NCBI GenBank assembly: GCA_030447415.1
Contig: JAUJOZ010000002.1
Coordinates: 147,351-211,350, forward strand
DNA from: Thermomicrobiales bacterium
Lineage (GTDB): Bacteria; Chloroflexota; Chloroflexia; Thermomicrobiales; UBA6265
DNA: 64,000 nt
Direction of reading: 5' to 3'
Positions 1-64,000 of the stretch are shown here, one piece after another. How positions within the stretch are numbered: the first letter of the stretch is position 1; each line of letters starts with the position of its first letter. A model generated the notes under the pieces. That model had not been told where the DNA came from. It was given only the letters and a program-made list of their open reading frames with translations, and made no database searches. The position numbers and the translations under genes are program-made.

Positions 1-109
1 TCGGCACGATGTCCTGCGCCCTGGTCCGGTCCCAGCCGAGGGCGACCGGAACGGCGAGGCCGAGGACGGTCAAGACGCCGAGGAGCACGGGAAGTGTGCG
101 GGAGCGCAT
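1..109 (-). CDS. 5' end of a secreted protein (runs off the window)
   Basis: ATG at 109 with GGAGGAGG RBS; MRSRTLPVLLGVLTVLGLAVPVALGWDRTRAQD signal-peptide pattern. Confidence 0.6.
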   Translation of the reverse strand, partial: MRSRTLPVLLGVLTVLGLAVPVALGWDRTRAQDIVP

Positions 110-326
110 CGGGGACCTCCTCCCCACCGGGCTAAGCAGCACTGGGCTACGCTACACCGGGGAGCCGGCCGCGACAAGCGCCGGGCTACCCCACGCGACC
201 TGTCCCCGGCGTGCGCCAACGGCCGGTGCACCCAATGGGTTCGGCGCGGCCCGTCCGGCGACCGATCCTCACCTCCTCGCTCCTGGGTCATGGGCGCCGG
301 GCGGGTGTCGGACGCCTGGAATGTCG

Positions 327-692
327 CTAGGATGAGGCTGACGGTGGCAGCTGATCGAGTTCCTGAAGCATGAGAGCGAGTTGCTCCTGGTGTTGAAGGA
401 CCCCAGTGAGGGTCATGCGTCGCTCCAGCCGGGTGGTGGCTCGGGTCGGGATGCCCGCGACTTCGATCCCCCGGGACGTTTCCTCCACCACGCTGGTCAT
501 GGTGGCCCGGAACCGGCCGCCGGCGTCCAGCGCGACCAAGCGGGCGTCGCCCTCCCGGTCTCGGCGCGCCGACAGGCTACCCCCGCCGGGCAGGACGGCG
601 TCCGAGGTGTCGACGTCGTACCCCGCGGCTTCCAGGATCGCGGCCGATCCGGCAGGATCCCATGCCCAGCCGGCACCGCGGGCCGCGCTCAT
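327..692 (-). CDS. hypothetical protein
   Basis: ATGA overlap with the PLD stop; MSAARGAGWAWD... Confidence 0.55.
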   Translation of the reverse strand: MSAARGAGWAWDPAGSAAILEAAGYDVDTSDAVLPGGGSLSARRDREGDARLVALDAGGRFRATMTSVVEETSRGIEVAGIPTRATTRLERRMTLTGVLQHQEQLALMLQELDQLPPSASS

Positions 693-1729
693 CCTGCGTC
701 GACCGGCCGCGCGTCGGCGAAGTCCTCGGCGAACGTCTGCCCAAGGCGCGCCAGATTCGCCGGGTCGTCGATCATGATGCCCAGCTCGCGGTTGTCGTCC
801 AAGGATGTGGCAGTGAAGTTTTGCGAGCCGACGTAGGCCCGGGCACCGTCGACCAGGACCATCTTGGCGTGGACGTAGAGCCCACGCTGGAACCGGACTT
901 CGACCCCAGCGTCGGCCAGGAGGAGCCACATTTCCGCGGCCCGTTCGTCGCCCGATCGGGGGGACACGAGGAGCCGGACCTCCGCCCCGCGATCCTCCGC
1001 GGCTACCAGCGCGTCGACGATCTCCTCGTCCCGCACGACCTCCGCGTAGATGTCGATCGACTCCGCCGCCCCGTCCATGAGGTTGAGCAGGTCGCGGCGG
1101 CTGGTCGTCGGGCTGACGATCAGCGGTCCAGGCGGCGGCTCGGCAGCGCGTGCCCAGTCGGCTTCGAAGATCGCTGCCGCCTGGGCCACCTCGGCCGGTC
1201 GGGTCGTGATCGCCCCGAACTCGCGGTTTTTCGTGAACGACGTTTTCGTCAGATTGAGGTTCATGACGATTGCCGTTTCCCGGTCGACCACGAACGTTTT
1301 GATGTGGCTGAAGCGGAACGCGGGGTTGTCCCAGCGAACGCCGATCCCCGCCCGTTGCAGTCGCTCGAATACTTCGGGCTGCGTCCCGGCACCGCCGAAC
1401 GGCTCCTCCTCGAGGATGACACGCACCTCGACCCCGCGGTCTACCGCCCGCTCCAGGGCGCCGATGATCTCCTCATCGCCGAGCAGGTAGACCTCCAGGG
1501 TGATCGACTCCCGTGCGGCATCGAGTTCGGCCAGGATCGGTCCGCGCCCATCGTCCGGCTCGACGAAGACGCCGACTGTGCCCCCGGCCCGGCCGACCGC
1601 TCGCGTCGCGACCGGCGGCGGTCCGACCGCGGTGTCGCGACCGCGAAAGAGCTGCCCGACGGCCCACAACCCGACGAGAGCGAAGACGAGGACGAGCACC
1701 GCCACGACGGCACGTTGGGCGCGGGTCAT
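689..1729 (-). CDS. phospholipase D / cardiolipin synthase-like protein
   Basis: two HKD motifs (HIKTFVVD, HAKMVLVD..GSQN); N-terminal TM. Confidence 0.9.
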   Translation of the reverse strand: MTRAQRAVVAVLVLVFALVGLWAVGQLFRGRDTAVGPPPVATRAVGRAGGTVGVFVEPDDGRGPILAELDAARESITLEVYLLGDEEIIGALERAVDRGVEVRVILEEEPFGGAGTQPEVFERLQRAGIGVRWDNPAFRFSHIKTFVVDRETAIVMNLNLTKTSFTKNREFGAITTRPAEVAQAAAIFEADWARAAEPPPGPLIVSPTTSRRDLLNLMDGAAESIDIYAEVVRDEEIVDALVAAEDRGAEVRLLVSPRSGDERAAEMWLLLADAGVEVRFQRGLYVHAKMVLVDGARAYVGSQNFTATSLDDNRELGIMIDDPANLARLGQTFAEDFADARPVDAG

Positions 1730-1780
1730 CCGCTCACCTTCTCCCCGCCGTCATTGAATGGCCAGGTCCCTCTCCGGCAG

Positions 1781-2254
1781 TCAGATGCCGGCCCGCTCAC
1801 GCCAGGCCCGGATGTCGGTGGCGTGCTCGTCGTAGTGCTCGTAGGTGTCAACCGCGATGCGGCGCTCAAGGCCGTCGGTCCGCACTTCGGACGGGTTCAG
1901 GGCTGCGACGAACGCCAGCATCCGGGCGTGGGCCTGCTCCATGTCGACGCGCTGCTGCGCGACCGAATGGTCGGCGCGGGCCGTCGCCTCACGCTGGTTG
2001 ATCGCCTCCCAGGGGACGTCCCACCCCGGCTCGCCCGCCAGAAGACGGCGCGCGGCATCGATCACATACTCATCCCAGACGGCAACGTGGCCCATGAGGT
2101 CCTTCACCGACTAGTCGCCGGACACCCCCACGTCGGTCAGTCGCTCCTCAGGGAGTCCGGCGATGGCGCGCATGAGGTTTGTCCAGCTCGTCTCGATCCG
2201 GCGCAGGACATCCTGCACCAGGTCATCCTGCCGAACGCCGGCGCTCGTCGCCAC
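1781..2254 (-). pseudogene. DinB-like four-helix-bundle protein with an in-frame TAG
   Basis: GD*SVKDLMGHVAVWD (usually W-S-V-K-D..H) and C-terminal YEHYDEH; TAG at 2111-2113. Confidence 0.65.
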
Positions 2255-2408
2255 GGTTCCACCCTCTCCCATGCCATCGCCTCGTCGGGTGCCGATGCCA
2301 ACGACCGGGCCACTCCGCCGCGGCGAACGCCCGCCTGAATACAGAACGGAGGCACGGGATGCTCTGTGAGCCCATGCCTCCGCTCTGGGGAGTCGTTGCC
2401 GTCGAGCG

Positions 2409-3818
2409 TTAGGCGGCCTTGACCGCGCCGATCAGTTTGGTCAGCGAGTCCTTGGCGTCACCGAAGAGCATCGTTGTCTTCGGATGGTGGAACAACTCGT
2501 TCTCGATGCCGGCGAACCCAGCCTTCATGCTTCGCTTGAGGACGATCACGCTGCCGGCTTCGTCGACGTTGAGGATCGGCATCCCATAGATCGGCGAGCT
2601 GGGGTCGTTGCGGGCTGCCGGATTCGTCACGTCGTTGGCGCCGATCACCAACGCCACGTCGGTCTTGGCGAAATCGCCGTTGATGTCGTCCATCTCGTAC
2701 AGGTCGTCGTAGGGAACGTTCGCTTCGGCCAGCAGCACGTTCATGTGACCGGGCATGCGGCCGGCCACCGGGTGGATGGCGTAGCGGACGTCGACGCCGC
2801 GGTCCTCCAGCATGTCAGCCAGCTCGCGCACGGTGTGCTGAGCCTGGGCCACCGCCAAGCCATAACCGGGGACGATGATCACCCGCTGGGCGTAGGCGAG
2901 CGGTACGGCTGCGTCCTCGGCCGAGATCTCACGGATCGGCAGTGCCTCGCCACCTGTCCCGACCGGACCGCCGACCGCCGCGGGGCCGCCGCCGAAGGCA
3001 CCGAAGAGAACGTTCGTCACCGGTCGGTTCATGGCGCGCGCCATCAGCAGGGTGAGCAGCGTGCCTGAGGCGCCGACCAGGGCCCCGGCGACGACCAGGG
3101 CCTGGTTGCTGAGGACGAAGCCGGTCAGCGCCGCGGCCAGGCCGGTCGCGGAGTTGAGAAGGGCGATCACGACGGGCATGTCGGCGCCGCCGATCGGGAT
3201 GACGACAAGTGCGCCGAGTGCCAGCGCCCCGAGGAACATCAGCACGAGCAGGCTGCGGGCGGCCCCTTCCTCCGGCGCCAGGGCGATGACGAGGATGCCG
3301 AGCAGAACGACCGCGCCTGCGAGCGCCGCGTTGATCATCTGTTGCGACGGGAAGGTGATCGGCCGACCGGAGATCAGCTCCTGGAGCTTGAGGAAGGCGA
3401 TCACGCTGCCGGTGAAGGAGATCGCACCGATGATGACGCCGAGCACGATCGAGAGCGTTTCGCCGCGGGGCACGTTGCTCACGTGGGTGAACTCGGCGAC
3501 CGAGACGAGCGCCGCGGTCGCGCCGCCCATGCCGTTGAAGATCGCCACCATCTGCGGCATCGCCGTCATCTTGACGGTCCGCGCCGGGAAGTAGCCCAGC
3601 GCCCCGCCGGCGAGGACGCCGAGGACGACGACGACGAGGTCCTCGAGCCCCTCGGTGAAGAACGTGGCGACCACCGCGATCGTCATCCCGACCGCCGCGA
3701 GCTGGTTGCCCCGCCGTGCCGTGGCCGGCGAGCTGAGCATCTTCAAGCCGTAAATGAACAGGACCGCCGCGACCAGATAGCTCAGGTCGACGAACGCGTC
3801 GCGTCCGCTCTCGATCAT
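2409..3818 (-). CDS. pntB: NAD(P) transhydrogenase subunit beta
   Basis: MTAMPQMVAIFNGMGG, IGGADMPVVI, HPVAGRMPGHMNVLLAEA, GANDVTNP. Confidence 0.97.
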   Translation of the reverse strand: MIESGRDAFVDLSYLVAAVLFIYGLKMLSSPATARRGNQLAAVGMTIAVVATFFTEGLEDLVVVVLGVLAGGALGYFPARTVKMTAMPQMVAIFNGMGGATAALVSVAEFTHVSNVPRGETLSIVLGVIIGAISFTGSVIAFLKLQELISGRPITFPSQQMINAALAGAVVLLGILVIALAPEEGAARSLLVLMFLGALALGALVVIPIGGADMPVVIALLNSATGLAAALTGFVLSNQALVVAGALVGASGTLLTLLMARAMNRPVTNVLFGAFGGGPAAVGGPVGTGGEALPIREISAEDAAVPLAYAQRVIIVPGYGLAVAQAQHTVRELADMLEDRGVDVRYAIHPVAGRMPGHMNVLLAEANVPYDDLYEMDDINGDFAKTDVALVIGANDVTNPAARNDPSSPIYGMPILNVDEAGSVIVLKRSMKAGFAGIENELFHHPKTTMLFGDAKDSLTKLIGAVKAA

Positions 3819-4135
3819 CGCTTCGCCCCCGCGCCCGAGCCCTGACCGGCCGTCGGCTTCTTCCGGAACATCTCCAGCATACGGTCGGTTACCACGAAGC
3901 CGCCGACGACGTTGGCGGCGCCGAGGACGACCGCCACGAACCCGATCGTCCGCAGCCACCAGGTGTCGGCCGCGCCGAGCACCAGCATGGCGCCAAGCAG
4001 CACGATCCCGTGGATGGCATTGGTGCCGGACATCAGTGGGGTGTGGAGGGTGGCCGGGACGCGGTTGATCACCTCCAGGCCACGAAAGATCGCCAGGATA
4101 AAGACGTACCCGCCGAGCAGAATCTGTTCATCCAT
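3815..4135 (-). CDS. pntAB: NAD(P) transhydrogenase subunit alpha part 2 (membrane)
   Basis: VPATLHTPLMSGTNAIHG, NVVGGFVVTDRMLEMF. Confidence 0.95.
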   Translation of the reverse strand: MDEQILLGGYVFILAIFRGLEVINRVPATLHTPLMSGTNAIHGIVLLGAMLVLGAADTWWLRTIGFVAVVLGAANVVGGFVVTDRMLEMFRKKPTAGQGSGAGAKR

Positions 4136-4196
4136 AGGTCGCTCCTCTTCACGTGAGTGCTGCCAGCGCCGCCCGCGGCCGCGGCGTCCAAACCGC

Positions 4197-5543
4197 TTAC
4201 CCGCCGCGAGTCGCCGCTGGGGCCGACACGGCCGGCTGCTCCTCCGGCGGATCGGCCAGCGCCCGGGCGTCCCTCGCCGCCGCGGGAGCTTGGGCGGCGG
4301 CCGGCTCGGCCACCGGCGTGGTGGGCGCGGAAGCCGCACCCCGGAGCCGGGCGCGGGTCGGTTCGTGGACGATCTCGCCGGCGTGGGTAATGCACGTCCC
4401 CTTGACGATGTCATCGTCAAAGTTGAGCGCCAGTCGTGCGTCTTTGACGAGGAGGGCCAGCAGGTTCTGAACGTTCTTGGCGTACATCTGGCTGGCGTGG
4501 GTCGGCATCTCGCTTGGCAGATTGACGCGGCCGATGATCGTCACCCCATGCCGGACCACGGTCTCGCCCGGGACGGTCAGCTCGCAGTTACCACCCGTCT
4601 CTGCCGCCAAGTCGATGATGACGGACCCCGGGCGCATCTGCCCAACGGTCTCGGCGGAGATCAGGCGCGGCGCGGGCTTGCCGGGAACGAGCGCGGTGGT
4701 GATGACGACATCGGAGCGCGCGGCTCGCTCCGCGAGTACTTCCTGCTGTCGCCGGAGGACCTCGGCCGATGCTTCCTTGGCATAGCCGCCGGCGTCCTGA
4801 GTGTCGGCCGCGCCGGTCTCGATCTCGACGAACCGTGCGCCGAGGCTCTCCACCTGCTCCTTGACGACGGGGCGGGTATCGTAGGCTTCGACCACGGCGC
4901 CGAGACGGCGTGCGGTGGCGATGGCCTGGAGGCCGGCCACGCCTGCGCCGACGATCAACGCCTTGGCCGGGGTGATCGAGCCGGCAGCGGTTGTCAGCAT
5001 CGGGAAGAACTTCGGCAGATGATCGGCGGCCAGCAGCGCCGCCTTGTAGCCGGCGACGGTGCTTTGTGACGAGAGGGCGTCCATGGTCTGGGCGCGCGTG
5101 GTCCGCGGAATGGCGTCCATGCTGAAGGAGGTGACCTGTTTGCGCGCCAAACGCTCCACGAGCTCAGGGTTGGTCAACGGCGCCAGGAACGCGACCAGGA
5201 CGGTCCCTTCCCTCAGCAGAGCGACCTCGTCCCGTCCCGACGCGTCATCCACGCCCGGTCGCCGGACCTTGAGCACGACATCCGCCAGCTCGTAGAGCGC
5301 GGGTCCGTCCGGCACGATCGTCGCCCCAGCTTCGGCGTAGGCTTCGTCGGAGAAGTAGGCGCCGTTCCCCGCTCCCGCCTGGACCAGGACGTTGATCCCA
5401 GCGGCCGTCCACCGCTTGACGGTGTCCGGGACTGCCGCCACGCGCCGCTCGTCGGACATGATCTCCTTCGCCACGGCGACGACCAGGCGGTCGGCGTTCG
5501 GCGATTCCCCTTCCATACCTCTCCCCGCCTCCCCAGCGCTCAT
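4197..5543 (-). CDS. pntAA: NAD(P) transhydrogenase subunit alpha part 1
   Basis: ERRVAAVP, RAQTMDALSSQ, GAGVAGLQAIATARRLGA, DLAAETGGNCE. Confidence 0.95.
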   Translation of the reverse strand: MSAGEAGRGMEGESPNADRLVVAVAKEIMSDERRVAAVPDTVKRWTAAGINVLVQAGAGNGAYFSDEAYAEAGATIVPDGPALYELADVVLKVRRPGVDDASGRDEVALLREGTVLVAFLAPLTNPELVERLARKQVTSFSMDAIPRTTRAQTMDALSSQSTVAGYKAALLAADHLPKFFPMLTTAAGSITPAKALIVGAGVAGLQAIATARRLGAVVEAYDTRPVVKEQVESLGARFVEIETGAADTQDAGGYAKEASAEVLRRQQEVLAERAARSDVVITTALVPGKPAPRLISAETVGQMRPGSVIIDLAAETGGNCELTVPGETVVRHGVTIIGRVNLPSEMPTHASQMYAKNVQNLLALLVKDARLALNFDDDIVKGTCITHAGEIVHEPTRARLRGAASAPTTPVAEPAAAQAPAAARDARALADPPEEQPAVSAPAATRGG

Positions 5544-5871
5544 GTGTGGCTCCCCGTCGCTCGCCCGCGGCGAGACACACGGCGAGATGGATCGCGTCCC
5601 GCGCGGCTCCTCCACCGCTCGCCCGGCGAGCGGCGATCGCCTATGACCGGACGCGTGAAGTCGGCGCCACGATGCGCCGACTGAACCTCCGTGATGGATG
5701 AAGTTTACACAAAACTGGCGCGACGGGGCAGGGATGGAGGGTCAGGCGCACGACGACGCCGCCTGTTTAGGGCGGCGTCGGAGCGTCTTGCCGGTAAACC
5801 CCGGCGGGTTCACGGCCTCTTGGCGGCCGTGCGGTGCGGGGACCGGGGCGACGAGCGCGAGCGATCTTGGT

Positions 5872-6024
5872 CTAGTGGCGCTCGGCGGGGAGACGGATCG
5901 GGGCAGGGTGGCGCACGGGCACTGGGACGCGTGCTGGCACCGGTTGCGGCTCGCGACCGAATAGACGATTGAGCAGCTCAGTGAGGCGATCGGCAACCGT
6001 GGAAAGAGCGGGCTTTCGCGTCAT
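5872..6024 (-). CDS. small Pro-rich hypothetical protein
   Basis: MTRKPALSTVADRLTELLNRLFGREPQPVPARVPVPVR; fills an intergenic gap. Confidence 0.35.
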   Translation of the reverse strand: MTRKPALSTVADRLTELLNRLFGREPQPVPARVPVPVRHPAPIRLPAERH

Positions 6025-6449
6025 GAGCTTCTCCGCTTCGGCGACGACGGACCGTCCCGTCACCATCATCTACGTCCGACGGTGAAGGTCGGTTTCGGGG
6101 TGCACGGGTTGTGTCACTCGGCACCCGTCGCACCCACTCCCGTCCGGCTGGCCAAACGCATCCTCCGTGCCAGCCTGCCTCTCTGGTGTGGCGTCCGCAC
6201 ATGGGATTGCGCATCGGAGTTGAGCGTCCTTGGCCGACCACCGACCATGACCTGGCGGCGATTCGAGAAACAGCTTCAGGGATGGCTGATGTGCACGGCT
6301 CGCGGCCAGGCAGCGCTCCACCTCCGAGGCGACGCTACCAGCCGATGGTGCCGCCGTTTCCCCTGGCACGGCGGTTGCATACCGACCCGGTGAACATAAG
6401 TGGGCGGTCCATTTGGCCGTCCCCGGGTCGATTTCATAGGAGGAGCGGT

Positions 6450-6890
6450 ATGCTCACACGCTACTTCGCGCTCGTCATCGGGATTGTCTACGTGCTCGCC
6501 GGTCTCGCTGGCTTCGTTCCCGCGCTCGGGGACGAGCGGACCAGTCCGGACCTCATCGTCGACGCCGCGTATCGAGACGTTCTCGGCTTGTTCCCCGCGA
6601 ACGTGCTTCACCACCTTGTCCACCTGGCAATCGGTATCCTCGGCATTCTTGCCTACCGCACCTACGCCGCTTCCCGCAACTACTCGCGGGCGTTGGCGGT
6701 TGTCTATGCCGTGTTGGCCGTCATGGGCTTGATCGACGCCGGCAATATCAACACGACGTTCAAGCTCATCCCGCTCCTGAGCCATGATGTGTGGCTCCAC
6801 GCGCTCACCGCGGCCGTGGCTGCCTACTTCGGTTTCGTCGCTCCGCGGGCGGTGGATGCGTATCCTGACGCCGCCCGTAGCCGCGCCTAG
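6450..6890 (+). CDS. DUF4383-like membrane protein
   Basis: AGGAG RBS; LGLFPANVLHHLVHLAIG, DVWLH; four TM segments. Confidence 0.8.
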   Translation: MLTRYFALVIGIVYVLAGLAGFVPALGDERTSPDLIVDAAYRDVLGLFPANVLHHLVHLAIGILGILAYRTYAASRNYSRALAVVYAVLAVMGLIDAGNINTTFKLIPLLSHDVWLHALTAAVAAYFGFVAPRAVDAYPDAARSRA

Positions 6891-6921
6891 GTCGGCGTCC
6901 CGCCAGCGCGCCGGTGACGAA

Positions 6922-6966
6922 GCGACGAGCGCCGGGGATGTCCCCGGCGCTCGTCGCTTGCTTTCG
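6922..6966 (+). terminator. long perfect hairpin between convergent genes
   Basis: GCGACGAGCGCCGGGGA-TG-TCCCCGGCGCTCGTCGC followed by TTGCTTT. Confidence 0.7.
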
Positions 6967-7030
6967 CAGACTCCCGCGGGGATGGGCTGAGACCGTCATG
7001 GGGCGGAGTGCAGAGCATCAGGGTTAGGCG

Positions 7031-8683
7031 CTAACTCGCCCGTCTGAGAAGTTGCTCTTCAATCACCAGATCCAAGGCGAGCGTTCGATAGCCGACCGTG
7101 TCGAACAGAACCACGACCTTGTCACCCTCATAGCGCATGACGAGACCGTCGCCCCAGGCGCTGTGGACGACGCGGCTGCTGATCGAGAACGGCTGGTCGC
7201 GCTCGTCCGGGGCGATGGGGACCCCGGCATCACAGACGTCGCACGCGCCGCAGGGGGGATCGTAGCGCTCACCGAAGTAGTTCAGCAGGTACTCGCGCCG
7301 GCAACCACCAGCTTCCGCATAGCCGCGCATCATCTCGATCCGTGACCGGGCGAATCGCTGGAGGTTCTCCTGGGTCTTGGCCGCTTCGTTCGCTGCCTCG
7401 CGAAGGTCGTCAGCGCTGGGCGGTCGCTCCTCAGTCGGCACAACCTCGCCACTGGGCAACATCTGCACCACGCCGACCTCTTCCAAACGGCTTAGGGCCG
7501 TCGTGACCTGCGTTGTGGAGAGTTTGATTGCGTCGCCCAACGCCTCCGGACCAAGGGGGCCGCCGTGTGCGTGGACGATGGCGGCCACTCGCTCCGTCTG
7601 GTCGACGTCAATCTGGCCCCCACTCGCGAAGAAGCGGCGGAGGTTGAGGTCCTCAGGGCGGTAAAAGAGGACTGCAGTCGCCGCGTCACCGTCGCGCCCG
7701 GCCCGCCCGATCTCCTGGTAGTAGGAGTCGATGGAATCGCTGATATCGAGGTGGAAGACGAAGCGGACGTTCGGCTTGTCGATCCCCATGCCGAACGCCG
7801 TTGTGGCGACGATTACCTCGACCTCGTCAGCCATGAACGCTTCCTGGACCCGTTCGCGCTCGCGGGCCGTCATGCCCGCATGGTAGGCGACGGCGCGCAC
7901 CCCGCGCTCGTCGAGCGCCGTGGCGACGTCCTCCGCTCGGTTGCGGGTGGCGGCGTAGACGATCCCCGGCTTGTCCGCCGCGGCGACCCGCGTCACGAGT
8001 GCCTCGCGTTTATCGTCCTCGTCCTCGAAGGTTTCGGCTCCGAGCCAGATGTTGGGCCGATCGAACCCCTGCACGACCAGCATTGGCTCCCGCATCCGCA
8101 GCCGTTCGACGATCTCCTCACGCGTCGGTGGAGCGGCGGTCGCGGTGAGCGCTAGCGTCGTCGGGCGCCCGAGCGCCTCGATGACACCGCCGAGCCGCAG
8201 GTACTCCGGCCGGAAGTCGTGCCCCCACTCGCTGATGCAGTGAGCTTCGTCGACGACGAAAAGCGATGGTTGCGCCGCCCGCAGCCGGTCAAGGGTCTCC
8301 TGGTTGGCGAACTGCTCCGGCGCGAGAAACAGGAACTCCAGGCTCCCCTCCCCAAGCTCCGAAAACGCCTCTTCGCGCTCCACCGGCCTGAGGGTGGAGT
8401 TCACCTGCGCCGCCTCGCCGACGTCTAGCTCGTCGATGTTCTCGACTTGGTCCCGCTGGAGCGCGATCAGCGGTGAGACGACAATCGTGGGACCGTCGAG
8501 GAGAGTCGCCGCGATCTGGTAGATCGCCGACTTCCCGGCGCCTGTCGGCAGCACCGCGAGGGTATCCCTTCCCGCGACGACAGCGCGGATTGCTTCCTCC
8601 TGCCCCGGTCGCAAGTCCTCGAAGCCGAACTTCTCCCGCGCGACGCGGCGAATTCGCGCCGCGCCTGGTCGTGTCCCGCCCAC
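7031..8683 (-). CDS. recQ: RecQ-family ATP-dependent DNA helicase
   Basis: PTGAGKS, DEAHCISEWGHDFRPEY, ATTAFGMGIDK, YYQEIGRAGRDG, Zn-binding CRR..CGACDVC. Confidence 0.95.
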   Translation of the reverse strand: MGGTRPGAARIRRVAREKFGFEDLRPGQEEAIRAVVAGRDTLAVLPTGAGKSAIYQIAATLLDGPTIVVSPLIALQRDQVENIDELDVGEAAQVNSTLRPVEREEAFSELGEGSLEFLFLAPEQFANQETLDRLRAAQPSLFVVDEAHCISEWGHDFRPEYLRLGGVIEALGRPTTLALTATAAPPTREEIVERLRMREPMLVVQGFDRPNIWLGAETFEDEDDKREALVTRVAAADKPGIVYAATRNRAEDVATALDERGVRAVAYHAGMTARERERVQEAFMADEVEVIVATTAFGMGIDKPNVRFVFHLDISDSIDSYYQEIGRAGRDGDAATAVLFYRPEDLNLRRFFASGGQIDVDQTERVAAIVHAHGGPLGPEALGDAIKLSTTQVTTALSRLEEVGVVQMLPSGEVVPTEERPPSADDLREAANEAAKTQENLQRFARSRIEMMRGYAEAGGCRREYLLNYFGERYDPPCGACDVCDAGVPIAPDERDQPFSISSRVVHSAWGDGLVMRYEGDKVVVLFDTVGYRTLALDLVIEEQLLRRAS

Positions 8684-8872
8684 GGGGTTCCTTTCTCTGT
8701 CTCTCTGTAGGCATCGCCGCTGAACGGCCCGGAGCCGTTGGTCGGTCGAGGTGATCGCGGAAGCGCAAGGCGGGTTCCACCACAGGAACGGCGAGCTGCG
8801 GTGGACGTGCTGGGAGTGGCACGGGTCATGCCCACGCGGCGGCGACTTGTCGGAGCCGAGAGGGGGACCCGG

Positions 8873-9223
8873 ATGAGATTCGTATCGACCAGGACGCACG
8901 GCATCCTCGACTACCTATCGGTGGGAACGCTGCTCGCCCTGCCGAGACTGCTCGGCTGGAGCAAAGACGTGACCCGGCTGCTTACCGGCGCCGCGGTCGG
9001 CACGCTCGGCTACAGCCTGCTGACACGGTACGAGTTTGGAGCCGTCAAGACGCTGCCGATGCAGGCGCACCTCACCCTGGACGGCATGAGCGGCGCGCTG
9101 CTTTGCGGCGCGCCCCTCCTCTTCCCTGATGAGGACGGAAGCGTCACCGGAGCGCTGGTTGCGCTGGGACTCTTCGAGTTGGGGGCGGCGCTGACGACCG
9201 AGACCGAGCCCAGGACGCTTTGA
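8873..9223 (+). CDS. small membrane protein (SPW-repeat-like)
   Basis: MRFVSTRTHGILDY..YSLLTRYEFG..HLTLD. Confidence 0.7.
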   Translation: MRFVSTRTHGILDYLSVGTLLALPRLLGWSKDVTRLLTGAAVGTLGYSLLTRYEFGAVKTLPMQAHLTLDGMSGALLCGAPLLFPDEDGSVTGALVALGLFELGAALTTETEPRTL

Positions 9224-9594
9224 CGGCTCGCCAGCAGAGCCCGAGCGGCTAGCGCGGTCTGGCTCACGCCAGGAACCGCCGGCATTCGCCGGCGGTTCCT
9301 GGCGTGAGGAGGGAGAGGAGGAGACGTGCGGGACGTTCCCGCTCAATCGGTGCGTTCTCAGGATAGCGGCCCTTTGCCGGCGCACCATCCCCCAAGGGTC
9401 ATGTCCGCGCGGACGCGGAACGTACAGGCGTGGCTGTCGAAAGGTCCTACGCCAACGCCCGACTGTCCGTACGCTGCGGTACACTTCCCCCGCTGGACGC
9501 GGGTGTATAGGGGGCGAGCGTGGGCACCGGGTTGGCCGAAGCGGTCGAGACCGACATCCGGGGTGCGCCGGTGGCCGGGCCAGCATCGACGGCA

Positions 9595-9807
9595 ATGCCT
9601 GTCGACGGCGCCAGCCGCCGCGTGAGCCTCCCACGGCGCGAGTTCTTGGCTGATGTCGTCGTGGCGTTGCGAGCGCGGCTGTCGGGGGTTAGCCGAATTC
9701 GCCACCGGGCGTCGATGAACCTGGTGAAGGTCTTCTATGGCAACGAGCGGGTCCACTACGACGAGTGGGAAACGCAGTCTGTTGTCGCTCACCTGGCACG
9801 GGCGTGA
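9595..9807 (+). pseudogene. truncated paralog of the downstream hypothetical gene
   Basis: RREFLADVV..NLVKVFYGNERVHYD aligns with RRDFFDAVV..LLKVDFGNPRVHYE. Confidence 0.5.
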
Positions 9808-9853
9808 GCTGACCGGCGTTGCGGAGTTGGTCGAAGCCGCCGACTGAGAGCTG

Positions 9854-10456
9854 ATGGCCGTGATAGACGATGTCGCCCGCGGTGAGCCGATTGGTCACGT
9901 GATCGACCTGGATCCGGCTTCCATCAACCCCGGTGGGGTGGAGCGGGGACGAGCCGGTGCCGGCCTCACCCGGCGCGACTTCTTCGACGCGGTCGTGGAC
10001 CGCCTACGCGAGGAGCTGCCCGAACCGCGCCGTGCTTTCCAGTACCGGTCCAACCCACTGCTGTTGAAGGTGGACTTCGGAAACCCGCGCGTGCATTACG
10101 AGATTTGGTGCGATGGCGAGCGCCACATCCTCGGGCTCGGGCTCCACTTCGAGGACGGTCCGCTCAGCACGGCGGCGTACCTGACCTACTTTGATCAGCG
10201 CATCGTGGAGCTGAAGCACGAGCTCGGCCCAGCTATCGAGCTCGAGCGCTGGACCGCCTCCTGGGGCCACCTCTACGAGCATTGGCCGCTCGGGACGCTA
10301 ACGGAGGCGCTGGCGGAGCGCGTCGGTCGGCGCCTCGCCCGGCTCATCACGACCTTGCAGCCGCTGGTCGAGGCAGCCGAGATCGCGCGAGAGCGGTCGG
10401 CCTTGGCTCCCGATGGAGCCGAGCGGCGCGGACCGTGGCGAAAGTGGCGGCGGTGA
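9854..10456 (+). CDS. hypothetical protein
   Basis: protein-like ORF, GC3-biased codons; VHYEIW..GLHFEDG..LERWTASWGHLYE. Confidence 0.75.
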   Translation: MAVIDDVARGEPIGHVIDLDPASINPGGVERGRAGAGLTRRDFFDAVVDRLREELPEPRRAFQYRSNPLLLKVDFGNPRVHYEIWCDGERHILGLGLHFEDGPLSTAAYLTYFDQRIVELKHELGPAIELERWTASWGHLYEHWPLGTLTEALAERVGRRLARLITTLQPLVEAAEIARERSALAPDGAERRGPWRKWRR

Positions 10457-10615
10457 TGGCGCCGCACGCCGACGAGCGTCGCACCCATCGAGCACCAATC
10501 CGGACACGGCGTTAGGGCTCCGGCTCTGGTGTCGCATTGTCCGACCCGAGGCCGCCCTTCGCCGAGTTGCGGTGGACGGCGCGGAAGCGGGACGCCGAAC
10601 TGCAGGTCCACCGGC

Positions 10616-11729
10616 TAAGCAGCCTCAGAGAAGTCTTGGACCGGTGCGTGCGGCGGCGGGGGCGGAGGTGCTGCGATGGCCCCCACCCTCGCCCCGTGCG
10701 CCGACGATCTCCGGGGCTGACCCGGACCGACCCCGACCCGCGGGTGCGTCGGCGGGCGCACGCCCTGCTGCTGGTCGCCGAGGGGCGGACCGTGGCCGCG
10801 GTCGCGCGCCTGTTCGAGACGGGGCCGAACCGCATCCCGCGCTTGGCGGGCCCGGTTTCGGCGCGGCGGCCGCCAGGGCCTCGACGACGCGCGCTCCGGT
10901 CGCCCGCCCAAGCCTGAAACGCCGCGGCGCTGGCGTTCCTCGCGGAGGCGCTGGAGGCGAGCCCCCAGGCGCATGGGCTGCCGGTCACGGTCTGGAGCAT
11001 CCGCGACCTGCGCGAGGTGCTGCGGCACGCCTGGGTGTCCGGGTCTGCACCGCGACCGTGCACCGAGCGGTGCAGCGCCGGAACCTCGAGTACCGCCCCC
11101 CCGCCACGACCTGCGGCACCGCCAGGACCAGGAGGCGTCGCGGCGGCCGAGGAGGTCCTGGCGTGGCGGCGAAAGCGTTGGCGCCCCCGGCGAACTCCGC
11201 CTCCGTTTACTTGGACGAGTGGGGTGAGGTCCACCGTCACCGCCTGGCGAAGGTGTGGCAGCGGCGGGGGTGCCCGCGCTGAGGGTGCCGGCCGCCGGGA
11301 GGACGGCAAGTTCGCCGTCTTCGGGGCGCTCGACTACGCCACCGGCCGGCTCGTCTGCCAGACCGCGGAGCACAAGGACGGCGCCGCCTTCGTCGCCTTC
11401 CTCGACCACCTGGCCGCGGCGTTCCCCGACGGGCCGCTGGTCGTGGTCCTGGACAACGTCGGCTACCACAAGGGGCGGCGCGCCAAGGACTGGTGGATGG
11501 CCCAGCAGGACCGGGTCCGCCCGCTGTGGCTGCCCGCCTACGCGCCTGAGCTGAACCTGATCGAGCGCGTCTGGCGTCACCTCAAGGACAAGCTGAGCTG
11601 CTATCGCTGGTGGGCCGACCTGCCGGCGCGGGAGTGGCCGCCGCCGCCCTCCTCGCGGACCGAGGCGCGCTTTCACCAGCCAGACCCGGGCGGCATCGCC
11701 CTGGTCCAGAACTTCTGTCAGGCTGCTTA
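10616..11729 (+). mobile_element. IS630-family insertion sequence (frameshifted transposase)
   Basis: IRs TAAGCAGCCTCAGAGAAGTCTTGGACC / GGTCCAGAACTTCTGTCAGGCTGCTTA with TA ends; DDE motifs YLDE, VVLDNVGYH, LPAYAPELNLIERVW; N-terminal RRRAHALLL HTH. Confidence 0.9.
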
Positions 11730-12532
11730 GGGCGTGTCTGCAAACCCCGCGGCGTAGCGGCCATGTAACGCCGGCCGGCCCGACGTTCGTGTGCGAGCAG
11801 ATCAGATCGCCTCGTTGGTCCGGTCCCGCGTCGTCCGGCGCGCGGGCACCGCGTCCCGGACGTCCTCGCGCGACTTCCACTCCGGTTCGGGCGGCGCGTA
11901 GTCCGGGCGCGGGGCGTAGACCGACCGCTCGACGAAGGCCATCTTGTGGATGTAGCGCGGGCAGTTGGGGAAGATCCGCTCGGCCCGCACCCGCACGATC
12001 AGCTGCGCGCCCGGCAGCTCGGCCAGCAGCGGGTCGTCGTGGACGGTAGCCGTCCCGTTGACGCGCAGGCGGCCGGGCTGCTCGAAGTCGATGAAGAGCA
12101 GCCCGACGTGGGGGTTGACGCGCAGATTGCCGAGGCTGCGGAACATGCCGTTGCCGTCGTAGTCGGGGAAGGCGAGGGTCCGGTCGTCGACGACGCGCAC
12201 GAACCCCGGCAGGCCGCCCTTGTAGGAGCAGTCGGGCCGGCCGGCGGCGTCGGCCGTGGCCAGGAAGAACATCGCGCTACGTTCGAGGAACGCCCGGTCG
12301 CGGTCGGAGAAGATCGCGTGGGCCCGGACCTCGTACAACCGGTCGGCGAGCCGCCGGGTGTCGAATTGGTCCTGCAGCTGCCGCGACCCGGCGTGGTAAC
12401 TATCGTCCTCGGGCATCGCGGGGCCCCTTTCGCGAGGGCGCCTCTGTGAACCGGAGCGGGTCGAGCGGTGCGCCATCGATCCACATCCTAGCATCCCGAT
12501 AGCGCCACGGCTTTGGCTTTGCAGACACGCCC
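11730..12532. mobile_element. non-autonomous IR-bounded passenger cassette (MIC/tIS-like)
   Basis: perfect 15-bp IR GGGCGTGTCTGCAAA / TTTGCAGACACGCCC flanked by TA, enclosing one gene and no transposase. Confidence 0.75.
11802..12416 (-). CDS. pyridoxamine 5'-phosphate oxidase-family FMN-binding protein
   Basis: FFLATADAAGRPDCSYKGGLPGFV, FPDYDGNGMFRSLGN, NCPRYIH. Confidence 0.9.
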   Translation of the reverse strand: MPEDDSYHAGSRQLQDQFDTRRLADRLYEVRAHAIFSDRDRAFLERSAMFFLATADAAGRPDCSYKGGLPGFVRVVDDRTLAFPDYDGNGMFRSLGNLRVNPHVGLLFIDFEQPGRLRVNGTATVHDDPLLAELPGAQLIVRVRAERIFPNCPRYIHKMAFVERSVYAPRPDYAPPEPEWKSREDVRDAVPARRTTRDRTNEAI

Positions 12533-12640
12533 TAGTGGTCCGTCAGCGTTGTTTTGCCACCGCATGATGGCTCGTAGAGGGCGATGCCTCGCCCATTCAT
12601 CGATGGCAGGCATGGCGAATGAGACGTGACGCACCACTAG
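12532..12640. mobile_element. 109-bp MITE-like element, CTAG-bounded
   Basis: CTAGTGGTCCGTCA...TGACGCACCACTAG terminal IR, internal hairpin GGGCGA-TGCC-TCGCCC. Confidence 0.7.
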
Positions 12641-13563
12641 CTCGCCTCGTAGCTCTTGAGGACGAGGGGCTTGGCGCGCTCCAGCTCCTCGTCGGTGTGA
12701 ACCACCACCTCCAGGTCCCCGGTCCCGAAGTGGCCGATCTTGCGCACGTCCCGGGTGAACCCGGGTTCCAGGGCGACAGAGTCCGGATCGACCTTGAGGT
12801 ACAGGCTGATGCGCTTAGCCTGGGGATGAATCTCGACGCACGCGAAGTTCTTGATCCTCCGAAACGCGAAGTAATTCTTGACCGTCTTCAGCTGCACGTC
12901 GTCCCCGAGCGCAAGCATGTACGCCTTGAGGGCTTCGTATCGGTCGCGGACGTCGACGGGCGCTTGAGCGAGCCGATCAACGATCGTGCGGCCGGCGTGG
13001 CCCTTGGAGACGGGCAGAGGGTCCGGTTTCTGGCGTCCTTCCTGGCCACTTCCATCCGGAGCGATGGCATTGACCAGTTCGAGCAAGAGCAACTCCTCGC
13101 CGAACCGGCGGTAGCGGATGAGCTCGATGCTGCGGTTGATCTGCTTGATCGCGTGCTCGTCGTACCGGGTGAAGTCGCCGGCGATGCACAGCAGGCGCGG
13201 GGTGCTCCAGTCGATCTCGGCGGCGGTTGCCTGACCCAAACGATCCATGACGAGCAGCTTGAACTCGCCGCGGTGATCCAGGAGCCAGTCCAAATAGAAC
13301 AGGCCCTGATTGATGACGTTCTGGTTGAGGGCGCGCTTGTACTCGACGATTACCGGGCTGCCGTTCTCGTCGATGCCGAGGGTATCGATCCGGCCGCCGT
13401 GGTTCTTGCCGGTCGGGTGCTCGGAGGCCAGGAAGCGCACGCCGAGGAACGCGTCGAGGTGGCGCTCGATCAGCGCCTGCAGGGACCTTTCGACGGCGAC
13501 CGAAGAGCTCTTGAGCTCCTGGACGGTGCCGCCGGCGAGGTGGAACAGCTTGGCGTCGCTCAT
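12637..13563 (-). CDS. NucS/DUF91-like PD-(D/E)xK nuclease with DUF5655-like C-terminal domain
   Basis: ERSLQALIE..RIDTLGIDENGSPVIVEYKR..QGLFYLDWL; C-terminal RDVRKIGHFGTGDLEV. Confidence 0.8.
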   Translation of the reverse strand: MSDAKLFHLAGGTVQELKSSSVAVERSLQALIERHLDAFLGVRFLASEHPTGKNHGGRIDTLGIDENGSPVIVEYKRALNQNVINQGLFYLDWLLDHRGEFKLLVMDRLGQATAAEIDWSTPRLLCIAGDFTRYDEHAIKQINRSIELIRYRRFGEELLLLELVNAIAPDGSGQEGRQKPDPLPVSKGHAGRTIVDRLAQAPVDVRDRYEALKAYMLALGDDVQLKTVKNYFAFRRIKNFACVEIHPQAKRISLYLKVDPDSVALEPGFTRDVRKIGHFGTGDLEVVVHTDEELERAKPLVLKSYEAS

Positions 13564-13696
13564 GGGCGATCCGCCTGAGCGGCAGGGGACTCAATGGGGA
13601 TCATATGTCCGATGGTAGCATCTCCACGCAAGGCCAAGACCTACCTCCTACCCTAGATCACGGCCATGCTGCGGCCCGCGCCTTTAGTGCGTGCGA

Positions 13697-13807
13697 CTAG
13701 TGGTTCGTCATCCCTGAATTGCCACCCGCCCCGACCGGACTTTAGGCCCTCCGTGGGTGTTCTGTGCTGGACGAAGGGGTGGCAGAACAGCCCTGACCGA
13801 CCACTAG
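13697..13807. mobile_element. 111-bp MITE-like element, CTAG-bounded, same end family as 12532-12640
   Basis: CTAGTGGTTCGTCA..TTGCCAC ... GTGGCAGAACAGCCCTGACCGACCACTAG. Confidence 0.7.
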
Positions 13808-13866
13808 GGCGCCAACTCCGTCCTCTGTGGCCGAGCCACCGTCGTAGAAGACTCGCTCGCGGTGGC

Positions 13867-14622
13867 TCACCCGCACGCGCAGGTCGTGTGGTTCATCGCC
13901 TCGTCGTTCGGGCACGCCTTGGCGCAGTAGGCCATCGCGGGGTCCTTCGTCAGGCAGACCTCCCCGCCGCTCGGGCAGACGCAGCTCTCAGGCTCGAAGC
14001 TCGAACACACGGCGCCGCCCACGCATGTCGTTTCGCCGCAGCGGCAGGAGCAGTCGTCCGCCCGCCTGCCCCCCTCGCCGCACGGTGGGAGGCAGGCGCC
14101 GCCGCAACGGTCTTCGTTGGCGCAGCACGCGCCCTCCGCCACGCATTGGCCGTCGCGGCAGCGCCGCTCTCCCGCCTCGCACTCGTCGCAGGGCGCATCG
14201 ACGCCAGGCACTTCGAAGTACCCGACGCAGAGGTCGGAGCACGGGAGGTCGGGCAACTGGCTCACCAGGGCGCACACGGCCACCGACGCGGCCGCGCACC
14301 CAAGGCCGAATACAGTGCACGCTGGCGTCGCTTCGACCCCGGCGGCGCACGCCGCGTTCCCTCCCGTTTGGACGGCGTCGCTCGCCGTCTCGCACAGGCG
14401 CAAGCAACGGTTGCAGGAGAAGTCGGGCAGATCGGGCCAATCGGGCAGATCGGGCCAATCGGGCAGGTTCACGTCGATGGGGAACGCGGCGGCCGCCTCG
14501 CGTTTCGACGCGACGTTGAGGCCGATGAGAGCCAACGCCCCGCCACCGACGAGCTTGAGAATCCTTCGGCGCGGCGTCGCCGCGAGGCGGCGTGCGAAAT
14601 CGTCAAACGTGTCGTTCTGCAC
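13867..14622 (-). CDS. Tat-type secreted cysteine-rich protein
   Basis: GGAGG RBS + GTG; FDDFARRLAATPRRRILKLVGG leader; PDW/PDL repeats; many Cys. Confidence 0.7.
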   Translation of the reverse strand: MQNDTFDDFARRLAATPRRRILKLVGGGALALIGLNVASKREAAAAFPIDVNLPDWPDLPDWPDLPDFSCNRCLRLCETASDAVQTGGNAACAAGVEATPACTVFGLGCAAASVAVCALVSQLPDLPCSDLCVGYFEVPGVDAPCDECEAGERRCRDGQCVAEGACCANEDRCGGACLPPCGEGGRRADDCSCRCGETTCVGGAVCSSFEPESCVCPSGGEVCLTKDPAMAYCAKACPNDEAMNHTTCACG

Positions 14623-14961
14623 GTCAGCGCCTCCTCGACTGGTCGGAAGTGAGCGCAGAGAGGAGCAGGTCACTGCAAGACGGGCTATTTGCTTGGCGTG
14701 ACGGCCATCGGCGACCCTACCACATCGAACGATCTTGTCAATCGGCGTGCGGCGCTCTGAGATTCGTCTTTCGGTGGCTGCGATGACGTGACCAACCAGC
14801 GTCGCAAGGCGGCGCGCGCTCGTCGGGGCTCCACCCCCGTCGCAACGTTGCGAGAGCCGTCGACTGGCCGCAACCACATCCCCGCTCGGAGGGAAGGCAA
14901 GCCGTCGGGTCCCTGCCCGACCGTTCGCGCTCCGTGTTGCCGCAGGCCGCCCCGACGTACC

Positions 14962-14978
14962 GGTTTGCGGACACGCCC
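14962..14978. repeat. third copy of the GGGCGTGTCYGCAAA element end
   Basis: GGTTTGCGGACACGCCC is a 16/17 inverted match to 11730-11746. Confidence 0.7.
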
Positions 14979-15197
14979 TGGTCGCGCCAGCGCCTCCCAA
15001 TGTCGCCCATGCGGCACCTTCTGACCCCGGCGCACGAACGAGCAGTACCCCTCGGATAGACCGGTCGCCTGGGCCATCGCGCGGAGCGGCACGCCCAGCA
15101 ATCGGGGGAGGATGTCGCGGGCAAAGGCCGCCAGGTCGGTCGGTTCGTCGCCGTGCTCCCGCTCCCACCGGGCGGCGACGGCGACGACGCGGCCCCC
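14979..15197 (-). pseudogene. HTH-domain gene relic
   Basis: RWEREHGDEPTDLAAFARDILPRLLGVPLRAMAQATGLSEGYCSFVRRGQKVPHGRHWEALAR, cut by the IR; no clear start. Confidence 0.55.
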
Positions 15198-15219
15198 GCA
15201 CTCAAAACGTTTTGAGTGC
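15198..15219. repeat. 22-bp perfect palindrome, copy 1
   Basis: GCACTCAAAACGTTTTGAGTGC. Confidence 0.9.
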
Positions 15220-15565
15220 CGCGCCCCTCTGAGCGCTCTCCGCCCCGCCCCCGGCCCCTGCCCCAGGTGTCATCTTCGACGATTTCTGTCGTGGATCTTC
15301 AGCACTATGCGTCGTAGTCCTTGAACGGCGCCAGACGTTCTGCTCGCAGGCCGGCTTGAGGAGGAAGGTGACACAGGAACCCAGAACTCCCCTGCCGCCA
15401 ATCGTCGTGCCCCCATTCTGTCCCCTGAGACCGACTCTGTCAGGCGAAAGGATCGGTTCCAGCGGCGATTCTGGCACGTCCCCCGCTTGACTGCGGGGCT
15501 AGGCGCCGGGATGTTGTGGGCCACCTCTTCCGGCCGATCATCGTTCTGAGCAAAGGAGCGGGGGG

Positions 15566-15826
15566 ATGAAGAAGCTGTTGGTCGTGGTGCTGCTGGCGGC
15601 GGGGCTCGTCCTCGGTGTCGGGGGCGGGTCGGCGGCCGCTGCGGGCGAGCGCCAGTTCGCCACCACAATTAGCACTATCGCGCGGGCGGACGACCTCTCG
15701 GGCTTTCCGACCGACCCCATCCGCAACTTTCCGACCGATCCCGTCCGCGGCGCGTACGTCTCCTACGCCGCGACCACGCTCAACCCGAGCGCCGGCGGCT
15801 CCTGTTCCCCGATCAACTGCGAGTAG
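15566..15826 (+). CDS. small secreted protein
   Basis: AAGGAG RBS; MKKLLVVVLLAAGLVLGVGGGSAAAA signal peptide; FPTDP[IV]R twice. Confidence 0.65.
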   Translation: MKKLLVVVLLAAGLVLGVGGGSAAAAGERQFATTISTIARADDLSGFPTDPIRNFPTDPVRGAYVSYAATTLNPSAGGSCSPINCE

Positions 15827-15945
15827 GACGGGCGCCGACTGGGTGTCGGCGCCCACACGGGCGAGGCCAGGGCGGGCTATGGGGCCGCCTCGCACGGACC
15901 TCTTGGCAAACCGGTGAGCGGGTCCATAAGCTCCCGCCGGCCGGC

Positions 15946-15967
15946 GCACTCAAAACGTTTTGAGTGC
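15946..15967. repeat. 22-bp perfect palindrome, copy 2
   Basis: identical GCACTCAAAACGTTTTGAGTGC. Confidence 0.9.
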
Positions 15968-16110
15968 GGGCGAAACCCAGAGTGGTCCCAGGAGGCGACG
16001 GTGGGCCGACCCTGCCCTCCCCGGCAGGCGTGATGCGACCGCTGCGACGCCCCACTGGCCGACGCGGACGAGGTGCTCGCCCGCGAGCGAGTCGATTACC
16101 CTTCCCCGCC

Positions 16111-16796
16111 ATGATCACCCAACACCTGATCTTCGACGCCGACGACACCCTCTGGGAGAACAACGTCTACTTCGAGCGGGCCGTCGACGACTTCCTCGCC
16201 TTCCTCGATCACGCAACCCTCTCCCGTGAGCAGGCGCGGGCGGTGCTCGACGAGATCGAACGGGCCAACGCCGGCATCCACGGCTACGGCGCGGCGGCGT
16301 TCGCGCGCAACCTGCGGCAGTGCTACGAGCGCCTGGCCGAGCGCGACATCTCCGACGACGACCTCGCCCGCGTCATGGGCTTCGGCGAGCGATCCTCGCC
16401 CAGCCGCTGGAGGTGCTCAATGGAGTCGAGGAGACGCTGCAGGCGCTAGGGGCGCGGCACGACCTGACGCTGATGACGAAGGGCCACCCCGAGGAGCAGC
16501 GGCTGAAGATCGAACGTTCTGGCATGGGTGACGTCTTTCGGCACGCCGCCGTCGTGCCCGAGAAGGACGCCGCCGCCTACCGCGCCCTCGTCGCCGAGCT
16601 CGGGCTCGACCCGGGCCGTACGTGGATGATCGGCAACTCCCCACGGTCGGACGTCAACCCAGCGCTCGCCGCCGGCCTCAACGCGGTCTACGTTCCCCAT
16701 CCGGCCACGTGGCGATTGGAGCAGGAGGAGATCGTCACCGGACCCGGACAGCTTCTGGTGCTGGAGCGCTTCTCCCAGCTGCTTGACCACTTCTAG
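16111..16796 (+). CDS. HAD-superfamily hydrolase (one frameshift near 16392)
   Basis: IFDADDTLWENN, TKGHPEEQRLK, EKD, MIGNSPRSDVNPA. Confidence 0.85.
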
Positions 16797-17235
16797 TGAT
16801 CTAATTTCCCGGTGGGGCGCGGGTGCGGCCTCATCCCGGAACATGCCCCATCGCGTCCCCGCTCCGCGTCGTCCTGAGTGATGAGCGGCGTGCCTCCCTG
16901 GGCGGCTCGGTGGGAAGTCGCACCGCCCCAGAGTGCCGGCTGACCCCCGCGCGTCCTGCTCAAGGCTCAATACGGCGAGGGCGCTCCGAGGTGGTCTGAC
17001 GCTGCCCTCGCCGGCGAGCTCGCCATGGCCGCCAACCCCGTGGTGCGGGGACGCCACGAGGGCGTCGCGGAGGGGCCGGAGGCCGCCCTTGTGCGCACGT
17101 GCCCCGACCGTGTTGACGAGCGGTGCCTAGACGGGGTGGTTGAGGGCCGCCTAGACGCTGCTGGCCGCTCAGCCCATCTGAGTGGAGAAGAGATGTGTTT
17201 TCAGGCTGCAATCGCGATTTTCTCCGCTCGTTCCC

Positions 17236-17295
17236 TTTCCGTGCTACTTTCGATGGAGTATAATTAGGCTCAGATCGTACGTGCATGACTGGAGG
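17236..17295 (+). promoter_or_regulatory. promoter and RBS of the xre-recombinase operon
   Basis: TATAAT at 17259-17264 in an AT-rich patch; GGAGG at 17291. Confidence 0.5.
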
Positions 17296-17303
17296 TTAGA
17301 AAA

Positions 17304-17516
17304 ATGCAGGTGCCACGGCTGCGCGAGGTGCGGGAGCGCCGTTTGGTGACGCAGGTGGAGCTAGCGCGGAAGGCGCAGATGAGTGTCGCGACCGTCAATT
17401 TTGCCGAGCGCGGCCTACGGGATGTGCGCATTAGCACCGTGCGGCGGCTGGCAGCGGCCTTGGGCGTGCCGGCGACCGACCTCATGGCGCCGGCGCAGGA
17501 AGGGGAGCGACGATGA
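17304..17516 (+). CDS. Xre-family HTH regulator
   Basis: LREVRERRLVTQVELARKAQMSVATVNFAERG..TVRRLAAALGV; ATGA overlap with the recombinase. Confidence 0.85.
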   Translation: MQVPRLREVRERRLVTQVELARKAQMSVATVNFAERGLRDVRISTVRRLAAALGVPATDLMAPAQEGERR

Positions 17517-19378
17517 GGGCGGCCGTCTACGTCCGGGTCTCGACGGACGCCCAGGCGCGGGAAGATCGGCTGAGCCTGCCGGAGCAGATCGACAAGTGCC
17601 GCGAGTATGTGACCGCCCAAGGTTGGACCGAGGTCGCGACCCTGAAGGAAACCGGGACGGGCGCCCATCTCGATGAGCGGTCCCGGATGAGCGAGCTCCG
17701 GGCGATGGTCGCGAGCGGGCTAGTAGACGTGGTGGTCGCCTGGCATCCCGACCGACTCTCGCGCGATCCCGACCATCGGGCGGTCCTCCGCTACGAGTTC
17801 GCTAAGGCCGGCGCCCGCTACGCGACGGTCCATGACCACTACGCGGATGGGACCCGGATGGGCAGCGCCATGGATTATCTCACCGGCCTCGGCTCTGCCC
17901 AGGAGCTCGATGACCTCCGGCGGCGGACCGGTGCCGGCCGGCGCCGCAAGATGCACGGGGACCCGGAGCACGGCATCGCGCCGCGCCCCATCGGGAGTCA
18001 GGCCCCTGACTTCGGCCTCACGTGGGCCGACGAACGCAAACCGGACGGCCGCCTGAGGAAGGAGCGGCTCGTAGAGGACCCGGACACTATCGGCTGGGTA
18101 CGCTGGCTGTTCGGGCAGTACGATGCCGGCATCAGCCTGCGCGGGCTACGGTCCCGGCTGGAGGCGCTGGGTGTCAAGCCGCCCGCCTCCGCTCGGACCG
18201 GCTCCACCGTCTGGAGCCCGGCGACGCTCCGGGGGGTGCTCACCAACGAGCATTACCTCGGCATTGGGCACGCGAACACGACGATGACCGTCAAGGGACC
18301 GACCGGCAAGAAGCGGTCGGTCCTACGGCCCCGGGCGGAGTGGGTGCGGCTGCCCGAGGGGACCTTTCCCGCCGTCGTTGACGAAGCCCTCTTCTCACGG
18401 GTCCAAGATCGGATCCGACAGAACAAGAAGGAATGCCCACCTGGCAACCGGACCCCCAAGGTTGCGCTCCTGCGACGCGGCGTGGGGCGCTGCGGCTACT
18501 GTGGCAATAATCTTCAGGTCAACGAGGGCAATGGCAACCTCGACTATCGGTGCGACCCCCACAATCGCCAGCGCCACGGCTGCCCCAGCCATACTATGAG
18601 CGTCGAGAAGCTGGACGCCGCCGTGTCGGACCTCGTGGACCGGCTCCTGGCGCAGCCGGAGATGCTGGAGCAGAAGCTGCTGGGCCTCCGCGAAGCCGAC
18701 CCGACCGCTCTCAGCCTGCCCCGCATCCGGACCCGGATCGCGGAGCTAGAGCAGGATCGGACGCGGCTACGACGGCGACTGCGGGAGGACCTGAGTGAGC
18801 GAATTCGGAGCAACTACGAGGACGTGCTGAGCGACGTCGCGGAGGAGATGGAGAGGGCGGAGGTGGAACTGGCACGTCTCCTGGCCGAGCGCCGGGCGTG
18901 GGAGCTCGTACAGGAGCGGCGCCAGGGCATCCTTGATTTTGCAGCCCAGGTCCGGGCAGAAACGGGCGCCTTGACCTGGCAGGATAGGCGGCAGCAGCTG
19001 CTCCGACTCGGTGTCACGGTCAAGCTCTACCGCGCCGACAGTCCGTGGGGGCGGTGGCAACTCAGCACGCAGTGGCGACCGGCGGGCCAGCCGGTGACCG
19101 TGTCCCACCAGACAGTGCAGACGGCGGCAGACGGGTTCCAGACCGTCTCCGGGTATGATGCCGCAACGGGCCAGCGCTTCAGCAGCTGGGGCGTGGCTGG
19201 GCCAAGAGTGGATGACGTCGAGTTCTTGCGGAACAACGATCGCGAGACCGCATGCCGACTGGCACGAGAGGCGCTCACCGCCGGGTGGGCGAGTGAGCGG
19301 GCACGGCTAAGCGAAGAGAAGTCGATCAACGTGTTTGGTGCCTCTTCAGCCGCTGCTCCTCCAGGTGGCCCTTGGTGA
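17513..19378 (+). CDS. large serine recombinase (integrase)
   Basis: AVYVRVST catalytic Ser, DRLSR, recombinase domain, CGYCG..YRC..C zinc ribbon, coiled coil. Confidence 0.92.
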   Translation: MRAAVYVRVSTDAQAREDRLSLPEQIDKCREYVTAQGWTEVATLKETGTGAHLDERSRMSELRAMVASGLVDVVVAWHPDRLSRDPDHRAVLRYEFAKAGARYATVHDHYADGTRMGSAMDYLTGLGSAQELDDLRRRTGAGRRRKMHGDPEHGIAPRPIGSQAPDFGLTWADERKPDGRLRKERLVEDPDTIGWVRWLFGQYDAGISLRGLRSRLEALGVKPPASARTGSTVWSPATLRGVLTNEHYLGIGHANTTMTVKGPTGKKRSVLRPRAEWVRLPEGTFPAVVDEALFSRVQDRIRQNKKECPPGNRTPKVALLRRGVGRCGYCGNNLQVNEGNGNLDYRCDPHNRQRHGCPSHTMSVEKLDAAVSDLVDRLLAQPEMLEQKLLGLREADPTALSLPRIRTRIAELEQDRTRLRRRLREDLSERIRSNYEDVLSDVAEEMERAEVELARLLAERRAWELVQERRQGILDFAAQVRAETGALTWQDRRQQLLRLGVTVKLYRADSPWGRWQLSTQWRPAGQPVTVSHQTVQTAADGFQTVSGYDAATGQRFSSWGVAGPRVDDVEFLRNNDRETACRLAREALTAGWASERARLSEEKSINVFGASSAAAPPGGPW

Positions 19379-19746
19379 GGAGAACGAGGTCGTGGCGGGG
19401 CGCCAGGTAAGCCAGGGTCTCCGCAACTCCGGCGATAAGCTCGATCGGCTCGTGCAGGATGCGCTCGCCGAAGCCCATGACGCGGGCGAGGTCGTCGTCG
19501 GAGATGTCGCGCTCGGCGAGGTGCTCGTAGCACTGGCGCAGGTTGCGGGCGAAGCCGGCGGCGCCGTATCCGTGGACCTTGAGGTTGGCGCGCTCGATCT
19601 CGTCGAGGACCGCGCGGACCTCGGGCGGTGAGAGCGACGAGTGGTCGAGGAAGGCGAGGAACTCGTCGACGGCGCGCTCGAAGTGGACGTTGTTCTCCCA
19701 GAGGGTGTCGTCCGCATCGAGGATGAGGGTGTGCCCAGCCCTGCAT
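19343..19746 (-). pseudogene. 5' part of a second HAD hydrolase, truncated at the recombinase 3' end
   Basis: ILDADDTLWENN...TKGHLEEQRLK, then homology to 16111-16796 stops abruptly. Confidence 0.85.
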
Positions 19747-20580
19747 ACACTCGCGGGTTTTGCCTGGTCTTCCAAACCAACCCTGAATATGACGTTACGG
19801 CGCTTCCAACGGAGACGACACTTCCCCGCCCGACGAGATAAGTCTAGCAGGGCGGCTGGAGCCGGCAAGGAAAGACGATGCGGCGCCGCGGCACGAACGG
19901 CGACTCGGTGCGCTGTGGGCTGCTGGAGCGCCGTGAGGGCCAATGCTGCGTTTGGGTGGCCAGCTTTGCCGACGACCCCGCCCTCCACGAGCAGTGCATC
20001 CCCCTCGACGGCCACGGCTGGGCGTTCGTCCGAGCGATTCCCCAGGGCGAGGCGAACGAGAGGGCCGCGCTCGAGGACGCGGATGGGGTGTTGCACCAGA
20101 CGCCGGCGCTGGGCTGTGCAGTTCTCCCTGCCCATCGGGCTCTATAAGGCGCGGTGGATAGTCGCCGAGGCGGCGCGAAGCAGGAGGTTCAGCGGATCCT
20201 AGAGCAGGGCTTCCAGCGCTTCTAGTTTGGACGAGGGCAGGTTGGTCCGAAGGGGACACGCAGGTAGAGATGGAGGAACAGTTTTCTTAGGCAGGGATTG
20301 ACCGTGTGCAGCAGGGCCAGCAGCACCAGCCGCTCACTGATCGGCACGGGAAAGAGCGCATGCAGAGGCGGTGTCCCGCTTGCGTCGGACCCCGCCTCCC
20401 TCCAGTAGAGCCAGTCGAGGGTGAGGCGAAGGGCGGCAAGGCGAGTCGACTGGCTCATGGGTGGGGTGTGGATACGTTTCTTGTAGAACGCTTGTTCAAA
20501 CGGGCTCAGGTCCAGTGTACGGACACCATGCTAGGCTTGAGCGAGCTGCCAGAATGGAAGCGCAGGAGGCCGCCACCCTA

Positions 20581-21429
20581 ATGCCAGAGGATCTGACTGG
20601 ACCGGCCGAAAACTACCTAATCTCCGTGCCCGAGGCGGCGCGCCGGCTTGGGGTGTCGGAGGATCGCGTCCGCCAGATCGTGCGCGATCGAGGTATCCCT
20701 ACTGGCCTGGTTGGGGGGCGCATCATCTTGGACGAGAGACGCCTGCCTGAGCTTGAGCGGGCCCACGAAGTGCCGGCGAGAGGGAGCCCACGGCGGGCCG
20801 CGAGAAGCCGGAGGCGCTGGGGACGGTCGCGTGTGAAGAGCAGAGTCTGGCGGGTGCTGGGCGAGGCCGCCGTTATCACGAGCCTGTTGGCGTTCGTCCG
20901 CATTGACGCCTTCTCGATCGCCCGTGCCGTGGCGGCAGCGATGGCGGCCGGCAATGGCCTCATCTGGTGGTTGGTGTGGCGTCGCGATCGGCGCACGCAA
21001 CGACGAGACGACCCAGACACGTCGGGAGCACTCGAGACCGGCAGTCGAGTGCGCGAGGACTGGGAGGCAACACCCCAACTCAGTCCGTTCGGGATCCGCC
21101 TGCATGGCGTTCAGGGGCTGGTCGGCGCCATGTCCCTGGCCGTGCTCCTGGCATCTGCCTGGATGGAGGACTCGCCCAGTCTGTCCGAGGAGAACACGCC
21201 CACCGGAACACCGACGGCTCTGGCCAGTGCGACGCCGACCGCGACGGCAACCGCGACCCTTTCCTCAACCGCGACCGTCACACCCACTACGACCCCCACC
21301 CCTACGCCACCGCCAACGCCCACGCCGGAGTTCGTCCTCCTGCCGGAGCGCCCAGTTCTTCCCCTGCCCGAGCCCCCGCGGAACGGACGTGGGGATGCCG
21401 CCCTGTCCCCCAACCGGGGGGGAGAGTGA
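20581..21429 (+). CDS. excisionase-like HTH + transmembrane + Thr/Pro-rich protein
   Basis: ISVPEAARRLGVSEDRVRQIVRDRGIP; 2-3 hydrophobic segments; TPTPTPPPTP tail. Confidence 0.6.
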   Translation: MPEDLTGPAENYLISVPEAARRLGVSEDRVRQIVRDRGIPTGLVGGRIILDERRLPELERAHEVPARGSPRRAARSRRRWGRSRVKSRVWRVLGEAAVITSLLAFVRIDAFSIARAVAAAMAAGNGLIWWLVWRRDRRTQRRDDPDTSGALETGSRVREDWEATPQLSPFGIRLHGVQGLVGAMSLAVLLASAWMEDSPSLSEENTPTGTPTALASATPTATATATLSSTATVTPTTTPTPTPPPTPTPEFVLLPERPVLPLPEPPRNGRGDAALSPNRGGE

Positions 21430-21614
21430 GGACCACTACGGGCTGGAGAGGCCCTTGAGCAGATTCCAGAAGTCCGACCTGCGGTATTTCCGGGCGTGGT
21501 GGCCGTGGGGTCCGAGTTTTCGGCAGGAGAGGCTATCTGCGTAGAGACGATAGTCGGTATCGTCAGGGAAGCGTTCGTAAGGTTCCCGCCCGAGAGCCCC
21601 CGACGCCGCAGAGC

Positions 21615-21998
21615 CTAGCTGCTCCACTCGTCGTACACCCGCTCCCGCTCTTCCCGCCAGAATCCGCGCTTCTCCTCGTTGGACGCTCCGGTGGGGATCA
21701 GCCCGTACTCCTCCGCCAAGCCGTAGAAGCCAGGTCCGGGCATCTGATTGGTGCTGGAGACCGCGACCGCGGAGAGCATCGGGCGCCCTGCGGCTCGCTC
21801 GCGCTCCGTAATCGCACCGAGCATCTTACCGACCATCTGGCCCATGTAGCTGCCACCCTGTGGTAGACCCATGATCTCGGCGATCTGTCCGTACGTCACC
21901 GGCTGACGGGTTTCGGCCGCTCGGATGAGCAGTCCATACACGCGGATAAAGGCCTTTCCGTTTTCCAGATCGCTCGCCCCGGTGTTAGCGGTTGCCAT
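21615..21998 (-). CDS. hypothetical winged-helix-like protein
   Basis: GGAGGAG RBS; VTYGQIAEIMGL..GRPMLSAVAV..PGPGFY..FWREERERVY. Confidence 0.75.
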   Translation of the reverse strand: MATANTGASDLENGKAFIRVYGLLIRAAETRQPVTYGQIAEIMGLPQGGSYMGQMVGKMLGAITERERAAGRPMLSAVAVSSTNQMPGPGFYGLAEEYGLIPTGASNEEKRGFWREERERVYDEWSS

Positions 21999-22462
21999 GC
22001 CTCTCCTCCCTCCGACGTGCTCCACCGACCGCTCCGCTTGCGGTCGCATCCTACAATTTCGAAGCGGTTTCGAATGGTGTAGTGGGAGTGGTGGAGACTC
22101 TCTTAGTAGAGGAGCAGCGGGCGTTCGATCACGCCGAAGGTTGATATGGTGGCGCTCCTCCTGGTCCCTTGAGAGCTCACCGAACGTGTCGTCGTGCGTC
22201 CGGCGCGAAGTATAGGCAAGCACTCGCCGGAGACGCTCGGAGCGGATCAGCCCCGTGGCGACGTCGCCTTGCTCGTTCAAGGACACCAATGGACGACGTG
22301 CCACGAGGTGCAACCCTACCGACCCCGCGGGAGTCAACCGACAGCGTCCTCCGCCAGGAGGAGAGCCGCAACCTCTCGGCCGACGCGCGGCGCGCCTACC
22401 GCCGGACGTTCGCCTCGCTCTCGGTGCGAAACGTCCGGACGGTGGCCGACGCGATAATTGGT

Positions 22463-23641
22463 TCATCCGAGCCGGTAAAGTTCCCTCGCATTGCCCGCTA
22501 GGATCATGGCGGCGGCCGCGTCGGCGTCCGATTGGGAGAGCATCCCGTCGCTTACCAACTCGCGCAACACCGCCGCGACCGCCTGCTTCCCAAGCTTCGC
22601 GCTGGTGTAGTTGATCTCCGGGAGCGCGTAACCGTCGGAGCCGTAGCAGACCTTGTTGAGCGGCGCCATCGCCAACACGCCCCGGACGATGTCCCACGCC
22701 GCGTTCCCGGCGAAGGGGATGCCCTCGCTCAGATCGCAGTAGACGCGTGGCAAGACGTTGGCGATGTACGCCGCCTCCCGGTGGTACGGGTAACCGGTGT
22801 GCACCAGCAGCACGCGGCAGGCGCGATAGGCCGGGAACCGCAAGAGATCCATGAGGTACGCCGGGCGGCAGAGGAGGAGGTTGACCTCGAAGTCGCCCAT
22901 TCCCGTGTGGATCTGGATCAGCACGTCGTGGTCCATGCAGAGCTCGAGCGCCCGGCAAAGCAGGTGATCCCGGAGCTTCTTCATGCTGCCGCCGCCCAGG
23001 CCGCGCCGGATGGCGTCAAGCGCCTGCAGGCCCTGGTCCGGCGTTCGCGACAGCGGCGAGATATCGAGTCCGGTCCGGTAGGCGATGATCGACTTGACCC
23101 CCCTGAAGCCCTGGGTCGTCAGGGCGTTGGCGATCGTCTCGTCGTACCGGCGCCGGAACTCGCTCCAGCCGATGTCCGCCTTCAGGAGATCGGCGATCAG
23201 CGGCTCGATGCGGAAGACCGGAACCACCTCAACCGGCAGCTCGCCCCGCACCCGCTCGACGTCGAGCATCGGGAGCGGGAACCCGAAGTCGAAGACCAGC
23301 GTCTCGAGCCGGGCATCGCCGTACAGGCGGGAGACGTACCCCGGATAGTTGTCGGCGACCGCCGCGTTGCGGGCCGCGACGACTGTGTCGACGGACGGCT
23401 CGACATCGAAGAAGCGAGCCAGGTCGAGGATCATCCGCTTGAAGTAGAGGGTGCTTCGCTTGATCCGCTGGAGCTCGTCCCGGACCTCCTCGGACCAGGC
23501 GACGCCCCCCGCCTCAAGGTACTGCCGGGAGCCGCCGCCGAACGCGGTGAGATCCGTGAATGCCTCGGCCGTGACCGCCCCGCGCTCGAGGAACGGGTGG
23601 CAATGGACGTCGACGACCGGCAGATGCTCGACCTCTATCAT
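22463..23641 (-). CDS. amidohydrolase_2 family protein (FluG N-terminal-like)
   Basis: VDVHCH, KSIIAYRTGL, QIHTGMGD, LVHTGYPY, YGSDG. Confidence 0.88.
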   Translation of the reverse strand: MIEVEHLPVVDVHCHPFLERGAVTAEAFTDLTAFGGGSRQYLEAGGVAWSEEVRDELQRIKRSTLYFKRMILDLARFFDVEPSVDTVVAARNAAVADNYPGYVSRLYGDARLETLVFDFGFPLPMLDVERVRGELPVEVVPVFRIEPLIADLLKADIGWSEFRRRYDETIANALTTQGFRGVKSIIAYRTGLDISPLSRTPDQGLQALDAIRRGLGGGSMKKLRDHLLCRALELCMDHDVLIQIHTGMGDFEVNLLLCRPAYLMDLLRFPAYRACRVLLVHTGYPYHREAAYIANVLPRVYCDLSEGIPFAGNAAWDIVRGVLAMAPLNKVCYGSDGYALPEINYTSAKLGKQAVAAVLRELVSDGMLSQSDADAAAAMILAGNARELYRLG

Positions 23642-23643
23642 GC

Positions 23644-24999
23644 CTAGATGATCTCCAGGTAGGTCGCCCGTTCCCAGGGGTGGACGTGCGTCTCGTAAGC
23701 GGCCAACTCGTGCCGCTTGACCGTCAGGAAGTGCCTCAACGCGGTCTGCCCAACGGCCCCGGCCACCACCTCGTCCCCCTCGAGTGCCGCCAGCGCCTCC
23801 GAGAGGGTCCGCGGCAGGTAGGCGATGCCGTACCGCGTGATCTCCTCCGGCGTCAGGTGGCCGATATCCCCCTGGAAGGGCGGCGGCGGATCGACCCGCT
23901 GGCGGATGCCGTCGGCGCCGGCGCCAAGCAGGCCGGCCAGGAGCAGGAAGGGCTGACAACTGTTGTCGGGCGACCGGAACTCCAGGTGGCGCCGCCTGCC
24001 GGTGCCGGGGATGCGGACGACGCCGGAGCGGTTCCCGTATCCCCAGTAGGTGTTGGCCGGCGCCCACGAGCCGGGTTGGAGTCGCTTGTAGGAGTTCACC
24101 GTCGGCGCGCCCAGACCCGTGAGGGCGTCGACGTGACGAAGGATGCCGCCAAGGAACCAGCCCCCCAAGTCGGAGAGCGAGGTCTCGTCCTGGTCGGAGG
24201 CGGTGACGTCGTTCTCCCCCTCGGTGTCCCAGAGGCTGAGGTGGACATGCAGGCTGCACCCGGGCCAGTCGGCATACGGCTTCGGCATAAACGTCGCCAC
24301 GTAGCCCTGCTCGCGAGCCAGATCGCGAACGGCCTCCTTGAGCGAGTAGTAGTCGTCGACGGCACGGATCGGATCGGCATGCCGGATCGACATCTCGTAC
24401 TGGCCGCGACCGTACTCCTTGCCGAGTTGGGCGACCGTCACGCCCATTGATCGCAACTCGTTGACGACCCGCTGGACAAATGCGTGCTCGACGGCCAGAC
24501 CCGTCTGGCTGAACATCCGGGTCTGGTTGACCGGCTCGTACTCGGCGTCGTGGCCGCCGTGGAGCAGGTAGAACTCGGGTTCGAGCGCGGCCTGAACGGT
24601 GTAGCCGAGACCGCGCAGTTCCTCGACCGCCGCCGCCAGTCGTGTCCGCGGGCAGCCGTCCCAGGCTGCGCCGTCGGTCGAGCGCATCCAGGCGTGGCAC
24701 CTGGCCGTGTTCGGATAGCGGGGAAGGACGGCGTAGGATTGCGGATTCGGGACGGCGAGAAAATCCCCGGTATCGGCCAGGAGCGTTGCCCCGACCGCCT
24801 GGTGGTCGTCGGCGGCCATGTTGAGATTCGCCAGCGCGAAGACCACGCCGTCGCGAACCGCGCCGCGAAAGCTCTCGCGCGGCAGCGTCTTGGCCGCCGC
24901 GCGCCCGCCGTAGTCGTGGTAGATGACCCAGAAGTGCTCGATCCCGTCGTCGTCGAGCCGTGCGAGCAGGGCATCCGCGTCGGTCGGTGGATTATCCAT
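23644..24999 (-). CDS. glutamine synthetase-like gamma-glutamyl ligase
   Basis: EPEFYL, EYGRGQYE, TFMPKP..HVHLSLW, NSYKRL, NRSGVVRIP, EFRSPD. Confidence 0.9.
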   Translation of the reverse strand: MDNPPTDADALLARLDDDGIEHFWVIYHDYGGRAAAKTLPRESFRGAVRDGVVFALANLNMAADDHQAVGATLLADTGDFLAVPNPQSYAVLPRYPNTARCHAWMRSTDGAAWDGCPRTRLAAAVEELRGLGYTVQAALEPEFYLLHGGHDAEYEPVNQTRMFSQTGLAVEHAFVQRVVNELRSMGVTVAQLGKEYGRGQYEMSIRHADPIRAVDDYYSLKEAVRDLAREQGYVATFMPKPYADWPGCSLHVHLSLWDTEGENDVTASDQDETSLSDLGGWFLGGILRHVDALTGLGAPTVNSYKRLQPGSWAPANTYWGYGNRSGVVRIPGTGRRRHLEFRSPDNSCQPFLLLAGLLGAGADGIRQRVDPPPPFQGDIGHLTPEEITRYGIAYLPRTLSEALAALEGDEVVAGAVGQTALRHFLTVKRHELAAYETHVHPWERATYLEII

Positions 25000-26191
25000 C
25001 GGTCAATTCCTCGTCCTCAGCGATCGCTTGCAGCAGCTTGGCGAGCAATGCCGTCCGCGGAACGATGCTGCTGCGCAGGATGTATTCGCCGGGGCTATGG
25101 TCGAGCCCGCCGATCGGCCCTAAGCCGTCGAGTCCCGGCGTCCCGGCGTGGACCGCGTGGCTGACGTCCGAGGCGCCGCCCGTTGCCGCGCCCTTGAGCG
25201 GGAAGCCGAGGTCGCCCGCGATCCGAGTCGCGTGCCGCTCCAACCGAACGGTCCCGGCCGAGCGCTCCATCGCCGGCATTCCCGGTCCGCCGCTGAGCTC
25301 CATCGTCGCGGTCACGCCGGGGACTCTGGGCGACGCGACGACCTGCCGCAGCGCACCGGCGAGCTCCTCCATCTCGGCATTGGACCAGGCCCGCAGATCG
25401 AAGAGGACGGAGGCGCGGTCGGCGACGATGTTCGGGTTCGCCCCGCCCTCGATCCGCCCCGGATTGACGGTCATCCCCGGCTTCAGCCCGTTCAAGCCGA
25501 AGGCGGTGTCGATGATACGCGCCAGCGCGAGGGTCGCACTCGCTCCTTTCTCCGGCTCGACCCCGGCGTGCGCCGCTTTCCCGATCACCTCGACTTTGTA
25601 CCAACGGCTCGCTTTGCGCGACGTGACGATGTCGCCGTTCGCCCGCGCCGCCTCGAGCGTCAGCACCGCGTGGTGCTTGGGTCCTTCCTCGCGCAGCAGC
25701 TCGACCGAGTGGCGCTGCTCGATCTCCTCGTCCGAGACGATGACGACGGTGATCAAGCCATAGTCCCGCCAGCCGACCGTAGCGAGTACCTGGAGCGCGT
25801 ACAGCCCCGTCAGCAGCCCGGCCTTCATGTCGCAGGTACCGGGACCGAGGACCTTGTCGCCCTCGATGGTGAGGGGACGAGCGGCGGCCGTGCCCGACGG
25901 ATAGACGGTATCGGCGTGGCCGATCAGCAGGATCCGCGCCGTGCCCCCGCCCCGACGCCGGGCGACTAGATCGTCGCCCCAGTCGGCCTGCGGCCGTCGC
26001 TCCACGTCGAAGCCGAGCGGGTGAAACTGCTCCGCAAACCACGTCTGCACGCGATCGACACCGGGCTTGTCGTAGGTGCCGGAGTCGATGCCGGCGAGAT
26101 GTCGAAGGTCGTCCAGGTAGTGATCGACCCGCGCTTCGAGCTTGGATACGATCGGGTCGTGCTCGCTCACCTCGATCGGCTCCCTTTCCAC
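24992..26191 (-). CDS. M20 metallopeptidase (glutamate carboxypeptidase-like)
   Basis: GHADTV, GPGTCDMKAG, SDEEI, AAHAGVEPEKG, GGASD, DHSPGEY. Confidence 0.9.
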   Translation of the reverse strand: MEREPIEVSEHDPIVSKLEARVDHYLDDLRHLAGIDSGTYDKPGVDRVQTWFAEQFHPLGFDVERRPQADWGDDLVARRRGGGTARILLIGHADTVYPSGTAAARPLTIEGDKVLGPGTCDMKAGLLTGLYALQVLATVGWRDYGLITVVIVSDEEIEQRHSVELLREEGPKHHAVLTLEAARANGDIVTSRKASRWYKVEVIGKAAHAGVEPEKGASATLALARIIDTAFGLNGLKPGMTVNPGRIEGGANPNIVADRASVLFDLRAWSNAEMEELAGALRQVVASPRVPGVTATMELSGGPGMPAMERSAGTVRLERHATRIAGDLGFPLKGAATGGASDVSHAVHAGTPGLDGLGPIGGLDHSPGEYILRSSIVPRTALLAKLLQAIAEDEELTDG

Positions 26192-26672
26192 GCTGCCACC
26201 CGGCGACCGGCGCGACGACCTCGGCGCTGACCTTACCGCCGAGCGTCTCCCGGAGTGCTCGGCCGAGGAGGCGCGGCGACGCCCCCGGTCCTCGCGGTCC
26301 TTCGCGGCACGGGCTTCCCGCTTGTTCTTGGCTCGATTCCGGGCCAGCGCCCGACCGCGAGGCTAACGGGATGACGTCGGCCGTGTAAGGGCAAGTATTG
26401 TCGATGCTCGAGACGCCGCGGTCGAGTCGCCAAGAAACCCTGGTGGATCAGTCGAAAACGTGCGGCCCCGGCCGCCAGGTGGTGGGCGTCCGACGCGCGT
26501 GTGCGATCCGTTTCGATCCGCCCCCACGCCTTCACCGCTGGACGGCGTGTCGTCGCGCGGCCGCTGAGATGTCCGCCACCGCCGGGGCGCTACGGAAGTG
26601 TGCGCCGCGGGTGAACATGGGGCACGGCGGCGAGCCAATCAGGGTTACCCGGACGGGCGCTCATTGGCTCGG

Positions 26673-27544
26673 TCAGGATGCCCGTGTACGGTGCATCTTC
26701 TCGAGCCCGGCCTGCTGTCGTCGCAGGCGTGCTTCCGCGCCGTGAACCGCACGCCGTGCTCGCTCGTCGCCGAGGTGGCGGAACGTGGCAAAGAGGGCCA
26801 ACACTCCTCGAAGCGCACCGAGGCGGGCCGGCGCTCAAGGTCGAACCCCGCGCCGCGCTCGATCCGCTTCAGCCCGCCCCTGCCCAGGATGCGGGCCATG
26901 GCGGCGCGCACGCTTGGCTGCCACGCCGTGAATGCAAAGACGACGACATCGCGGAACAATTCAGCGTCGTCCGGGTCAATGACGGGTGGTCCGCGCTTGC
27001 GCAGGCGCAACAGCACCACCTCAACACGGGGTGCCAGCACGAAGTCGGTCGGCCGGAAGCGGTGAACGAGCGTCGGCTCGAACCAGGGTTTCAACAAGAG
27101 GGCGGACAGGGACTCGCATGGCTCCCCGAGGACCTTGGCGGCTGCCTCTTGTTGGACAACCAAGTACGCATCCTCCGGCGGCCATGCCCCGCTCGTCAGC
27201 TTGGTGACGATGGCGGACGTGATGTTGAACGGGATGCTCGCAAAGACCTTGTATCCCGTGATCGGGAGCGGGAAGGGCAGGAAGTCCGCCTCGAACACCG
27301 CCACGTTGCCGACTGCGGCAAACCGGGCCGACAGCTCGTCGGCACGGTCCGGATCCTTCTCGATCGCCAGGACTTGACGGCAGCGGGTGGCCAGCCGTTC
27401 CGTGATCGCCCCCTTGTCCAGCCCGATCTCGACCACTAGGTCGTCCGGACCGATGCTTGAGCGCTCGAGCAGGCGGTCGACGAGCCGGCGGCTGCGGAGG
27501 AAGTTCTGGGAATACGCGACGCTGCGGCGGTGAGCAGATGACAT
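26673..27544 (-). CDS. erm: Erm-family 23S rRNA adenine-N6 methyltransferase (frameshift near 26800)
   Basis: YSQNFL, VVEIG, AIEKD, DFL, SIPFNIT, VQQEAA; C-terminal LEKMHRTR in the shifted frame; upstream leader peptide. Confidence 0.75.
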
Positions 27545-27717
27545 AAGCCCCTCCGGAGCGAGTCTGGGGACACTCAGCGACGCCGCACCGCCGGTTGGCG
27601 AGTGCGACGTGAGCGGAGCCCGAACTCGATTAGGAGGTTACGCGGAGAACACGAGGGGTCGGCGTCGGCGACGCCGGTCGTGCGGCACCCGAGTCCTGGA
27701 CCGCGGAGGGGGTCCGC

Positions 27718-27759
27718 TCAGGCTCGGCGAATGCGGATGAACACGTAGTATCCAGTCAT
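27718..27759 (-). CDS. erm leader peptide MTGYYVFIRIRRA
   Basis: 13-aa ORF about 170 nt upstream of erm with an R-x-R motif, followed by anti-SD CCCCTCCG. Confidence 0.65.
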   Translation of the reverse strand: MTGYYVFIRIRRA

Positions 27760-28111
27760 GGCAGAGGCATCGTAGCGGCGAGGCCGGCGCCGGTTAAGCC
27801 CGGAGCCGCGCCGAGCCTTCGAGTGGGCGAACCGGGTGCGTTCGGGTGGAGCGCGTCTTGCGACGGCACGGGACGCGCCGCCGGCCGGCGCGCGGTCCTC
27901 GACCGCCGCGGCCAACCAGGAGCGGGTCCTGGAGATGGGTGAGGACCACCCGGTTCGCCTCGCGACCCGGGCACGGTGGGGCTCAACGCGGCCTCCGCGC
28001 TCCTCGAAGGCGTGGTTGCTGTGGCGGCGCCCGCGTGATTGCCCCACCGGCCGTCGCGACCCAATCGAGGTCGCGCCCCACTGGCACCCTTCCCAGCGGC
28101 GAGGGCTTGGC

Positions 28112-28993
28112 ATGGAACGTCACAGCTTCTCGATGTCGAACGTCGCGTTCTCACGGCGCGGCCTGCTCGGCCTCGGCGCGCTGGCCGGCGCCGCCGCGGC
28201 GACGTTCCGTGGGACCGATCGCACGACGCGGAGCGCAGCGATGGCACGAGACAAGACGCGAGGGAGATCCCTCGGCACCCCGACGGCGGAGGAGGGGCGC
28301 TTGCTGGCGCGGCCCCAAGAGCGGGTCGAAGCCGCCCCGACGGGGCTGCACCCGTTGGGGCTGGAGGACCGGCGCGACGGTCTCCTCTACGTGCCACCCA
28401 GCTACCGGGCGGACCAGCCGGCGCCGCTGGCTGTGATGCTGCACGGCGCCGGGGGCGACGCCCCGCACGGACTCGACTTGCTCCGGCCCCTGGCCGACGC
28501 GGCGGGGCTGATCTTGCTGGCGCCCGCGTCGCGCGGGCGGACGTGGGACGTCATCCTCGGTCGGTACGGACCGGACATCGACTTCATCGACCGAGCGCTG
28601 GGGCAGACGTTCGCGCGGTACGCGGTGGACCCGGACCGCCTCGCGGTCGGTGGGTTCTCGGACGGGGCGTCCTACGCGCTATCGATCGGCATCACCAACG
28701 GCGACCTGTTCTCCCACATCGTCGCGTTCTCGCCTGGGTTCATGGCGCCGGCGGACCAGCGGGGCGAGCCGCGCGTCTACATCTCTCACGGCACGCGGGA
28801 CGAGGTCCTGCCGATCGATGTGTGCAGTCGCCGGATCGTGCCGCAACTCGAGCGCGCCCGGTACGAGGTGCGGTACACGGAGTTCGACGGCCCCCACACC
28901 GTCCCGCCGGAGATCACGCGCGAGGCGCTGGACTGGTTCCTGGCCGATCGGGACCGAGCCACTCCCGCCGCCTCACCCGCTGCCCGTCGCTGA
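28112..28993 (+). CDS. Tat-exported phospholipase/carboxylesterase
   Basis: FSRRGLLG; LHGAGG, GFSDG nucleophile, SHGTRDEVL, FDGPH. Confidence 0.85.
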   Translation: MERHSFSMSNVAFSRRGLLGLGALAGAAAATFRGTDRTTRSAAMARDKTRGRSLGTPTAEEGRLLARPQERVEAAPTGLHPLGLEDRRDGLLYVPPSYRADQPAPLAVMLHGAGGDAPHGLDLLRPLADAAGLILLAPASRGRTWDVILGRYGPDIDFIDRALGQTFARYAVDPDRLAVGGFSDGASYALSIGITNGDLFSHIVAFSPGFMAPADQRGEPRVYISHGTRDEVLPIDVCSRRIVPQLERARYEVRYTEFDGPHTVPPEITREALDWFLADRDRATPAASPAARR

Positions 28994-29281
28994 TCTGGAC
29001 GCTCGCCGGACGGAGCGGGACAGACCGGGAACCGATCGCCAATCGAGCGCCCGCGGACGGCGCGATGGTTGGTCACGCACTGCGTGGTTTGGTGGTGCGG
29101 GCGCTCCATCGTCGGCTGCCCGCCGCAACGCGGGCGGGTATCGTGCCCGCCCGCGTTTGTGGTGACCCGGTCGGTTCCGCCGCGGCGATGCCTAAGCCGT
29201 GACCAGATACCGTCCGAGCGGCCGCTTTGCCCACTCGGCGCGAAAAGGGGGGTGCGTTAGCTCCCCGGGCGGGCGCGACCA

Positions 29282-30421
29282 CTAAAGCCCGGTCGCGCCG
29301 GGCAGCTTGACCTCGATCACGTCTGCGAGGACGTGGACCGCCTCCAGGTTGCTGCCCCCCTCCCACCGGCGCAGGTCCTCCAATCCGAGCGGACCCCGGG
29401 CGACCACCTGCAGTCGGAGGATGCCCTCAGCGTATTCCCGGGCCTCGACCGTCTCGACGTGGCCGAGCCCGGCGAGGTGGCGCTGGAGGGAGAGGGCGGC
29501 GGCGGCGCGCGGCACCCCATGGACCAGGACCATCACCTGCCGTGGCGCACTCGGGTCGATGGCGAGGGTGTCGGCGGACTGGGCGGGTGTTGATGTCGCA
29601 GCGACATCGGCTCCGTCGGCGCTCGACACATCCGCGGTAGTCTGCTCGGCGGTCCGCGGTGCGCTCGATGCGTCCGTGGCGGGCGCGGGAGCCGGGGAAG
29701 ATTCCTCATCCAGCCTGGACGCAACGCCCGGTTGCAGCTCGGCGCCCGGCGACACCGGTGGCGTGCCAATCGCGAGCGCCGGCGCGGCCCGCTCCTCGAC
29801 GGACCCGCTCCGGTCGAGGGACAGCGGTTCCGGGACGGGGGCGCTGGCGGGCTCGGCGGAGGCGGCGGGTTCGACGGCGGCCTCGCTCGGTTCCATGCGG
29901 GTGACCGAACCGACCGGCCCGGCGGGCGCCTCCGGTGCGGTCAGGGCGACGGCCGCGGCAGGCGGGGCGGCTCCAGAGGGCATGGCGTCGGCGACCGTCG
30001 TTCCGGCCGCGGGCGCCGCGACCGACGGCGAGGCGAACCGATCATCCATGTCGCGCAGCGCGTCGGTGGCGCGGCCGACGAGGTCGCTGGTCTGCTGCTG
30101 GAGCCGGGTGAGCTCGTCCACGAGCGAAGAGACGGTCGCGCGGTGCTGCTCCCGCTCGGCCTGGAGGCGTTGGTCGAGCTCGGCCCGTGCCTGGGCGATC
30201 TCGCGGGCGGCGCCTTCGCGCATCTCCATCGCCTGGCGCAGCAGGTCACCGGAGCGGGAGATGTTGTCCTGGATCAGGCCGTCGAACGATTCGTAGAAGG
30301 CGAGCCGCTCCTGGGCGCGGGCAAGCTGGTCCGCGAAGGTGCCGCCCGGGTCGCCCGGTGACGCTGACGGCGGCATGGTTTGGTCGCGACCGGCGCCCGA
30401 TCCTCCGGTGTGGTCGTCCAT
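29282..30421 (-). CDS. hypothetical coiled-coil protein with Ala/Pro linker and small C-terminal domain
   Basis: N-terminal heptad helix, low-complexity middle, VHGVP..LQRHL..EAREYAEGILRL. Confidence 0.7.
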   Translation of the reverse strand: MDDHTGGSGAGRDQTMPPSASPGDPGGTFADQLARAQERLAFYESFDGLIQDNISRSGDLLRQAMEMREGAAREIAQARAELDQRLQAEREQHRATVSSLVDELTRLQQQTSDLVGRATDALRDMDDRFASPSVAAPAAGTTVADAMPSGAAPPAAAVALTAPEAPAGPVGSVTRMEPSEAAVEPAASAEPASAPVPEPLSLDRSGSVEERAAPALAIGTPPVSPGAELQPGVASRLDEESSPAPAPATDASSAPRTAEQTTADVSSADGADVAATSTPAQSADTLAIDPSAPRQVMVLVHGVPRAAAALSLQRHLAGLGHVETVEAREYAEGILRLQVVARGPLGLEDLRRWEGGSNLEAVHVLADVIEVKLPGATGL

Positions 30422-30814
30422 CGCCCGTGTCTCCTCGGTCGTGATCGCCGCGCGCCGCGGCATCCGTAGGTCCCGGCACCGGGGACCGTCGCCTCTCCCG
30501 TCCCACGGGCCGAGCGAGTGCCCGGCGGGACGTGTGATGCAGGCAGGCTTGCCGGTCCAACCACCGGTGTGATGGTTCGCGGTTCGCTGGGCGGCGAGTG
30601 TAGCAGACGGGTGGAAGCTCCTGGCCGCGGACTCGAGTGCCGAGCCTCGGGCGTCGGACCGCCCCTGGGATGGTGCGTACCGTCCGCTCCCCGCCGCCGA
30701 CTACAATGGCGAAGGCGCCACGCGCCGTCACGAGACGAGTTCGTCGTCCAACGGGCACCCGGGCTGACGGACCGCCGTGGGCCGCCCACCACCCGCACCG
30801 GGGGTACACCACCG

Positions 30815-33800
30815 ATGAGCAGCCGCAGTCTCAGCCGCAGCCCGTTCCTCGACCTCGCGCGGGAGCGCGTCGTCGTCTACGACGGGGCGATGGGGACCTC
30901 GGTCCAGGCGTATAGCCTCGACGCGGCCGGGTACGGTGGGATTGAGGGGTGCAACGAGTATCTGGTCTTCCACAACCCCGGGCTGATCGAAGCGATCCAC
31001 GCCTCGTTCCTAGAGGTGGGGGTCGACATCGTCGAAACCGACACCTTCGGCGGCAGCCGTCTCAAGCTGGAGGAGTACGGGCTCGGCGAGCGGACCTACG
31101 AGCAGAACCACGAGGCCGCCCGCCTGGCCCGCCGGGTGGCGGACCAGTACACCACTGCCAAGCACCCCCGCTTCGTCGCCGGCTCGATTGGACCGACGGG
31201 GCTGCTGCCGGCCTCGGAGGATCCGCTGCTCGGCAATGCCCGCTTCGGCGAGGTCGTCGACCTGTTCCTCGACCAGGTACGGGGCCTGGTCGCCGGGGGC
31301 GTCGACGTGCTGATCATCGAGACGACCCAGGACATCCTGGAGCTCAAGGCGGCGGTCCACGCCGCCCTCCGCGTTCGCGAGGAGACGGGCATCTTCGTCC
31401 CCATCCAGGCGCAGGTGACGCTCGACACCAGCGGGCGGATGCTCCTCGGGACCGACGTCGCCGCCGCCCTGGCCGTGCTGGAGGCGCTACCGGTCGACGT
31501 GATCGGGCTCAATTGCTCGACCGGGCCGGAGCACATGCGCGAGCCGGCGCGGTACCTGGGCGAGCACGCGACCAAGCCGGTCTCGATCATTCCCAACGCC
31601 GGGTTGCCGCTCAACGTCGACGGTAAGGCCGTGTATCCCCTGGAGCCCGAGCCGATGGCGCGGGCGCTCCGCGAGATGGTCGAGACGTTCGGGGTCGGGC
31701 TGGTCGGCGGGTGCTGCGGCACGACGCCGGAGCACCTCGCGGCGACCGTGCGCGAGATCGGTCGACGGCCGGCCGTGGCCCGTCCGATGAAGCCGCTTCC
31801 ACTGATCGCGAGCATGGTGCGGGCGGTCGACCTGCACCAGGACCCGGCGCCGCTGATCGTCGGCGAGCGTGTGAACACGCTCGGCTCCCGCAAAGTCAAG
31901 CGCCTGGCGCTGACCGACGACTACGACGGCATGGTGACGGTGGCGCGAGGGCAGATGGAGGAAGGGGCGCACGCCCTCGACGTCTGCGTGGCGATGACCG
32001 AGCGGACCGACGAGCGGGAGATGCTGCGCCAGCTCGTCAAGAAGCTGGCCCTCAACGTCGAGGGCCCTTTGGTGCTCGACTCGACCGAGGCCGATGTCAT
32101 CAAGGACGCCCTGGAGCAGTACCCCGGGCGGGCAATCGTCAACTCGATCAACATGGAGAACGGGCGGGCCCGGATCGAGGCGGTGATGCCTCACGCGATC
32201 GCGCACGGCGCCGCGGTCGTGGCGATGACGATCGACGAGGAAGGGATGGCGAAGACGGCCGAGCGCAAGCTGGCCGTCGCCCGGACGATTCACCGGATCG
32301 TCACCGAGGAGTACGGGCTGGCGCCGGAGGCGCTGATCTTCGACACCCTGACCTTCCCGCTCTCGACGGGCGAGGAGGAGTTCGTCCGCTCGGCGATTGA
32401 GACGATCGAGGGGATTCGGCTGATCGAGCGGGAGCTGCCGGGGGTGTTGACCATCCTCGGCATCTCCAACGTGTCGTTCGGGCTCAACCCGGTGGCGCGC
32501 AAGATCGTCAACGCCGTCTTCCTCTACCACGCGGTCCGGGCCGGGCTCGACATGGCCATCGTCCACCCCTCGCACGTCGTCCCCTTCGCCGAGATCCCGG
32601 CCGAGGAGCGGGAGCTGGCCGAGGATCTCGTCCTGGCGCGGCGGCCGGACGCGCTGGCGCGGCTGATTGCGTTCTTCGAGGGGCGAGAGGAAACGAACGA
32701 CGGGGCGACGGGTCCCGACCCGATGATCGGGATGGGACCGGCGGAGAGGTTGCACTACCGGATCCTGCACCGCAAGAAGGAGGGGATCGAGGACGACATC
32801 GACCTTGCCGTCGCCGAAGCGGGCGATCCGGTCGACGTCCTGAACAACGTCCTCCTGCCGGCAATGAAGGAAGTGGGAGACAAGTTCGGGGCGGGCGAGC
32901 TGATCCTGCCGTTCGTGCTGCAATCCGCCGAGGCGATGAAAAAGGCCGTGTCGCGGCTGGAAACCTATCTGGAGAAGCAGGAGGGGGTGACGAAGGGGAC
33001 GGTGGTGCTGGCCACCGTCTTCGGTGACGTCCATGACATCGGCAAGAACCTGGTCAACACGATCCTGACCAACAACGGCTACACCGTCCACGACCTCGGC
33101 AAGCAGGTGCCGGTCAACCGGAATCATCGAGAAGGCGGTCGAGACGAACGCGACGGCGATCGGGCTGTCGGCGCTGCTCGTCTCGACGAGCAAGCAGATG
33201 CCGCTGTGCGTGCAGGAGCTGCACCACGGCGGGCACCGCTTCCCGGTGATCATCGGCGGAGCGGCGATCAACCGGGCCTACGCCCAGCGAACCCTGTTCG
33301 TCGACGAGCAGACCCCCTACGAACCGGGCGTCTTCTACGCCAAAGACGCCTTCGAGGGGCTGTCCCTGATGGACCGCATCGTCGACGCGACGCGACGCGA
33401 CGAGCTGGTGCGGACGACGGTCGAGACGGCCCGGGCCGCGCTCGGCCGACCGGGCCGGACTGCGTTCAGCGTGCCGGCGGAGGCGGCGGCGACCGAGGGC
33501 GCGACGGTGCGCCGGGTCGATCCGCCGCCCCCTCCCTTCTGGGGCGTGCGGAGATGGAGCCGATAGATCTCGACGACGTGTGGCCGTGCCTCGACCTGAA
33601 GACCCTGTTTCGCCTCCACTGGGGCGGCAAGGGCTCAAGGACGAGGCGTGGGAGGCGCTCCAGCGGAACGAGTTCCTGCCGCGGCTGCGGGCGATGCAGG
33701 AGGCGGCGAAGTGCGATGGATGGCTCCAACCGCGCGTCCGCTACGGCTACTTCCCGGCCAACGGCGAGGGGAACGATCTGGTCGTCTATAGCCCCGACGA

Positions 33801-34291
33801 GGAGGAACGCGAGATCGCGCGCTTCCCCTTCCCGCGGCAGCCGCGCCGCGACCGGCTCTGCCTGGCCGATTACTTCCTCCCGGTCTCGTCCGGTCGGCGG
33901 GATGTCGTGGCGTTCCAGATCGTGACGGTGGGGGTCGGAGGCGACAGCGCGGACGGAGCGATTGCAGGCGGCGGGGAGTATGCGGAGAGCTTCTTCTCGC
34001 ATGGGTTGAGCGTGCAGACGGCGGAAGGTCTGGCGGAGTACGCGCACCAGCGGATCCGCCGGGAGTTGGGCCTGGGTGAGGAGCAGGGAAGCGCTACTCG
34101 TGGGGCTACCCCTCGTGCCCGGACCTGTCACAGCACTGCTGCTCGACCGGCTCCTGGACGCGGGCGCGATCGGCGTTCGGGTCACGGAGGGCTACCAGTT
34201 CGACCCGGAGCAGACAACGGCGGCGCTGGTGGTCCACCACCCGGACGCGCGCTACTTTGCGCTGGCACGCACCGGCGGGGAGGAGGATTAG
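30815..34291 (+). CDS. metH: cobalamin-dependent methionine synthase (several frameshifts)
   Basis: DGAMGT, GLNCSTGP, GGCCGTTPEH, GERVN, DVHDIGKN, activation domain PEQTTAALVVHHPDARYF. Confidence 0.93.
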
Positions 34292-34353
34292 ACCGGCGCG
34301 CCGACGGCGCCCTCCGGGCAGCGCCCTCGCTCGTTCGCCCACCGCAGGTCCCG

Positions 34354-35124
34354 TTACTCGTCGTCGCCCCCGCCGTCATCGTCCGCCACGACCGTCAGGG
34401 TGAGTTCGGTGCCGTCGTCGGTGGCGGCGGTGGCGGTCTCGTCGTCCGAGGCCGAGCTGACTTCGACGTCGTCGGTTTCGACAGACGCTTCGGCGACGAG
34501 GATGTACGGGGGGCCGTTGTAGCTGTAGACGGGTTCGCGGTTGAGGATCGCGATCTCGTTGTTCCCCTCACGCAGGAACGAGGCGGGAATGGTGATCGCG
34601 ATCTCCCGCCAGGCGGCGTCCTCACCGTTGCCGACGCCGTCCCAATTGACAAAGGGGCTTTCCCCCTCGTAGCCCTGGCGGCCGTTGACCTCGATCGCGA
34701 TTCGGTTCTTGGCCTCCCACTCGTCGTCGAGTCCGGCGACGGTGAAGACGACATCCTCCTCCGGCTCCGCGGCGAGGTGGAATGTCAACTCGGCGCGCGG
34801 GTAGTCGCTCAGGGCGCCGTAGATCGCCACCCAGGGGCGGCCGTAGTACTCGCTGTCGCCGCGGTAGAAGCCGCCTTCCCAGTCCGCTGCCTGAAACTCG
34901 AGGGTCGTCTCCTCGGGGGACGCCGTCGCCGTCTCCTCGGTCGCAACCGTCGCGGTGGCCCGTGCCGCGGGCGTCTGGGTGGCGAGGGGAATGAGGACAG
35001 CGGTGATGGGGGTCGGGGTCGGGGCTTGGGCGGCGAGCGGGCCCGCCGTCGCGATGACGCCGCTCGTCACCGCCGCCACGAGGGCCGCCCCAATGCCCCA
35101 CGTGAGGGCCGAGTGTCGTTTCAT
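34354..35124 (-). CDS. secreted protein with Thr/Ala linker and beta-rich domain
   Basis: MKRHSALTWGIGAALVAAV signal; WEGGFYRGD..YGRPWVAIYG; LREGNNEIAI. Confidence 0.65.
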   Translation of the reverse strand: MKRHSALTWGIGAALVAAVTSGVIATAGPLAAQAPTPTPITAVLIPLATQTPAARATATVATEETATASPEETTLEFQAADWEGGFYRGDSEYYGRPWVAIYGALSDYPRAELTFHLAAEPEEDVVFTVAGLDDEWEAKNRIAIEVNGRQGYEGESPFVNWDGVGNGEDAAWREIAITIPASFLREGNNEIAILNREPVYSYNGPPYILVAEASVETDDVEVSSASDDETATAATDDGTELTLTVVADDDGGGDDE

Positions 35125-35369
35125 CGCTCCCACCGGGAGGCGCTTCGTGATCGACGGCGTTTCCGCTTCCCTGCGTCCGTGCACCGTGCTCTCCCTTCTC
35201 GCGCCAACGCGCATCGAGTGCCCGAGGCAGCGGTGGTCGCAGGAGACGTGCCGGAGTTCACGGGGAATATGGGGGCGTCGTGACGGCCGTGTGGTGGGGA
35301 ACCTCAGGAGCGATGCGGGAGCGACGAGAGGGGCCGCGCCGGACGGGCCACGGTCCGGCCGAACGGATG

Positions 35370-36042
35370 CTTGGGGCGGATCGGCTTCCCGGATCAAGGC
35401 GGCGACGGTGTCATGGCCGCGGCGAAGAGCCATGGCGAGGGGCGTCCGGTCAGGACCGTTCGCCGCGCGGGGGTTGGCACCGTGGGCGAGCAGAAGCGCG
35501 ACGGCGTCCTCGGCGCTGGTGTCCGCGGCGAGATGGAGCGAACTCCAGCCGATCGATTTCCGGACGTCGGCGTCAGGACCGTGCGCCAGGGGGAGCGTGG
35601 CCAGCGCCGCAGGGTTCCCCGCGACCGCGGCGTGGAGGGGCGTGTTGCCCATCGCGTGGACGGAGCGGGCGCGGATGTCGGCGCCGCAGATGAGGAGGCC
35701 GCGGACGGCGGGCTCGTGGCCGAAGTGGGCGGCCAGGGCGAGCGGCGTCCAGCCGTCGGGGCTGTGCGCGTCGTGGAGCTCATGGTTCGCCGCCACGAGC
35801 GTCTCGAGGCGATCCGTGTCGCCGACGGCCGCGGCAGCGAGGACATCCAGGTCGGTGCCGGACGTGCGGGATAGCCACCGCTCCTCCGCTCGATGCCAGA
35901 AGATCGCGGTCAGGAGCGGGGACAGGCCGGCGGCATCGCGGGCGGTGGTCGGGTCCGGGTGGTGGTCGAGGAAAGTGCGAACCTCGGTCGCGTCGCCCAC
36001 CTTGACCGCCGGAAAGAAGGTATCCGTCGGGACGGCGGGCAC
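35370..36042 (-). CDS. ankyrin-repeat protein (3' end uncertain)
   Basis: GWTPLALAAHFGH, GNTPLHAAVAG, GWSSLHLAA, TPLAMA. Confidence 0.7.
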
Positions 36043-36365
36043 GGCCGCCGGGCTTGGCTGCGGCGTTGGGTCGGTTGCGGTTCGCGGCCTCCGTCTTGCC
36101 GACAGCGGGCCTCTAAACGAGGTGGGTAGTGTGAATGACCCCGTCGCAGATTGGTGTGCGTACAGACTGTGGCGACGCGAGCGGCGGGTGTCAACGAGTC
36201 GGGCGCTCGCTTCTGGCGCGTCCCAAGCCGCGCGGCGGTGTTCGGAGGGGAGCCCGTAGTGGGGGCTCCCGGTCGGCTCGTGGTGGCCCGCGACATGCTC
36301 CGGCACCATCCGGCGCGACGATCGAGCGGCGCGACCCTGGAGCGTGCAACGAGGGGCAAGAAGCG

Positions 36366-36875
36366 ATGACGGGCGGGAACCAGATCCATGACATCTTGGA
36401 GGAGCCGAACCGGCAGCGGCGGGAGCAAATCGTCGAGTTGCTGAAGCGTGCCTACTGGATGGAGATGGAGACGGTCATGAACTACGTCTCCAACTCCGTC
36501 AACCCGGACGGCGTCCGCGGGCGGGAGATCTCCGAGGCGCTGGCGACAGACATCCAGGAGGAGCTGGCGCACGCTCAGCAGTTCGCGCGCCGGATCAAGG
36601 AGCTTTACGGGGTGGTGCCGGGCTCGCTCGAGTTCACGCCTGAGCAAGCGTCGCTGCAGCCGCCCGAGCGTCAGACGGACGTCGTCCACGTCATCCGAGG
36701 CGTGATCGAGGCTGAGGATGGGGCCATCGCGCACTACAACCGGATCCTGGAGGCGACGGCGGATGTCGACCCGGTGACCAACGACATGATCGTCGACGTC
36801 CTGCGCGACGAGCAGGGCCACCGCCGGATGTTCGAGGGGTTCCTGCGGGAGTACGAGGCGGAAGGGCGGACGTAA
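36366..36875 (+). CDS. ferritin-like / bacterioferritin-like protein
   Basis: EMETVMNY, EELAHA, EAEDGAIAHY, DEQGH di-iron pattern. Confidence 0.85.
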   Translation: MTGGNQIHDILEEPNRQRREQIVELLKRAYWMEMETVMNYVSNSVNPDGVRGREISEALATDIQEELAHAQQFARRIKELYGVVPGSLEFTPEQASLQPPERQTDVVHVIRGVIEAEDGAIAHYNRILEATADVDPVTNDMIVDVLRDEQGHRRMFEGFLREYEAEGRT

Positions 36876-36992
36876 CCAGGCGACGCGCGGCGCCGGCAGG
36901 CGAGTCGGCATCGCCCCTGGACGGGGCGTGCCGACCGTCGAGTGGCGCGCGTGGACCGAGCGCTGCCCACGCCGCGGGCCCGCGCGGCCAGG

Positions 36993-37343
36993 CTATGAGG
37001 CGGCGAGGCTGCGGTCGATGACCGAAAGCACCCGCTCTAGGTCGAACGGTTTGCGGATGAAGGTGACGCCGGGGAGATCCACGTCGGCATAGACGGCGCT
37101 CATGAGGACGACCGGGGTCTCGTCGCCGCGCTCGCGGAGTTGAGCCACAAGCCCCGCACCGCCGAGGCGGGGCATCATCATATCCGCCAGTACCAGATCC
37201 GGCGGCGCCCGATCGACGTCTTCCAACGCCGCCCGCCCGTCGTAGGCACGGCGGACGTGGTAGCCCTCGTCCTCGAGGACGTCCGCGAGCAACGAGACGA
37301 TGGCGCGCTCGTCGTCGACTACGAGGATCGTCTGGTCCGCCAC
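36993..37343 (-). CDS. single-domain response regulator
   Basis: ILVVDDE, DMMMP, KPF. Confidence 0.9.
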   Translation of the reverse strand: MADQTILVVDDERAIVSLLADVLEDEGYHVRRAYDGRAALEDVDRAPPDLVLADMMMPRLGGAGLVAQLRERGDETPVVLMSAVYADVDLPGVTFIRKPFDLERVLSVIDRSLAAS

Positions 37344-37564
37344 CGCTTCGTCCTTGCATCGTCATCGCGCCGGATCACGCATTGAGACGGGCCTGGGCAG
37401 GCCGCGCTGGTGGGTTGCCTCGCAACCGGCATGCCCTGGGCGACTCAGGCTATGGATACGGCGTCCGGCTTGATGCCGATTCGCCCCGCCGGTCGTGGAC
37501 CCCGCACTCCGTGGGCGCGGCGGTGATACGAGCCGCGGGAGGTGCGGACAACGGGGGAGGTGCC

Positions 37565-38005
37565 GTGAAGGCCAAGAAGCAGAGGCACGGAGACGGGAAC
37601 GAGTCGGGACAGCGGCACGTCCTGGTCATCGACGACACGCCGGCGATCCTCGACCTCTTTCGGGACCTCCTCGAGGAGGAGGGCTACCGCGTGTCGCTGG
37701 AGAACTTCAGCGTTGCCGCTAGCGAAAAGCTCGCGCCGATCAGGGCGCTCAAGCCGGACCTGATCGTCCTCGACTACATGGTGGGCGGGGAAGGATTAGG
37801 GTGGCAGCTCTTGCAACTGCTGAAGATGGACCGGTCGACGACGACGATCCCGGTCATCATCTGCACCGCGGCGGTGCGGCAGGTGGAGGAACTGAAGGGG
37901 CACCTCCTCGACATGGGCGTTGCGGTGGTGCTGAAGCCGTTCGACATTGACCGGCTGCTCGCCGAGATCGCCAAGGTGTGGGAACGGGTCGGCGAGAGCG
38001 GCTGA
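37565..38005 (+). CDS. single-domain response regulator
   Basis: VLVIDD, PDLIVLD, IICTA, KPFD. Confidence 0.85.
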   Translation: MKAKKQRHGDGNESGQRHVLVIDDTPAILDLFRDLLEEEGYRVSLENFSVAASEKLAPIRALKPDLIVLDYMVGGEGLGWQLLQLLKMDRSTTTIPVIICTAAVRQVEELKGHLLDMGVAVVLKPFDIDRLLAEIAKVWERVGESG

Positions 38006-38148
38006 CGCGGGAGCCGGGAGTGGGAAGGAGGGAGAGCCCGGGTCGGGCGGCGGCAGCCCGGTGGTTGGAGGGACACGGGGCGGACGGGGACGGGGGCGCA
38101 CCGGATGCTCCGACTCGGCCACGAAGCGCCCGTCTTTGTCCGAGCCGG

Positions 38149-38637
38149 TTAGCGAAAGAGCCTCCAGGCGCTCGGGTCGCGGCCGGCCCGGCCGGCGTCG
38201 AAGTCGGCGGCGAATGCCTGGACTCGCAGCTCGCCCTGGAGGGCAAGCCGGGCCATGTACGCGGACAGGTCGGTGACGTCCGGGGCGTCGAGGTCGGCGA
38301 GCGCGAAGTAACGGGCGTCGTCGTTCTCACGGCCGTGCGGGGTCGGCGTGCCTCTCACCGGTTCGAGCAGAAACATGACGTACGTGTCGTTGGTCCGACC
38401 GTCGAAGCGGCTCCGCACGCCGCAGATCCCGAGCGCGCGGGCCTCGACGCCCGTCTCCTCGAGGACCTCTCGCACCACCGCCTGGTCGAGCGTTTCGCCC
38501 GGCTCGACAAGACCGCCCGGGAACATGTAGCGGCCCCTCGTCGACCCGTAGGTCATTCGCACCAAGAGGACGCCGCCGTTTTCGACGACGATGCCGCCGA
38601 CGGCGGTGACGTTGCGGGGCGGCGGTGGTTCAGCCAT
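38149..38637 (-). CDS. NUDIX hydrolase
   Basis: GGLVEPGETLDQAVVREVLEETG Nudix box. Confidence 0.9.
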   Translation of the reverse strand: MAEPPPPRNVTAVGGIVVENGGVLLVRMTYGSTRGRYMFPGGLVEPGETLDQAVVREVLEETGVEARALGICGVRSRFDGRTNDTYVMFLLEPVRGTPTPHGRENDDARYFALADLDAPDVTDLSAYMARLALQGELRVQAFAADFDAGRAGRDPSAWRLFR

Positions 38638-38789
38638 GGCGGTGTCCTCGTGGGTTTCGCGGCGCGTCCATCTCTCGAATGACGCAACCCCTATCGTCGT
38701 CGGGGAAAGCCGATGTCCTCCCTGGATCCGTTCTAGGATCGCCTGACACAGCCTAATTCATCGATCGCCGACGCCCGACGCCTCCGCAA

Positions 38790-39402
38790 TCAGCTCCTCG
38801 GCGTATCCGGTGCGAAGGTGCCCCGCCCGAGGAAGCCGGCGAACTCGGGGGCCAGGCACTCCATGTACAAGACGTCCCAGAGCCTACCGCCCATGAAATG
38901 CGCCTGCCGGCGCCGCCTGAACTGCCGAAAGCCCGCCCTTTTCGTACGCGCGCAGCCCGGCCAGGTTGTACTCGTAGACGGTGAGGATGACGCTGTGCAG
39001 GCCGAGGACCGTGAAGGCGTAGTCGACCATCAGCTTGGTCGTCTCGGTGCCGTAGCCCTTGCCGCGGCAGTCCGGCTCGCTGATCACGATGCCGTACTCG
39101 GCGGTGCGGTTGAGCCGGTCGATGTCCGCCAGGTAGGCGATGCCGATGGCACGCCGGGTCGCCCGCTCGTAGATCGTGACCAGGGCGTAGCGCTCGTCCT
39201 TCGTCACCTGATCGTAGGCCGCCGTTTCCTGCTCGACCGTCGTTGGCTCCGACCGGGCGAGAGTGCGGGTGGTGGCGAAGTCGTTGTTCCAGCGCTGGTA
39301 GGCCGCGATCAAATCGCGGCGCAGCGGCCCCAGCGCCACCCGTTCCCCCACGACGTTGAGGACCGACCGCCCGTCCACCACGTCGCCCTTGGGTGGTTCC
39401 AC
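38790..39402 (-). CDS. RimJ/RimL-type GNAT acetyltransferase (frameshift near 38935)
   Basis: RGKGYGTE, YEYNLAGLRAYEK, then GFRQFRRRRQ..DVLYME in the shifted frame. Confidence 0.8.
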
Positions 39403-39651
39403 TCCGCGCTCGGCCTCCTGTATCCACTATCCACCGCGGCTGTCCGCCTGAGGCGGGGGGCGAATCGCCCCACTTCGGTGGCCGAAGAGCGGCCCCCCCT
39501 TCTGGTGTGTCGCAACCACTGGTGGCGCTCCCCGTCGGTCGGTCAGCACGGCCTCGCAGAACCGAGGCTCGCCTACCTCGATGCCGCGTCGTTGGATTGC
39601 GGGTGGCTGCGGCTTGCTGGCACTCGCTGCGGGAGGACACCGAGCTCTTCC

Positions 39652-40155
39652 CTACAGCGACGGATCGGCGGCGGCACGGCCGGCTTCCCGCAGCCGCGCC
39701 GCGGCGAGGAGCACGGCCTCGGTGATCTGCGGGTAGGAGCCGCAGCGGCAGAGGTTGCCGGCCAGGTACGCCGCGACCTCCGCCGGCGTTGGATCCGGGT
39801 TCTCGGTGAGCAGCGCCTTGGTGCCGAGGATCATACCGGGTGTGCAGTAGGAGCACTGGAATCCCATCCGCTCGACGAACGCTTGCTGGATCGGGTCGAG
39901 CGCACCCTCGTCGCCGCTCAAGCCCTCGACAGTCTCGACGGTAGCGCCGTCGACCAGGGGCGCGAGGAGGAGGCAGGCGCTGAGCGGGGCGCCGTCGACG
40001 AGGACGGTGCACGCGCCGCAGATACCGATACCGCAGGTGGACCGGACACTGGTCAGGCCGCACGCATCGCGGAGGACTTCCAGGAGGGTCGCGTCCGTGG
40101 CGACCGTCAACTCCGTCGGCTCGCCGTTGAGGCGGAAGGCGACCGAGCGCTCCAT
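39652..40155 (-). CDS. Mo-hydroxylase 2Fe-2S subunit (CoxS/XdhC-like)
   Basis: CGIGICGACTV, QCSYCTPG, GNLCRCGSY. Confidence 0.92.
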   Translation of the reverse strand: MERSVAFRLNGEPTELTVATDATLLEVLRDACGLTSVRSTCGIGICGACTVLVDGAPLSACLLLAPLVDGATVETVEGLSGDEGALDPIQQAFVERMGFQCSYCTPGMILGTKALLTENPDPTPAEVAAYLAGNLCRCGSYPQITEAVLLAAARLREAGRAAADPSL

Positions 40156-42485
40156 CAGCCGTCGTCCTCGCCGGGACCGTTCCCGCCGCGCGTAGTGGTG
40201 GCCATGGCGCGGAGGACGCGCTCGGGGGTGAGCGGCAGCTCACGGACCCGGGTGCCGATGGCGCGGGCGACGGCGTTGCCGATGGCGGCCGGGATCGGCG
40301 GCAGCGCGATCTCGCCCACGCCGTGCATGTCGGCGCCGGGTTTCTCCAGCAGGTCGTGGGTGAGCGCCGCCGGAAGATCCATGAACGAGGGGATCAGGTA
40401 GTCGGACAGGTTCGCGTTCGTTGCCTGGCCGCCGTCGTAGACGATCTCCTCGAACAAGGCGCTGCCGAGGCCGAAGACCAGGTTGCCGACGTTCTGGAGC
40501 GCGGCGGTGTGTCGGTTGACCACCTTGCCGGCGTTGACGGCGCCGTGAGCGTGGAGGACGGTCACCTTGCCGGTGAAGGTGTCGACCTCGACCTCGACGG
40601 CGCCGGCGCCCTGGTGCCAGTGGGACGAGGCGATCCCCTGCCCGGTGTCGGGGTCGAGGCCTCCCTCGTTGCGGAACTCGGCGGTCTCGGTCATCTCCTG
40701 GCGGTGGGCACCGCGGACTAGCTCCCCGAAGCTGACCGCGCTCTCCGGCACGCCCGCGACCCGCACCGCGCCGCCGATGACCTCGAGGTCGGCGGGCGCG
40801 GCCTCCAGCCGCTCGGCGGCGAGGGCGATCAGCTGCTGGCGCAGACCGACGGCGGCTCGGGTCACCGCGTTGCCCATCATGAAGGTCGAGCGGCTGGAGG
40901 TCGTCCGGTTGTCGAACGGTGTCCGGGCGGTGTCAGGGTCGACGATGCGAATGTCGTCGTATGCAACGTCAAGCTCCTGAGCGGCGAGCTGGGCGAGGAC
41001 GGTCCGGGCGCCCTGGCCCATCTCCACGGTCGACGAGGCAAGAACGACACGGCCGTCACGGCCGACGCCGACCCGAGCCTCCGACCGGCTGGGGGAGGTC
41101 ATTCCCTTCATCACCAGGGCCAGGCCCTTAGCGCGCACCCGGCCGTCGCCAAAGTCTCGCGCCGCGCCGCCGTCCCAGTCGATGGCCGCCGCCGCGTGGT
41201 CGAGGCACGATTCGAAGCGGACATCGTGCAGCGTTTCACCCGTGGCGAAGGTGTCGCCCTCGCGGAGCAGGTTGCGCCGCCGGAACTCCAGCGGGTCGAT
41301 GCCGAGCCGGTCGGCGGCGATGTCCATCATCGATTCGGAGGCCCACGCCGCCTGGGTGACCGCGTACCCGCGGAAGGCGCCGGCCGGCGGCAGGTTGGTG
41401 TAGACGCAGGCCGAGTCGACGGCGACGGAGGGGATGTTGTAGGGGCCGACAACGCCGAAGCCGCCCTTCTGGGCCACGTTGGGCCCGCAGTCGGCGTACG
41501 CGCCGGTGTCCCAGGAGGCGTGGACCTCCTTGGCGACGATCCGCCCGTCGCGCTTCAGTCCGAGCTTGATCGTGATAACGGTCGCGTGTCGAGTCAGGGT
41601 CAGGAAGACCTCGTCGCGGCGAAGCGCGAGCCGGACCGGCCGCCCAGTGACCCGGGCCAGCAGCGCCGCCTGGGGCTCGATCCGCGGAAACACCTTCGCG
41701 CCGTAGGAGCCGCCGAGGGTATGGGTGAGGATCCGCACCCCCTCCGGTGGCAGGCCGAACAGTGCCGCCAGCATGTCGCGCACGTTGAACGGGGTCTGTG
41801 TCCCGGTGTGGACCGTCAGGCGGTCGCCCTCCCAAGCGGCAAGGGCGACGTGCGGCTCCATCGGGACGTGCTGGATGGCCGGGGTGCGGAAGGTCTCCTC
41901 GACGACGACATCAGCCTGGGTGAGCCTCTGGGGGACGTCGCCGTGGCGGAGGCGAAAGAGGTTGCAGCAGTTCGTCCCGAATTGGGGGCGGATGTCGAAG
42001 TAGAGAGCGGTGCCTTCGCGGTCCTGCTCCTCTTCCGGCCGCAGATCGTGGATCGGCGGCGCGCCCGGCGCGAGCGCGCTGAGCGGGTCGAAGACGGCCG
42101 GCAGCTCGTCGTAGATGACGTCGACGAGCGCGGCGGCCTCCTCGGCCGCCCGCGGGGTCTCGGCGGCGACGAGGGCCACGATGTCCCCGACGTAGCGGAC
42201 CCGGTCGAGCGCGACGACCGGCTGGTCCTTGATCTGGGGGCCGTAGGTCGGCGCCGGCGCCAGATCGGGGTGGGCGCGCAGGTCGTCACCGGCGACGACG
42301 GCGACAACGCCCGGTACTTCTCGCGCCGCCCCCGCGTCCACCGACACGACCCGGGCATGGGCCACCGGGCTGCGGACGACGGCCGCGTGCAGCATCCCCG
42401 GCAACGCCAGGTCCTGGACATACCGGATGGCGGCAGTGACCCGTTCCCGGGCATCGATCATCGGGACCGCGGCGCCGATGGACAT
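40155..42485 (-). CDS. xanthine dehydrogenase-family molybdopterin subunit
   Basis: HVPMEP, GGSYGAK, AFRGY, EMGQG, GVGE. Confidence 0.92.
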   Translation of the reverse strand: MSIGAAVPMIDARERVTAAIRYVQDLALPGMLHAAVVRSPVAHARVVSVDAGAAREVPGVVAVVAGDDLRAHPDLAPAPTYGPQIKDQPVVALDRVRYVGDIVALVAAETPRAAEEAAALVDVIYDELPAVFDPLSALAPGAPPIHDLRPEEEQDREGTALYFDIRPQFGTNCCNLFRLRHGDVPQRLTQADVVVEETFRTPAIQHVPMEPHVALAAWEGDRLTVHTGTQTPFNVRDMLAALFGLPPEGVRILTHTLGGSYGAKVFPRIEPQAALLARVTGRPVRLALRRDEVFLTLTRHATVITIKLGLKRDGRIVAKEVHASWDTGAYADCGPNVAQKGGFGVVGPYNIPSVAVDSACVYTNLPPAGAFRGYAVTQAAWASESMMDIAADRLGIDPLEFRRRNLLREGDTFATGETLHDVRFESCLDHAAAAIDWDGGAARDFGDGRVRAKGLALVMKGMTSPSRSEARVGVGRDGRVVLASSTVEMGQGARTVLAQLAAQELDVAYDDIRIVDPDTARTPFDNRTTSSRSTFMMGNAVTRAAVGLRQQLIALAAERLEAAPADLEVIGGAVRVAGVPESAVSFGELVRGAHRQEMTETAEFRNEGGLDPDTGQGIASSHWHQGAGAVEVEVDTFTGKVTVLHAHGAVNAGKVVNRHTAALQNVGNLVFGLGSALFEEIVYDGGQATNANLSDYLIPSFMDLPAALTHDLLEKPGADMHGVGEIALPPIPAAIGNAVARAIGTRVRELPLTPERVLRAMATTTRGGNGPGEDDG

Positions 42486-42696
42486 GAGTGGTGCCTACCC
42501 CTTCCTGTTCCGTTGCCCCGGCGGCGCCCGCCGTTTGGTGGACAGGTCGTCGTCTCGATCACACCGGCGCGCCCGGGTTGCGGGAGCGACGCCGGGGTCA
42601 CCCGGTTCCCCCATCACCAGGTCAGGCCGGGGACGAGAGTGCGGCAAGCAGCGCGCCGACGGACGTCGCGACGGGCGGGCATCGGTCGCGCCCGCC

Positions 42697-44418
42697 CTAC
42701 GCCGACAGCACCTCGACCTCGCCGGTGCTGCCGTTGACACGGACGCGCATGCCGGTCTGGATCGATTGGGTCGCGTTCATCGTGCCGACGACGGCCGGGA
42801 TCCCGAACTCGCGGGAGACGACGGCCGGGTGCGAGAGCTGGCCGCCGGAGTCGGTGACGAGACCGGCGACTTTGGTGAAGACGACGACCCAGGCCGGGTT
42901 GGTCATCTTGCAGACGAGGACGTCCCCCTGGCGGACCTGGTCGAACTCCTCGGGCGAGCTGACGTTGCGAGCCGGTCCCTCCGCAACCCCCGGCGAAGCG
43001 GGTAGACCCTGCACGACGGTCACCGGTCCCTGCTTCTCCGCCTTCAGCGAGTCGAAAAACTTCTCGGGGTAGCCCCACAACCCCTTGTATGGCTCCCCGT
43101 ACAGCGACCACCGGGTGACGGTGCCGACCCACTCGAGCGGGCGGACGCTCATCGCCTGCTCGCGCTCCTCCCGCCGCTGCCGCACGAGGCCGCGGGCGTC
43201 GACGGCATCGGGGTTGGCGGACAGCACGCGCAGCTCGTGGTAGGTCACGAAGATGGGGTCGTCCGGCTCGTCAAGCCGGTCCAGCTCGACCAGCTTGCGG
43301 CCGATTGCGATCAGGACGTGGCGGACGCGGGCGTAGGTTCCCTGGTCGATGTAGAAGTGGTGATCGGGGGTCAGCGGCATCATCCGCAACATCCCGTCCA
43401 TCGTCCGCTCGACCTTGGCCCGGCCCTCGGCGTTGTCCGTCGGGATCAGCGCCATCAGCTCGGCGATGGCGGCGTCGCGATCCTGGCGGAGCCGGCGGAT
43501 TGCCTCGGGGAAGGAGTAATCGGTCTGGAGGTAGCCCTGGAGAGCGGCAAGGATGGGAGCCGGGTTCTCCCGCCAGGTCGGGTAGATGTATTCGTGGCTG
43601 TAGATCGCCTTGTTGCCATACTCCCGCTTGTACCCGTCGAGCCAGGCCAGGAACTCCCTCCCCGCGTCGCTTTGGTCAAGCACCTGGAGGATCTCACGCG
43701 GAGTTTCCCTGGCGAAGGCAGCCTGGAGGTCGGGATCGGTCTTGATCCGCTCCTTCGCCTGCCAGAGCTCGCGGATCGCGTCCCAGTTCCGGTCATCGTC
43801 GGAGACCATGATCCGGCCGAGGAGGTCGGGATCGACGTCGCCCGCCACCTCCTTGACGGCACCCTGAAAGTTGAGGGTGGCCTGGAACTGGGAGAGGTTG
43901 AGGATCCAGTGGATCCGGAAGTGCCGCTCCTGGATGTCGATGGCGTCCTCGAAGAGGATCATCAGTTCCGGCAGGCTGGCGCTGTCGTAGGGAAAGCCGT
44001 CGAGGTAGTCGAAGTTGCGCAGGATCTCCGGACGCAGCCGGTTCTCCCACCACTCTAGGCCACGCTCGGCGTAGACCGGCATGACCATCCCGTAGTAGGG
44101 AGCGATCTCCTGGGCGTACGTCGGGTCGGGCGGGACGACGGCGGAGAAGACGTACCCCTGCACCTTCTTGGCGAGCCAGTCGACGCCGATGGGGGCGCCA
44201 AAGCGGCGGTAGAGGTAGTCGCAGGTGCTCCACCACCCTCCCAGGTCGAACCACATCGGGGAGATCGGCTGGGGGCAGTGGAGGTCGTCGTACCACCAGT
44301 GCAGCCGCTTCTCAGCCTCGTCACGCCACTCGACGGGATGCTCCTCGTCGCCGAAGAAGGTGGCGAGGACCTCGTCGTCCGCTGCCTGCGGCTGCTGCTC
44401 TGGAGCGTCGGTCGCCAC
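42697..44418 (-). CDS. dikinase subunit: substrate-binding + phospho-His swivel domains (RPH/PpsA-like C-terminal half)
   Basis: GLPASPGVAEG, TNPAW, TDSGGQLSHPAVVSREFGIPAVVG; long helical N-terminal domain; no ATP-grasp. Confidence 0.85.
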   Translation of the reverse strand: MATDAPEQQPQAADDEVLATFFGDEEHPVEWRDEAEKRLHWWYDDLHCPQPISPMWFDLGGWWSTCDYLYRRFGAPIGVDWLAKKVQGYVFSAVVPPDPTYAQEIAPYYGMVMPVYAERGLEWWENRLRPEILRNFDYLDGFPYDSASLPELMILFEDAIDIQERHFRIHWILNLSQFQATLNFQGAVKEVAGDVDPDLLGRIMVSDDDRNWDAIRELWQAKERIKTDPDLQAAFARETPREILQVLDQSDAGREFLAWLDGYKREYGNKAIYSHEYIYPTWRENPAPILAALQGYLQTDYSFPEAIRRLRQDRDAAIAELMALIPTDNAEGRAKVERTMDGMLRMMPLTPDHHFYIDQGTYARVRHVLIAIGRKLVELDRLDEPDDPIFVTYHELRVLSANPDAVDARGLVRQRREEREQAMSVRPLEWVGTVTRWSLYGEPYKGLWGYPEKFFDSLKAEKQGPVTVVQGLPASPGVAEGPARNVSSPEEFDQVRQGDVLVCKMTNPAWVVVFTKVAGLVTDSGGQLSHPAVVSREFGIPAVVGTMNATQSIQTGMRVRVNGSTGEVEVLSA

Positions 44419-44673
44419 GTCGCGTCCTCCTTCGCTCGTTCGTGCTCGGCGGCAGCCGAATGCCGCGGTTTCTCTCGGGAGGCACCCATCCCCGCGTCCG
44501 CGCGGGGTGAGGCCCAGGCGCTCAGCTGGATAAGCGCCCTGACGGGGTCGGATGCCCGGCCGGATCGGCGCCGACCCGCGGTGTCTCATCCGCCGGCCGG
44601 CGCCACGCGGCGCCGGCCGCTCGGTTGAGCGGGGCGCCCCCGTGCTTCGCCATGACCGCGCCCGACTCTCCAG

Positions 44674-44967
44674 CTACGCCGGGTCGATGGTCTCGTAGAA
44701 ATCGCGCTCGCGGCTCTCGAGCATGGGGACGACCCTGCCCAGGATGCTCTCCTTGAACGCGTCCGTCGCCATGTGCGCCTCGTAACCAGCGAGGTCGCGG
44801 TACTGCTCGTAGAGAAGAAACTTGCGGGGGTCGTCCACCGAGCGGTTGACGGTGTAGAGGACGCAGCCGGGCTCGGCACTGGAGATGGGGATCATCTGCT
44901 GGAGGATGGTGGCGACCGCCTCGTCCTTGCCTTCCTGGGTATAGTAGCGCGCCGCGACGACGTACAT
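44674..44967 (-). CDS. ABM / putative quinol monooxygenase
   Basis: SAEPGCVLYTV..FLLYEQY..AHMAT. Confidence 0.85.
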   Translation of the reverse strand: MYVVAARYYTQEGKDEAVATILQQMIPISSAEPGCVLYTVNRSVDDPRKFLLYEQYRDLAGYEAHMATDAFKESILGRVVPMLESRERDFYETIDPA

Positions 44968-45071
44968 ACCGTTGATGCCTCCTTCGCTGGGACCGGCACG
45001 GGGCCGGTTTTCCGGTGGGCGCGCGGTTCGCCGTGCCGCTCCATGGTGAGTGACGTGGCCGAGACAGCAGA

Positions 45072-46059
45072 CTATCCGGGCTTGACCCCCCTCCCGCACG
45101 ACCCGATTCCGCAGGACGCCGATCCCTTCGACCTCCAACTCGACGATGTCGCCCGGCTGCAGCCAGCGGGTCGAGCTCCAGACCGGAGCCACTCGTCACG
45201 GTGCCGGAGCCCCAGAGCTCGCCGGCGTGGATCGTCTCGCTCTGGGAGACGTGCGCGATCAGGTCGGGGAACGAGAACTGGCGACCCCTGGAGTGCCGAC
45301 CAGACCTCGCCGTTGACGCGGGCGACCATCCGCAGGTTGTCGATGTCGATCTCATCCGGGGTGACGAGGTAGGGGCCGACGGCGTTGCCGGTGTCGAAGT
45401 CTTTCCCCTGCTCGGGCCCATGCCGACCGGGGCCTCGCGCATCTGCTGGTCGCGGGCGCTGAAGTCGTTCCAGATGGTGTAGCCGGCGATGTGCCGGGCG
45501 GCGTCGCCCGCCGCGATGTCCTTGCCGCGGCGCCCAATCACCACCCCAACTCCAGCTCGAAGTCAAACTTCTCGCTGTACGGCGGCCAGTGAACGACCGC
45601 GTCCGGCCCGACGACGGTATCAGGGTCGCCCTTGTAGTAGGCCGGTACCTCGTAGAAGGCGGCGGGGACTCGCCGCCGCGGCCGAGAGCCCGGCTCGCCT
45701 GCTTCATGTGTCCTCGAAGGTCAGGAAGTCGCGCATCACCCGCGGTCGGGGGAGGGGAGCGAGGAGGCGGACCTCGTCGGGGGGCGTAGGTCGTGCGGGC
45801 GCCGAAGGCTTCCTCCGTCGTGCCGGCAGCGTCGATGGCCCGCGCCGCCGCCGCCATCCCGAGCGCGCCCGTGCCAAGGAAGAGGACCATGTCGCTCGAT
45901 CAGCAGTGCGGCGAGGCGCTCGGCGTCGCAGCCGGGGTCGGTCCGTTCCAGGTGGGCGGCGTAGGCCGCTTGGAGATCGACGAGTCGGCGGTCCATGGCG
46001 GCGCCGATGCGGCGCAACGGCCCCGCCGGCGTCGGAACCTCGAAGGTCGCCAGCTTCAT
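45072..46059 (-). CDS. fumarylacetoacetate hydrolase-family protein (multiple frameshifts)
   Basis: MKLATF, RDFLTFE, YTIWNDFSARD, GKDFD..GPYLVTPDE, GSGT, LQPGDIVELEVEGIG. Confidence 0.8.
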
Positions 46060-46985
46060 GCGGGCAGCTCCTTTCCGTTCCAGTCCCCTCCGGGCTCGTG
46101 GCCGGCGCGGGATAGCGCGGCCCGTATTGCCCGAGCGACGAAGACACGGATCATGCGGCGGCGGTACCAGGCCGAGCCGCGCAGGTCGGACAGCGGGTCA
46201 ATGGCGGCGGCGTAGGCGTCGGCGACCGCTTCGATCGCCCCGTCGTCGAGAGGGCGGCCGGTAGTGGAGGCGAGCACATCGCCAATCCGCTGGGGCCGCT
46301 CCGCGACGGCGCCGACGACCACTTCAAGTCGCCGGCAGGCACCGTCCGGCGCGAGGTCTACCATCGCGGCGACGCCGACGCAGGGCCGGTCCTCATGCGA
46401 GCGGGAGCGGTACTTGAGGTAGGCGGCGCCGGCCCCGGGTGGCACCGGCGGCACCACGACCTCGGTGATCAACTCGTCCGGCGCGAGGACCGTCTCGTAG
46501 TGTCCGACGATTAGATCGCGCACGAGGATCGGGGCGCTCGCCGCTCGGGCCGACGGCGTGGACCGTCGCGCCGAGCGCGGCGAGGACGGTCGGGGGTCGG
46601 AGGCGTAGTCGGCGTCGGCAAGGTTGCCGCCGACGGTCGCCTGGTGGCGGACGCGGACGTTGGCGACGTCGGCGTAAGTGTCGGCGAGGGCCGACCACCC
46701 CCGTCGCACCAGGGGTGAGCGCTCGACGGCGCGGTGGCGGGTCATGGCCCCCAGCCGCAGACTGCCGTCCGGGTCGATCGCGATCCGGTCGAGGCCGGGG
46801 ACCCGACGCAGGCTGACGAGGACGGACGGAAAGAGCAGTCCCTGCCGCAGGACGAGCGTCAGCCAGGTACCGCCGGCGAGGAGCTTGGCGTCTTCGCCGA
46901 AGGAGGCCAGCACGTCGAGCGTCTCCTCGACGGTTGCGGGCTCGCTCCAGTCGAACTCAGGCATCGGCTGCCTCGAAGGGGCCAC
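46056..46985 (-). CDS. Mo-hydroxylase FAD subunit (CoxM-like; local frameshifts)
   Basis: LLAGGT, VRHQATVGGNL, DLRGSAWYRR. Confidence 0.88.
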   Translation of the reverse strand: MAPSRQPMPEFDWSEPATVEETLDVLASFGEDAKLLAGGTWLTLVLRQGLLFPSVLVSLRRVPGLDRIAIDPDGSLRLGAMTRHRAVERSPLVRRGWSALADTYADVANVRVRHQATVGGNLADADYASDPRPSSPRSARRSTPSARAASAPILVRDLIVGHYETVLAPDELITEVVVPPVPPGAGAAYLKYRSRSHEDRPCVGVAAMVDLAPDGACRRLEVVVGAVAERPQRIGDVLASTTGRPLDDGAIEAVADAYAAAIDPLSDLRGSAWYRRRMIRVFVARAIRAALSRAGHEPGGDWNGKELPA

Positions 46986-47000
46986 AGCGGCAGGGCCGAC

Positions 47001-47481
47001 CTAGCCATCGGTGGCCCCTGCCGCATCGGACGTGGCGAGGACGCGTTCGGCGCAGGCGACGAACTGCTCGCTCATCTTGCGCGCGGTGTCGCGGATGACG
47101 GTTTGGCCGAAACGACCAAGCGCGCCCTGGATGGCGAGGTCCATCGCGTAGGCGACCTCGGTCCTGTCCTCTGAGGCCGGGGCAAGCCGGACCGACACGT
47201 TTGCCTGGACCATGCTGCTGGTGCCGCGATCAGTGCCGCGGGCGACGAGGGCGAGGCGCTCCGGCGGCCGCGCCTCGGCGAGCTCGACCTCCATCGCGAA
47301 GCCTCGCCTTGAGCGGGCCGACCTTGACCTGGATTCGACCGCGATAGTTCTGCCCCTGGTCGTCGACCGGCTCGACGTCGTCGACGCCGGGCATGCACGC
47401 GCTGGAGCGAGGAACGTCGAGGAAGAACGCCCAGACGTCTGCGACCGGGGCGGCGATGGTGAAGCGCTCCTCGATGATCAC
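47001..47481 (-). CDS. CoxG/SRPBCC protein (frameshift near 47300)
   Basis: VWAFFLDV..CMPG..VKVGPLKA, then GALGRFGQTVI. Confidence 0.8.
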
Positions 47482-48087
47482 GGGCGTTCCTCGGAGGTTT
47501 GGCCGGCGGCGGTGGCGCGGGTCGCCTTCGCAGGCGTCGACGCGGGCGACCGCCTCGTACAGCGGGTGGGCCAGCTCGCGCGCCGCCGGGACGCGGATAC
47601 GATCGAGCATGTGCCGGAACTGGGCGCGCACCTCGTCCGGCCCGAGACCGTTCTGGCGGGTCGGGATTCGGGCAAGGAACCGGTCGACGTTGACCTCCAG
47701 GAAGCTGAGGCTGTCGGCGGCCTGGAGGAGGTCGGCCTCCGGCCACCCACCATCCTCGTGGACGGTGATCAGGGCGGTCGTGTCGTGAACGAGTTGCTCG
47801 TCGACGCCCTGCCCGCGCAGCCAATCGCCGACGATCCGGGCCGAGCGCTCGGCGTGGCGGCGCCGGTAGTCGGGGTCGGCCGGGCCTCGACGGGCGTCGA
47901 AGGTGGGAGCATCCGGGGCGGGAAAGTGGCGCTCGATGTCGTGGGTGAGGGCGGCGAGGAGCATCGCGGTCGAGGTCCTCGGCGCGAGGACGCGGAGCCA
48001 GTCGGGCGTGCGCCGCAGGTGGTCAGCGTTCCAATACGGGGCGATCCAGGCGTCGGCGCGGCGAAGGATGTCGGCGTCGGGCGTCAT
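47478..48087 (-). CDS. HD-domain / DUF4202-like protein
   Basis: ADHLRRT, AALTHDIER, HAERSA, HEDGG, LQAADSLSFL. Confidence 0.75.
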
Positions 48088-48240
48088 GGGCGCGTCATCG
48101 GCTGGTCGCCGACGCGCGAGGGGTCGCACCGGCCATCGCCGGCGGCAAGGCGGGACGATGCACCGGGCCTGCGCGGTGCCGGCCGCCAACTCATCTCTGT
48201 GACTAACCGTTCTCCCGACGAGCCCAATCGATACCCTCGG

Positions 48241-49212
48241 TCACAGCGTCGTGATCGGCCGGCTCTGGAGCAGGTAGAGGTGGCCGTCCTCGATGCCCCA
48301 CTCGATGTCCTGGGGGGCGCCGAAGAAGGCCTCGACCCGTTCGCCCAGGGCGACAAGCTCGGCGAGCTCAGCGTCGTCGAGCACCCGAGCCTTGACCCGT
48401 TCGGGGGGCACCTCGGCCTCGATCAGGCCCCCTCGCTCCGGGTCACGGATAAGCATGATCGTCTTGGGCGGGACGAGAGAGCGGACGACGCGGCCGTCCG
48501 GGCGGGCCAGCTGGTAGTTATCGGGGACAACCAGGCCGGAGACGACCGCCTCGCCGAAGCCCCAGGTTGCCTCGACGGTCATCCGGTCGCGGCGACGGCT
48601 CACCGGGTCGGCGGTGAAGAGGACGCCCGACTTCTCGGGGATAACGAGGCGCTGGACGACGACGGCCATTCCCGTGTCGGCGAGCGAGCCCTTGGAGCGA
48701 CGGTAGAAGAGGGTGTGGGCGCCGAAGAAGGAGGCCCAGCAACCGCGCACCCGGTCGATGACCGCCTCATCTCCAACGACGTTGAGGAACGTCTCCTGCT
48801 GGCCGGCGAAGGAGGCGGCCGCCGAGTCCTCGGCGATGGCGCTGGAGCGGACGGCAACCGGCGCGTCCGTGCCGTCCGTGAGGCGGCGGTAGGCCGCGAC
48901 GATCGCCGCTTCGATCTCCGCCGGGAGCGGGAGGTCGCGGATCAGGCGCTGGACCCGTTCCGCCGCCTCATTCAGCGCCGAGGGACGTTCGACGTCGAGC
49001 CCACCGAGGAGGCTGAGGAGGCGCCCGCGGGCCGCATTGGCGTCGAGGAAGCGGGCGAACGCCTCAGCGCAGACGACGAAGCCCGGCGGGACGGCGAGCT
49101 CGGCGACCGTCATCCGGCTCAGGCTGGCGCCCTTGCCGCCGGCGGTCTCGACGACGGCGCAGCCGTCTTCGCCGAACCAGCGGATCGTCGTCGCGGCCTG
49201 GGACGTGACCAT
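48241..49212 (-). CDS. dikinase ATP-grasp subunit (PEP/pyruvate-binding domain only)
   Basis: GGKGASL, AVRSSAIAED..SFAGQQETFLN, GEAVVSG, PQDIEW, LQSRPIT. Confidence 0.9.
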   Translation of the reverse strand: MVTSQAATTIRWFGEDGCAVVETAGGKGASLSRMTVAELAVPPGFVVCAEAFARFLDANAARGRLLSLLGGLDVERPSALNEAAERVQRLIRDLPLPAEIEAAIVAAYRRLTDGTDAPVAVRSSAIAEDSAAASFAGQQETFLNVVGDEAVIDRVRGCWASFFGAHTLFYRRSKGSLADTGMAVVVQRLVIPEKSGVLFTADPVSRRRDRMTVEATWGFGEAVVSGLVVPDNYQLARPDGRVVRSLVPPKTIMLIRDPERGGLIEAEVPPERVKARVLDDAELAELVALGERVEAFFGAPQDIEWGIEDGHLYLLQSRPITTL

Positions 49213-49355
49213 GCGTGCCCCTTTAAATCCTGGTCCTGATATCTACGCCGGCGACGTCTGCATTGCGTCGGCCACGATCATCCCCCGGCGCGGCGCGGGA
49301 GTAGGCGACCGGGCACGCCACGCGGCGCCCGTAGCACCCTCTCAACCCTCAACCC

Positions 49356-50078
49356 TCAGTCCTCGACGATCGCCACCGCGCGGACCGGAGCGGCGGTGGA
49401 GTTGACCCACTTGACCGGGAAGACCGACAGCGTGAAGCCGTGGGGGCGCGGGAGCTGGTCGAGGTTGGCGAGGTTCTCGAGATGGTAGTACTCGCGCTCT
49501 CGCATCACCAGATGGGCTTCCCAGAACTGCTTGCGCTCGAACATCGCCCAGACCGGCGGGTCAAACGTGATCGCATCGGTGCCCATCAGTTTGATCCCCT
49601 GGTCGATTAGCCGGAGGGTGGCCTCGCGGGTCATCCCGGCATGGTCGGTCAGGTAGCGCTCCTCGTCGTTGTAAGTGCTGGCGCCGGTCTGGATGAGGAC
49701 GATATCGAGCGGCTTGAGGGTGTAGTCGATGCGGCGCAGCGCGTCCTGCACCTCGGCGGCGGAGATACCGGCCCCCTTCTCCTTGTGGCGGAAGTCGAGG
49801 ATCACCCCGTCGCCGTAGCAGTACTCAAGCGGGATCCCTTCCGGGCCGGGGGCGTCGTCGTTGAGGTGGCGAAGGGAATCCATGTGGGTGCCGACGTGGT
49901 CGCTGAGCTCGACGCGGTAGGAGGCGGTCAGCCAGGTGGCACCGTGCTGGGCGGCGCCGATCCGCTCGGCGAACTCCTCCCACGTCTCGTACATCTCCAG
50001 CGTCGGTTTGACGATCCGGGGAAAGGTCAGCATGTCGTTGTGGACGGGCATGCTGAGATCGATGAGCGTTCTGGTCAC
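49356..50078 (-). CDS. cyclase-family (kynurenine formamidase-like) metallohydrolase
   Basis: DLS, HVGTHMDSLRH, GTD, ENLANL, APVRAVA. Confidence 0.88.
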   Translation of the reverse strand: MTRTLIDLSMPVHNDMLTFPRIVKPTLEMYETWEEFAERIGAAQHGATWLTASYRVELSDHVGTHMDSLRHLNDDAPGPEGIPLEYCYGDGVILDFRHKEKGAGISAAEVQDALRRIDYTLKPLDIVLIQTGASTYNDEERYLTDHAGMTREATLRLIDQGIKLMGTDAITFDPPVWAMFERKQFWEAHLVMREREYYHLENLANLDQLPRPHGFTLSVFPVKWVNSTAAPVRAVAIVED

Positions 50079-50144
50079 TCGCGTTCCTCCCGTCGCCGCT
50101 CCGAACCCCTGGCCGGCGTTCTACCCCGGGCAGGGCGGGAGGCG

Positions 50145-50172
50145 ATTCTAGAGACGGGGCGAGCGGTGTCAA
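50145..50172 (-). promoter_or_regulatory. sigma70-like promoter of the catabolic operon
   Basis: TTGACA-N16-TAGAAT on the minus strand. Confidence 0.6.
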
Positions 50173-50471
50173 GGCGTGGTGGTCCGCGGTTGGCCGGCGA
50201 CGACCACTGTCCGTTTCCTCCGCCCGGCTGCCCAACACCGAGGCCGTGGCGACGAGCAGGGCGGGCACGACATCGGTGCCCCCGGCGACCGTCGCGACCT
50301 TCAGCCCGACGCGCAGCGCGTCATCGCGGTCGTGCGCTCGTTCGTCAATCCGCTGCCACTAGCCGCTGGCCAGGGAGGACGCTTCGGTGAGGGGTGCCGC
50401 GGAGGACGCCGGGAGGATCGCCCCGCATCGGGGTTGCCCGGCGGGTCATCCTGGCACTGTTCCGAGTCAGA

Positions 50472-53400
50472 CTAGGTCGAGAGCTCGATGCGCAGCGAGA
50501 CGACCTCGAACGGGCGCACGGGGAGGCGGACTGTCGAGCCATCGTCAGCCAACGATGGAGTCGCGTCTGCGGCCGGCTCTTCGAGCAAATCGACTCGATC
50601 GATGCGCCGCACCGGCGAGGTGAAGCGGAGTGTCGCTGTCCCCCTTGCGCCGTGTGGCTCGTAGAGACGGAGGATGATCCCAGCCCTGTCCTCGGATCGC
50701 TTCAGGCCGCCGAGGGCGAGTCGAAGTCCCTCGGTTGCCAGGAGGCCGCTGCTCTCCGGCAGGTGCCCTGCAGTCGGTGCAACCGGCACCGTCATGAGGG
50801 GGGAGTTCAGGGCGAACGCTTCGGTGGTGACGTCCGCCTCGGTCCAATCGCCCGGGTGGGGAAGGAGGCTGTAGGTGAAGCGGTGCTCGCCCCGATCCGC
50901 CATCGGGTCTGGATAAAGCGGGCCGCGCAGGAGGCTCAGGGTCAGCACGTTGCCGTGGGCGGAGTGGCCGTACTTCCCGTCGTTCAGGAGCGCGACGCCG
51001 TAGCCCGGCTCGGAGAGATCAGCGAAGCGATGGCCGCTCACCTCGAAGCGGGCGGCATCCCAGGACGTATTGCGATGGGTCGGCCGCCGAACGACGCCGT
51101 ACATCGTCTCGTAGGTGGCCTCATGCGTATGGATGGCGAGCGGGAAGCGCGCCTGGAGATACACCTGGCGCTCCTGCCAGTCGATCCCGGTGACGATGTC
51201 CAGGCGGCGGGAGCCGGCGAGCAGACGATAGGTCTGCTCGATGCGGGAACCCCGCCAGGTCCGGCGGACGCGCACGGCGCCGCGCAGCGGTCCCGCCTCG
51301 ATCACGTCGATCGCCTCGACGCCCCCGACCTCCTCCCCCTCCTGCTCGTAGCTTTCCTCGATGTCCCAGGCGTCGTACGTCCGCGGCTTGTCGACGTAGG
51401 CCCAGAGCTGGTTGCCGCGACCGGCGAGGACCTCGCGGCCGTCGGCGACGGTGTCGACCAGCCGGTGGATCGTGCCATCCGCACCAACTTCTGCGCGGAG
51501 GAACTCGTTCTCCAGGAGCGCCCCCCCATTCCCGCCTGCTGCGCGGACGCCTGGGACGGTGGGCGGAACCGGGTCCGCGCCGTTACGGACCACGGCCACG
51601 CTTAACCAGCCCAGGCCCGGCACGACGCGCTGGGGCGCATGGACGAGCAGCCCGTCAGTGGTCGGCTGGGCCGGGAGCGGCGCGCCGTTGGGGTCGGCAA
51701 CGATCGTGTCGGCGTCCCGCTCCGGTAGGAGGAATGTCAGGGGACGGGGAGTCAGCGCCGCGTTGGCGACGATGAGCCGCTCGCCGGCCGGGGCGCCCTC
51801 GACGAGACCGCCGATATGGGTAAGCGCCGCGTCCCGCGCCCCGATCGCCGCGCGGACGACCCCTTCCAGTTCTCGGTGGGTGTCCCGGTAGACCTCGGCG
51901 ATGGAGGAGCCGGGAAGGATGTCGTGGAACTGGTTGAGCAGGAGCGATTTCCAGGCGGTCTCCAGCGCCTCCTGGGGATAGGAGAAGCCGTGGAGGTGCG
52001 CTAGTGCGGCGAAGGCCTCGGCCTCGAGCAGGCGGTGCTCAGCGGCGCGGTTGAGCGCCTTGACATGGGCTTGGGTGGTCAGGGTGCCCCGGTGAAACTC
52101 CAGGTAGAGCTCGCCGGTCCAGATCGGCAGCCCGTCGCTCGGGAGACCGGCGAAGAACTCCTCGACGTGGGCCATCCGGAGCCGCGGAAGCGCCGGGAAA
52201 TCGTTGATTCGCGCGTAGTTCTCCAGCATCCGAGCCGACGGTCCGCCGCCGCCGTCGCCCCAGCCGAAGGCAAGGAGGCTCTCGGGGTGGTGATGCTTGC
52301 CGCGGAAGTTGTGCCACGTTCCGAGGGTGTCGAGCGGGGCGACGTTGCCGTTGTAGCCGTGGGCCGGGGGCAGGTTGCGAAACATGTGCGCCGTCACCCG
52401 GCTGCCGTCCAGCCCCTCCCACGTGAACAGGTCGTGGGGGAAGAGGTTCTCCTCGTTCCAGGTCAGCTTGATCGTGAAGAAACCCCGGATACCGGCGCCG
52501 CGCAGCAGTTGAGGGATGCCGCCGGAGAAGCCGAAGACGTCCGGGAGCCAGGCGACCGTCGCCCGCGTGCCGAACCACCCCTCGAAGGCGCGCTGACCGT
52601 AGAAGAGTTGGCGGACGAACGCCTCACCGCCGGTGATCTGGCAGTCCGGCTCCACCCAGGAGCCGCCAACCGGCTCCCAGCGGCCTTCCGCCACCCGCTG
52701 CCTGACGCGGGCGAAGAGGTCCGGCGCATCCTCCTCGATCCAGGCGTAGAGCTGGGCCGAGGACTGGTTGAAGGTGAAGTCCGGGTAGCGGTCCATCAGG
52801 TCGAGCACGGTGGCAAAGGTCCGGCGCCCCTTGCGCCGCGTCTCGGCGACGGGCCACAGCCACGCGAGATCGATGTGGGCGTGGCCCGTGAGCGCCAGGC
52901 GCCCAACCGGAGGGTAGTCGCGCCTCAGTTGGTCGAGCCGCCGGACGAGCTCGGCACGAGCGGCCTCGACCGCCTGGAGCGCCGCTTCCGGCAGCGGCTC
53001 CAGCGGGCGGGGCGGTGGTGGGAGGTGCCAGATGGGCGTCGAGTAAGGATGGACTTCGTACGCCTCAACCGCGTAGCTCGGCGGGATGGAGTTGACGCCG
53101 CTGCCAATTGGGTTCACGTACCCGAGCGCCAGCCGGGTGAGCGCCACGTCGCTCGCGGACGGCCAAGCGGGTCCGAGTACGGTGAAGGCGGCGTCGGCGG
53201 CGTCGAGCAGGAGCGGGGCGATCTCGTGCTGGCCGAGCCTCCTGCGCGGCCTGGAGGAGCATCGTCAGGTCCCGCTCCAGGCCGCGCAGCTCGGCGTGGG
53301 GCACGACGAGGTGAGCCCGCTCCAGACGGGGCTCGGCGACGTGGCTGCCGAACATCCCCTTCGGCACCACCTCCGCCTCGACGGCGACGCACTCGCCGCC

Positions 53401-53735
53401 CCGCGCCGGGTCGGCGATGCGGAAGCTGTGGTGAAAGGGGTCGAGTCCGGCCTGGAGCCCAGTCGAGAGGCGGACGAACCCTTCGCCGCCGAGCCAGAGT
53501 TCCAGCTCGACCGGCCGACCTGCCCACGCATCGGGGACGGCCGCGGCGGCCGCGAAGCGGACCGGCGTCTCGACGACCGGCCAGAGGTCCCCGAGCTGAA
53601 TCGGCCGGGCCTCGCCGTCGCCCGCGGTGAAGGACCAGTCCGTGATTGGATGCTCCCGCGCGTTGCGCCAGGCGCGGATCTCTTCCAGCCGCCGGGTGAG
53701 CCGCTCGAGGCGACGGTTTCAGAGGTGCTAGGCAC
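50472..53735 (-). CDS. GH38 alpha-mannosidase (5' frameshifts)
   Basis: GHAHIDLAWLW, WLPDVFG, GWGDGGGGP, ELYLEFHRG, NQFHDILPGSSI. Confidence 0.9.
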
Positions 53736-53952
53736 GAGCAAACTCCTCCGGCATGGATACGGACCCGGCCGCCATCCGCCGTCGGGTCGCGCCCAACAGA
53801 TCGCCGTCCAATCCCGGCTCGGGCGGCCGTGGTGCAAAGACCGCGGACCAGGCCGGAGAAGAGCGGCTTCCGACCCCGATTCCCGATCCTGCCGCAGGAG
53901 CTTAGCCCCAGGCTATCTGCAGCGGATGGAGCGCGCCCCCGGGTTCATCCGC

Positions 53953-54903
53953 TCACTTGATGCTGCCGAGGGAGATGCCCTGGACGAAGGCCCGCTGGAA
54001 GAGGAGGAACAGGGCGATCACCGGGAGGACGACCAGGGTCGAGGCGGCCATCAGCAGGTTGAACTGAAGCTCGCGCTGCGACTTGAAGAAGGTCAGACCG
54101 ATGGCGAGGGTGTACTTCGCCTCGTCCTGAAGGTAGATCAGTGGGCCGAGGAAGTCGTTCCAGGCATGGAGCGCCGCGAAGATGCTGATGACGCCGATGG
54201 CGGGCAGTGTCTGGGGCAGGACGATTTGGGAGAAGATTCGGAACTCGCTCGCGCCGTCGATGCGGGCCGCGTCGGAGATCTCGTGCGGGACCTGCATCAT
54301 GAACTGTCGCATCAGGAAGATCCAGAAGGCGTTGCCGAGAAACATCGGCACGACGAGCGGGAGGTAGGTGTTGATCCAGTTCCCCTCCCACCCGAGTCGC
54401 CAGCCATCCAGGACCGGCCGCGGGAGGTTGGCGAAGATGTCGAAGAGGGCGACGATGAGCACGGGGAAGGGAATGAAGACGGTGGCCAGCACGATGTAGA
54501 ACACCTTGTCGCGGCCGGGCCACTCGATCCGGGAGAAGCCGTAGGCGATGAGCGGGTTGGAGATGACGGAGCCGAGAACGGTGAGCGCGGTGATGGTGGA
54601 GGTGTTGGCCAGGTATCGCCAGAAGGGGATGTAGTCGACCGCCTCCGAGAAGTTGGACCAGGCCAACTTTTCCGGCACGAACGTCGGGGGGTAGAGCCTC
54701 AACTCCTCGTGCGTCTTGAAGGCGGTGTTGAGCATCCAGTAGAACGGCAGCACGTAGAGCGCACAGACGAGGAGCAGGACGACCCTGGGGACGACCTGCC
54801 GCTGCAGGTGCTTGGCGACCAGGGGCCAGCGCCCGGCGGCGAGCGCGGGCGCCTCGGTGGCGGTGGCGGTGGCGGTCCCGGCCATCGGTCGCTCCCTGGC
54901 CAT
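53953..54903 (-). CDS. carbohydrate ABC transporter permease
   Basis: DAARIDGASE loop, WNDFLGPLIYL. Confidence 0.92.
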   Translation of the reverse strand: MARERPMAGTATATATEAPALAAGRWPLVAKHLQRQVVPRVVLLLVCALYVLPFYWMLNTAFKTHEELRLYPPTFVPEKLAWSNFSEAVDYIPFWRYLANTSTITALTVLGSVISNPLIAYGFSRIEWPGRDKVFYIVLATVFIPFPVLIVALFDIFANLPRPVLDGWRLGWEGNWINTYLPLVVPMFLGNAFWIFLMRQFMMQVPHEISDAARIDGASEFRIFSQIVLPQTLPAIGVISIFAALHAWNDFLGPLIYLQDEAKYTLAIGLTFFKSQRELQFNLLMAASTLVVLPVIALFLLFQRAFVQGISLGSIK

Positions 54904-54918
54904 CGGTCGCGCTCCTCC

Positions 54919-55851
54919 CTACTGGTTTTCGTAGTGGACCCACCGCTGCGACCAGCGGAAGATCAGCATCGCGAGCACGAACGTGATCAGGAAGAGGATC
55001 CAGGCCATCGCGGAGGCGTAGCCCATCTTCCCGTACTGGAAGGCGTTTTGGTACAGGTAGAGGACGTAGAACCGGGTTGCGTCGGCGGGACCGCCCTGGG
55101 TGATGATGTAGGCCTGAGTGAAGACCTGGAGACCGAGGCTCAGGCCGAGGATCAGGTCGTAGAGGATGACCGGGGTCATCATCGGCAGGGTGATGTTTCG
55201 GAACCGATTCCAGGCACCGGCGCCGTCGAGCATTGCCGCCTCGTAGAGTGAGGTGGGAATGCCCTTGAGCCCGGCGAGGAAGATCAGCGCGACCTGGCCG
55301 GCGCCGAACTGCGCGAGGAAGACGATGGCGAGCTTGGCCCAGGTCGGGTCACCGAACCAGTTGACGTTGGGCAAACCGAGCTTGATCAGGATTTGGTTGA
55401 AGACCCCTTGGGTCGGGTTCATCATGATGAGGAAGATGAAGGAGAGGGCAAAGAGCGGGAGGATCGACGGCAGGTAGAGGACTGCTCGGTAGATTGGGAC
55501 CTCCGGCACCGGCTGGTTCATCGCCAGGGCGAGGCCCATCGCGACCACCGCCCCAAGCGGCACCGCGAGCGCCGTGTAGAAAAGCGTGTTGTAGAGCGAC
55601 GTCCAGAAGAGGTCGTCTTCCAGCAGAGCCCGATAGTTATCGAGGCCGATCCAGACCGGCTCGCCGAAGCCGGTGTACTTCGTGAAGCTGATCCGCAGGG
55701 TGTAGTAGATCGGGTAAACGAGGAACGCCAGGAAGCCGACGATCCAGGGGCTGACGAAGAGCAAGCCGACGGCGAGGTTGTGCCGCTCCTTGCGCGTGAG
55801 GCGGAACCGACGGGGAGCCCTCGTGTGGATGGGCGGTGTCGCGACACTCAT
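54919..55851 (-). CDS. carbohydrate ABC transporter permease
   Basis: LYEAAMLDGAG, GYASAMAW. Confidence 0.92.
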   Translation of the reverse strand: MSVATPPIHTRAPRRFRLTRKERHNLAVGLLFVSPWIVGFLAFLVYPIYYTLRISFTKYTGFGEPVWIGLDNYRALLEDDLFWTSLYNTLFYTALAVPLGAVVAMGLALAMNQPVPEVPIYRAVLYLPSILPLFALSFIFLIMMNPTQGVFNQILIKLGLPNVNWFGDPTWAKLAIVFLAQFGAGQVALIFLAGLKGIPTSLYEAAMLDGAGAWNRFRNITLPMMTPVILYDLILGLSLGLQVFTQAYIITQGGPADATRFYVLYLYQNAFQYGKMGYASAMAWILFLITFVLAMLIFRWSQRWVHYENQ

Positions 55852-56039
55852 CGATCGCCCTCCACGTCGCGATACCGACCGGCAACGATCGAACGTCCGC
55901 GATACCGACCGGCAACGATCGAACGTCCGGTCAGGGATGGGGCCGACGGGAGCCCTCGTGTGGATGGGGGGTGTCGCTACACTAATGGTTCGCCCTCCAC
56001 GTGGCTAGCCCGACCGGCAACGTTCGACCGTCCTTCAGG
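55807..56039. repeat. degenerate direct duplication of the permease start region plus an exact 30-bp tandem repeat
   Basis: 55807-55935 resembles 55943-56039; CGCGATACCGACCGGCAACGATCGAACGTC x2 at 55868-55927. Confidence 0.85.
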
Positions 56040-56094
56040 TGGGGGGCCGCCGGCGGCACGGGCACCACCCTTGGCCGCCGGCGGCGAACCGCGG

Positions 56095-57486
56095 TCAGCC
56101 CACAGTGATCGGGCAGTACGATTCCAGGTCTCCCTGGACCCGGTCCTTGACCGTCTTGAGCGCCTGCGCCGGCTCCTCCTCAGTGAGGAAAACCTTCTGC
56201 CAGGCAGCGGTCAACTCGTCCCAGTACTTGACGCCGACCGGCAGCGGCGGCCTGTTCTTGGCGGTCGGCAGGAGCGTCTCGGCGAAGAAGCGATGTTGCT
56301 CGTCCTCGCCGAACAGGCTGGGGTCCTTCAGCAGGCTGTTGACCGTCGGCAGGTGCTTGGTCTCCGTTGCGTAGATCCGCTGCCCCGGCTCACCGCCGAG
56401 GTAGCGAATGAACTTCACGGCCCCTTCGACGTTCTTCACGCCGGCCGGGATCACCACCGACCAGCCGCCGGCCCAGGTCGCCGACGGGTCGCCCTCATTC
56501 GGCACCGGGATGAGGGTCATGCCAAAGTCGATGTCGGGGGCGTACTTCGGCAGGACACCCAAGTACCAGTCGCCGGTGACCGCGAAGGCGACGCGCTTGG
56601 TGACGAACGGATCCTGCTCCTCGGGTACGGTCACGTCCGCCGCGTAGGGACCGGCAAAGGCGTTGACCTTCTGCGGGTCGAGCGCCTTGACGTAGTCGTA
56701 GAGCCATTGGTGGCCAGCGACGACACCCGGGTCGTCCGGCGTCACCTGGCACGCCTGCTCGTCGAAGAACTTGCCGCCGAAGGCGAACCCGTAGGTGTAG
56801 TGCCAGGCCTGGTGGGTGTAGGCGGCGAAGCCCATCCGGCTGTAGTTGCCGTCCTGGTCGGTCTGGTTGAGCTGGTTCGCGATCTCGGCGAACCGGGCGA
56901 AGGTGATCGGCTTGGCGGGATCGAGTTCGGCTGGGTCGACGCCCACCTCTTGGAGCATGCCCCGGTTGAAGAAGAGGGCGCGGGCGTCGGTGTCGGTCGG
57001 AAGGGCGTAGGTCTTGCCCTGGAACTTCGCCTCGGCAGCCGCGAATCCGATGTGGGTTTCGCTGATGTCCTCTCCTTCGAGGTACTCGTCCAGCTCCTGG
57101 AGCACGCCGTCGGCCGCTCGCTGGGCGACGTTGAATCGGTCGAGATGGTAGACGTCGGGCCCAGTGCCGCCCCGGACGGCGGTCATGAGCTTCGTGACGT
57201 CGGTCTCGTCCCCGACGACCGGGGTCATCTCGACCTGGACGTCGGGGTTCTCCTTGTTGAAGGTGTCGACGATCTGCCGCAGGGTGGTGAGATCGGGCTC
57301 GGTGTGGGACGTCCAGAAGACGACCCTGCCGGCGTCCTGGGCGCGGGCCACCGGGGCGACGCGGAGAGCGGAGCTGATCGCGGTCGCGGAAGCACCGAGG
57401 ACGGCGGCGCCCCGCAGGAACGTGCGCCGATCGATCCGTCCACTGCGGAACTGTCGCGCGAGGTCGTGAAGCGGGTTGTTGCCCAT
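56095..57486 (-). CDS. sugar ABC substrate-binding protein, Tat-type leader
   Basis: IDRRTFLRGAA, GTGPDV, YALP, FNRGM, AGGWS. Confidence 0.9.
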   Translation of the reverse strand: MGNNPLHDLARQFRSGRIDRRTFLRGAAVLGASATAISSALRVAPVARAQDAGRVVFWTSHTEPDLTTLRQIVDTFNKENPDVQVEMTPVVGDETDVTKLMTAVRGGTGPDVYHLDRFNVAQRAADGVLQELDEYLEGEDISETHIGFAAAEAKFQGKTYALPTDTDARALFFNRGMLQEVGVDPAELDPAKPITFARFAEIANQLNQTDQDGNYSRMGFAAYTHQAWHYTYGFAFGGKFFDEQACQVTPDDPGVVAGHQWLYDYVKALDPQKVNAFAGPYAADVTVPEEQDPFVTKRVAFAVTGDWYLGVLPKYAPDIDFGMTLIPVPNEGDPSATWAGGWSVVIPAGVKNVEGAVKFIRYLGGEPGQRIYATETKHLPTVNSLLKDPSLFGEDEQHRFFAETLLPTAKNRPPLPVGVKYWDELTAAWQKVFLTEEEPAQALKTVKDRVQGDLESYCPITVG

Positions 57487-57821
57487 CCTACACCTCCGAT
57501 CGTTTGAGCACCGGCCATCGTGACGGTCGTCCCGGGCGGCCCACGCCACCACGCAGTGGGACCAAAATGTTAGTCCGCCGCCCACCTCGGCGGCGCTCCA
57601 CCGGGTAGGAGACGGTCGTCTCGTGCCCCTGCGCCGCTCCCTGTCCCGGACGGGGGCTCGATTGTTGACTGTGCCCGATATCCTCGCCGGCCGGGTCGCC
57701 AAAATGCGCGCGGGGGAAACAGGGAACCGCGAGCGTTGGCGGCGAGAGAGCGAGAGAGGCTGGTCGCGTACGCGAGGCTCGGACGGCTTGTAGCGCCGAT
57801 TAGCGGTGGGTCTGGGGCACG

Positions 57822-57850
57822 ACCGTATCACGCGGGTACGTGTTCGTCAA
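57822..57850 (-). promoter_or_regulatory. promoter of the sugar ABC/GH38 operon
   Basis: TTGACG-N17-TACGGT. Confidence 0.5.
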
Positions 57851-58044
57851 GACGGTTTGTCTCTATTTGTCTCCTCTGGTTTGGGCGGGCACGCGACCCC
57901 GCGTGGCACCCGCCGCCAAATCTGGTCGGGACGGGACTCATCTCTGAAGGGGGGGAGCAGGGACAGGAAGCCGGTACCAGACAGCCGCGATGGGTTCGCT
58001 GTGTCGTCACGACCTGACGCCGCTCGGGGCGGCAGCGCCGGGGC

Positions 58045-59604
58045 TCATCTCGATCGGCGGGCCGGCCCGCGCGACCTCGCCACGGGCGGTACACGCTCGG
58101 TGGTGGCCCAGGCGGCGAGCGATCCCGCCCGCTCGGGAGCGCCGGTGATCCCGCTGATCACCGCCGCCGCCCGGGCCACGGCCTGTGCTGCGATCAGCTC
58201 GCCGGTGACAGCGCTCTGGAACATCTGCCGCACCTGGTACGAGACGCGGGCATACTCAGGGAGCGGCCACCGCGGACGAGCCGCCTCGAGGAGAGGAGCC
58301 GTCGCGTGGAGGAACGGCTCGGCGGCGTCCGCGAGCGCCCGGGTGGCCGAGAAGGTCGGCGGGTTTTGACCCGTTCGCAAACAGAAGTCGCGCAGCGCTT
58401 CCGGCTGTAAAGCGCGAGCGATCAGTTGGAACGCGAGCTGCGGCCGACGACATTGTCGGTAGATGGCGTAGCTCATCCCCCCGATCAAGGTCGTCTGGGC
58501 ACCGCCCACTCCAGCGGGAATTGGGACGAAGCCGAGCTTCGCCTGGAACGTGGCCTTGTCCCAGCCCGCGGCTGCCCGAATCATCGTGCTTTCGTATGTC
58601 CCACCGAGGGCCATCGCGACCGACCCCGCCGCGATGGCCAGTGGCGGAGCATTCCAGGCGGCGCTCGTGACATCGGTCGAGGCCGCCCGGTGCTTCCGGA
58701 CTAAGTCAGTCACGAACTCCACCGCCTGACAAGCCGAGGGGGAGTTGAGGACCACCTGCCCGTCTGAGATGACATCTGCACCGGCCGCCCACAGGAGCGG
58801 CAACAACTGGTAGGTCGCCGTTTCCCCGGCCGTGACCCCGGCGGCAAACGCGAGAGGATGTTCGCCGAGGCCATAGCGCTTGCGGACAGAGGTCCGCCGA
58901 AAATGCTGGGCGCGCTCGATCCACTCCGCCCAGGTGGCCGGCGGCGTCAGGCCCTCGCTGCCGAACCAGTCCTTCCGGTACCACATGACCGAGCAGTCGG
59001 CCTCGGCCTGGAGCGCCCAGAGATCGCCGCGAAAGCTGTTCTGACGGCGCAGGGGAGGGAAGAGATCCGCGGCGACGGCCTCCTTAAGGTCCGGGTCGAT
59101 CGCGCCGAGCGGCTGCAGGTAGCCACGCTCTGCGAACTCCGCGACCCAGGCGGAGTCGACGAGTGAGATATCGGGCGCCATGCCTTCGGCGACGGCGAGG
59201 GCGAGCCTGGAGCGGAGATTCGTCAGCTCGACGATCCGGAATCTCAGGCGCAGCGGCTGCTCCGCGTGCTCGGCGTTCCAGACTGCCGCCGCTCGCTGGA
59301 GAGGCCAGCACCAGCGTTCGTCCGAGACAATGACTGATAGATCCTGCGGGGCGATGGGGTCCGTCGGCGACGCCGAAGCACTGATGAACGTGCCCCTGCC
59401 TGGGTGCCGTACCAAGAGGCCTTGCGCGGCCAGCGTACCGAGCGCCTTGCGCACCGTCGTCCGGCTCACGCCCAGCCGCTCGCAGAATTCCGATTCGGTC
59501 GGCAGACGATCGCCCGGCCGGAGCTCGCCGCGAGCGACCTGGCTGAGGATCAGCCCATGGAGCTGGTGGGATATCGGGATGGCGCTGTTCCTGTCAAGCT
59601 CCAT
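58045..59604 (-). CDS. GntR-family regulator fused to a sugar-binding SBP domain
   Basis: LPTESEFCERLGVSRTTVRKAL..GRGTFI followed by an SBP-like domain. Confidence 0.88.
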   Translation of the reverse strand: MELDRNSAIPISHQLHGLILSQVARGELRPGDRLPTESEFCERLGVSRTTVRKALGTLAAQGLLVRHPGRGTFISASASPTDPIAPQDLSVIVSDERWCWPLQRAAAVWNAEHAEQPLRLRFRIVELTNLRSRLALAVAEGMAPDISLVDSAWVAEFAERGYLQPLGAIDPDLKEAVAADLFPPLRRQNSFRGDLWALQAEADCSVMWYRKDWFGSEGLTPPATWAEWIERAQHFRRTSVRKRYGLGEHPLAFAAGVTAGETATYQLLPLLWAAGADVISDGQVVLNSPSACQAVEFVTDLVRKHRAASTDVTSAAWNAPPLAIAAGSVAMALGGTYESTMIRAAAGWDKATFQAKLGFVPIPAGVGGAQTTLIGGMSYAIYRQCRRPQLAFQLIARALQPEALRDFCLRTGQNPPTFSATRALADAAEPFLHATAPLLEAARPRWPLPEYARVSYQVRQMFQSAVTGELIAAQAVARAAAVISGITGAPERAGSLAAWATTERVPPVARSRGPARRSR

Positions 59605-60068
59605 GACACGGTCCTGTGCATGCCGACACGCCCTCGATGAGCGATCTTCCCATCTTCACAGAGCGGCGAGGGAATCCGCCCGACCGATGACCTCGTCCTG
59701 GCTCGCGACGGGGAGCCTGTATTGGCACATCATGCTGGCGCGCTGATGCCCCAGTCGCTCCCCACCAGCCGCCATCGTGGAGTCAATCCACGATGAGTTC
59801 TTTAGCAATCCCTCCAACGGACTGTGAAGAGCCTGCATCCTTAGCCTGTGCGGCCGACGGTTGGCCGTGGGCAGCGCCGAAGTCACCGCATTTGCCGGCA
59901 CTCGCTAACCCGTGACCAGTCGATCCCCGTTCTCCAGGTTCCGCGCCGCCCACTTGAACACGAGCAAGCCGCGTTCCCTCCTGAAGGGGTGCGCCTCTCG
60001 CACAGCCGAGGGTCTGCTCGCGATAGCCCCCAACGGTCACACCCTCCGAGGAGGTCAACTGCCGCGTG

Positions 60069-60113
60069 TTGACAGACCCAGAGCCACTCCCTAGACTCGC
60101 AGGTACGTACTGC
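60069..60113 (+). promoter_or_regulatory. sigma70 promoter with overlapping palindromic operator candidate
   Basis: TTGACA-N17-TAGACT, then GCAGGTACGTACTGC. Confidence 0.65.
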
Positions 60114-60207
60114 TCATAACACAGTGTCCCAGGGTCGGCTTCGCCATCGTCCAGGCTGCCCGTGCACACCTCGAATTCCCGAGGTTGCCCGCTACCGACG
60201 GTGCATT

Positions 60208-61065
60208 ATGAGACCCGTCCTTGAGGTCAGCGACCTCCACGTCCACTTTCCGACGCCGCGGGGACCGGTCAAGGCGGTCGACGGTGTTAGCTTCGCGCTG
60301 CATCCGGGCGAACGCCTCGGACTGATCGGCGAGTCCGGCTCGGGCAAGTCGACCATTGCCCTGGCCGTGATGCGGCTCATTAAGCCGCCCGGCGAGATTG
60401 TACGAGGCCGCATCCTCCTCGAGGGCGTCGACCTGCTTGGCCTCTCCGAGGAGGAGATGCGCCGGCGCCGGCTGGCCAAGATCGCCCTGGTCACGCAGGG
60501 AGCCATGAACTCACTCAACCCAGTCATCCGGATTCGGGACCAGATCATCGACGGCATGCAAGCGCATGGGATCAGACTGTCGAGACGCGGCTTTGACGGG
60601 CGATTGACCGAGTTGCTCCAAGCGGTCGACCTGCGGCCGGATGTGGCGGACCTGTTTCCGCACCAGCTCAGCGGCGGCATGAAGCAGCGCGTGTGCATTG
60701 CGGCCGCCATCAGTCTGCGACCCGCGGTGATCATCGCCGACGAGCCTACCAGCGCCCTGGATGTCGTGGTCCAGCGGCGGGTGATGCAGACCCTGCGGCG
60801 GGTGCAGGACGAGCTGCGCGCGGCGGTCATCCTGATTGGGCACGACATGGGCTTGATGGCCCAGTTCGCGGAGCGAGTGGCGGTCATGCGCGCCGGCCAG
60901 TTGGTCGAGGTGAACGGGGTGAGAGAGATTTTTGCCCGTCCTCAGCACCCCTACACTCGCTTGCTCATGGAGAGCCTGCCTTCCCTGGAGCGGCGGGGGT
61001 CGTCCCTCCTCGCCACGGCTAGGGCGGCCGTCGCGAGGACGACGAGCGGTGGGAACGACTCGTGA
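60208..61065 (+). CDS. Opp/Dpp ABC ATP-binding protein (OppD-like)
   Basis: GESGSGKS, LSGGMKQR, ADEPT. Confidence 0.92.
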   Translation: MRPVLEVSDLHVHFPTPRGPVKAVDGVSFALHPGERLGLIGESGSGKSTIALAVMRLIKPPGEIVRGRILLEGVDLLGLSEEEMRRRRLAKIALVTQGAMNSLNPVIRIRDQIIDGMQAHGIRLSRRGFDGRLTELLQAVDLRPDVADLFPHQLSGGMKQRVCIAAAISLRPAVIIADEPTSALDVVVQRRVMQTLRRVQDELRAAVILIGHDMGLMAQFAERVAVMRAGQLVEVNGVREIFARPQHPYTRLLMESLPSLERRGSSLLATARAAVARTTSGGNDS

Positions 61066-61985
61066 GGTCCCAGCCCGGTCCCGGCGGAGACGGTGCGGCG
61101 AGCCCGCTCCTGGAACTGCGCAATGTCACCAAGGCCTTCGGCGGCGGGTTCCTCCAGCAGCACCAGTCGGTGGCGCTGCAGGACTTCTCGCTCGTCATCG
61201 AAGGCGACCAACCCACCATCACGGCCGTCGTGGGCGAAAGCGGCAGCGGCAAGACCACGATGGCCCGCCTGCTGCTTGGTCTGGAGACTCCAACCTCGGG
61301 CGCGGTGCTCTACAAGGGTACTGACCTGCGCCGGTCCTCACAACAGCAATGGCGTGCGTTCCGGCGGGACCTGCAGGCCATTTTTCAGGACCCGTTCGGT
61401 GTCTACAACGCCTTCTATCGGGTGGACCACGTGCTCACCACGCCGATCGCCAAGTTCCGGCTGGCCCGGTCGCGGGAGGAAGGGCGCCGACTGATCGAGC
61501 AGGCGTTGCGGGCGGTCGGCCTCCGTCCGGAGGAGACGCTGGGCCGCTTCCCGCATCAGTTGAGCGGCGGCCAGCGCCAGCGCATCATGGTTGCCCGAAC
61601 GCTCCTCCTCCGCCCGAAGGTAATCATCGCTGACGAGCCGGTCTCGATGGTCGACGCCTCGCTGCGGGTCACCGTCCTGGGCAACCTGCTCCAGTTGAAG
61701 CAGGAGTTCGGCATCTCGCTGATCTACATCACCCACGACTTGGCGACCGCCTACCAGATTAGTGACCGCATCATCGTTCTCCATCGCGGGTCGGTGGTGG
61801 AGGCGGGCGATCCGGAGCAGGTCGTGAAGCGACCGGAGCACCCGTACACGAAGCTGCTGATCAGTTCCATCCCGCTGCCCGACCCGGACCGCGGCTGGGG
61901 CGACGCCCTGCCCGACGGCGACGGGCTGGTGCAGGAGCAATCGGTGCCGAGGGCCGGCGTCGGCGCCGGTGACGACGGTCATTGA
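61062..61985 (+). CDS. Opp/Dpp ABC ATP-binding protein (OppF-like)
   Basis: GESGSGKTT, LSGGQRQR, ADEPVS. Confidence 0.92.
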   Translation: MRSQPGPGGDGAASPLLELRNVTKAFGGGFLQQHQSVALQDFSLVIEGDQPTITAVVGESGSGKTTMARLLLGLETPTSGAVLYKGTDLRRSSQQQWRAFRRDLQAIFQDPFGVYNAFYRVDHVLTTPIAKFRLARSREEGRRLIEQALRAVGLRPEETLGRFPHQLSGGQRQRIMVARTLLLRPKVIIADEPVSMVDASLRVTVLGNLLQLKQEFGISLIYITHDLATAYQISDRIIVLHRGSVVEAGDPEQVVKRPEHPYTKLLISSIPLPDPDRGWGDALPDGDGLVQEQSVPRAGVGAGDDGH

Positions 61986-62061
61986 CCTGACCGGAAAGGA
62001 GGCGACGCAACCGCACCCGTCGAAGATGCCGCGCTAGGCATGCAGCTCAAGGAGGAGACGC

Positions 62062-63819
62062 ATGAAGCCAAAGCAGTTGTGGTCGATCATCGTCCTCGTC
62101 AGCCTGCTCGCGGCCGCGGCCGCCGTCCCGACCAGGGCGGCGCAGTCCGACGCTGAGCGGGAAGAATCGTTCAAGATGGCCATCGGCGGCCGTATTACCG
62201 ACCCGACCAACCTGAACATCTACGCTCCCGGCGTGAGCCGGTCGGACACCGGTCTCCACCAACTGATCTATGAGTACTTCTTCTACTACAACCTGCAGAC
62301 CGGGGAGTTCATCCCCTGGCTGGCCGAGAGCTATGAATACGCCGACGACTTCTCCAGCCTGACCGTCAAGCTGCGCGACGGCGTGACCTGGAGCGACGGC
62401 GAGCCCTTCACCCCGGACGACGTCGTCTTCACCTATGACCTGCTCCGCGAGAACCCGGGCATGGTCTGGGCGGAGAGCGCCAACGAGTCGGTCGAGTCGG
62501 TCGAGGCGGTCGACGACCTGACCGTCCGCTTCAACCTGACCGAGCCCAACCCGCGCTACCACCTTAATCGCGAGGCGTTCCCCGCGGTCGGCATCTGGGG
62601 TGGTATCACGATCCTTCCCAAGCACATCTGGGAGAAGGAAGCCGACCCCCTGACCTTCAAGAACTCGGACCCGATCGGGACCGGCCCGTACCGGCTCGCC
62701 GACGCCAACGAGACGGCGATGACCTACGAGCGCCGCGACGACTGGTGGGGGACGACCGTCTTCGAGGTCACACCGGGACCCCGCGTGATGCAGTTCGTCT
62801 ACGTCGGCCCTGAGACGAACATCGCGCTGGCCCTGACCAACAACGAGCTGGACGTGTCGCCGATCGGCGTCCTCTCGCCGGGCTCCTTCCTCGAGGTCAC
62901 CCGTCGCAACCCCAACGTCCGCGCCTGGTCAACCGAGCCGCCCTACGCCTGGTTGGACCCCTGCCCGCGGGCGATGATGGTCCAGAACGCCACCCCGCCG
63001 CTCGACAAGCCGGAAGTGCGCCGGGCGCTCTCCTTCCTGCTCGACCGGCAGGCGATCGCCGACCTGGCCTACGAGGGGACCACCGTCCCCGCCTGGGGCA
63101 TCTGGCCCGAGTACGAAGGGAACCAGCCGTACTTCGAGGCCGTCGCCGACCTGCGCGAGCAGTACCCCCCGACCGACCAGCACGACCCGGAGCAGGCCGA
63201 GGAGTTGCTGAGCCAGGCGGGCGTGGCGCCCGAGGACCTGTCGCTCCGGTACGTGGTCAACTCTGAATCGGCCGAAGAGATGAAGATGTCAACGGTGATT
63301 GCCGACCAGCTCGGCGCCGCCGGCATCGAGGTCGAGGTCCAGCCGCTCGCCGACTCCGCACTCGAGGACGCGATTCGGCGGGGCGAGTACGACATCAAGG
63401 TTCACTCCTTCTGCCCCGGCTACATCGTCGAGAACCTGGACCTCTTCCACAGCAAGAACTACAAGCCCCTCGGCGAGCCGGTCGACTTCTTCGAGAACAA
63501 CTCCTTCCGCTACCAAAACCCGGAGTTCGACGCCATCGTCGACCAGATGTTCGAAGTGGCGCCCGACGACACGGAGACGCTGACGGGCCTGTACCACGAC
63601 GCCTTGGAGATCTGGTTGCGGGATCTGCCGGTCGTGCCGGTGGTCCAGGCGCCGGCGTTGGTGCCGTTCAACGCCACCTACTGGGAGGGCTGGCCGACGG
63701 CCGAAGATCCCTGGAACATGCCGGTCAACTGGTGGGCGACCTTCAACCTGGTCGTCAACGGCTACCCCGACCCCGAGACCGGCGAGTGGGTCGGCGGTCT
63801 CAAGCCGGCCGGAAGCTAA
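62062..63819 (+). CDS. family 5 ABC substrate-binding protein
   Basis: signal peptide; PWLAES, LRDGVTWSDGEPFTPDDVVFT, IGTGPY. Confidence 0.92.
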   Translation: MKPKQLWSIIVLVSLLAAAAAVPTRAAQSDAEREESFKMAIGGRITDPTNLNIYAPGVSRSDTGLHQLIYEYFFYYNLQTGEFIPWLAESYEYADDFSSLTVKLRDGVTWSDGEPFTPDDVVFTYDLLRENPGMVWAESANESVESVEAVDDLTVRFNLTEPNPRYHLNREAFPAVGIWGGITILPKHIWEKEADPLTFKNSDPIGTGPYRLADANETAMTYERRDDWWGTTVFEVTPGPRVMQFVYVGPETNIALALTNNELDVSPIGVLSPGSFLEVTRRNPNVRAWSTEPPYAWLDPCPRAMMVQNATPPLDKPEVRRALSFLLDRQAIADLAYEGTTVPAWGIWPEYEGNQPYFEAVADLREQYPPTDQHDPEQAEELLSQAGVAPEDLSLRYVVNSESAEEMKMSTVIADQLGAAGIEVEVQPLADSALEDAIRRGEYDIKVHSFCPGYIVENLDLFHSKNYKPLGEPVDFFENNSFRYQNPEFDAIVDQMFEVAPDDTETLTGLYHDALEIWLRDLPVVPVVQAPALVPFNATYWEGWPTAEDPWNMPVNWWATFNLVVNGYPDPETGEWVGGLKPAGS

Positions 63820-63824
63820 GCGCG

Positions 63825-63927
63825 GAGACGGAAGACGGAAGACGGAGGACGGAAGTCGGTAGCGACCAGGCTCACGCCACTGTGCCGCGGTCCCTGACGA
63901 CTCCCGTCGCTCGTCTTCCGTCTCCCG
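63825..63927. repeat. heptamer tandem repeats with an inverted counterpart
   Basis: GAGACGG/AAGACGG run at 63825-63859 and TCTTCCGTCTCC at about 63914. Confidence 0.55.
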
Positions 63928-63946
63928 CCTGAACGGGGTACGGGAC

Positions 63947-64000
63947 ATGGGCGCATTCGGGAGCTACCTGGCCGAACGCATCGTCATCTTCATCGCCACC
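63947..64000 (+). CDS. start of an ABC permease (OppB-like), partial
   Basis: MGAFGSYLAERIVIFIAT; position after the SBP gene. Confidence 0.6.
   Translation, partial: MGAFGSYLAERIVIFIAT

Follow-up and report, generated by a model that had tools for sequence, protein, structure and literature searches.

Organization of the array

The window, the whole 64,000-nucleotide stretch of a Thermomicrobiales genome analysed here, lies on contig C108. Positions 10616-13806 are made up of an IS630-family insertion sequence (element A), an 803-bp unit carrying a PNPOx gene (element B), and a 103-bp MITE (C1), followed beyond a nucS-like gene by a sister MITE (C2); a gene for a Cys-rich protein and a solo IS5-type end come next (Table 1). 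The PNPOx, nucS-like, and Cys-rich genes are all on the minus strand. All the pieces described in a sequence-only reading of this DNA were recovered, with coordinates shifted by 1-2 bases.

The neighboring elements A, B, and C1 are joined through single common TA dinucleotides. The common unit at a joint is TA; the preceding C and the following G are end bases of the neighbors, so that each joint reads CTAG or TTAG. All three end types have TA flanks in a CTAG context. As the earlier reading had pointed out, two stop codons fall on joints. That of the A transposase frame (11017-11730) consists of the common TA plus G11730, the first base of the cassette, and that of the nucS-like open reading frame (12637-12639) consists of the last C of C1 plus the adjoining TA. 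Logan contigs from runs X1-X3, which may be the source sample of this genome, span the host/IS630 joint (record 1), the IS630/cassette joint (records 5 and 13), and the cassette/MITE joint (records 7, 8, 15, and 20), and record 8 spans the whole sequence up to 15265. Because these contigs bridge them, the joints are real and not an artefact of the present assembly. The quality of that assembly (86% complete, 6% contaminated, 125 contigs) nevertheless counts against the explanation preferred below.

Table 1. Features of the array, with positions in the window.
Feature	Position	Strand	Description
Left TA target duplication of element A	10616..10617		Host side ...CCGGC, then TA
Element A	10618..11727	+	IS630-family IS, 1110 bp; terminal inverted repeats ~32 nt; DDE_3, NF033545
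A/PNPOx cassette joint	11728..11729		Common TA
Element B	11730..12532		Transposase-less PNPOx cassette, 803 bp; IS5-family terminal inverted repeats GGGCGTGTCTGCAAA, TA both sides
PNPOx-family cargo gene	11802..12419	-	FMN-binding split-barrel, 205 aa, intact; PF01243 1.5e-18
PNPOx cassette/MITE C1 joint	12533..12534		Common TA
MITE C1	12535..12637		IS630-type, 103 nt, no ORF; ends GTGGTCCGTCA / GTGGTGCGTCA; TA 12533-34, 12638-39
nucS-like / DUF5655 gene	12637..13563	-	308 aa; PF18899 3.5e-11; NucS_C 4.2e-4, below cut-off
MITE C2	13700..13804		105-nt sister of C1; TA at 13698-99 and 13805-06, then GGGCG
Cys-rich protein gene	13867..14625	-	N-terminal RRR-hydrophobic signal-like stretch, PDWPDL repeat
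Solo IS5-type end GGGCGTGTCCGCAAA	14964..14978	-	Faces left; flanked by CA (CA/TG), not TA

Individual elements

Element A has the features of the IS630 family, namely a DDE_3-type transposase (PF13358, 92.7 bits at C108:158592-158948 in a profile search), terminal inverted repeats (34-nt arms, 82% complementary, inverted repeat I5), TA duplication, and a preference for CTAG. This copy is probably defective. The transposase is broken into two frames (10537-10917 and 11017-11730), the copy differs from high-depth consensus contigs by at least 12 indels, and it scores 96.1 bits with the IS630-family model NF033545 against a cut-off of 100, while other copies reach up to 114.6 bits. Elsewhere in the genome there are 13 near-full copies with 87-96% identity. 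At all 25 TA-flanked A ends in the genome the next base outward is G, which indicates that the target was CTAG; the flanks of A copies not abutting another element contained no extended target motif beyond CTAG.

C1 and C2 are small and non-coding, have inverted repeats and TA on all four sides, and resemble an autonomous IS of the genome in their ends. The ends of C1 resemble, at up to 30/45 nt, those of a 1228-bp DDE_3 element (C85:77329-78556) that has C-type ends and CTA...TAG flanks. C2 is inverted relative to C1 and shares ~62% identity with it. C-type MITEs are present in low copy number, with about five relatives in the genome, including those of C1 at C79:396786-396885 (80%) and on C76 (74%). 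These 103-105-nt elements are IS630-type MITEs.

The PNPOx unit is the only bounded cargo cassette among the modules of the array. Its two ends (11730-11744, plus strand; 12518-12532, minus strand) agree at 20 of the first 25 nt (inverted repeat I7), and the window contains three matches to the B-type end against 0.30 expected, a number reached in 0 of 100 shuffles. B combines IS-type inverted repeats, a passenger gene, and a target duplication with the lack of a transposase, as in a mobile insertion cassette; tblastx against three autonomous IS copies found no transposase likeness in it. The unit is rare, a point against the explanation preferred below: it is single-copy in the genome, and its best DNA match in 107 other genomes of the family is 77% alike and covers the coding part only. 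Full-length PNPOx relatives (61-72% identity) were found in 80 metagenome loci; in none of these does a B end lie next to the gene. In run X5, a metagenome from another study, contigs match the window only from 11728 to 12535, where they are 93-98% alike. The likeness begins and ends at the TA flanks of the cassette, and the contigs continue for 183 and 216 letters past it, unlike the window. Neighboring bins have a depth of ~0 in X5, and the depth within the unit is greater than that of its flank contigs. Judged from these contigs, the cassette recurs with ~95% identity in other surroundings; the evidence that it is mobile comes from a single run, however, and repeats are common places for contigs to end.

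The nucS-like gene is most likely a resident gene between two MITE insertions. In relatives, its homologues are alike in the coding part alone, with no flanking or inverted repeats around them, and one relative (G015) has two copies. The product of the Cys-rich gene gave no Pfam and no NCBIfam matches. No convincing partner was found for the solo end beyond this gene; by eye, GGGCG at 13807-11 fits the end consensus at 7/15. Nothing in the sequence marks either gene as cargo. Of the row of cargo modules proposed earlier, the bounded PNPOx unit is supported; the nucS-like gene, with homologues lacking the repeats, and the Cys-rich gene, with one good end, are not.

IS5-type ends in the genome and in relatives

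The GGGCGTGTCYGCAAA ends had been taken for an unknown family, but they are of the IS5 family, and the genome encodes the corresponding transposase (NF033580) at other loci. B-type ends of 15-17 nt bound DUF4096 / NF033580 elements at loci L003 (204 bits) and L012 (159 bits), NF033580 scored 146 bits in the B-ended element L043, and PF13340 (DUF4096) also lies inside these elements. The ends bound insertion sequences, IS-plus-passenger elements, 146-bp MITEs, and transposase-less single-gene units. Among the 22 pairs of B ends in the genome, 7 enclose transposase-like sequence, 4 span 146-287 bp, and 11 are transposase-less units of 632-1441 bp. Thus, the claim that these ends bracket single cargo genes held for half of the pairs, with more cases in relatives. 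Six of the 11 units have cargo identifiable with Pfam (SDR, methyltransferase, cupin, glyoxalase, ABC-2 permease, and PNPOx). The genome also holds five transposase-plus-passenger forms with IS5-type ends. A 1.8-kb form with a transposase and an alpha/beta-hydrolase is present at three complete sites and as one contig-end copy, all with different flanks. Relatives contain ~860-bp transposase-only forms (L043-L045), B-type elements with a transposase plus an isochorismatase or a GNAT gene, and a transposase-less DUF4268 unit.

Of the 58 B ends with a TA flank, 36 have TAG in the outward direction. TA is present on both sides in only 13 of the 22 pairs, which suggests decay and was counted against the explanation preferred below.

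Recurrent stacking

As had been proposed, insertion at a TA remaining next to an earlier unit recurs in this genome, which has 15 shared-TA joints: eight A/B, four B/C-like, two A/C-like, one C/C, and no B/B. An IS630-type end takes part in all 15, and an IS5-type end in 12. The inner sequences of the eight B elements that adjoin A are not the same, indicating separate events. Eight of the 13 full-length A copies, plus one partial copy, exactly adjoin an IS5-type end; nine A copies (eight clear and one weak, on C17) were counted as lying beside B-type ends, or 9/14. The genome (5.23 Mb, 69.5% G+C) has 3401 CTAG sites. If all are equal, the binomial tail for 9/14 is 2e-14. It is 6e-12 with the ~1800 sites outside a crude coding mask covering 56% of the genome, ~44 of which lie beside B ends, and 9e-8 with only 600 usable sites. 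Some 30 CTAG sites next to B ends remain unoccupied, however; most of the rebuilt sites have not been used, which counts against the explanation preferred below.

In other genera, an IS5-type end abuts an IS630-type element at a shared TA at two loci (L270 in G057 and L271 in G044). The A/B joint pattern itself gave only 2-mismatch matches in relatives, no more than its reversed control, and by this comparison A/B joints may be private to the present genome.

A model for the array

Collectively, we consider it highly probable that the array formed when transposable elements of two unrelated transposase families piled up at a common target, TA in CTAG, and that it is not a dedicated cassette system; a mobile insertion cassette together with the stacking of insertion sequences and MITEs would account for it without integron-like machinery. 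B, with IS5-family inverted repeats, one passenger, and no transposase, would be a mobile insertion cassette. As the earlier reading had argued for such units, it would depend on a transposase supplied in trans, moving only if an IS5-family enzyme from another locus in the genome works on its ends. The 1.8-kb copies on C42, C79, and C106 are candidate sources, as is the copy on C98. A, C1, and C2 each duplicate TA upon insertion. B and C have G as the first base and C as the last, and their insertion into CTAG, between C and G at the TA, would rebuild CTAG at both flanks. A rebuilt CTAG beside an existing element could be hit again free of cost to the host. Since CTAG is rare in this G+C-rich genome and rebuilt sites are costless, IS630-type elements would land there repeatedly.

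Element A starts with A, so that its flanks read CTAA and TTAG; it would thus close the site on that side and would be the last arrival at its joint. A, B, and C1 most likely entered one original CTAG (...CCGGC-TA-GCTCGCC...), a site that would have shared bases with the nucS-like stop codon in the spacer between convergent genes. C2 would be a separate insertion upstream of this gene, and the end at 14964-78 a remnant. The 107 other family genomes are all from other genera and share the gene order only up to the gene at 9854-10456; as none holds an empty site, both the single original CTAG and the order in which the elements arrived are inferred.

A dedicated integron-like system, in which the PNPOx, nucS-like, and Cys-rich genes are cargo modules each added at the previous TAG, is very improbable. 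It would fit the lack of spacers, the common strand of the three genes, the single genes bracketed by B ends at many loci, and the GGGCG after C2 with a third B end beyond the Cys-rich gene. However, the left end of that putative module matches the B consensus at only 7/15 and the right end is without TA; the nucS-like gene lies between two complete MITEs that have separate TA pairs, rather than within one pair of ends, and has homologues without such repeats. The three end types are those of ordinary IS families for which the genome encodes transposases, arrays elsewhere in the genome mostly place one IS next to another instead of lining up cargo, and contig C108 lacks a tyrosine recombinase, all 18 PF00589 matches being on other contigs. 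The stacking follows instead from the CTAG/TA target choice of IS630. Composite units, either a C1-nucS-C2 compound transposon (12535-13804) or a 3.25-kb pair of B ends (11730/14978) carrying these three genes, or both, are somewhat less improbable and still unlikely. The two MITEs lie in inverted orientation with similar ends outward (88% over 34 nt, I3), their likeness extends into matching flanks (CGCCC-TA ... TA-GGGCG) with TA outside both, and the arms at 11729-11746 and 14962-14979 are 94% complementary (I23). Moreover, Tenzen and Ohtsubo in 1991 reportedly described IS630 composite transposons that target CTAG, and G015 has two nucS-like copies. Against this, neither composite has a second copy in the genome, the likeness of relatives to the nucS-like gene is confined to the coding part and has no inverted repeats around it, and the end at 14978 lacks TA. 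The X5 likeness ends at 12535, so the unit seen elsewhere is the 803-bp one.

A more serious contender, if still a doubtful one, is that CTAG sites are hit at random by a transposase with no preference for element ends and that insertions survive only beside existing elements. The only known target requirement of IS630 is the TA in CTAG, the site in the window is in a spacer between convergent genes, and non-abutting A copies have flanks with no common motif beyond CTAG. The 9/14 count is nevertheless far above chance even with the ~1800 unmasked sites, and B, which targets CTAG and is the most numerous family, forms no B/B joints, a gap that such passive survival does not predict. The A-copy flanks lack an extended motif, and either target preference or selection may be the source of the joint excess.

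Comparison with known systems

IS4321 and IS5075, which are of the IS110/IS1111 type, target the inverted repeats of Tn21-family transposons and recognize a long sequence inside the repeat. The present array is similar in that an IS repeatedly occupies a constant position with respect to the terminal repeat of an element unrelated to it. In contrast, insertion here is outside the repeat, at the flanking TA, and no extended recognition sequence was found. Compared to integron arrays, the single-gene units likewise adjoin without spacers and without a recombinase of their own, but no integrase was found on C108, the repeats found at the ends are inverted repeats of IS families instead of imperfect-palindrome attC sites, and the units are joined by target duplications of transposition.

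Elements of the IS630 / Tc1 / mariner group duplicate TA, and IS630 prefers the TA in 5'-CTAG-3' (PMC2170065). Element A and its MITE derivatives agree with this pattern in transposase, terminal repeats, TA on both sides, and CTAG ends. Unlike known IS630 elements, most full-length A copies adjoin an IS5-type end, and the transposase stop codon of A is formed by the duplicated TA and the next target base.

One known mobile insertion cassette (MIC) is MIC231 from Bacillus cereus. The terms MIC and transporter IS are those of the ISfinder/ISsaga authors (PMC3129680), and the group compared here includes the Tn3-like MICs of Xanthomonas (PMC4337579) and the qnrS2 mic of Aeromonas (PMC5444012). 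As in such systems, IS-type terminal inverted repeats bracket one or more passenger genes without a transposase, related transposase-bearing IS are present in the same genome, and there are also IS copies with an extra passenger. Unlike the MICs compared, the ends here are of the IS5 family, mobilization is a prediction, and one genome holds 11 transposase-less single-gene units together with five transposase-plus-passenger forms.

Structure of the array

The array is made of known kinds of element, namely a mobile insertion cassette, an IS630 element and a MITE; the stacking is most likely due to a rare target that they have in common and that is restored by their ends. The row of abutting pieces described in the sequence-only reading is present, with coordinates off by one or two bases. 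It comprises an IS630-type element (A), a cassette with IS5-type ends that carries a PNPOx gene and no transposase (B), and two small MITEs (C1 and C2). A mis-join of this assembly was considered as the source of the array and is ruled out, as each joint is bridged by Logan contigs from three runs of one study, possibly of the source sample.

Features of the array, with positions in the window
Feature	Position	Length	Remarks
Element A	10618-11727	1110 bp	34-nt arms 82% complementary; TA at 10616-17 and 11728-29
Element B	11730-12532	803 bp	Abuts A; both ends GGGCGTGTCTGCAAA
C1	12535-12637	103 nt	Joined to B by TA 12533-34
nucS-like gene	12637-13563		Minus strand; stop codon formed by last C of C1 and TA 12638-39
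C2	13700-13804	105 nt	Sister of C1; own TA pair; upstream of nucS-like gene
Third B-type end	14964-14978		Beyond Cys-rich gene; flanking dinucleotide CA, not TA

In the window, three copies of the B-end motif were found where 0.30 would be expected, and the two ends of the window's B element are identical at 20 of their first 25 nucleotides. A promoter and terminator scan of positions 10400-15300 found none. Compared to two relatives' loci (L266, G020:C247, and L267, G024:C8), the common gene order (7031-8899, 8738-9223, 9854-10456) ends at 10456, and none of the window ORFs from 10456 to 21000 matched these loci; the array therefore lies at the edge of a variable region.

Element A and the IS630-type MITEs

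Element A is an IS630-family insertion sequence that matches DDE_3 and NF033545. The 5.23-Mb genome contains 13 more near-full copies, which are 87-96% identical. Compared to high-depth consensus contigs, the window copy has at least 12 indels and a transposase split over frames, and it is probably defective. The outward base after the TA is G at 25 of 25 TA-flanked A ends in this genome, indicating that A inserts in CTAG. Insertion of IS630 in CTAG was reportedly described by Tenzen and Ohtsubo in 1991. An extended target motif for IS630-type elements was sought and not found, and the duplication of a TA target by such elements is described in PMC2170065.

The transposase frame in all A copies reaches the last base of the element, and the stop codon consists of the duplicated TA and the next target base (11728-11730 in the window). 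Since this third base is the target G (25 of 25 ends), correct termination of the A transposase depends on a CTAG target. On contig C107 of the same genome, the first 52 and last 51 nucleotides of A (20877-20928 and 31874-31924), both 100% identical and TA-flanked, lie 11 kb apart with no A interior adjoining. Either a large cargo between A ends or the interruption of one A copy by an 11-kb insertion could account for this pair.

C1 and C2, with GTGGTNSGTCA ends and a sub-terminal TTGCCACC, are MITEs of the IS630 type. In both features they are similar to the ends of a 1228-bp DDE_3 element (C85:77329-78556), whose flanks read CTA...TAG.

The IS5-type ends and their cargo

The B ends are not those of an unknown family; some of their pairs in this genome enclose a DUF4096/NF033580 IS5-family transposase. 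Genome-wide, 80 B-end matches were found at up to two mismatches; at up to three, 58 TA-flanked matches form 22 inward-facing pairs. With one mismatch allowed, the 17-mer is present in 31 of 101 family genomes, with a single match in total for the reversed control; the family-wide tallies take in five unpublished genomes (G006, G010, G036, G051 and G110). Pairs about 860 bp apart in relatives enclose the transposase only (L043-L045). Among the matches listed, the exact 17-mer occurs in records titled Streptomyces, various cyanobacteria, Myxococcales, Cohnella and Chloroflexota/Thermomicrobiales MAGs; B is thus a member of a widespread IS5-family group. Exact end pairs 160-210 bp apart, again among the matches listed, were seen in Moorena, Myxococcales and Streptomyces records (L145, L168, L170, L175, L205, L214), so MITE forms of this group occur in several phyla. 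In one relative (L038, G020:C85, ~1638-1660), a B-ended unit is nested at a CTAG in the reading frame of an IS630-type transposase, which is the reverse direction compared to the joints of the genome under study.

The proposal that B-ended units act as cassettes is correct for the PNPOx unit, and also more generally within its IS5-type family. Eleven of the 22 pairs, 632-1441 bp in length, contain an ORF without transposase likeness, and Pfam identified the cargo in six of them: short-chain dehydrogenase (SDR), methyltransferase, cupin, glyoxalase, ABC-2 permease and, in the window, PNPOx. Transposase likeness was found in seven pairs, four of which have a clear extra gene (an alpha/beta hydrolase at three full sites and an APH-type kinase); the others are a GDPD gene with a transposase remnant, an 854-bp IS and a methyltransferase unit with a weak remnant. 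The remaining four pairs span 146-287 bp. Units in relatives carry transposase and isochorismatase, transposase and GNAT, or DUF4268 without transposase.

Because their homologues in relatives and metagenomes are without B ends, the cargo genes appear to be captured chromosomal genes of an ordinary kind. In relatives, homologues of three cargo genes (PNPOx, SDR and hydrolase) share 68-79% DNA identity, and no B ends were found around those of PNPOx in G040 and G001, of the alpha/beta hydrolase (L254, L257) or of SDR (L261-L265); among the five SDR loci, L263 (from G051) is the only specific claim that touches the unpublished genomes. Similarly, no B end stood beside the PNPOx gene in any of 80 metagenome loci, two of which (L058 and L113) have a lone two-mismatch B-end match far from the PNPOx match. 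This captured-gene pattern is like that of the units termed mobile insertion cassettes and transporter IS by the ISfinder authors (PMC3129680). No description of IS5-type cassettes in this bacterial group was found in the open-access literature. To our knowledge, a few cases account for most of what is known of transposase-less cassettes. With eleven of them in a single genome, carrying different everyday enzymes, together with transposase-and-passenger forms and further examples in relatives, this IS5-type group would serve well as a natural model of the capture and spread of single genes by insertion sequences.

Mobility of the PNPOx cassette

No second copy of the PNPOx cassette was found in this genome and no close copy in 107 other family genomes, where the best match (77%) covers the coding part only. 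In a sequencing run from a different study (X5), contigs are 93-98% alike solely over 11728-12535, which is TA, the unit and TAG; beyond it, 216 and 183 further letters are unlike the window. Depth is near zero over the rest of the window, 20-59 inside the unit and about 5 on each of two flank contigs. This pattern is as expected from a discrete PNPOx unit in other contexts, and it is suggestive only, because a single run provides it and repeats are places where contigs often break. Firmer evidence that the B family would be mobile comes from a 1.8-kb hydrolase-carrying element, with three full copies and one contig-end copy that are 97-98% identical and have differing TA-G flanks.

Stacking at CTAG

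B (GGGCG...) and C (GTGG...) elements start with G and finish with C, so that their insertion between the C and G of CTAG would rebuild CTAG on both sides. A starts with A and would leave flanks of CTAA and TTAG. TAG is read outward at 36 of the 58 B ends, and the genome has 3401 CTAG sites, about a quarter of the number predicted from base composition by our own arithmetic. The rebuilding of their own target by G-starting ends is a simple, testable reason for end-to-end stacking in G+C-rich genomes.

Genome-wide, 15 joints share one TA: eight A-B, four B-C-like, two A-C-like, one C-C and no B-B. The A-B joints are separate events, as the adjoining B elements all differ in inner sequence. Of the A copies, nine are next to a B-type end, eight of them clearly and one, on contig C17, weakly. 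Taken as 9 of 14, this gives a tail of 2e-14 if all CTAG sites are counted, of 6e-12 with about 1800 of them and of 9e-8 with 600, the non-coding CTAG count being rough with a crude coding mask that covers only 56% of the genome. The association is far above chance, and preference and selection are inseparable by sequence alone. Purely passive survival of insertions beside elements, as in a safe haven, would be one source of such neighbors; the zero count of B-B joints argues weakly against it.

Further arrays were found on contigs C4 (B cassette, A, IS630-type element), C79 (B, C-type MITE, B, with decayed TAs), C70, C85, C89, C104, C106 and C111. The decayed sister array on C79 (L011, C79:394988-402200, ~1780-1910) has the right B end of a glyoxalase cassette, a C-type MITE and the left end of a further B element abutting. 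The TAs at these joints have changed to GA and TT, and 3 kb further on there are an A copy and a DUF4096 remnant. In two other genera, an IS5-type end adjoins an IS630-type element at a common TA (L270, L271). These two inspected loci are the only B-C joints counted as real in relatives, where total matches are about those of the control; L272 and L273 were rejected, as their IS630-type elements lie beside host DNA instead. For A-B joints outside this genome, only two-mismatch matches in relatives were found, at a level similar to that of the reversed control. A preference of IS630-type elements for IS5-type ends was not found described in the open-access literature.

The integron-like interpretation of the array is not supported. 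No tyrosine recombinase was found on the window's contig, and the likeness is limited to single-gene units side by side; compared to an integron, the repeats of the array are IS terminal repeats and its joints are target duplications. A wider proposal, which we consider unlikely, is that the IS5-type transposase keeps a pool of single-gene cassettes, ordinary genes captured between 17-nt ends, which by rebuilding CTAG would attract insertions both of IS630-type elements and of further cassettes, so that rows could grow at a few sites. Element ends would then be truly preferred as targets, beyond the simple persistence of neutral insertions. If true, this would be the counterpart of a gene-cassette array, driven by a transposase and lacking an integrase. 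For annotators, such joints can be read as successive insertions, so that flanked genes are not mistaken for a new cassette system.

History of the locus and neighboring genes

The simplest history is that of one original CTAG, ...CCGGC-TA-GCTCGCC... (CCGGCTAGCTCGCC), which would have taken the three insertions A, B and C1. It would have lain in the spacer of the convergent genes at 9854-10456 (plus) and 12637-13563 (minus, the nucS-like gene), overlapping the stop codon of the latter. Most likely A came last at its joint, because A needs CTAG and a B inserting beside an existing A would have needed TTAG. A pre-insertion state was sought in the 107 other family genomes and none could be read, as these are all of other genera, with gene order common only up to the 9854-10456 gene; the assembly under study is 86% complete and 6% contaminated.

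C2, which lies 135 bp upstream of the nucS-like gene, would be an insertion of its own. A less likely alternative is a composite unit of C1, the gene and C2, in favor of which the two MITEs are inverted with like ends outward. The gene encodes a DUF5655 protein with a weak NucS_C match, and its matches in relatives cover the coding part only, with no flanking repeats there; we read it as resident. The end at 14964-78 has no convincing partner, as GGGCG at 13807-11 fits no more than 7 of the 15 consensus positions, and it seems to interrupt an ORF on the minus strand (15101 downwards).

Two repeats were seen nearby. An exact 18-nt tandem duplication in the Cys-rich gene (14423-14458) encodes a repeated PDWPDL that directly follows the RRR-containing, signal-like N-terminus. 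The other is a perfect 22-nt palindrome, GCACTCAAAACGTTTTGAGTGC, which, at 15198-15219 and 15946-15967, 748 nt apart, brackets a small module; it has eight copies genome-wide at up to three mismatches, and three on contig C107 are preceded by CCTAGG.

What the first reader, a model, noticed from the sequence alone, without database searches (positions are those of the whole stretch)
12532..13807. Two inverted ~110-bp CTAG-bounded elements bracket a NucS/DUF5655 nuclease gene
Seen: four related ends (CTAGTGGTNSGTCA-N-GCCA). The two outermost match best (CTAGTGGTCCGTCAGCGTTGTTTTGCCACC vs CTAGTGGTCGGTCAGGGCTGTTCTGCCACC, 26/30). The interiors of the two elements are unrelated although the lengths are nearly equal (109 and 111 bp). 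Conserved length and ends with free interiors suggests a structure-defined recombination site (attC-like in concept) or a MITE composite transposon. The cargo is a PD-(D/E)xK nuclease, possibly a defence gene (inference).
Basis: partly seen in the sequence, partly recalled or inferred. Interest (0 to 1): 0.7.

Follow-up and report, generated by a model that had tools for sequence, protein, structure and literature searches.

The report
IS630-type MITE pair around defence nuclease
Two tiny transposase-less transposons of the IS630/Tc1-mariner kind sit in opposite orientation on either side of a candidate phage-defence nuclease gene, and their ~110-bp size matches one of several preferred lengths, spaced about one DNA helical turn apart, that look-alike elements show in many bacterial phyla.

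Summary
Elements of 109 bp (12532-12640) and 111 bp (13697-13807) each end in CTAGTGGTNNGTCA. They lie in inverted orientation around a 308-aa DUF5655/NucS-like gene, their outer ends match best (27/32), and their interiors do not align.

They are not attC-like. They are non-autonomous MITEs of the IS630/Tc1-mariner family:
- The same genome holds 1.23-1.26-kb IS630 copies with the same termini.
- CTAG is the classic IS630 target, with TA duplicated.
- No integron integrase scores above cut-off and neither element has a GTTRRRY core.

The cargo is a full-length match to PADLOC candidate defence gene PDC-S18. The pair has the architecture of a composite transposon, but I found no second copy, empty site or skipping joint. 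Two separate insertions at CTAG hot spots, one beside an IS5-type cassette end, are at least as likely as movement as a unit.

The same 14-nt ends bound short elements in Cyanobacteria, Planctomycetota, Chloroflexota and other phyla. Their interiors are unrelated, and their lengths cluster at about 99, 110, 121, 132, 142 and 153 bp (period 10.9 bp; 0 of 400 nulls reach the signal). I read this as helical-phase constraint on end synapsis, which is inferred, not shown.

The parts
12532..12640 (+). Left MITE, 109 bp including the CTAG at both ends. The element proper is about 12535-12637, with TA at 12533-12534 and 12638-12639. The outer end (A) resembles the transposase-5' (IRL-type) end of the parent IS.
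   Evidence: Terminal matches. Own inverted repeat of 14 nt at 93% (I9). Diverged full-length copies at C79:396786-396900 (81%) and C76:91252-91352 (75%). A further copy with other flanks in run X2 (record 5, 8 differences). Folds as one long hairpin, -26.0 kcal/mol with DNA parameters.
12637..13563 (-). Cargo gene of 308 aa: an N-terminal NucS-like PD-(D/E)xK nuclease core (candidate D60/D64 ... E74-x-K76) plus a C-terminal DUF5655 domain. It matches the PADLOC candidate defence gene PDC-S18. Its TAG stop codon is the CTAG at the inner end of the left MITE.
   Evidence: Pfam DUF5655 3.5e-11 and NucS_C 4.2e-4, the latter below cut-off. PADLOC PDC-S18 E 6.1e-146 over residues 1-307. NCBIfam NucS and PDB 2vld give only weak hits. 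Motif read from the translation. Stop codon position read.
13564..13696 (-). 133-bp region upstream of the nuclease gene, between its start codon and the right MITE. It holds one further CTAG (13654-13657) that carries no insertion.
   Evidence: Sequence. No sigma-70-type promoter or intrinsic terminator consensus in 12400-13900.
13697..13807 (-). Right MITE, 111 bp, in inverted orientation relative to the left one. Its outer end (D) is IRL-type. Its interior is unrelated to that of the left MITE.
   Evidence: Own TIR of 31 nt at 74% (I2). No other copy in the assembly. In run X2 its core (13698-13781) stands at about twice the depth of its surroundings, with two left and two right contexts. 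Folds as a hairpin, -21.7 kcal/mol.
11728..12534 (-). Neighbouring IS5-family-type passenger cassette. TAGGGCGTGTCTGCAAA inverted ends bracket only a PNPOx-like gene (11802-12494, minus strand). Its right end shares the CTAG with the left MITE.
   Evidence: Ends. Pfam PNPOx_N 1.5e-18. Contigs of other studies (X4, X5) hold this unit, with boundaries at 11728 (X4, X5) and 12535 (X4) and different flanks.
10615..11728 (+). Copy of a second IS630-family IS ('F3'; ends AGCAGCCTSASAGAAGTYYTGGACC; TA at 10613-14 and 11729-30). It is inserted at the CTAG of the cassette's left end.
   Evidence: About 13 copies at roughly 94-96% identity. DDE_3 5.1e-26. Flanks of all ends.
14963..14980 (-). Solo IS5-type end (CAGGGCGTGTCCGCAAAC). 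Its possible partner is the weak TAGGGCG directly right of the right MITE (13805-13811). This pairing is uncertain.
   Evidence: The left partner shares only 7 nt.

Best explanation
The two ~110-bp units are non-autonomous miniature transposons (MITEs) of the IS630/Tc1-mariner family. Each has ~30-bp terminal inverted repeats that begin GTGGTNNGTCA and is flanked by the TA of a CTAG target.

I infer that they are moved in trans by the DDE_3 transposases of the 1.23-1.26-kb IS630 copies in the same genome, which carry the same termini. The closest of these is C85:77326-78559.

They lie in inverted orientation, IRL-type ends outward, around a single-gene candidate defence nuclease (PDC-S18 type). 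The left one is inserted exactly at the TA of the gene's TAG stop codon. That same TA is also the terminal CTAG of a neighbouring IS5-type passenger cassette.

The architecture is that of a composite transposon of 1,276 bp that the IS630 transposase could move by using the two outer ends. Nothing shows that it has moved as a unit. Two independent insertions at CTAG hot spots are somewhat more likely.

The near-equal lengths are not chance. Elements with these ends prefer lengths about 10.9 bp apart, and 109 and 111 bp both fall on the ~110 peak. I infer that the two bound ends of so short a DNA can synapse only when they lie in the right helical phase.
For: Shown by calls:
- Termini. The four ends are identical in their 12 specified bases. 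The genome holds seven full-length elements bounded by the same kind of ends. Five of their transposase regions are among the 32 DDE_3 matches in the genome, and an HTH N-terminus was found in the one copy scanned, C85:77326-78559.
- Orientation of ends. A and D match the transposase-5' end of the C85 IS 23 and 22 of 32, against 17 and 17 for its 3' end.
- Family assignment. Relatives of that transposase on plasmids are annotated 'IS630 family transposase'. The best one (61% aa, Isosphaeraceae plasmid) is bounded by TAGTAGATCGTCA and TAGTGGTCTGTCA, 1,228 bp apart.
- Target. IS630 inserts at TA in CTAG; I saw only the reference title. ISY100 duplicates TA (abstract and passages of PMC2170065).
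- Hot spots. 11 of 27 ends of the second IS630 family abut the end of another element. The C79 copy of the left MITE also sits between two IS5-type ends.
- Independent existence of each MITE. Another left-type copy with other flanks occurs in X2, and the right MITE core stands at twice the depth with two contexts on each side.
- Cargo. PADLOC PDC-S18, E 6e-146.
- Length. 239 exact-ended elements give a period of 10.90 bp with R 0.51, and 0 of 400 nulls reach it. 83 of 118 clusters lie within 2 bp of a predicted peak, against 54 expected. Sequence conservation stops at position ~31 of each end.
Against: - No empty site, excision joint or circle was seen for either MITE or for the pair. One search lists no joints, but the runs are kept as contigs, which drop rare variants.
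- TA duplication cannot be proved without an empty site.
- The right MITE has no second copy in the assembly.
- The inner ends B and C cannot be assigned to IRR type (22 vs 22 and 22 vs 21 of 32).
- Trans-mobilisation by the resident transposases is inferred from end similarity alone, and many IS copies carry frameshifts.
- The periodicity is weaker in the 124-154 bp set alone: R 0.32-0.38, and p over all periods 0.013-0.16.
- In five MITE-rich genomes, the two elements found outside 94-124 bp were 90 and 126 bp, at the edge of a predicted peak and off one.
- Helical phasing is an inference. No transposition assay exists for this family.
Confidence: 0.85

Rival explanations
1. The 1,276-bp MITE-gene-MITE unit is a composite transposon that moved as one piece. 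It delivered the defence nuclease into the CTAG at the end of the IS5-type cassette.
For: - The outer ends are the best-matched pair (27/32) and both are IRL-type.
- The bases outside them form a palindrome, CGCC|CTAG ... CTAG|GGCG (I1), as expected for one insertion into a site like CGCCCTAGGGCG.
- The left flank is a true IS5-type end, the favoured kind of site.
- The segment between the MITEs has 63.7% GC against about 70% in the flanks.
- No synteny around nuclease homologues in relatives, and those homologues lack such flanks.
- An IS630 composite transposon (reference title) and MITE-flanked integrons (review passages) are precedents.
Against: - There is one copy of the gene in the assembly.
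- The gene region is seen only in the window's context in runs X2 and X3, and no joint skips the unit.
- All four ends carry TA, so target duplications cannot tell one event from two.
- Each MITE also exists on its own in other contexts.
- The stop codon lies exactly in the inner CTAG, which fits a MITE insertion at a resident gene's C-TAG stop.
Confidence: 0.3
2. The elements are attC-like, structure-defined recombination sites of an integron-type cassette system.
For: Each folds as an imperfect hairpin. Lengths are similar and interiors differ. One end lies at the gene's 3' end.
Against: - No integron integrase above cut-off: best 63.6 bits against 265.
- No GTTRRRY core.
- The ends equal those of DDE transposon copies.
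- The elements flank the gene on both sides in inverted orientation.
- No Rfam or other structured-RNA family matches.
Confidence: 0.02
3. The whole 12532-13807 stretch is a single IS630 derivative whose transposase gene was replaced by the nuclease (a passenger-only cassette). The inner ends are secondary.
For: Its total length of 1,276 bp is close to the parent IS at 1,225-1,261 bp. The outer TIR pair matches best. The same genome holds passenger-only cassettes of another IS family.
Against: The inner ends B and C are complete termini, each with its own CTAG facing the gene, and each ~110-bp unit is a whole MITE. The left one has full-length relatives elsewhere. Replacing a transposase gene would not create two extra ends.
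Confidence: 0.05
4. The quantised lengths reflect descent or internal duplication, not DNA geometry. On this reading a few old MITE lineages have fixed lengths, or the steps come from tandem copies of an ~11-13-bp inner TIR motif.
For: Related elements differ by such steps. L066 (110 bp) against L082 (98 bp) shows a duplicated ATTTTGTRAGTT-like motif. 21% of the 121-bp class carry a direct repeat offset by 9-15 bp.
Against: - Such repeats are present in only 0-8% of the other classes.
- The peaks persist after clustering down to 55% identity: 63 clusters, R 0.48, 0 of 400 nulls.
- Each of Cyanobacteria, Planctomycetota and Chloroflexota shows the same peaks (my tally).
Confidence: 0.25

Closest known systems
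IS630/Tc1-mariner-derived bacterial MITEs (for example Nezha of Anabaena/Nostoc)
   Same: Short, non-coding, with TIRs like those of a resident or related IS630-family IS. TA target, stable hairpin fold, moved in trans. For Nezha I read passages of PMC3184786: it shares its TIR with ISNpu3.
   Different: Nezha is given as ~130-170 bp. Here the elements are 109 and 111 bp, sit in a 69.5% GC soil genome, and form an inverted pair around one gene. I did not compare sequences with Nezha.
IS630 itself and its composite transposon
   Same: Insertion at the TA of 5'-CTAG-3'. Two copies can move what lies between them.
   Different: Known to me only from reference titles (Tenzen et al. 1990; Tenzen & Ohtsubo 1991, listed in PMC2170065). 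There the flanking copies are full ISs. Here they are 110-bp MITEs, and movement is not shown.
MITE-flanked class 1 integrons and blaPER-1 of Acinetobacter
   Same: Two MITE copies bracket cargo and are thought to move it (passages and reference titles of review PMC10969869).
   Different: Those MITEs are identical copies, per the Figure 3 legend of the review. Here the two MITEs share only their ends, and the cargo is one candidate defence gene.
Mobile insertion cassettes (MICs) and transporter ISs
   Same: Inverted repeats of an IS bracket passenger genes without, or together with, a transposase. This describes the IS5-type cassettes beside the finding.
   Different: The concept is recalled from memory (MIC231 of Bacillus cereus; 'tIS' of ISfinder) and was not checked in a paper here. 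The nuclease unit has four ends, not two.
Length periodicity of short TA-bounded IESs in ciliates (Paramecium, Blepharisma)
   Same: Short eliminated sequences show peaks every 10-11 bp up to ~110 bp. This is ascribed to geometric constraints of the excisase complex on the DNA helix (abstract and passages of PMC9942856).
   Different: That is eukaryotic programmed DNA elimination by a domesticated excisase. Here the elements are bacterial MITEs of an IS630 subgroup, with peaks from ~99 to ~153 bp. A related laboratory result is IS50 length and twist dependence (Goryshin, Kil & Reznikoff 1994); I saw only the title, the content is recalled, and the paper is not held.
Integron attC sites
   Same: Imperfect hairpins of ~60-140 bp with conserved ends and free interiors, located at gene 3' ends.
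   Different: attC sites need IntI and R/L core sites, with one site per cassette in one orientation. None of these features is met here.

Membership tests
IS630/Tc1-mariner-type MITE | Short (under ~300 bp) with no coding capacity | tested here: met
   109 and 111 bp. No ORF of 50 aa or more lies within either element.
IS630/Tc1-mariner-type MITE | Terminal inverted repeats | tested here: met
   Left: 14 nt at 93%. Right: 31 nt at 74% (I9 and I2).
IS630/Tc1-mariner-type MITE | TIRs like those of an autonomous IS with a DDE_3 transposase | tested here: met
   C85:77326-78559 (1,234 bp; DDE_3 3.9e-24 plus HTH) ends in CTAGTGGTTCGTCA and CTAGTGGTCCGTCA. The outer window ends A and D match its 5'-side end 22-23/32.
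IS630/Tc1-mariner-type MITE | TA target-site duplication | tested here: inconclusive
   TA (within CTAG) flanks all four ends. No empty site was found to prove duplication.
IS630/Tc1-mariner-type MITE | Several copies in different contexts (mobility) | tested here: met
   Left type: C79 (81%), C76 (75%), and a copy in X2 with other flanks. Right type: double depth and two contexts per side in X2. Copy number is low.
Composite transposon | Two related elements bracket the cargo, with usable outer ends | tested here: met
   Inverted pair with outer ends 27/32 alike.
Composite transposon | The unit is found as a whole in a second place, or an empty site exists | tested here: not met
   Single copy in the assembly. 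Only one context and no skipping joint in X2 and X3. Contigs cannot exclude rare variants.
Integron gene cassette / attC | Integron integrase (IntI) in the genome | tested here: not met
   TIGR02249: 14 weak matches, best 63.6 bits against a cut-off of 265. The genome is 86% complete.
Integron gene cassette / attC | GTTRRRY core at the recombination point | tested here: not met
   No GTTRRRY on either strand of either element.
Integron gene cassette / attC | One site per cassette, at the 3' end, all in one orientation | tested here: not met
   Two sites, on both sides of the gene, inverted.
PADLOC PDC-S18 (candidate single-gene defence system) | Full-length match to the PDC-S18 profile | tested here: met
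   PDLC04946 E 6.1e-146, residues 1-307 on profile positions 18-322 of 365. A defence function has not been tested. No paper in the library holds the name.
NucS endonuclease | Score above the family cut-off, with the NucS N-terminal domain | tested here: not met
   Pfam NucS_C 20.7 bits against 24. NCBIfam NucS 18.5 bits against 216-252. PDB 2vld E 0.57. Only the nuclease core resembles NucS.
IS5-family passenger cassette (neighbour, 11728-12534) | Same inverted ends as transposase-bearing copies (DUF4096 + DDE_Tnp_1), but carrying only a passenger gene | tested here: met
   Transposase-bearing copies: C111:49231-50084, the 1.82-kb family, and C98:2854-4738. The window unit holds only PNPOx.

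The most novel reading that the evidence does not exclude
Natural bacterial MITEs of one IS630 subgroup are length-quantised by the DNA helix. Across at least five phyla, elements that share only ~31 bp at each end exist almost solely at about 99, 110, 121, 132, 142 and 153 bp. Without the flanking C-TA and TA-G, these are about 9 to 14 helical turns. On this reading a ~100-bp transposon can bring its two transposase-bound ends together only in the right rotational phase. The window's 109- and 111-bp pair are two independent samples of the '10-turn' class. This would be the prokaryotic counterpart of ciliate IES periodicity, and a natural read-out of the in-vivo helical repeat (10.9 bp).
Probability: 0.5. 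Interest if true: 0.75.

Novelty: new member of a known kind. Interest (0 to 1): 0.55.

Why it matters
For the window itself the result is modest. It is a clear case of IS630-type MITEs framing a candidate defence gene, in a genome where transposons pile onto each other's CTAG ends. That arrangement is a plausible route by which single defence genes become portable.

The wider result could matter more. If the 10.9-bp length quantisation holds, it has three consequences:
- It gives a physical rule for which MITEs can exist.
- It explains why unrelated MITEs converge on the same sizes.
- It offers a simple bench system (mini-elements of graded length with an IS630 transposase) to study synapsis geometry in the Tc1/mariner superfamily.

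It would also give annotators a length-and-ends signature for finding such elements in any phylum.

Tried and rejected
- Integron/attC reading: rejected.
- Rfam: one chance-level hit inside the PNPOx gene (E 0.93) and nothing on the MITEs.
- Promoter and terminator consensus scans: nothing in 12400-13900.
- Relatives for an empty site: the 40 nearest genomes are all of other genera. 12 of them match some part of the query, and nuclease homologues (43-68% aa over the stretches held; six loci examined) have neither type of end and no shared neighbours. No empty or filled orthologous site could be compared.
- Autonomous IS for the IS5-type ends among DDE_3 loci: none, because those ends belong to DUF4096/DDE_Tnp_1 elements.
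- The weak TAGGGCG right of the right MITE as the start of a further cassette ending at 14980: only 7 nt match and the unit has no Pfam hit. Left open.
- Viral contigs: 0 elements.
- Runs X4 and X5 give no cover of the nuclease or the MITEs. This is no evidence either way.
- A sample of 301 cyanobacterial genomes: 9 elements of 99-109 bp and none of 124-154 bp. Too few to weigh.
- Literature search for the terminal motif: only unrelated primers.
- Searches for MITE length periodicity found only the ciliate case, so 'not in print' rests on these two searches of the held library.
Goryshin 1994 could not be read.
Full report
**1. Observation**

The window is contig C108:147351-211350 of a 5.23-Mb, 125-contig assembly with 69.5% GC. 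The assembly is 86% complete and 6% contaminated.

- CTAGTGGTNNGTCA occurs exactly four times in the window, at 12532(+), 12640(-), 13697(+) and 13807(-). With up to 2 mismatches there are 7 matches against 1.82 expected, and 0 of 100 shuffles reach 7.
- The four ends delimit a 109-bp and a 111-bp element, each with its own terminal inverted repeat (I9 and I2).
- The outer ends are the best pair: 34 nt at 88% including 4 flank bases, and 27/32 ungapped.
- The interiors do not align.
- Between the elements lies one gene (12637-13563, minus strand, 308 aa) with DUF5655 above cut-off and NucS_C just below it.

**2. What the elements are**

Genome-wide, the same termini (one mismatch allowed) bound seven elements of 1,225-1,261 bp. 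Five of their transposase regions are among the 32 DDE_3 matches in the genome. The copy scanned, C85:77326-78559, also has an HTH N-terminal part.

That copy is the closest to the window's ends. It is 1,234 bp and ends in CTAGTGGTTCGTCA and CTAGTGGTCCGTCA. The window's outer ends A and D resemble its transposase-5' end (23 and 22 of 32) more than its 3' end (17 and 17). The inner ends B and C are ambiguous. Each ~110-bp unit therefore looks like an IS reduced to its two ends, and the two units lie head to head with IRL-type ends outward.

Plasmid relatives of the transposase are annotated 'IS630 family transposase'. The best one (61% aa, an Isosphaeraceae plasmid) is itself bounded by TAGTAGATCGTCA and TAGTGGTCTGTCA, 1,228 bp apart.

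IS630-family elements duplicate TA (abstract and passages of PMC2170065). IS630 prefers the TA in CTAG; for this I saw only the titles of Tenzen et al. in that paper's reference list. CTAG is depleted in this genome, at 3,401 sites or 0.23 of expectation.

The units are IS630/Tc1-mariner-type MITEs.

The left MITE has diverged full-length relatives with conserved interior at C79:396786-396900 (81%) and C76:91252-91352 (75%). A 34-nt end match occurs at C43. The right MITE has no other copy in the assembly.

**3. Not attC**

- No integron integrase scores above cut-off: best 63.6 bits against 265.
- Neither element has a GTTRRRY core.
- No Rfam family matches.
- The elements flank the gene on both sides in inverted orientation.

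Both fold as long imperfect hairpins, at -26.0 and -21.7 kcal/mol. Any element with TIRs does so.

**4. Surroundings: a pile-up on CTAG ends**

Directly left of the left MITE, sharing its CTAG, ends an 807-bp unit (11728-12534). It is bracketed by inverted TAGGGCGTGTCTGCAAA ends and holds only a PNPOx-like gene.

This second kind of end gives 74 hits in the genome at up to 3 mismatches, in 20 facing pairs of 146-1,885 bp. I scanned 15 of these pairs plus 5 other loci, using the five longest open frames of each.
- DUF4096 or DDE_Tnp_1 (IS4/IS5-type transposase parts) appear in four pairs: the 854-bp unit C111:49231-50084, two copies of the 1.82-kb family, and C98:2854-4738.
- The 1.82-kb family also carries an alpha/beta-hydrolase gene. 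C98 also carries an APH-type kinase gene.
- Seven further pairs hold only a passenger: two methyltransferases, a cupin, GDPD, a glyoxalase-like protein, GNAT and an ABC-2 membrane protein.
- Three pairs have no Pfam hit.
- Three pairs of 146-147 bp, not scanned, are MITE-sized.

Left of the PNPOx unit sits a copy of a second IS630 family (10615-11728), which has about 13 copies at roughly 94-96% identity. Of its 27 recognisable ends in the genome, 11 abut the end of another element: 9 an IS5-type end and 2 an end of the first IS630 family. All follow cTA.

The C79 relative of the left MITE also sits between two IS5-type ends. Terminal CTAGs of resident elements are therefore hot spots for IS630-type insertion in this genome.

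**5. One event or two?**

For movement as a composite:
- The outer ends are the best-matched pair.
- The outside bases form CGCC|CTAG...CTAG|GGCG.
- The left flank is a hot-spot type of site.
- GC between the MITEs is 63.7% against about 70% outside.
- Nuclease homologues in six loci of relatives have no such ends and no shared neighbours.

For two separate insertions:
- The gene's TAG stop codon is the inner CTAG of the left MITE. This is what insertion at a resident gene's C-TAG stop gives, and it regenerates the stop.
- In the cross-phylum set, 18 of 149 MITE ends have an open frame of 100 codons or more ending at the terminal TAG, against 9 of 298 in the other two frames.
- Each MITE exists on its own. 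A left-type copy with 8 differences and other flanks occurs in run X2. The right MITE core stands at depth 25.7 against 13-14 around it, with two left contexts and two right contexts in X2.
- One of the left contexts is a 27-nt end of an IS like that at C121:28208. In X3 that end is joined to the window's right flank.

Neither model is excluded. The gene has one copy and no joint skips anything (contigs only). I put movement as a unit at about 0.3.

In the same runs, contigs of two other studies (X4, X5) hold the PNPOx unit. Their matches begin at 11728, and an X4 contig ends at 12535, with other flanks, including two different left flanks in X4. That cassette is therefore a discrete unit found in several contexts.

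**6. Cargo**

The protein matches PADLOC's PDC-S18 profile over its full length, E 6.1e-146. Hits to true NucS are weak. A D...E-x-K pattern (D60/D64, E74, K76) lies in the NucS-like stretch.

PDC stands, as I recall, for 'phage defence candidate'. No paper in the library holds the name. Function is untested.

**7. The length**

Of the 80 with titles, I assign by name:
- 51 to Cyanobacteria
- 16 to Planctomycetota
- 8 to Chloroflexota
- 1 to Streptosporangiaceae
- 4 to other groups

Lengths are trimodal: 31 elements at 97-101 bp, 49 at 108-112 and 29 at 119-123, with only 9 elsewhere.

- 77 elements at 130-134 bp
- 13 at 141-143
- 14 at 148-154
- none at 138-140 or 144-147

Over 478 ends, conservation beyond the fixed 14 nt continues to position ~31 (T19, A21, T24, G28-T31) and then vanishes.

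After average-linkage dereplication, the first set keeps the pattern: 65 to 29 clusters, R 0.56-0.61 at 10.5 bp, and 0 of 2,000 nulls. The second set is weaker: R 0.32-0.38 at 11.1 bp with p 0.005-0.03, and p over all periods 0.013-0.16.

Combined, the best period is 10.90 bp. R is 0.51 for 118 clusters and 0.48 for 63 clusters, and 0 of 400 nulls reach either. Predicted peaks lie at 98.9, 109.8, 120.7, 131.6, 142.5 and 153.4 bp. 83 of 118 clusters lie within 2 bp of a peak, against 54 expected.

Tandem copies of an inner motif are rare, at 0-8%, except in the 121-bp class at 21%.

Results that do not add support:
- A sample of 301 cyanobacterial genomes gave 9 elements (99-109 bp) in the first range and 0 in the second.
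- Five MITE-rich genomes gave one 90-bp and one 126-bp element outside 94-124 bp.
- Viral contigs gave none.

My reading is inferred. With C-TA and TA-G removed, the elements are about 93, 104, 115 bp and so on, or 9, 10, 11 and more helical turns. DNA shorter than its persistence length can bring two transposase-bound ends together only in the right rotational phase.

Two precedents exist. One is the 10-11-bp periodic lengths of short TA-bounded IESs in ciliates (abstract and passages of PMC9942856). The other, recalled and seen only by title, is the length and twist dependence of IS50. My two searches found no report of this for bacterial MITEs.

The window's 109- and 111-bp elements, with unrelated interiors, both fall on the ~110 peak.

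**8. Verdict**

- The finding is real.
- The attC idea is wrong and the MITE idea is right.
- The composite idea is open.
- The cargo is a candidate defence nuclease.

As a locus it is a new member of a known kind. The length rule it points to is the part worth following.

Noticed in passing
window 11728-12534; genome C40, C42, C56, C72, C74, C75, C76, C79, C98, C99, C106, C111, C121: A family of IS5-type units (ends TAGGGCGTGTCYGCAAAC, flanked by YTAG) in which the same ends bracket different contents. Some hold a transposase alone, some a transposase plus a passenger (alpha/beta hydrolase in at least 3 copies; an APH-type kinase), some a single passenger gene only (PNPOx, two methyltransferases, cupin, GDPD, glyoxalase-like, GNAT, ABC-2 membrane protein), and some nothing (146-147-bp MITEs). 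This looks like a diversified set of mobile insertion cassettes in one genome.
   Followed up: partly
window 11728-12535, runs X4 and X5: Contigs from two other studies hold the PNPOx cassette at 90-99% likeness. Their matches begin at 11728, and an X4 contig ends at 12535, with different flanking sequence (two different left flanks in X4). The passenger-only cassette therefore occurs in several contexts.
   Followed up: partly
window 10615-11728 and about 13 other places in the genome: A second IS630 family (ends AGCAGCCTSASAGAAGTYYTGGACC). 11 of its 27 recognisable ends directly abut the end of another transposable element, always after cTA. This is a strong habit of inserting into the terminal CTAG of resident elements.
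   Followed up: partly
window 13698, runs X2 and X3: A variant in which the inner end of the right MITE is joined to the end of an IS like that at C121:28208, instead of the nuclease's upstream region. In X3 this variant continues into the window's right flank. It is either a second copy of the MITE or an IS insertion at that TA in part of the population.
   Followed up: partly
genome C64:80514-81772, C85:11237-12496, C89:2942-4202, C111:47978-49233: Near-identical copies of the first IS630 family differ by small indels that shift the transposase frame at different places. This reflects either decay or assembly errors. A 24-nt duplicated stretch (LADELVR LADELVR in the translation) is also present.
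   Followed up: no
window 13867-15201 (-): An open frame whose C-terminal part is very rich in Cys, with no Pfam, NCBIfam or PADLOC hit. It lies between the right MITE and a solo IS5-type end at 14963-14980.
   Followed up: no
window 9854-10456 (+) and 7031-8899 (-): A 200-aa gene of no known family lies downstream of, and convergent with, a RecQ-like helicase ORF. It has diverged DNA relatives on contigs C112 and C79 (74-78%).
   Followed up: no
loci L034-L151 (cross-phylum MITEs): 12% of MITE ends (18 of 149) coincide with the TAG stop of an open frame of at least 100 codons, four times the rate in the other frames. Insertion into C-TAG stop codons, which restores the stop, seems common for this MITE group.
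   Followed up: partly
genome C64:81769-82764 and C70:84625-86012: Two further single genes (a NIF3-family protein; an alpha/beta hydrolase) lie between end-like motifs of the IS630 type or of mixed type, next to full IS copies. The matches are only 13 of 14 nt and may be chance.
   Followed up: no

Follow-up and report, generated by a model that had tools for sequence, protein, structure and literature searches.

A serine-recombinase element that probably carries an inverted spare copy of the HAD-hydrolase gene it interrupts

In a 64,000-nt stretch of a Thermomicrobiales contig (JAUJOZ010000002.1; hereafter the window), the gene of a large serine recombinase (LSR) lies between a full-length homologue of a HAD-family hydrolase gene (HAD-A) and the inverted 5' remnant of another (HAD-B). 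This layout probably arose by ordinary LSR-mediated integration into a host HAD gene, performed by an element which brings along a full-length copy of its own target. Direct observations from which this reading starts are the junction between HAD-B and the LSR gene, the domains of the LSR, the limits of the HAD homology, the recurrence of the layout at four genes and one locus, L006, which provides a complete example. The spare gene copy probably offsets the damage caused by the insertion, and HAD-A would represent cargo of the element rather than host DNA in this window.

Results

The two HAD copies form an inverted repeat, with one arm inside a gene and the other in a nearby partial copy 2833 nt away (Table 1). 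Self-blastn detected this repeat with E = 2.8e-96. Its ungapped part pairs 16125-16391 with 19462-19728 (267 nt, 85% identity), and with a single 1-nt gap the homology, which covers 19728-19343 of the minus strand in HAD-B, reaches 16509/19343 with 309 of 385 positions identical (80%). An earlier note on this DNA had described about 400 bp of homology and a point of divergence directly past GAGGAGCAGCGGCTGAAGA in both copies, which is confirmed by the alignment. Similarity is absent from the alignment 5' of the two start codons.

Table 1. Features of the HAD/LSR locus (window coordinates).
Feature	Position	Strand	Basis
HAD-A, full-length HAD-family hydrolase homologue, two frames as assembled	16111..16796	+	family identity, Pfam
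Left inverted-repeat arm (5' 385 nt of HAD-A)	16125..16509	+	alignment
Single base missing from HAD-A in the alignment with HAD-B and family members (frameshift or assembly indel)	16391..16392	+	
Spacer between HAD-A and the Xre gene, without supported ORF	16797..17303	.	sequence, GC3 ORF screen
Xre-type HTH protein, 70 aa	17304..17516	+	PF01381 E = 1.5e-12, PHROG transcriptional regulator families
Large serine recombinase (LSR), 621 aa, intact ORF	17513..19378	+	Pfam, phrog_95
Junction, attR/attL type	19320..19365	.	alignment, sequence, arm motif
HAD-B, 5' remnant of disrupted host HAD gene	19343..19746	-	alignment, frames, family identity

HAD-A had been described in the same note as a full gene. 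Its 686 nt indeed correspond to the full family length, with 73-81% amino acid identity to 228-aa family members over both of its parts (tblastn) and matches to PF00702, PF13242 and PF13419 in the 3' part. A single intact frame, however, is not present, as one base is missing after 16391 and the gene falls into two frames as assembled; tblastn also places the frame change at 16392. This frameshift may be an assembly indel, since metH in the same window is likewise split over at least three frames. HAD-B is a homologous 5' half as proposed and shares 77-80% amino acid identity with the six full-length family members nearest to it. Its supposed start, the ATG at 19746, is however shifted by one base from the frame of the HAD-B domain, which is that of the ORF at 19326-20135.

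Over the 128 aa before the junction, HAD-A and HAD-B share ~78% identity (84% over 89 aa, 64% over 39 aa). Compared with the 78-80% reached by the best full-length relatives of HAD-B, this value fits an imported copy rather than a local duplication. Judged from these identities, HAD-A is no closer to HAD-B than homologues of other organisms are, apart from one block, namely the 56 nt at 16336-16391, which are identical in both copies and end at the indel. Once the gap is removed the block measures 61 nt, a length reached in 0 of 20000 shuffles of the mismatch positions, and we infer that it represents a gene-conversion tract between HAD-A and HAD-B. Residues common to both copies that differ in seven family members include FLAFLDH and ERDISDDDLARV; these shared residues fall in or near this block. 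Next to the junction, the two copies also agree over 19 nt.

The junction at 19343 fits an LSR attachment-site junction, since the homology stops at one point, the LSR gene converges on the remnant and its ORF crosses the junction by 36 nt. HAD-B was thus rightly reported to abut the 3' end of the recombinase gene, and the two in fact overlap: the stop codon of the LSR (19376-19378) falls within the HAD-B homology, 36 nt from its edge, and the last 12 LSR codons are encoded by HAD-B DNA past the junction. On the element side, the arm (19323-19342) includes AAACACGTTG on the minus strand; on the host side, it begins at 19343, and the crossover presumably took place at the GA of 19343-19344 or close to it. 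An arm motif, AAACnnGTTG, is common to the window and to the related locus L001 (see below) and is unique within the window. By eye, the DNA inside 16510 showed no convincing resemblance, dyad or arm similarity to the element-side arm at 19342.

At the junction itself the target gene is not rebuilt, as HAD-B reads ...EEQRLK, followed by the five foreign codons RHQTR and a stop. The same tail, RHQTR*, occurs in P0052, which is 96% identical and represents the only other HAD-B junction sequence among the matches listed; it is found in the same state and has no Met near the domain start. The upstream side of HAD-B in P0052 joins DNA corresponding to 22286-22164 of the window, beside amidohydrolase and GlnA genes, which places HAD-B in a host context. 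The HAD-B fragment cluster is recorded on two contigs.

The LSR contains a resolvase-type catalytic domain (PF00239, residues 3-146, E = 1.2e-20), a C-terminal recombinase domain (PF07508, residues 190-304, E = 5.3e-17) and a zinc beta-ribbon domain (PF13408, residues 323-375, E = 1.7e-08), and matches the integrase family phrog_95 with E = 1.2e-70. Residues S10 (in YVRVSTDAQ), R8, D80, R81 and R84 are invariant in an alignment of six sequences. As to the coiled-coil insertion in the zinc-ribbon domain, only a weak, sub-threshold match of residues 401-490 to the helical family PF09969 was obtained (18.6 bits vs a cut-off of 24). The best NCBIfam match is XisF with 56 bits against a cut-off of 375, and searches of PDB and phage sequences (tblastn for the latter) returned distant serine integrases only, with ~28% identity to those of phages; the best relative overall is 53% identical. 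A GGAGG motif stands 8 nt before the ATG of the upstream Xre gene, whose stop overlaps the LSR start (ATGA), and both genes are therefore probably co-translated. The Xre-type protein might act as a regulator or directionality factor.

The same layout was found beside related LSRs. Altogether, 76 LSR genes (the window included) were tested for an upstream copy of the DNA found at the LSR 3' end, using tblastx matches limited by length, identity and bits; seven further genes had too little flank, and an unfiltered tblastx scan was discarded as it was swamped by high-G+C composition matches. An inverted full-length gene copy upstream of the LSR was present in 4/76 cases, compared with 0/124 for control segments 2.5 and 5 kb further downstream. 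Each time a different gene is concerned, i.e., the HAD gene in the window, a class-III aminotransferase (Aminotran_3) in L001, a BioF/Kbl acyltransferase in L071 and a GNAT gene in L006. At all four loci the full copy is inverted relative to the remnant, and in the three comparators it is intact. There, too, the LSR ORF ends past the junction, by ~11 nt in L001, ~14 nt in L071 and 6 nt beyond the core in L006. HAD-A has not visibly lost the host-side arm of the site (the 19 identical nt), unlike the full copies in L006, L001 and L071. Not counted were a fifth match in L045, a 100% direct repeat presumed to be an insertion sequence, and matches in L059, L041, L017 and L037, which lie outside the LSR 3' end/upstream layout.

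Both host halves are visible in one of the three comparator loci. In L006, the halves of the split host GNAT gene flank the element in direct orientation, the 3' half (977-1210) and the 5' half at the opposite end being on one strand; the 3' half is 76% identical in nucleotides to the element copy. A 7-bp core, GGTCTTC, occurs at both junctions (as GAAGACC at 1213 and 11560), and the 10.3 kb between the cores encode an NrS-1-like primase-polymerase, a prohead protease, a capsid protein and a SocA/Panacea protein. The full GNAT gene lies 161 nt upstream of the LSR and has a codon-size indel at the core relative to the host site. The two 5' copies share 47% amino acid identity over 83 residues (tblastn); in nucleotides, the arms have a single 44-nt blastn stretch in common, which appeared in the word-size-7 search only. 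The truncated copy in L001, a short-read assembly, carries a 1-nt deletion ~40 nt from the junction; this contig breaks off 84 nt upstream of the full copy, and that of L071 stops short of any left junction. In L071 the remnant follows host ABC-transporter genes, and the full copy is embedded in foreign DNA, as indicated by the low G+C on both its sides (0.47 and 0.52 vs 0.57 on the host side).

The window itself contains only one junction, at 19343. In line with the earlier note, no second HAD 3' half was found in the 64 kb by tblastn with 3' halves and full lengths of nine family members, which at E < 1 returned only 16491-16793, trivial short matches aside. Neither an orphan HAD 3' half nor a recognizable second element arm was found in the 19 kb to the left or the 44 kb to the right. 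A search with AAACNNGTTG and the 15-nt arm sequence (up to three mismatches) returned the known site and two chance-level matches; it has little power, given that the L006 arms have little in common beyond GAAAC. The host 3' half and the left element end lie more than 19 kb to the left, have been deleted or are on another contig. As a candidate for the 3' half of HAD-B we considered P0173 (90 aa, 569-nt contig), which begins six residues past the junction point and is 80% identical to the 3' half of HAD-A; being equally near to P0063, it was kept as a lead only.

To the left of HAD-A, PHROGs and Pfam searches of the ORFs gave no phage or conjugation genes. The DNA there includes PntAB and a RecQ-like helicase; lacking phage and conjugation functions, it leaves the extent of the element undefined and counts against a spare copy carried by an element. 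The same applies to the 3' half and second arm missing from the window, to the host-side arm apparently retained in HAD-A and to the presence of both host halves in just one of the three comparators. An IS630-like transposase is encoded at 10516-11730, and the k-mer profile is atypical at ~12.5-23.5 kb, where a sharp left boundary is absent. Promoter and terminator scans and Rfam gave nothing useful, and a tRNA scan found no tRNA gene in the window.

Discussion

Our data are best explained by an element whose integrase, the LSR, would have recombined its attP with an attB in a conserved host HAD-hydrolase gene. HAD-B would have been cut directly after the EEQRLK codons, and the junction at 19343 would be one end of the element. 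With attP located inside the 3' end of the LSR ORF, this ORF now finishes in host DNA. HAD-A would be a complete homologue of the destroyed gene, brought in just upstream of the Xre-LSR operon and, being on the LSR strand, inverted relative to the host remnant. If HAD-A supplies the lost function, a highly conserved coding sequence becomes usable as attachment site at little cost. HAD-A is predicted to complement HAD-B in this way; the frameshift, if real, would prevent complementation. The inverted orientation may itself be favoured, as the integrase cannot be lost when two inverted copies recombine. The earlier note had offered a full replacement of the target as one of two options, and the layout at three other genes together with the complete locus L006 supports this option.

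More tentatively, and with considerable doubt, these loci could belong to a Chloroflexota-centred LSR clade specialized in gene-replacement integration, i.e., with a strongly conserved stretch of an enzyme gene as target and a working inverted homologue of that gene beside the integrase. The spare would then serve as addiction module as well as cost-saver: when the split host copy decays, exact excision no longer restores the gene and the cell depends on the element copy. Such decay is suggested by the L001 remnant, which is already frameshifted next to its junction. The pair of copies may still exchange sequence, as suggested here by the 56-nt block, and occasionally invert by homologous recombination.

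A rather unlikely alternative with the same origin is that the element has died. In this case attL, the left part of the element and the 3' half of the host gene would have been deleted, HAD-A would be a real pseudogene and HAD-B would have lost its start. Nothing would then complement or move, and the intact Xre-LSR pair would not yet have decayed or be kept for another reason. The absence of the left end and orphan 3' half from the window, the HAD-A frameshift, the out-of-frame ATG of HAD-B together with the missing Met in P0052, the nearby IS630-like transposase and the atypical composition are all in line with decay, and the survival of the junction in a strain with no more than 96% identity in the HAD-B piece suggests age. 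Against this, the LSR and Xre ORFs are intact with conserved catalytic-domain residues, and the state of metH makes single-base indels unreliable evidence of pseudogenes in this assembly.

Very unlikely, in our view, is the other option of the earlier note, a two-state shufflon in which the LSR inverts 16510-19342, links the only 3' half to one or the other 5' half and promoter, and turns its own gene around. In its favour, the geometry shows exact symmetry, with 19 identical nt flanking both points and a full copy inverted relative to the remnant at all four loci. If inverted at the homologous point, the segment would keep the reading frame and yield a HAD-B 5' half plus 3' half free of the HAD-A frameshift, and the 56-nt block shows that sequence was exchanged between the arms. 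However, L006 combines the same layout with 5' copies that lack nucleotide similarity and a normal attL/attR pair, and the truncated copy in the short-read assembly of L001 is frameshifted. The inner flank at 16510 is unlike the arm at 19342, making the HAD-A site attB-like and the other attR-like; such a pair is not known to be recombined by phiC31 and related integrases. P0052, the only other strain among the matches listed, is in the same state, and a near-identical HAD-B 5' half joined to a full 3' half does not occur in the best 120 of 4931 matches. HAD-B, moreover, keeps its 5' end and upstream DNA and has lost the 3' part, unlike typical gene-altering programmed inversions, where it is usually the 5'/TSS part that is missing from the silent partner (Milman et al., 2023; PMC9881135).

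Highly improbable is a third reading, in which HAD-A is a resident gene that happens to lie beside the insertion, or the product of an old inverted duplication at this place, and the element consists of Xre and LSR only. The left neighbours of HAD-A are not recognizably mobile and the two copies share residues that differ in seven family members, but these lie in or near the conversion block; the HAD-B 3' half would be expected between HAD-A and Xre, where the 507-nt spacer has no HAD similarity, and the pairing of full copy and remnant recurs with three other genes vs 0/124 controls. A contig misjoined through repeated HAD 5' sequence is scarcely credible: the assembly likely contains indel errors (metH) and, in the close relative L001, the contig breaks off 84 nt upstream of the full copy, but the arms are just 80% identical and match over no more than 56 nt in a row, P0052 provides an independent view of the HAD-B/LSR junction, the HAD-B cluster is on two contigs, and three other assemblies have the same layout.

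The closest described analogue of integration with a spare target copy appears to be the tRNA-dependent lysogeny of actinobacteriophages, which sets a precedent for compensated integration at tRNA genes (Guerrero-Bustamante and Hatfull, 2024; PMC10865867). In both cases the target is destroyed and not rebuilt at the junction; the phage-borne gene of the same function, which compensates for the loss, would have its counterpart in HAD-A. The phage systems, in the same account, differ in using a tyrosine recombinase and a tRNA target and in that the requirement was proven experimentally (PMC10865867). At the present loci, known from sequence alone, the integrase is a large serine recombinase and the targets are protein-coding enzyme genes interrupted mid-ORF, and the spare is a full-length homologue beside the integrase, in inverted orientation.

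Serine-integrase elements which split protein-coding genes include phage A118 in comK, SPbeta in spsM, skin in sigK and the fdxN element with XisF. To our knowledge, none of them carries a complete copy of the split gene, and function returns only on excision. Further reports add the gin/gerE element (PMC5595907) and surveys in which many LSR targets lie inside conserved coding sequences (PMC10083194). The window shares with these elements the resolvase, recombinase and zinc-ribbon domains, an attachment site in conserved coding sequence and the position of the integrase at the element end, whereas its LSR is distant from theirs, as seen from the low XisF score and the ~28% identity to phage integrases.

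Phage 21 and e14 in icd exemplify target-restoring integration. As in these cases and in tRNA/tmRNA islands, the element in the window would avoid the insertion cost by bringing replacement sequence; there, however, only the displaced part is carried, in direct orientation, and its fusion at the junction makes the gene whole again in situ, whereas here the junction ORF is truncated and the replacement separate, whole and inverted. Islands in tRNA and tmRNA genes are covered by Islander (PMC4383910). Like the window, the hsdS shufflons, the Mu G segment and the R64 shufflon (PMC9881135) combine a full gene, an inverted partial copy and a recombinase between or beside them. Their variable parts, however, are specificity domains, whereas the partner in the window lacks the 3' part and the genes concerned encode metabolic enzymes; the complete example L006 is, unlike shufflons, a plain insertion with attL and attR.

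The principle of compensation is already known for tRNA genes and tyrosine integrases. For serine integrases in protein-coding genes, no account of it emerged from full-text searches of open-access papers and preprints. Genome annotation and screens for programmed inversions are also concerned, in that a full gene with a recombinase and an inverted partial copy mimics a shufflon and may be a plain insertion. In the discovery of LSR tools, such loci mark the natural target gene of the integrase even without an empty site. For the elements themselves, a conserved coding sequence is a target present in many hosts, but the host usually loses a gene by its use. With a whole spare copy this cost would disappear, and the host could also come to depend on the element.

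Inverted HAD copies and a sharp junction

The inverted repeat formed by HAD-A, the full-length HAD-family hydrolase homologue, and HAD-B, the 5' piece of a second HAD gene, was confirmed by self-blastn (E = 2.8e-96), the copies matching over 267 ungapped nt at 85% identity, or over 385 nt with one 1-nt gap (309 identical). The exact divergence point proposed in the earlier note also stands, with similarity extending from near the start codons to just past GAGGAGCAGCGGCTGAAGA at 16509 and 19343, respectively. Beyond 16509, HAD-A keeps the family sequence (IERSG...). HAD-B, which runs antisense to the large serine recombinase (LSR) and across the final 36 nt of its open reading frame, has five unrelated codons left past the junction before it meets a stop. 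A tblastn search using nine family members, both as 3' halves and at full length, found no HAD 3' half in the 64 kb other than that of HAD-A, as had been noticed before.

The gene calls themselves required some revision. HAD-A is a homologue of HAD-B, but as assembled not one continuous reading frame, since one base is missing at 16391/16392 and its two parts consequently lie in different frames. Likewise, HAD-B does lie on the minus strand, but the ATG at 19746 previously taken as its start is offset by one base from the frame of the HAD-B domain.

Ordinary chromosomal genes are found on both sides of the locus. On the left are PntAB, a RecQ-like helicase and an IS630-like transposase, along with PNPOx-like and DUF5655 genes; the right side carries amidohydrolase, GlnA-like and M20 peptidase genes as well as KsgA and MetH. 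The G+C content of the window is ~68%, and k-mer composition is atypical from ~12.5 to 23.5 kb, with edges that are not sharp. Left of HAD-A, a 22-bp palindrome, GCACTCAAAACGTTTTGAGTGC, occurs in two perfect copies 748 nt apart, which flank a small ORF; none is expected by chance, and the palindrome is absent from all 80 LSR loci described below. The palindrome might act as an operator or terminator, or it might represent a small repeat element.

Features of the window and of three comparator loci with related recombinase genes
Locus	Feature	Position	Strand	Remarks
Window	IS630-like transposase	10516-11730		two adjacent frames: HTH_23 part 10516-10917, DDE_3 part 10918-11730
Window	Long ORF	13867-15201	-	Cys-rich, repeat-containing, no family match; coding status uncertain by GC3; exact 18-nt tandem duplication at 14423-14458
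Window	Palindrome, first copy	15198-15219
Window	Small ORF	15566-15826		apparent signal peptide
Window	Palindrome, second copy	15946-15967		~145 nt upstream of HAD-A
Window	HAD-A	16111-16796	+	HAD-family hydrolase homologue
Window	Spacer, HAD-A to Xre			507 nt
Window	Xre-type HTH gene	17304-17516		70 aa; stop overlaps LSR start
Window	LSR	17513-19378		621 aa; resolvase, recombinase and zinc-ribbon domains
Window	HAD-B		-	~128 first codons of second HAD gene, converging on LSR
Window	Segment directly upstream of HAD-B	~19780-22163		~2.4 kb; no counterpart in P0052
Window	ORF in this segment	20461-21429		322 aa; N-terminal HTH_17/excisionase-like domain, Pro/Thr-rich tail
Window	ORF in this segment	21615-22100		no family
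Window	metH	30470-34288		at least three frames
Window	Second stretch of atypical k-mer composition	53500-57000		lower G+C (~0.64-0.65)
L001	Class-III aminotransferase, full	85-1443	+
L001	HTH_17 gene
L001	LSR	1967-3835	+
L001	Aminotransferase remnant			inverted copy of first ~107 codons, abutting LSR 3' end
L071	BioF/Kbl-type acyltransferase, full	~1512-2696
L071	Hin/resolvase-type small serine recombinase	7306-7866		186 aa; PF00239 and HTH_7
L071	ORF just upstream of LSR	9592-9999		135 aa; resembles LSR N-terminal domain, changed at catalytic-motif position
L071	LSR	9962-11554
L071	Acyltransferase remnant	12353 down to 11541
L006	GNAT, host 3' half	~949-1219		same strand as 5' remnant at opposite end
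L006	Core (GAAGACC)	1213
L006	GNAT, full	9241-9813
L006	LSR	9974-11572
L006	Core (GAAGACC)	11560
L006	GNAT remnant	~11799-11560

Recurrence of the layout with other genes

The LSR of the window is rare: only three proteins in a set of 5.8 billion share 50–53% identity with it and all others 37% or less; the few relatives with a source name belong to Chloroflexota. A single genome_contigs scan, run with an alignment built from the six closest LSR sequences, yielded 80 loci, in which the only close match is that of a Thermomicrobiales MAG (L001, 53%). The check suggested in the earlier note, whether homologous recombinases sit beside the same HAD family, gave a negative answer here, this family occurring at none of the 80 loci.

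In these loci and the window, the DNA upstream of every LSR gene was searched at the protein level for a copy of the 1.35 kb around the 3' end of that gene; 76 genes were testable and seven had too little flank. An inverted copy belonging to a full-length gene was found for four of the 76, namely the window (HAD), L001 (aminotransferase), L071 (acyltransferase) and L006 (GNAT), and for none of 124 control segments located 2.5 and 5 kb further downstream. A fifth match, L045, is a direct repeat of 100% identity and was set aside. In all four loci the LSR reading frame runs over the junction and stops in host DNA. Since the LSRs of L071 and L006 are only 27–28% identical to that of the window, the layout was not inherited as one block but has arisen with four unrelated target genes. 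In L071, the remnant comes after host ABC-transporter genes, and the DNA flanking the full copy on either side is lower in G+C (0.47 and 0.52) than the host side (0.57), which places this copy inside foreign DNA.

L006 offers a complete example. A 7-bp core, GGTCTTC in gene sense, is present at both junctions, and the reconstructed sites show short dyads, as expected of LSR sites. Genes for an NrS-1-like primase-polymerase, prohead protease, capsid protein and SocA/Panacea protein are found in the 10.3 kb between the cores, along with the full GNAT gene, which comes directly before the LSR; a periplasmic-binding-protein gene lies left of the element. The 3' halves of the host gene and the full copy share 76% DNA identity, and a codon-size indel located directly at the core distinguishes the element's GNAT from the host site. 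Given both host halves on one strand, the common core and the full GNAT inside the element, L006 is a simple case of LSR integration, in which a host gene was split by an element carrying a whole homologue of it.

A probable element carrying a copy of its target gene

The first of two alternatives in the earlier note, an element with a full replacement of its target gene, is supported by the layouts of L001, L071 and L006 and by the completeness of the latter. Accepting this, an element using the LSR as its integrase would have cut the host gene HAD-B, with 19343 as one att junction, and HAD-A would be the element's own copy; we consider this rather probable for the window. The motif AAACnnGTTG is common to the element-side arms of the window and L001 and occurs once in the window. 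Furthermore, P0052, a protein of 191 aa found in another assembly, shares 96% identity with the HAD-B piece, ends in the same RHQTR tail and matches window positions 22286-22164 with its N-terminal part, which places HAD-B in host DNA and the junction in a second strain. The ~2.4-kb segment missing from P0052 may represent either another small insertion or DNA lost from the P0052 strain.

Regarding the origin of HAD-A, a block of 56 nt (16336-16391) is perfectly identical to HAD-B, a run reached in none of 20000 shuffles. Outside this block, the distance between both copies is about that of homologues from other organisms (~78% aa before the junction, by hand arithmetic from tblastn, vs. 78–80% for the best full-length relatives of HAD-B). 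This fits import of HAD-A, followed by formation of a conversion tract, better than a local duplication.

Several points do not fit. Neither the left end of the element nor the HAD-B 3' half was found within the 64-kb window, and the DNA left of HAD-A within it contains no phage or conjugation genes; the IS630-like transposase is a possible agent of rearrangement on this side. P0173 (90 aa, from a contig of 569 nt) is a HAD 3' fragment that begins just past the junction and is a candidate for the orphan half; another family member is at least as close to it as HAD-A is. The 19 nt adjoining the junction are identical in HAD-A and HAD-B, meaning that HAD-A retains the host-side arm of the site. 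HAD-A is also frameshifted as assembled, a point on which the frame breaks of metH bear. There, positions 2-40 and 41-97 of the B12-binding profile are in different frames and a third ORF holds the activation domain, reflecting either a pseudogene or an assembly with indel errors; single-base indels of this assembly are consequently weak evidence for pseudogenes.

Inversion as an alternative

The second alternative, a two-state shufflon acting as a programmed switch by inversion between the HAD-A site and the HAD-B/LSR junction, is not supported, although the arrangement is symmetrical and the frame would be kept on inversion. In L006, the 5' halves of the full copy and the host remnant share 47% aa identity over 83 residues (tblastn) and, in a word-size-7 blastn search, no nucleotide similarity beyond one 44-nt stretch, so that inversion between them is not plausible; L001, whose truncated copy has lost 1 nt ~40 nt from the junction, also argues against a switch. 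Moreover, the inner flank at 16510 is unlike the element-side arm, which would leave an attB-like and an attR-like site as the pair, a combination not known to be recombined by serine integrases. Only one orientation is present among the sequences sampled (window and P0052). The remnant lacks a 3' and not a 5' end, whereas Milman et al. (PMC9881135) identified the opposite asymmetry, a partner without 5' end, as the strongest predictor of gene-altering inversions. An occasional RecA-type inversion between the HAD arms is possible as a by-product.

Comparison with known systems

Full-text searches of open-access papers and preprints returned no description of this layout. According to parts of an LSR survey, many LSR targets lie inside conserved coding sequences, and these parts make no mention of spare target copies (PMC10083194). 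Among described systems, tRNA-dependent lysogeny (PMC10865867) comes closest: insertion by a tyrosine integrase destroys a tRNA gene of the host, and the lysogen needs the same-isotype tRNA of the phage to survive; here, in contrast, a serine recombinase and enzyme-gene targets take the place of the tyrosine integrase and the tRNA gene.

Follow-up and report, generated by a model that had tools for sequence, protein, structure and literature searches.

In the 3hpd cluster of Ensifer adhaerens HP1, as described in the available portion of the report, hpdA1-4, encoding a four-component Mo hydroxylase, alone gave zero conversion of 3-hydroxypyridine, conversion to 2,5-dihydroxypyridine was obtained once orf9 and orf10 were added, growth was lost in the knock-outs of both orf9 and orf10, and the authors saw no phospho-intermediate (bioRxiv 10.1101/2020.01.08.898148). 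In the accessible sections of the literature on two-part relatives of the dikinase considered here, all the characterised members phosphorylate small phenols (PMC12167813). One such system, again in the portions available, is a pathway in which HpeHI phosphorylates, HpeCBA acts on the phospho-form only and HpeD dephosphorylates (PMC9618137; PMC12167813), so that a homologous two-part kinase offers a proven case of transient-phosphate logic.

The locus described here lies in a 64,000-nt stretch of a Thermomicrobiales contig (hereafter the window), where a Pfam scan of the ORFs gave a co-directional run of ten genes on the minus strand, 39652-50172 (Table 1). A prior sequence-only reading had proposed this run with ten family assignments, five genes between the two halves of a dikinase and a TTGACA-N16-TAGAAT promoter; the assignments and the gene order all agree with Pfam, and the promoter-like sequence was found by direct reading. 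This predicted promoter is the sole such site in 38500-50600 (50 shuffles average 0.4) and lies 67 nt upstream of the cyclase GTG (50078). Within the run, the FAH ATG overlaps the CoxM stop (ATGA), CoxS overlaps the CoxL stop by 1 nt, and the ABM ATG is preceded by GGAGG. Upstream of the operon the window holds a GH38 gene, abutting the promoter region, and a sugar ABC transporter, and mobile-element genes are present elsewhere in it.

Table 1. Predicted features of the operon, in window coordinates
Feature	Position	Strand	Basis
Predicted sigma-70-like promoter TTGACA-N16-TAGAAT	50145..50172	-	11/12 consensus matches
Cyclase-family metal amidohydrolase, 240 aa, GTG start	49356..50078	-	Pfam PF04199
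ATP-grasp (nucleotide-binding) dikinase component, 323 aa	48241..49212	-	Pfam PPDK_N
HD-domain (DUF4202) protein, proposed phosphohydrolase	about 47478..48087	-	Pfam DUF4202
CoxG/SRPBCC subunit	47001..47481	-	Pfam COXG
CoxM-like FAD-binding medium subunit, 309 aa	46056..46985	-	FAD_binding_5 + CO_deh_flav_C
FAH-family protein (HpcE/acylpyruvase type)	about 45074..46059	-	FAA_hydrolase pieces
ABM-family small protein, 97 aa	44674..44967	-	Pfam ABM
Dikinase substrate-binding + phospho-His swivel component, 573 aa	42697..44418	-	PEP-utilizers
CoxL-like molybdopterin-binding large subunit, 776 aa	40155..42485	-	Pfam hammerhead + MoCoBD_1/2
CoxS-like small subunit, two [2Fe-2S] domains, 167 aa	39652..40155	-	Fer2 + Fer2_2

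Pfam, PDB and fold matches and a sequence motif bear out the proposal that the two separated genes encode an RPH-like small-molecule dikinase, one half being ATP-grasp only and the other carrying the substrate domain and the swivel. [quoted passage not shown] In the 573-aa partner, Pfam finds PEP-utilizers at 553-623 in the numbering of that scan, the motif TDSGGQLSH stands at 522-530, residues 222-571 align to RPH 534-866, and RPH is the only fold match of the whole model (E 4e-15, TM 0.59, identity 16-18%); the database protein P0001, of equal length, also carries PF27448. Against NCBIfam the dikinase protein reached no model's cut-off (RPH, 124.7 vs 999; PigC, 126.5 vs 1300). RPH and PigC/RedH have the same three domains but are single fused chains, whereas the window protein is split. 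HpeHI, CreHI and PpsAB are divided in the same way, with ATP-grasp on one protein and the substrate and swivel parts on the other, and have a T/SxxGGxxxH motif, but their partner is a carboxylase, or other enzymes in the case of CreHI, and in the accounts as available never a Mo hydroxylase. Outside Thermomicrobium, the sole full-length relatives on plasmids, candidate Hpe or Cre proteins, share about 24-27% identity.

Turning to the Mo enzyme, CoxL has GVGE at 722-725, and on sequence inspection an AYxCSFR loop is absent; the Cys residues of CoxS are at 41, 46, 49, 61 and 101, 104, 136, 138. The best PDB match of CoxL is 4-hydroxybenzoyl-CoA reductase (4-HBCR) alpha (1rm6, 2e-98), followed by 7dqx and 1t3q, and the best solved and best NCBIfam matches of CoxL and CoxS are the alpha and gamma subunits of that enzyme. 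However, every score of CoxL against the NCBIfam equivalogs is under its cut-off, all scores against the 4-HBCR equivalogs lie far below theirs (488 vs 994.55; 161.9 vs 257.8; 96.3 vs 404.55), and CoxM has 2 Cys only, lacking a Cys-rich insertion, whereas the 4-HBCR beta subunit carries an extra Fe-S cluster insertion. Anaerobic phenol degradation has both a split dikinase (phenylphosphate synthase) and a xanthine-oxidase-family enzyme (HcrABC); neither a UbiD-type carboxylase nor a CoA ligase was found among the window ORFs scanned.

The association between the dikinase and a xanthine-oxidase-family Mo enzyme is genuine, and it is strongly conserved across phyla. Among 80 related loci, CoxL was found within 10 kb in 66, CoxS in 65, CoxM in 59 and the ATP-grasp gene in 54, and in the 52 that are well flanked, having 6 kb or more on either side, the counts were 50, 50, 46 and 42, respectively. 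The loci come from at least six phyla (Thermomicrobiota, Chloroflexota, Acidobacteriota, Actinomycetota, Bacillota, Spirochaetota and Pseudomonadota). A core of dikinase and Mo enzyme without ABM or FAH occurs in strict-anaerobe lineages (among them Lachnospiraceae, Oscillospiraceae, Christensenellaceae and Treponema), and one close homologue bears a Moorella name. Many relatives adjoin sugar-type genes, e.g. GFO/IDH/MocA, xylose-isomerase-like TIM barrel, SIS, ROK, transketolase and transaldolase.

The sequence-only reading had called the pathway undescribed, which overstates the case, since the 3hpd Mo hydroxylase, to judge by the available text of that report, requires dikinase genes of the same two kinds; the pairing of a dikinase with a Mo hydroxylase has, on that account, been reported once before, genetically and without mechanism. 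By gene kinds, as far as the 3hpd report is available, the two clusters also have in common a hydroxylase with Mo, 2Fe-2S and FAD whose SRPBCC/CoxG subunit is separate, and 3hpd has a GntR regulator nearby, as do most relatives of the window cluster. They differ in that 3hpd continues with the maleamate pathway hpdBCDE, whereas the window has cyclase, HD, FAH and ABM genes, the maleamate-pathway genes that follow HpdA being absent from the window ORFs scanned, and in that the window dikinase halves are interleaved with the Mo subunits.

The interpretation we favor, with moderate confidence, is that of a catabolic operon for a hydroxylated heteroaromatic, like 3-hydroxypyridine or a pyridone, on which the dikinase, the Mo enzyme, the HD protein and finally the cyclase, ABM and FAH proteins would act in turn. 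Going by family and precedent, the ATP-grasp protein would transfer an ATP phosphate to His530 of the 573-aa protein, whose swivel domain would take it to the RPH-like pocket and O-phosphorylate the substrate, ATP being converted to AMP and Pi. The Mo/FAD/2x[2Fe-2S] enzyme (CoxL, CoxM and CoxS with CoxG) would then use water to hydroxylate the phosphorylated compound. The unphosphorylated one would react poorly, since with its free OH the ring is too electron-rich to undergo nucleophilic attack by Mo-OH. The phosphate may be removed by the HD-domain protein, after which the cyclase-family amidohydrolase would either open a lactam ring or act as a deformylase, leaving ABM and FAH to convert and cleave the open-chain keto acid. 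We count against this the near-invariance of the acceptor domain and the HD-less loci lacking a recognisable phosphoesterase (both described below), the phospho-intermediate unseen in 3hpd, the missing maleamate-pathway genes, the sugar-type neighbors of the relatives, the GH38 gene and sugar ABC transporter upstream in the window, and the fact that among solved structures CoxL comes closest to a reductive dehydroxylase and not to a hydroxylase.

Four of the ten genes (FAH, CoxG, CoxM and HD) are not clean ORFs, a point left unremarked by the sequence-only reading, and if their indels are real the operon is non-functional in the window organism. The frame changes, 12-13 in total, all fall inside 45088-47543. 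The FAH homology is spread over all three frames without an in-frame stop ahead of ABM, and frameshift-aware alignment needed 8 corrections against the protein of the related locus L022 and 9 against that of T. roseum, within 45168-45899. CoxG has one frame change near 47300, which puts positions 3-55 and 57-139 of the COXG profile into different frames, and once this is corrected (at about 47300) 94/154 residues are identical to the 154-aa L022 CoxG. In CoxM, a compensated frameshift pair near 46596 and 46532 garbles about 21 residues, reading RPSSPRSARRSTPSARAASAP, and the HD frame reaches the CoxG start codon without its own stop. It could be argued that the operon is a decaying remnant in this organism and a non-working cluster whatever its relatives do, especially as the GntR-FCD regulator found next to the relatives' clusters is missing in the window, where GH38 abuts the promoter region, and mobile elements lie elsewhere. 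We think this unlikely, since the indels are confined to four neighboring genes, all within 2.5 kb, and the other six are free of them (the ATP-grasp, ABM, PpsA-like, CoxL and CoxS genes needing zero frame corrections), which looks like a local problem of sequence quality. Moreover, frame switching of this kind also occurs in metH in the window, and FAH, once read through, shares 77% identity with each relative (253/327 with L022, 254/329 with T. roseum), matching its neighbors and showing no surplus substitutions. The intact operon, with the same gene order, is present in Thermomicrobium roseum DSM 5159 and in L022.

The conservation pattern hints at a different role, in which the dikinase serves the Mo enzyme itself, in activation, repair or regulation, or phosphorylates one small molecule common to all lineages, with the phosphoesterase as antagonist. 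The acceptor domain of the 573-aa family is almost invariant, with 75 invariant columns in 77 sequences, and the Mo subunits of those lineages are of three different types, mutually only about 35% identical, which fits one universal acceptor better than lineage-specific aromatics; also, the window-type CoxL label needs 6 changes on the PpsA tree, which means that this module has been re-paired with different Mo enzymes. The 3hpd data, in the portion of the report available, fit this equally well, the hydroxylase being inactive without orf9 and orf10 and the intermediate unseen. Nevertheless, we hold it improbable, as the 573-aa protein is predicted to fold like the rifampin-binding and swivel domains of RPH, the characterised two-part relatives, in the accounts at hand, act on small phenols, and our literature search brought up no case in which a xanthine-oxidase-family enzyme depends on a dikinase for its maturation. 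There seems little likelihood, too, of an ATP-driven reductive dehydroxylation, in which a phenolic or lactam OH is made a leaving group through phosphorylation by the dikinase, and a 4-HBCR-like Mo enzyme removes it reductively or acts on the phospho-ester reductively in some other way: the 4-HBCR matches of CoxL and CoxS, the strict-anaerobe lineages and the Moorella homologue favor it, but the equivalog scores and the Cys content of CoxM do not, a dedicated phosphatase would serve no purpose, the sole genetic precedent, 3hpd as far as its report is available, is a net hydroxylation, and the window-type cluster carries an ABM protein and belongs to what we take to be an aerobic lineage.

For the favored reading, hydroxylation of a transiently phosphorylated heteroaromatic, the earlier assignment of the HD protein as phosphatase is plausible, and a dedicated phosphatase after the phosphate-requiring step would parallel the Hpe pathway as far as its accounts are available. 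The HD protein scores 34.7 bits against DUF4202, just below the 35.1 cut-off in Pfam, and its nearest ESM Atlas clusters are DUF4202/HD (0.97). H49, D50, H78, H110 and D125 are invariant and H23 nearly so, and the top fold match of its model (pLDDT 92) is the B. subtilis HD hydrolase YpgQ (TM 0.65), with no HD oxygenase among the fold matches listed. The gene is present in 21/52 well-flanked loci; in 18 loci without an HD match, a PHP-domain gene was found in 5 and a His_Phos_1 gene in 3, while in 10/18 no recognisable phosphoesterase was found in the scan. In other lineages PHP or histidine-phosphatase genes thus take the position of HD; L069 carries PHP and L023, from Bacillus, His_Phos_1. 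Ring-opening by the cyclase, also proposed earlier, retains family precedent, cyclase-family proteins being credited with lactam opening of pyridine rings in the accessible part of one account (PMC6214936), and this may be its role here. The cyclase (PF04199, E 9e-32) is 80% identical to its L022 counterpart, and among solved structures it comes closest to isatin hydrolase (5nna/5nnb, E 1e-9); its score against the arylformamidase equivalog is 42.3 bits (cut-off 223). In the PDB, the intact FAH protein of L022 matches HpcE (1gtt, 3e-28) and L-2,4-diketo-3-deoxyrhamnonate hydrolase (8gsr, 4e-28), and the ABM protein (Pfam E 3e-18) matches 2bbe (2e-12).

The ten minus-strand genes at 39652-50172 bring the two halves of a dikinase together with the subunits of a molybdenum hydroxylase (see table), and the anatomy proposed in the sequence-only reading, including the five genes that separate the dikinase halves, was borne out by the Pfam domains and by a promoter-like site. 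This site (TTGACA-16 nt-TAGAAT, 50172-50145 on the minus strand, 11 of 12 consensus positions) lies 67 nt 5' of the ten-gene run and is the sole such site in 38500-50600, where 0.4 would be expected; the G+C content of the window is ~69%. Several junctions, among them CoxM/FAH and CoxL/CoxS, overlap by 1-4 nt, which is the pattern expected of co-translated genes.

Genes of the dikinase-molybdenum hydroxylase operon, in order of transcription
Gene	Product	Position	Strand
1	Cyclase family	49356-50078	-
2	PPDK_N-only ATP-grasp protein	48241-49212	-
3	DUF4202/HD protein	about 47478-48087	-
4	CoxG/SRPBCC	47001-47481	-
5	CoxM-like FAD subunit	46056-46985	-
6	FAH-family protein	about 45074-46059	-
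7	ABM protein	44674-44967	-
8	573-aa protein, PEP-utilizers swivel domain at its end	42697-44418	-
9	CoxL-like Mo subunit	40155-42485	-
10	CoxS-like 2x[2Fe-2S] subunit	39652-40155	-

[quoted passage not shown] The other half, the 573-aa PpsA-like protein, has a PEP-utilizers domain at 553-623 (Pfam), and its residues 222-571 align with 534-866 of RPH. For its AlphaFold model (pLDDT 80, pTM 0.77), RPH was the sole whole-length Foldseek match (about 610 columns, E 4e-15, TM 0.59), the next matches, at E 0.05, being to the swivel domain only. The segment TDSGGQLSH at 522-530 fits T/SxxGGxxxH, given in the accessible part of one report as the HpeH motif with the phospho-carrier His (PMC12167813), and D523, G525, G526 and H530 are invariant across 77 sequences. 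Pfam, Foldseek and the swivel motif thus agree with the proposed split into an ATP-grasp-only protein and an RPH-type acceptor/swivel protein. Kinship to PpsA, RPH and PigC was gauged by NCBIfam scores as a proxy, and the 573-aa protein falls below every cut-off, the best being the unnamed PRK08296.1-5 (181 bits vs 578), with RPH at 124.7 vs 999 and PigC at 126.5 vs 1300. HpeH, CreH and PpsA are ~45% identical among themselves, as far as the accessible text goes (PMC12167813); the putative counterparts on Rhodococcus plasmids are ~26% identical to the PpsA-like protein of the window. Domains, motif and fold together predict a two-component RPH-like small-molecule dikinase that is distinct from the named ones. 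A co-fold of the two halves, run without controls, scored 0.19 (mark 0.32) and speaks neither for nor against their pairing. The 120 matches listed in the normal size range are 448-588 aa long, and no fused dikinase was found among the longer proteins of the 8000 candidates scored, where the one match was P0244 (1070 aa, PEP-utilizers plus FAD_binding_5). We rejected P0244 as a dikinase-CoxM fusion: it contains long Arg/Pro/Ser-rich out-of-frame stretches and comes from a frame-garbled reading across adjacent PpsA-like and CoxM genes on a high-GC contig.

In the case of the Mo enzyme, Pfam places the hammerhead and both Moco-binding domains in CoxL, which carries GVGE at 722-725, a form of GxGE, the catalytic-Glu motif of the Mo large subunit. 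CoxS has its eight cluster Cys at 41, 46, 49, 61, 101, 104, 136 and 138, and the FAD subunit CoxM is present alongside this two-[2Fe-2S] subunit (Pfam). CoxL lacks AYxCSFR, the active-site loop of aerobic CO dehydrogenase, and the scores against that enzyme were 271 vs 991 and 307 vs 950; indeed, all NCBIfam equivalogs were far under cut-off for the Mo subunits. Judged by these domains and motifs, the enzyme is a xanthine-oxidase-family hydroxylase that lies outside the NCBIfam equivalogs and has a separate CoxG subunit.

The pairing of these two enzymes extends far beyond the window. The family of the 573-aa protein comprises 4114 proteins at E <= 1e-10 among the 8000 candidates, with ~60% identical homologues named from Moorella, Chloroflexota and Luteitalea, and a scan of species-representative genomes returned at least 600 stretches, of which at least 583 encode a relative. 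The scan thus covers several hundred species-level genomes, the Mo linkage being counted in the best 80 loci. Within 10 kb at these 80 we found CoxL at 66, CoxS at 65, CoxM at 59, the ATP-grasp half at 54, the cyclase at 24 and the HD protein at 23, with FAH or ABM at 10-12 and a detectable CoxG at 3-4. When the count was confined to the 52 loci flanked by 6 kb or more on each side, the numbers were 50 each for CoxL and CoxS, 46 for CoxM, 42 for the ATP-grasp half and 21 each for cyclase and HD, the two loci missing CoxL being L005 and L080; the linkage of dikinase to Mo enzyme is therefore conserved. The full gene order of the window recurs in seven Thermomicrobia loci (L001, L022, L028, L031, L042, L045 and L067), and the megaplasmid of Thermomicrobium roseum DSM 5159 has the same order, intact and annotated, at about NC_011961.1 56118-66286, preceded by a GntR gene and without CoxG. 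Within the plasmid collection searched, family members occurred only in T. roseum; a Diaphorobacter plasmid match belongs to a different, Mo-free dikinase cluster and was ruled out as a member. A proteobacterial member used as query (L055) matched only MAG or unnamed proteins.

Three types of Mo subunit were distinguished, those of the window, of Acidobacteria/Acidimicrobiia and of Bacillota/Treponema, with ~35% identity between types, and dikinase kinship does not track them. Between Acidobacteria and the window, identity is 57-60% for the PpsA-like proteins but only 36% for CoxL, and Acidimicrobiia and Acidobacteria share a CoxL type (55-60%) with PpsA-like proteins only about 46% identical. 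On the quick-method tree of 77 PpsA-like sequences, where the window falls within a nine-row Thermomicrobia clade (SH-aLRT 99), the window-type CoxL label needs 6 changes. Conservation of the PpsA-like protein greatly exceeds that of its Mo partner subunits: 75 columns are invariant throughout the 77 sequences, which come from six or more phyla, and many of these columns fall within the acceptor domain, where His, Asp and Trp residues form the clusters D44 D45 H47, W62 W63, H170 and D209 N211 W212 D213, followed by H275 E276 and H353 H354 Y356 D358 Q359 R366. From these sequence comparisons, the dikinase looks like a movable module whose pocket stays the same.

The coupling had been called undescribed, and in this respect the claim did not hold. 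In Ensifer adhaerens HP1, 3-hydroxypyridine is converted to 2,5-dihydroxypyridine by HpdA1-4, a four-component Mo hydroxylase with a separate SRPBCC subunit, and heterologous activity was obtained only together with orf9 ('pyruvate-phosphate dikinase') and orf10 ('PEP-utilizing protein mobile subunit'), the knock-outs of which both abolish growth (bioRxiv 10.1101/2020.01.08.898148). In the accessible portions of that report, no intermediate was observed and the authors left the role of orf9 and orf10 open (bioRxiv 10.1101/2020.01.08.898148). The dikinase is thus genetically indispensable in one case, its chemistry still being without explanation. A four-component enzyme, a separate SRPBCC/CoxG gene and both kinds of dikinase gene are common to that cluster and the window, whereas the maleamate-pathway genes hpdB, C, D and E of the former are not found among the Pfam-scanned ORFs of the window. 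Our literature search, made largely outside subscription journals, found no other paper in which a dikinase of this kind is coupled to a Mo hydroxylase. What stands of the claim is that the coupling is real and widespread, and that it is mechanistically unexplained. The catabolic pathway that had been read from the operon is upheld in part.

A candidate for the phosphatase step is provided by the HD protein, in which H49, D50, H78, H110 and D125 are invariant and the H...HD...D metal-ligand pattern is present. Its model (pLDDT 92) is nearest in fold to YpgQ, which it matches, along with further HD hydrolases, at probability 1.00 and TM 0.65, and the ligands and fold make it a candidate HD-domain phosphohydrolase. 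The same H..HD..H..H..D pattern had suggested a diiron oxygenase, which we do not favour since no such enzyme is among the fold matches listed for the model. At 18 scanned loci without HD, a PHP-domain gene is present in 5, His_Phos_1 in 3 and neither in 10; the Bacillus locus L023 combines His_Phos_1 with cyclase, CoxG, ABM and FAH, L069 has PHP, and a metallo-beta-lactamase-fold gene is found in 11 of the 18. Bacillota/Treponema-type loci also have a conserved ORF of ~295-303 aa without Pfam match after the ATP-grasp gene (L024 12753-13643, L025 6087-6971, L026 12753-13640, L064 8230-9141, L070 9921-10832, L077 12740-13651), often with the metallo-beta-lactamase-fold gene next. The cyclase, whose nearest solved structure is isatin hydrolase, is a PF04199 member only, missing the arylformamidase cut-off of TIGR03035 (42.3 vs 223), and the FAH protein is of the HpcE/acylpyruvase/diketo-acid hydrolase kind. 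The cyclase-family proteins HpoH and pAO1 PKC are credited with, or proposed for, trihydroxypyridine ring opening in the accessible part of one report (PMC6214936).

The order of events that we consider the best of the available readings, at about even chances, is that the dikinase would phosphorylate the substrate, the Mo enzyme would then hydroxylate it, a phosphatase would remove the phosphate, and ring opening and finally cleavage would follow. A homologous two-part kinase serves the Hpe pathway, where, according to the accessible part of the report, phosphorylation, conversion of the phospho-form only and dephosphorylation are proven (PMC9618137). Counted against the phosphorylation-hydroxylation order is the near-invariant pocket, which it leaves unexplained if the substrates are lineage-specific. 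The alternative, in which the dikinase would act for the Mo enzyme or a common acceptor and not on the pathway substrate, we think improbable. An ATP-driven reductive dehydroxylation seems equally improbable. The solved large subunit closest to CoxL is 4-hydroxybenzoyl-CoA reductase (2e-98), followed by 6-hydroxypseudooxynicotine dehydrogenase (3e-85) and quinoline 2-oxidoreductase (2e-78), and the 4-hydroxybenzoyl-CoA reductase equivalogs were not reached by the Mo subunits (alpha 488 vs 994.55, beta 96.3 vs 404.55, gamma 161.9 vs 257.8). Sugar-type genes stand beside many relatives as well as beside the window operon, which advises caution against assuming an aromatic N-heterocycle as substrate.

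Textbooks treat the Mo hydroxylases of the xanthine oxidase family as independent of ATP, and a dikinase that is almost always beside one particular Mo-hydroxylase set points to ATP-dependent Mo hydroxylation. We tentatively propose, while rating it as somewhat less probable than the order of steps itself, that transient O-phosphorylation (ATP to AMP) may be a general, portable device that opens to these hydroxylases hydroxy-heteroaromatics otherwise beyond their reach, a single dikinase module, its acceptor pocket nearly invariant, having gained new partners in three or more Mo-enzyme lineages and among several non-homologous phosphatases in soil, hot-spring and gut bacteria of at least six phyla. 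If true, 'ATP-dependent Mo hydroxylation' would be represented in Thermomicrobia by the window operon. The comparative data offer a cultured source of the intact operon in T. roseum DSM 5159, a candidate phosphatase step and a sharply conserved acceptor pocket, and the family also occurs in gut Bacillota, a group now attracting interest for Mo enzymes that act on heterocycles from diet and drugs.

While the anatomy of the ten genes stands, four of them (FAH, CoxG, CoxM and HD) are damaged in the window sequence. FAH homology is spread over all three frames, and frameshift-aware alignment needs 8 corrections against L022, a relative with an intact operon, and 9 against T. roseum, all within 45168-45899, after which identity is 253/327 and 254/329, respectively; there is no in-frame stop ahead of ABM. 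CoxG, intact in L022, shifts frame near 47300, in CoxM two mutually compensating shifts, near 46596 and 46532, put about 21 residues out of frame, and the HD frame reads stop-free into the CoxG start codon. All 12-13 frame changes lie inside one 2.5-kb stretch of these four adjacent genes, 45088-47543, the other six genes being clean, with zero corrections needed in the ATP-grasp half, ABM, the 573-aa protein, CoxL and CoxS. Several changes fall at G or C runs (e.g. 45781, 45088) and others do not; an impression that all shifts ran in one direction was dropped, as the alignment mixed extra and missing bases. Damage of the same kind affects metH (B12-dependent methionine synthase, 30470-34288, plus strand), whose frame switches at least three times from ~33000 to 34276, scattering the B12-binding and activation domains over frames 1, 2, 0 and 1. 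The read-through FAH is 77% identical to both L022 and T. roseum, which are 84.7% identical to each other, and its divergence is not above that of the neighbour genes. The confinement to one stretch, the switching of metH and this unexceptional divergence of FAH all argue that the damage is probably a local sequence or assembly problem; a real, decaying remnant is the less likely explanation, at perhaps one chance in four.

The surroundings of the operon differ in part from those of its relatives. A GntR-FCD regulator, found at 5 of 6 loci in one scan and 9 of 18 in another as well as in T. roseum, does not adjoin the window operon; it is missing at that place, where the same-strand genes next to the operon on its 5' side (50472-59655, minus strand) encode a GH38 alpha-mannosidase, two ABC permeases, a solute-binding protein and a GntR-HTH/solute-binding fusion. 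In L046 (8654-9958), L058 (7845-9898) and T. roseum (L081, 1529-3632), a gene of the UPF0261 (Tm-1-like ATP-binding) family is a recurring companion just 5' of the PpsA-like gene or operon, followed in the latter two by a PEP-hydrolase-like gene while in L046 the UPF0261 ORF alone was seen. Downstream of CoxS, after a 226-nt gap in which no terminator-like site was detected, a GNAT acetyltransferase and a NUDIX hydrolase (38152-39426, minus strand) continue on the same strand; the pair is not kept beside the operons of relatives. Scanning the entire window for Rfam families and tRNAs gave no matches, and hence no Moco riboswitch. Farther away are an ORF of 706 aa that contains several ankyrin repeats and shows a weak CBM-like match (34357-36474, minus strand), unusual for a bacterial chromosome, and a mobile-element-like stretch at 9500-21500 with a DDE_3 transposase (10918-11727), a large serine recombinase (17435-19375), HTH proteins (17289-17513 and 20425-21426) and many ORFs without family match.
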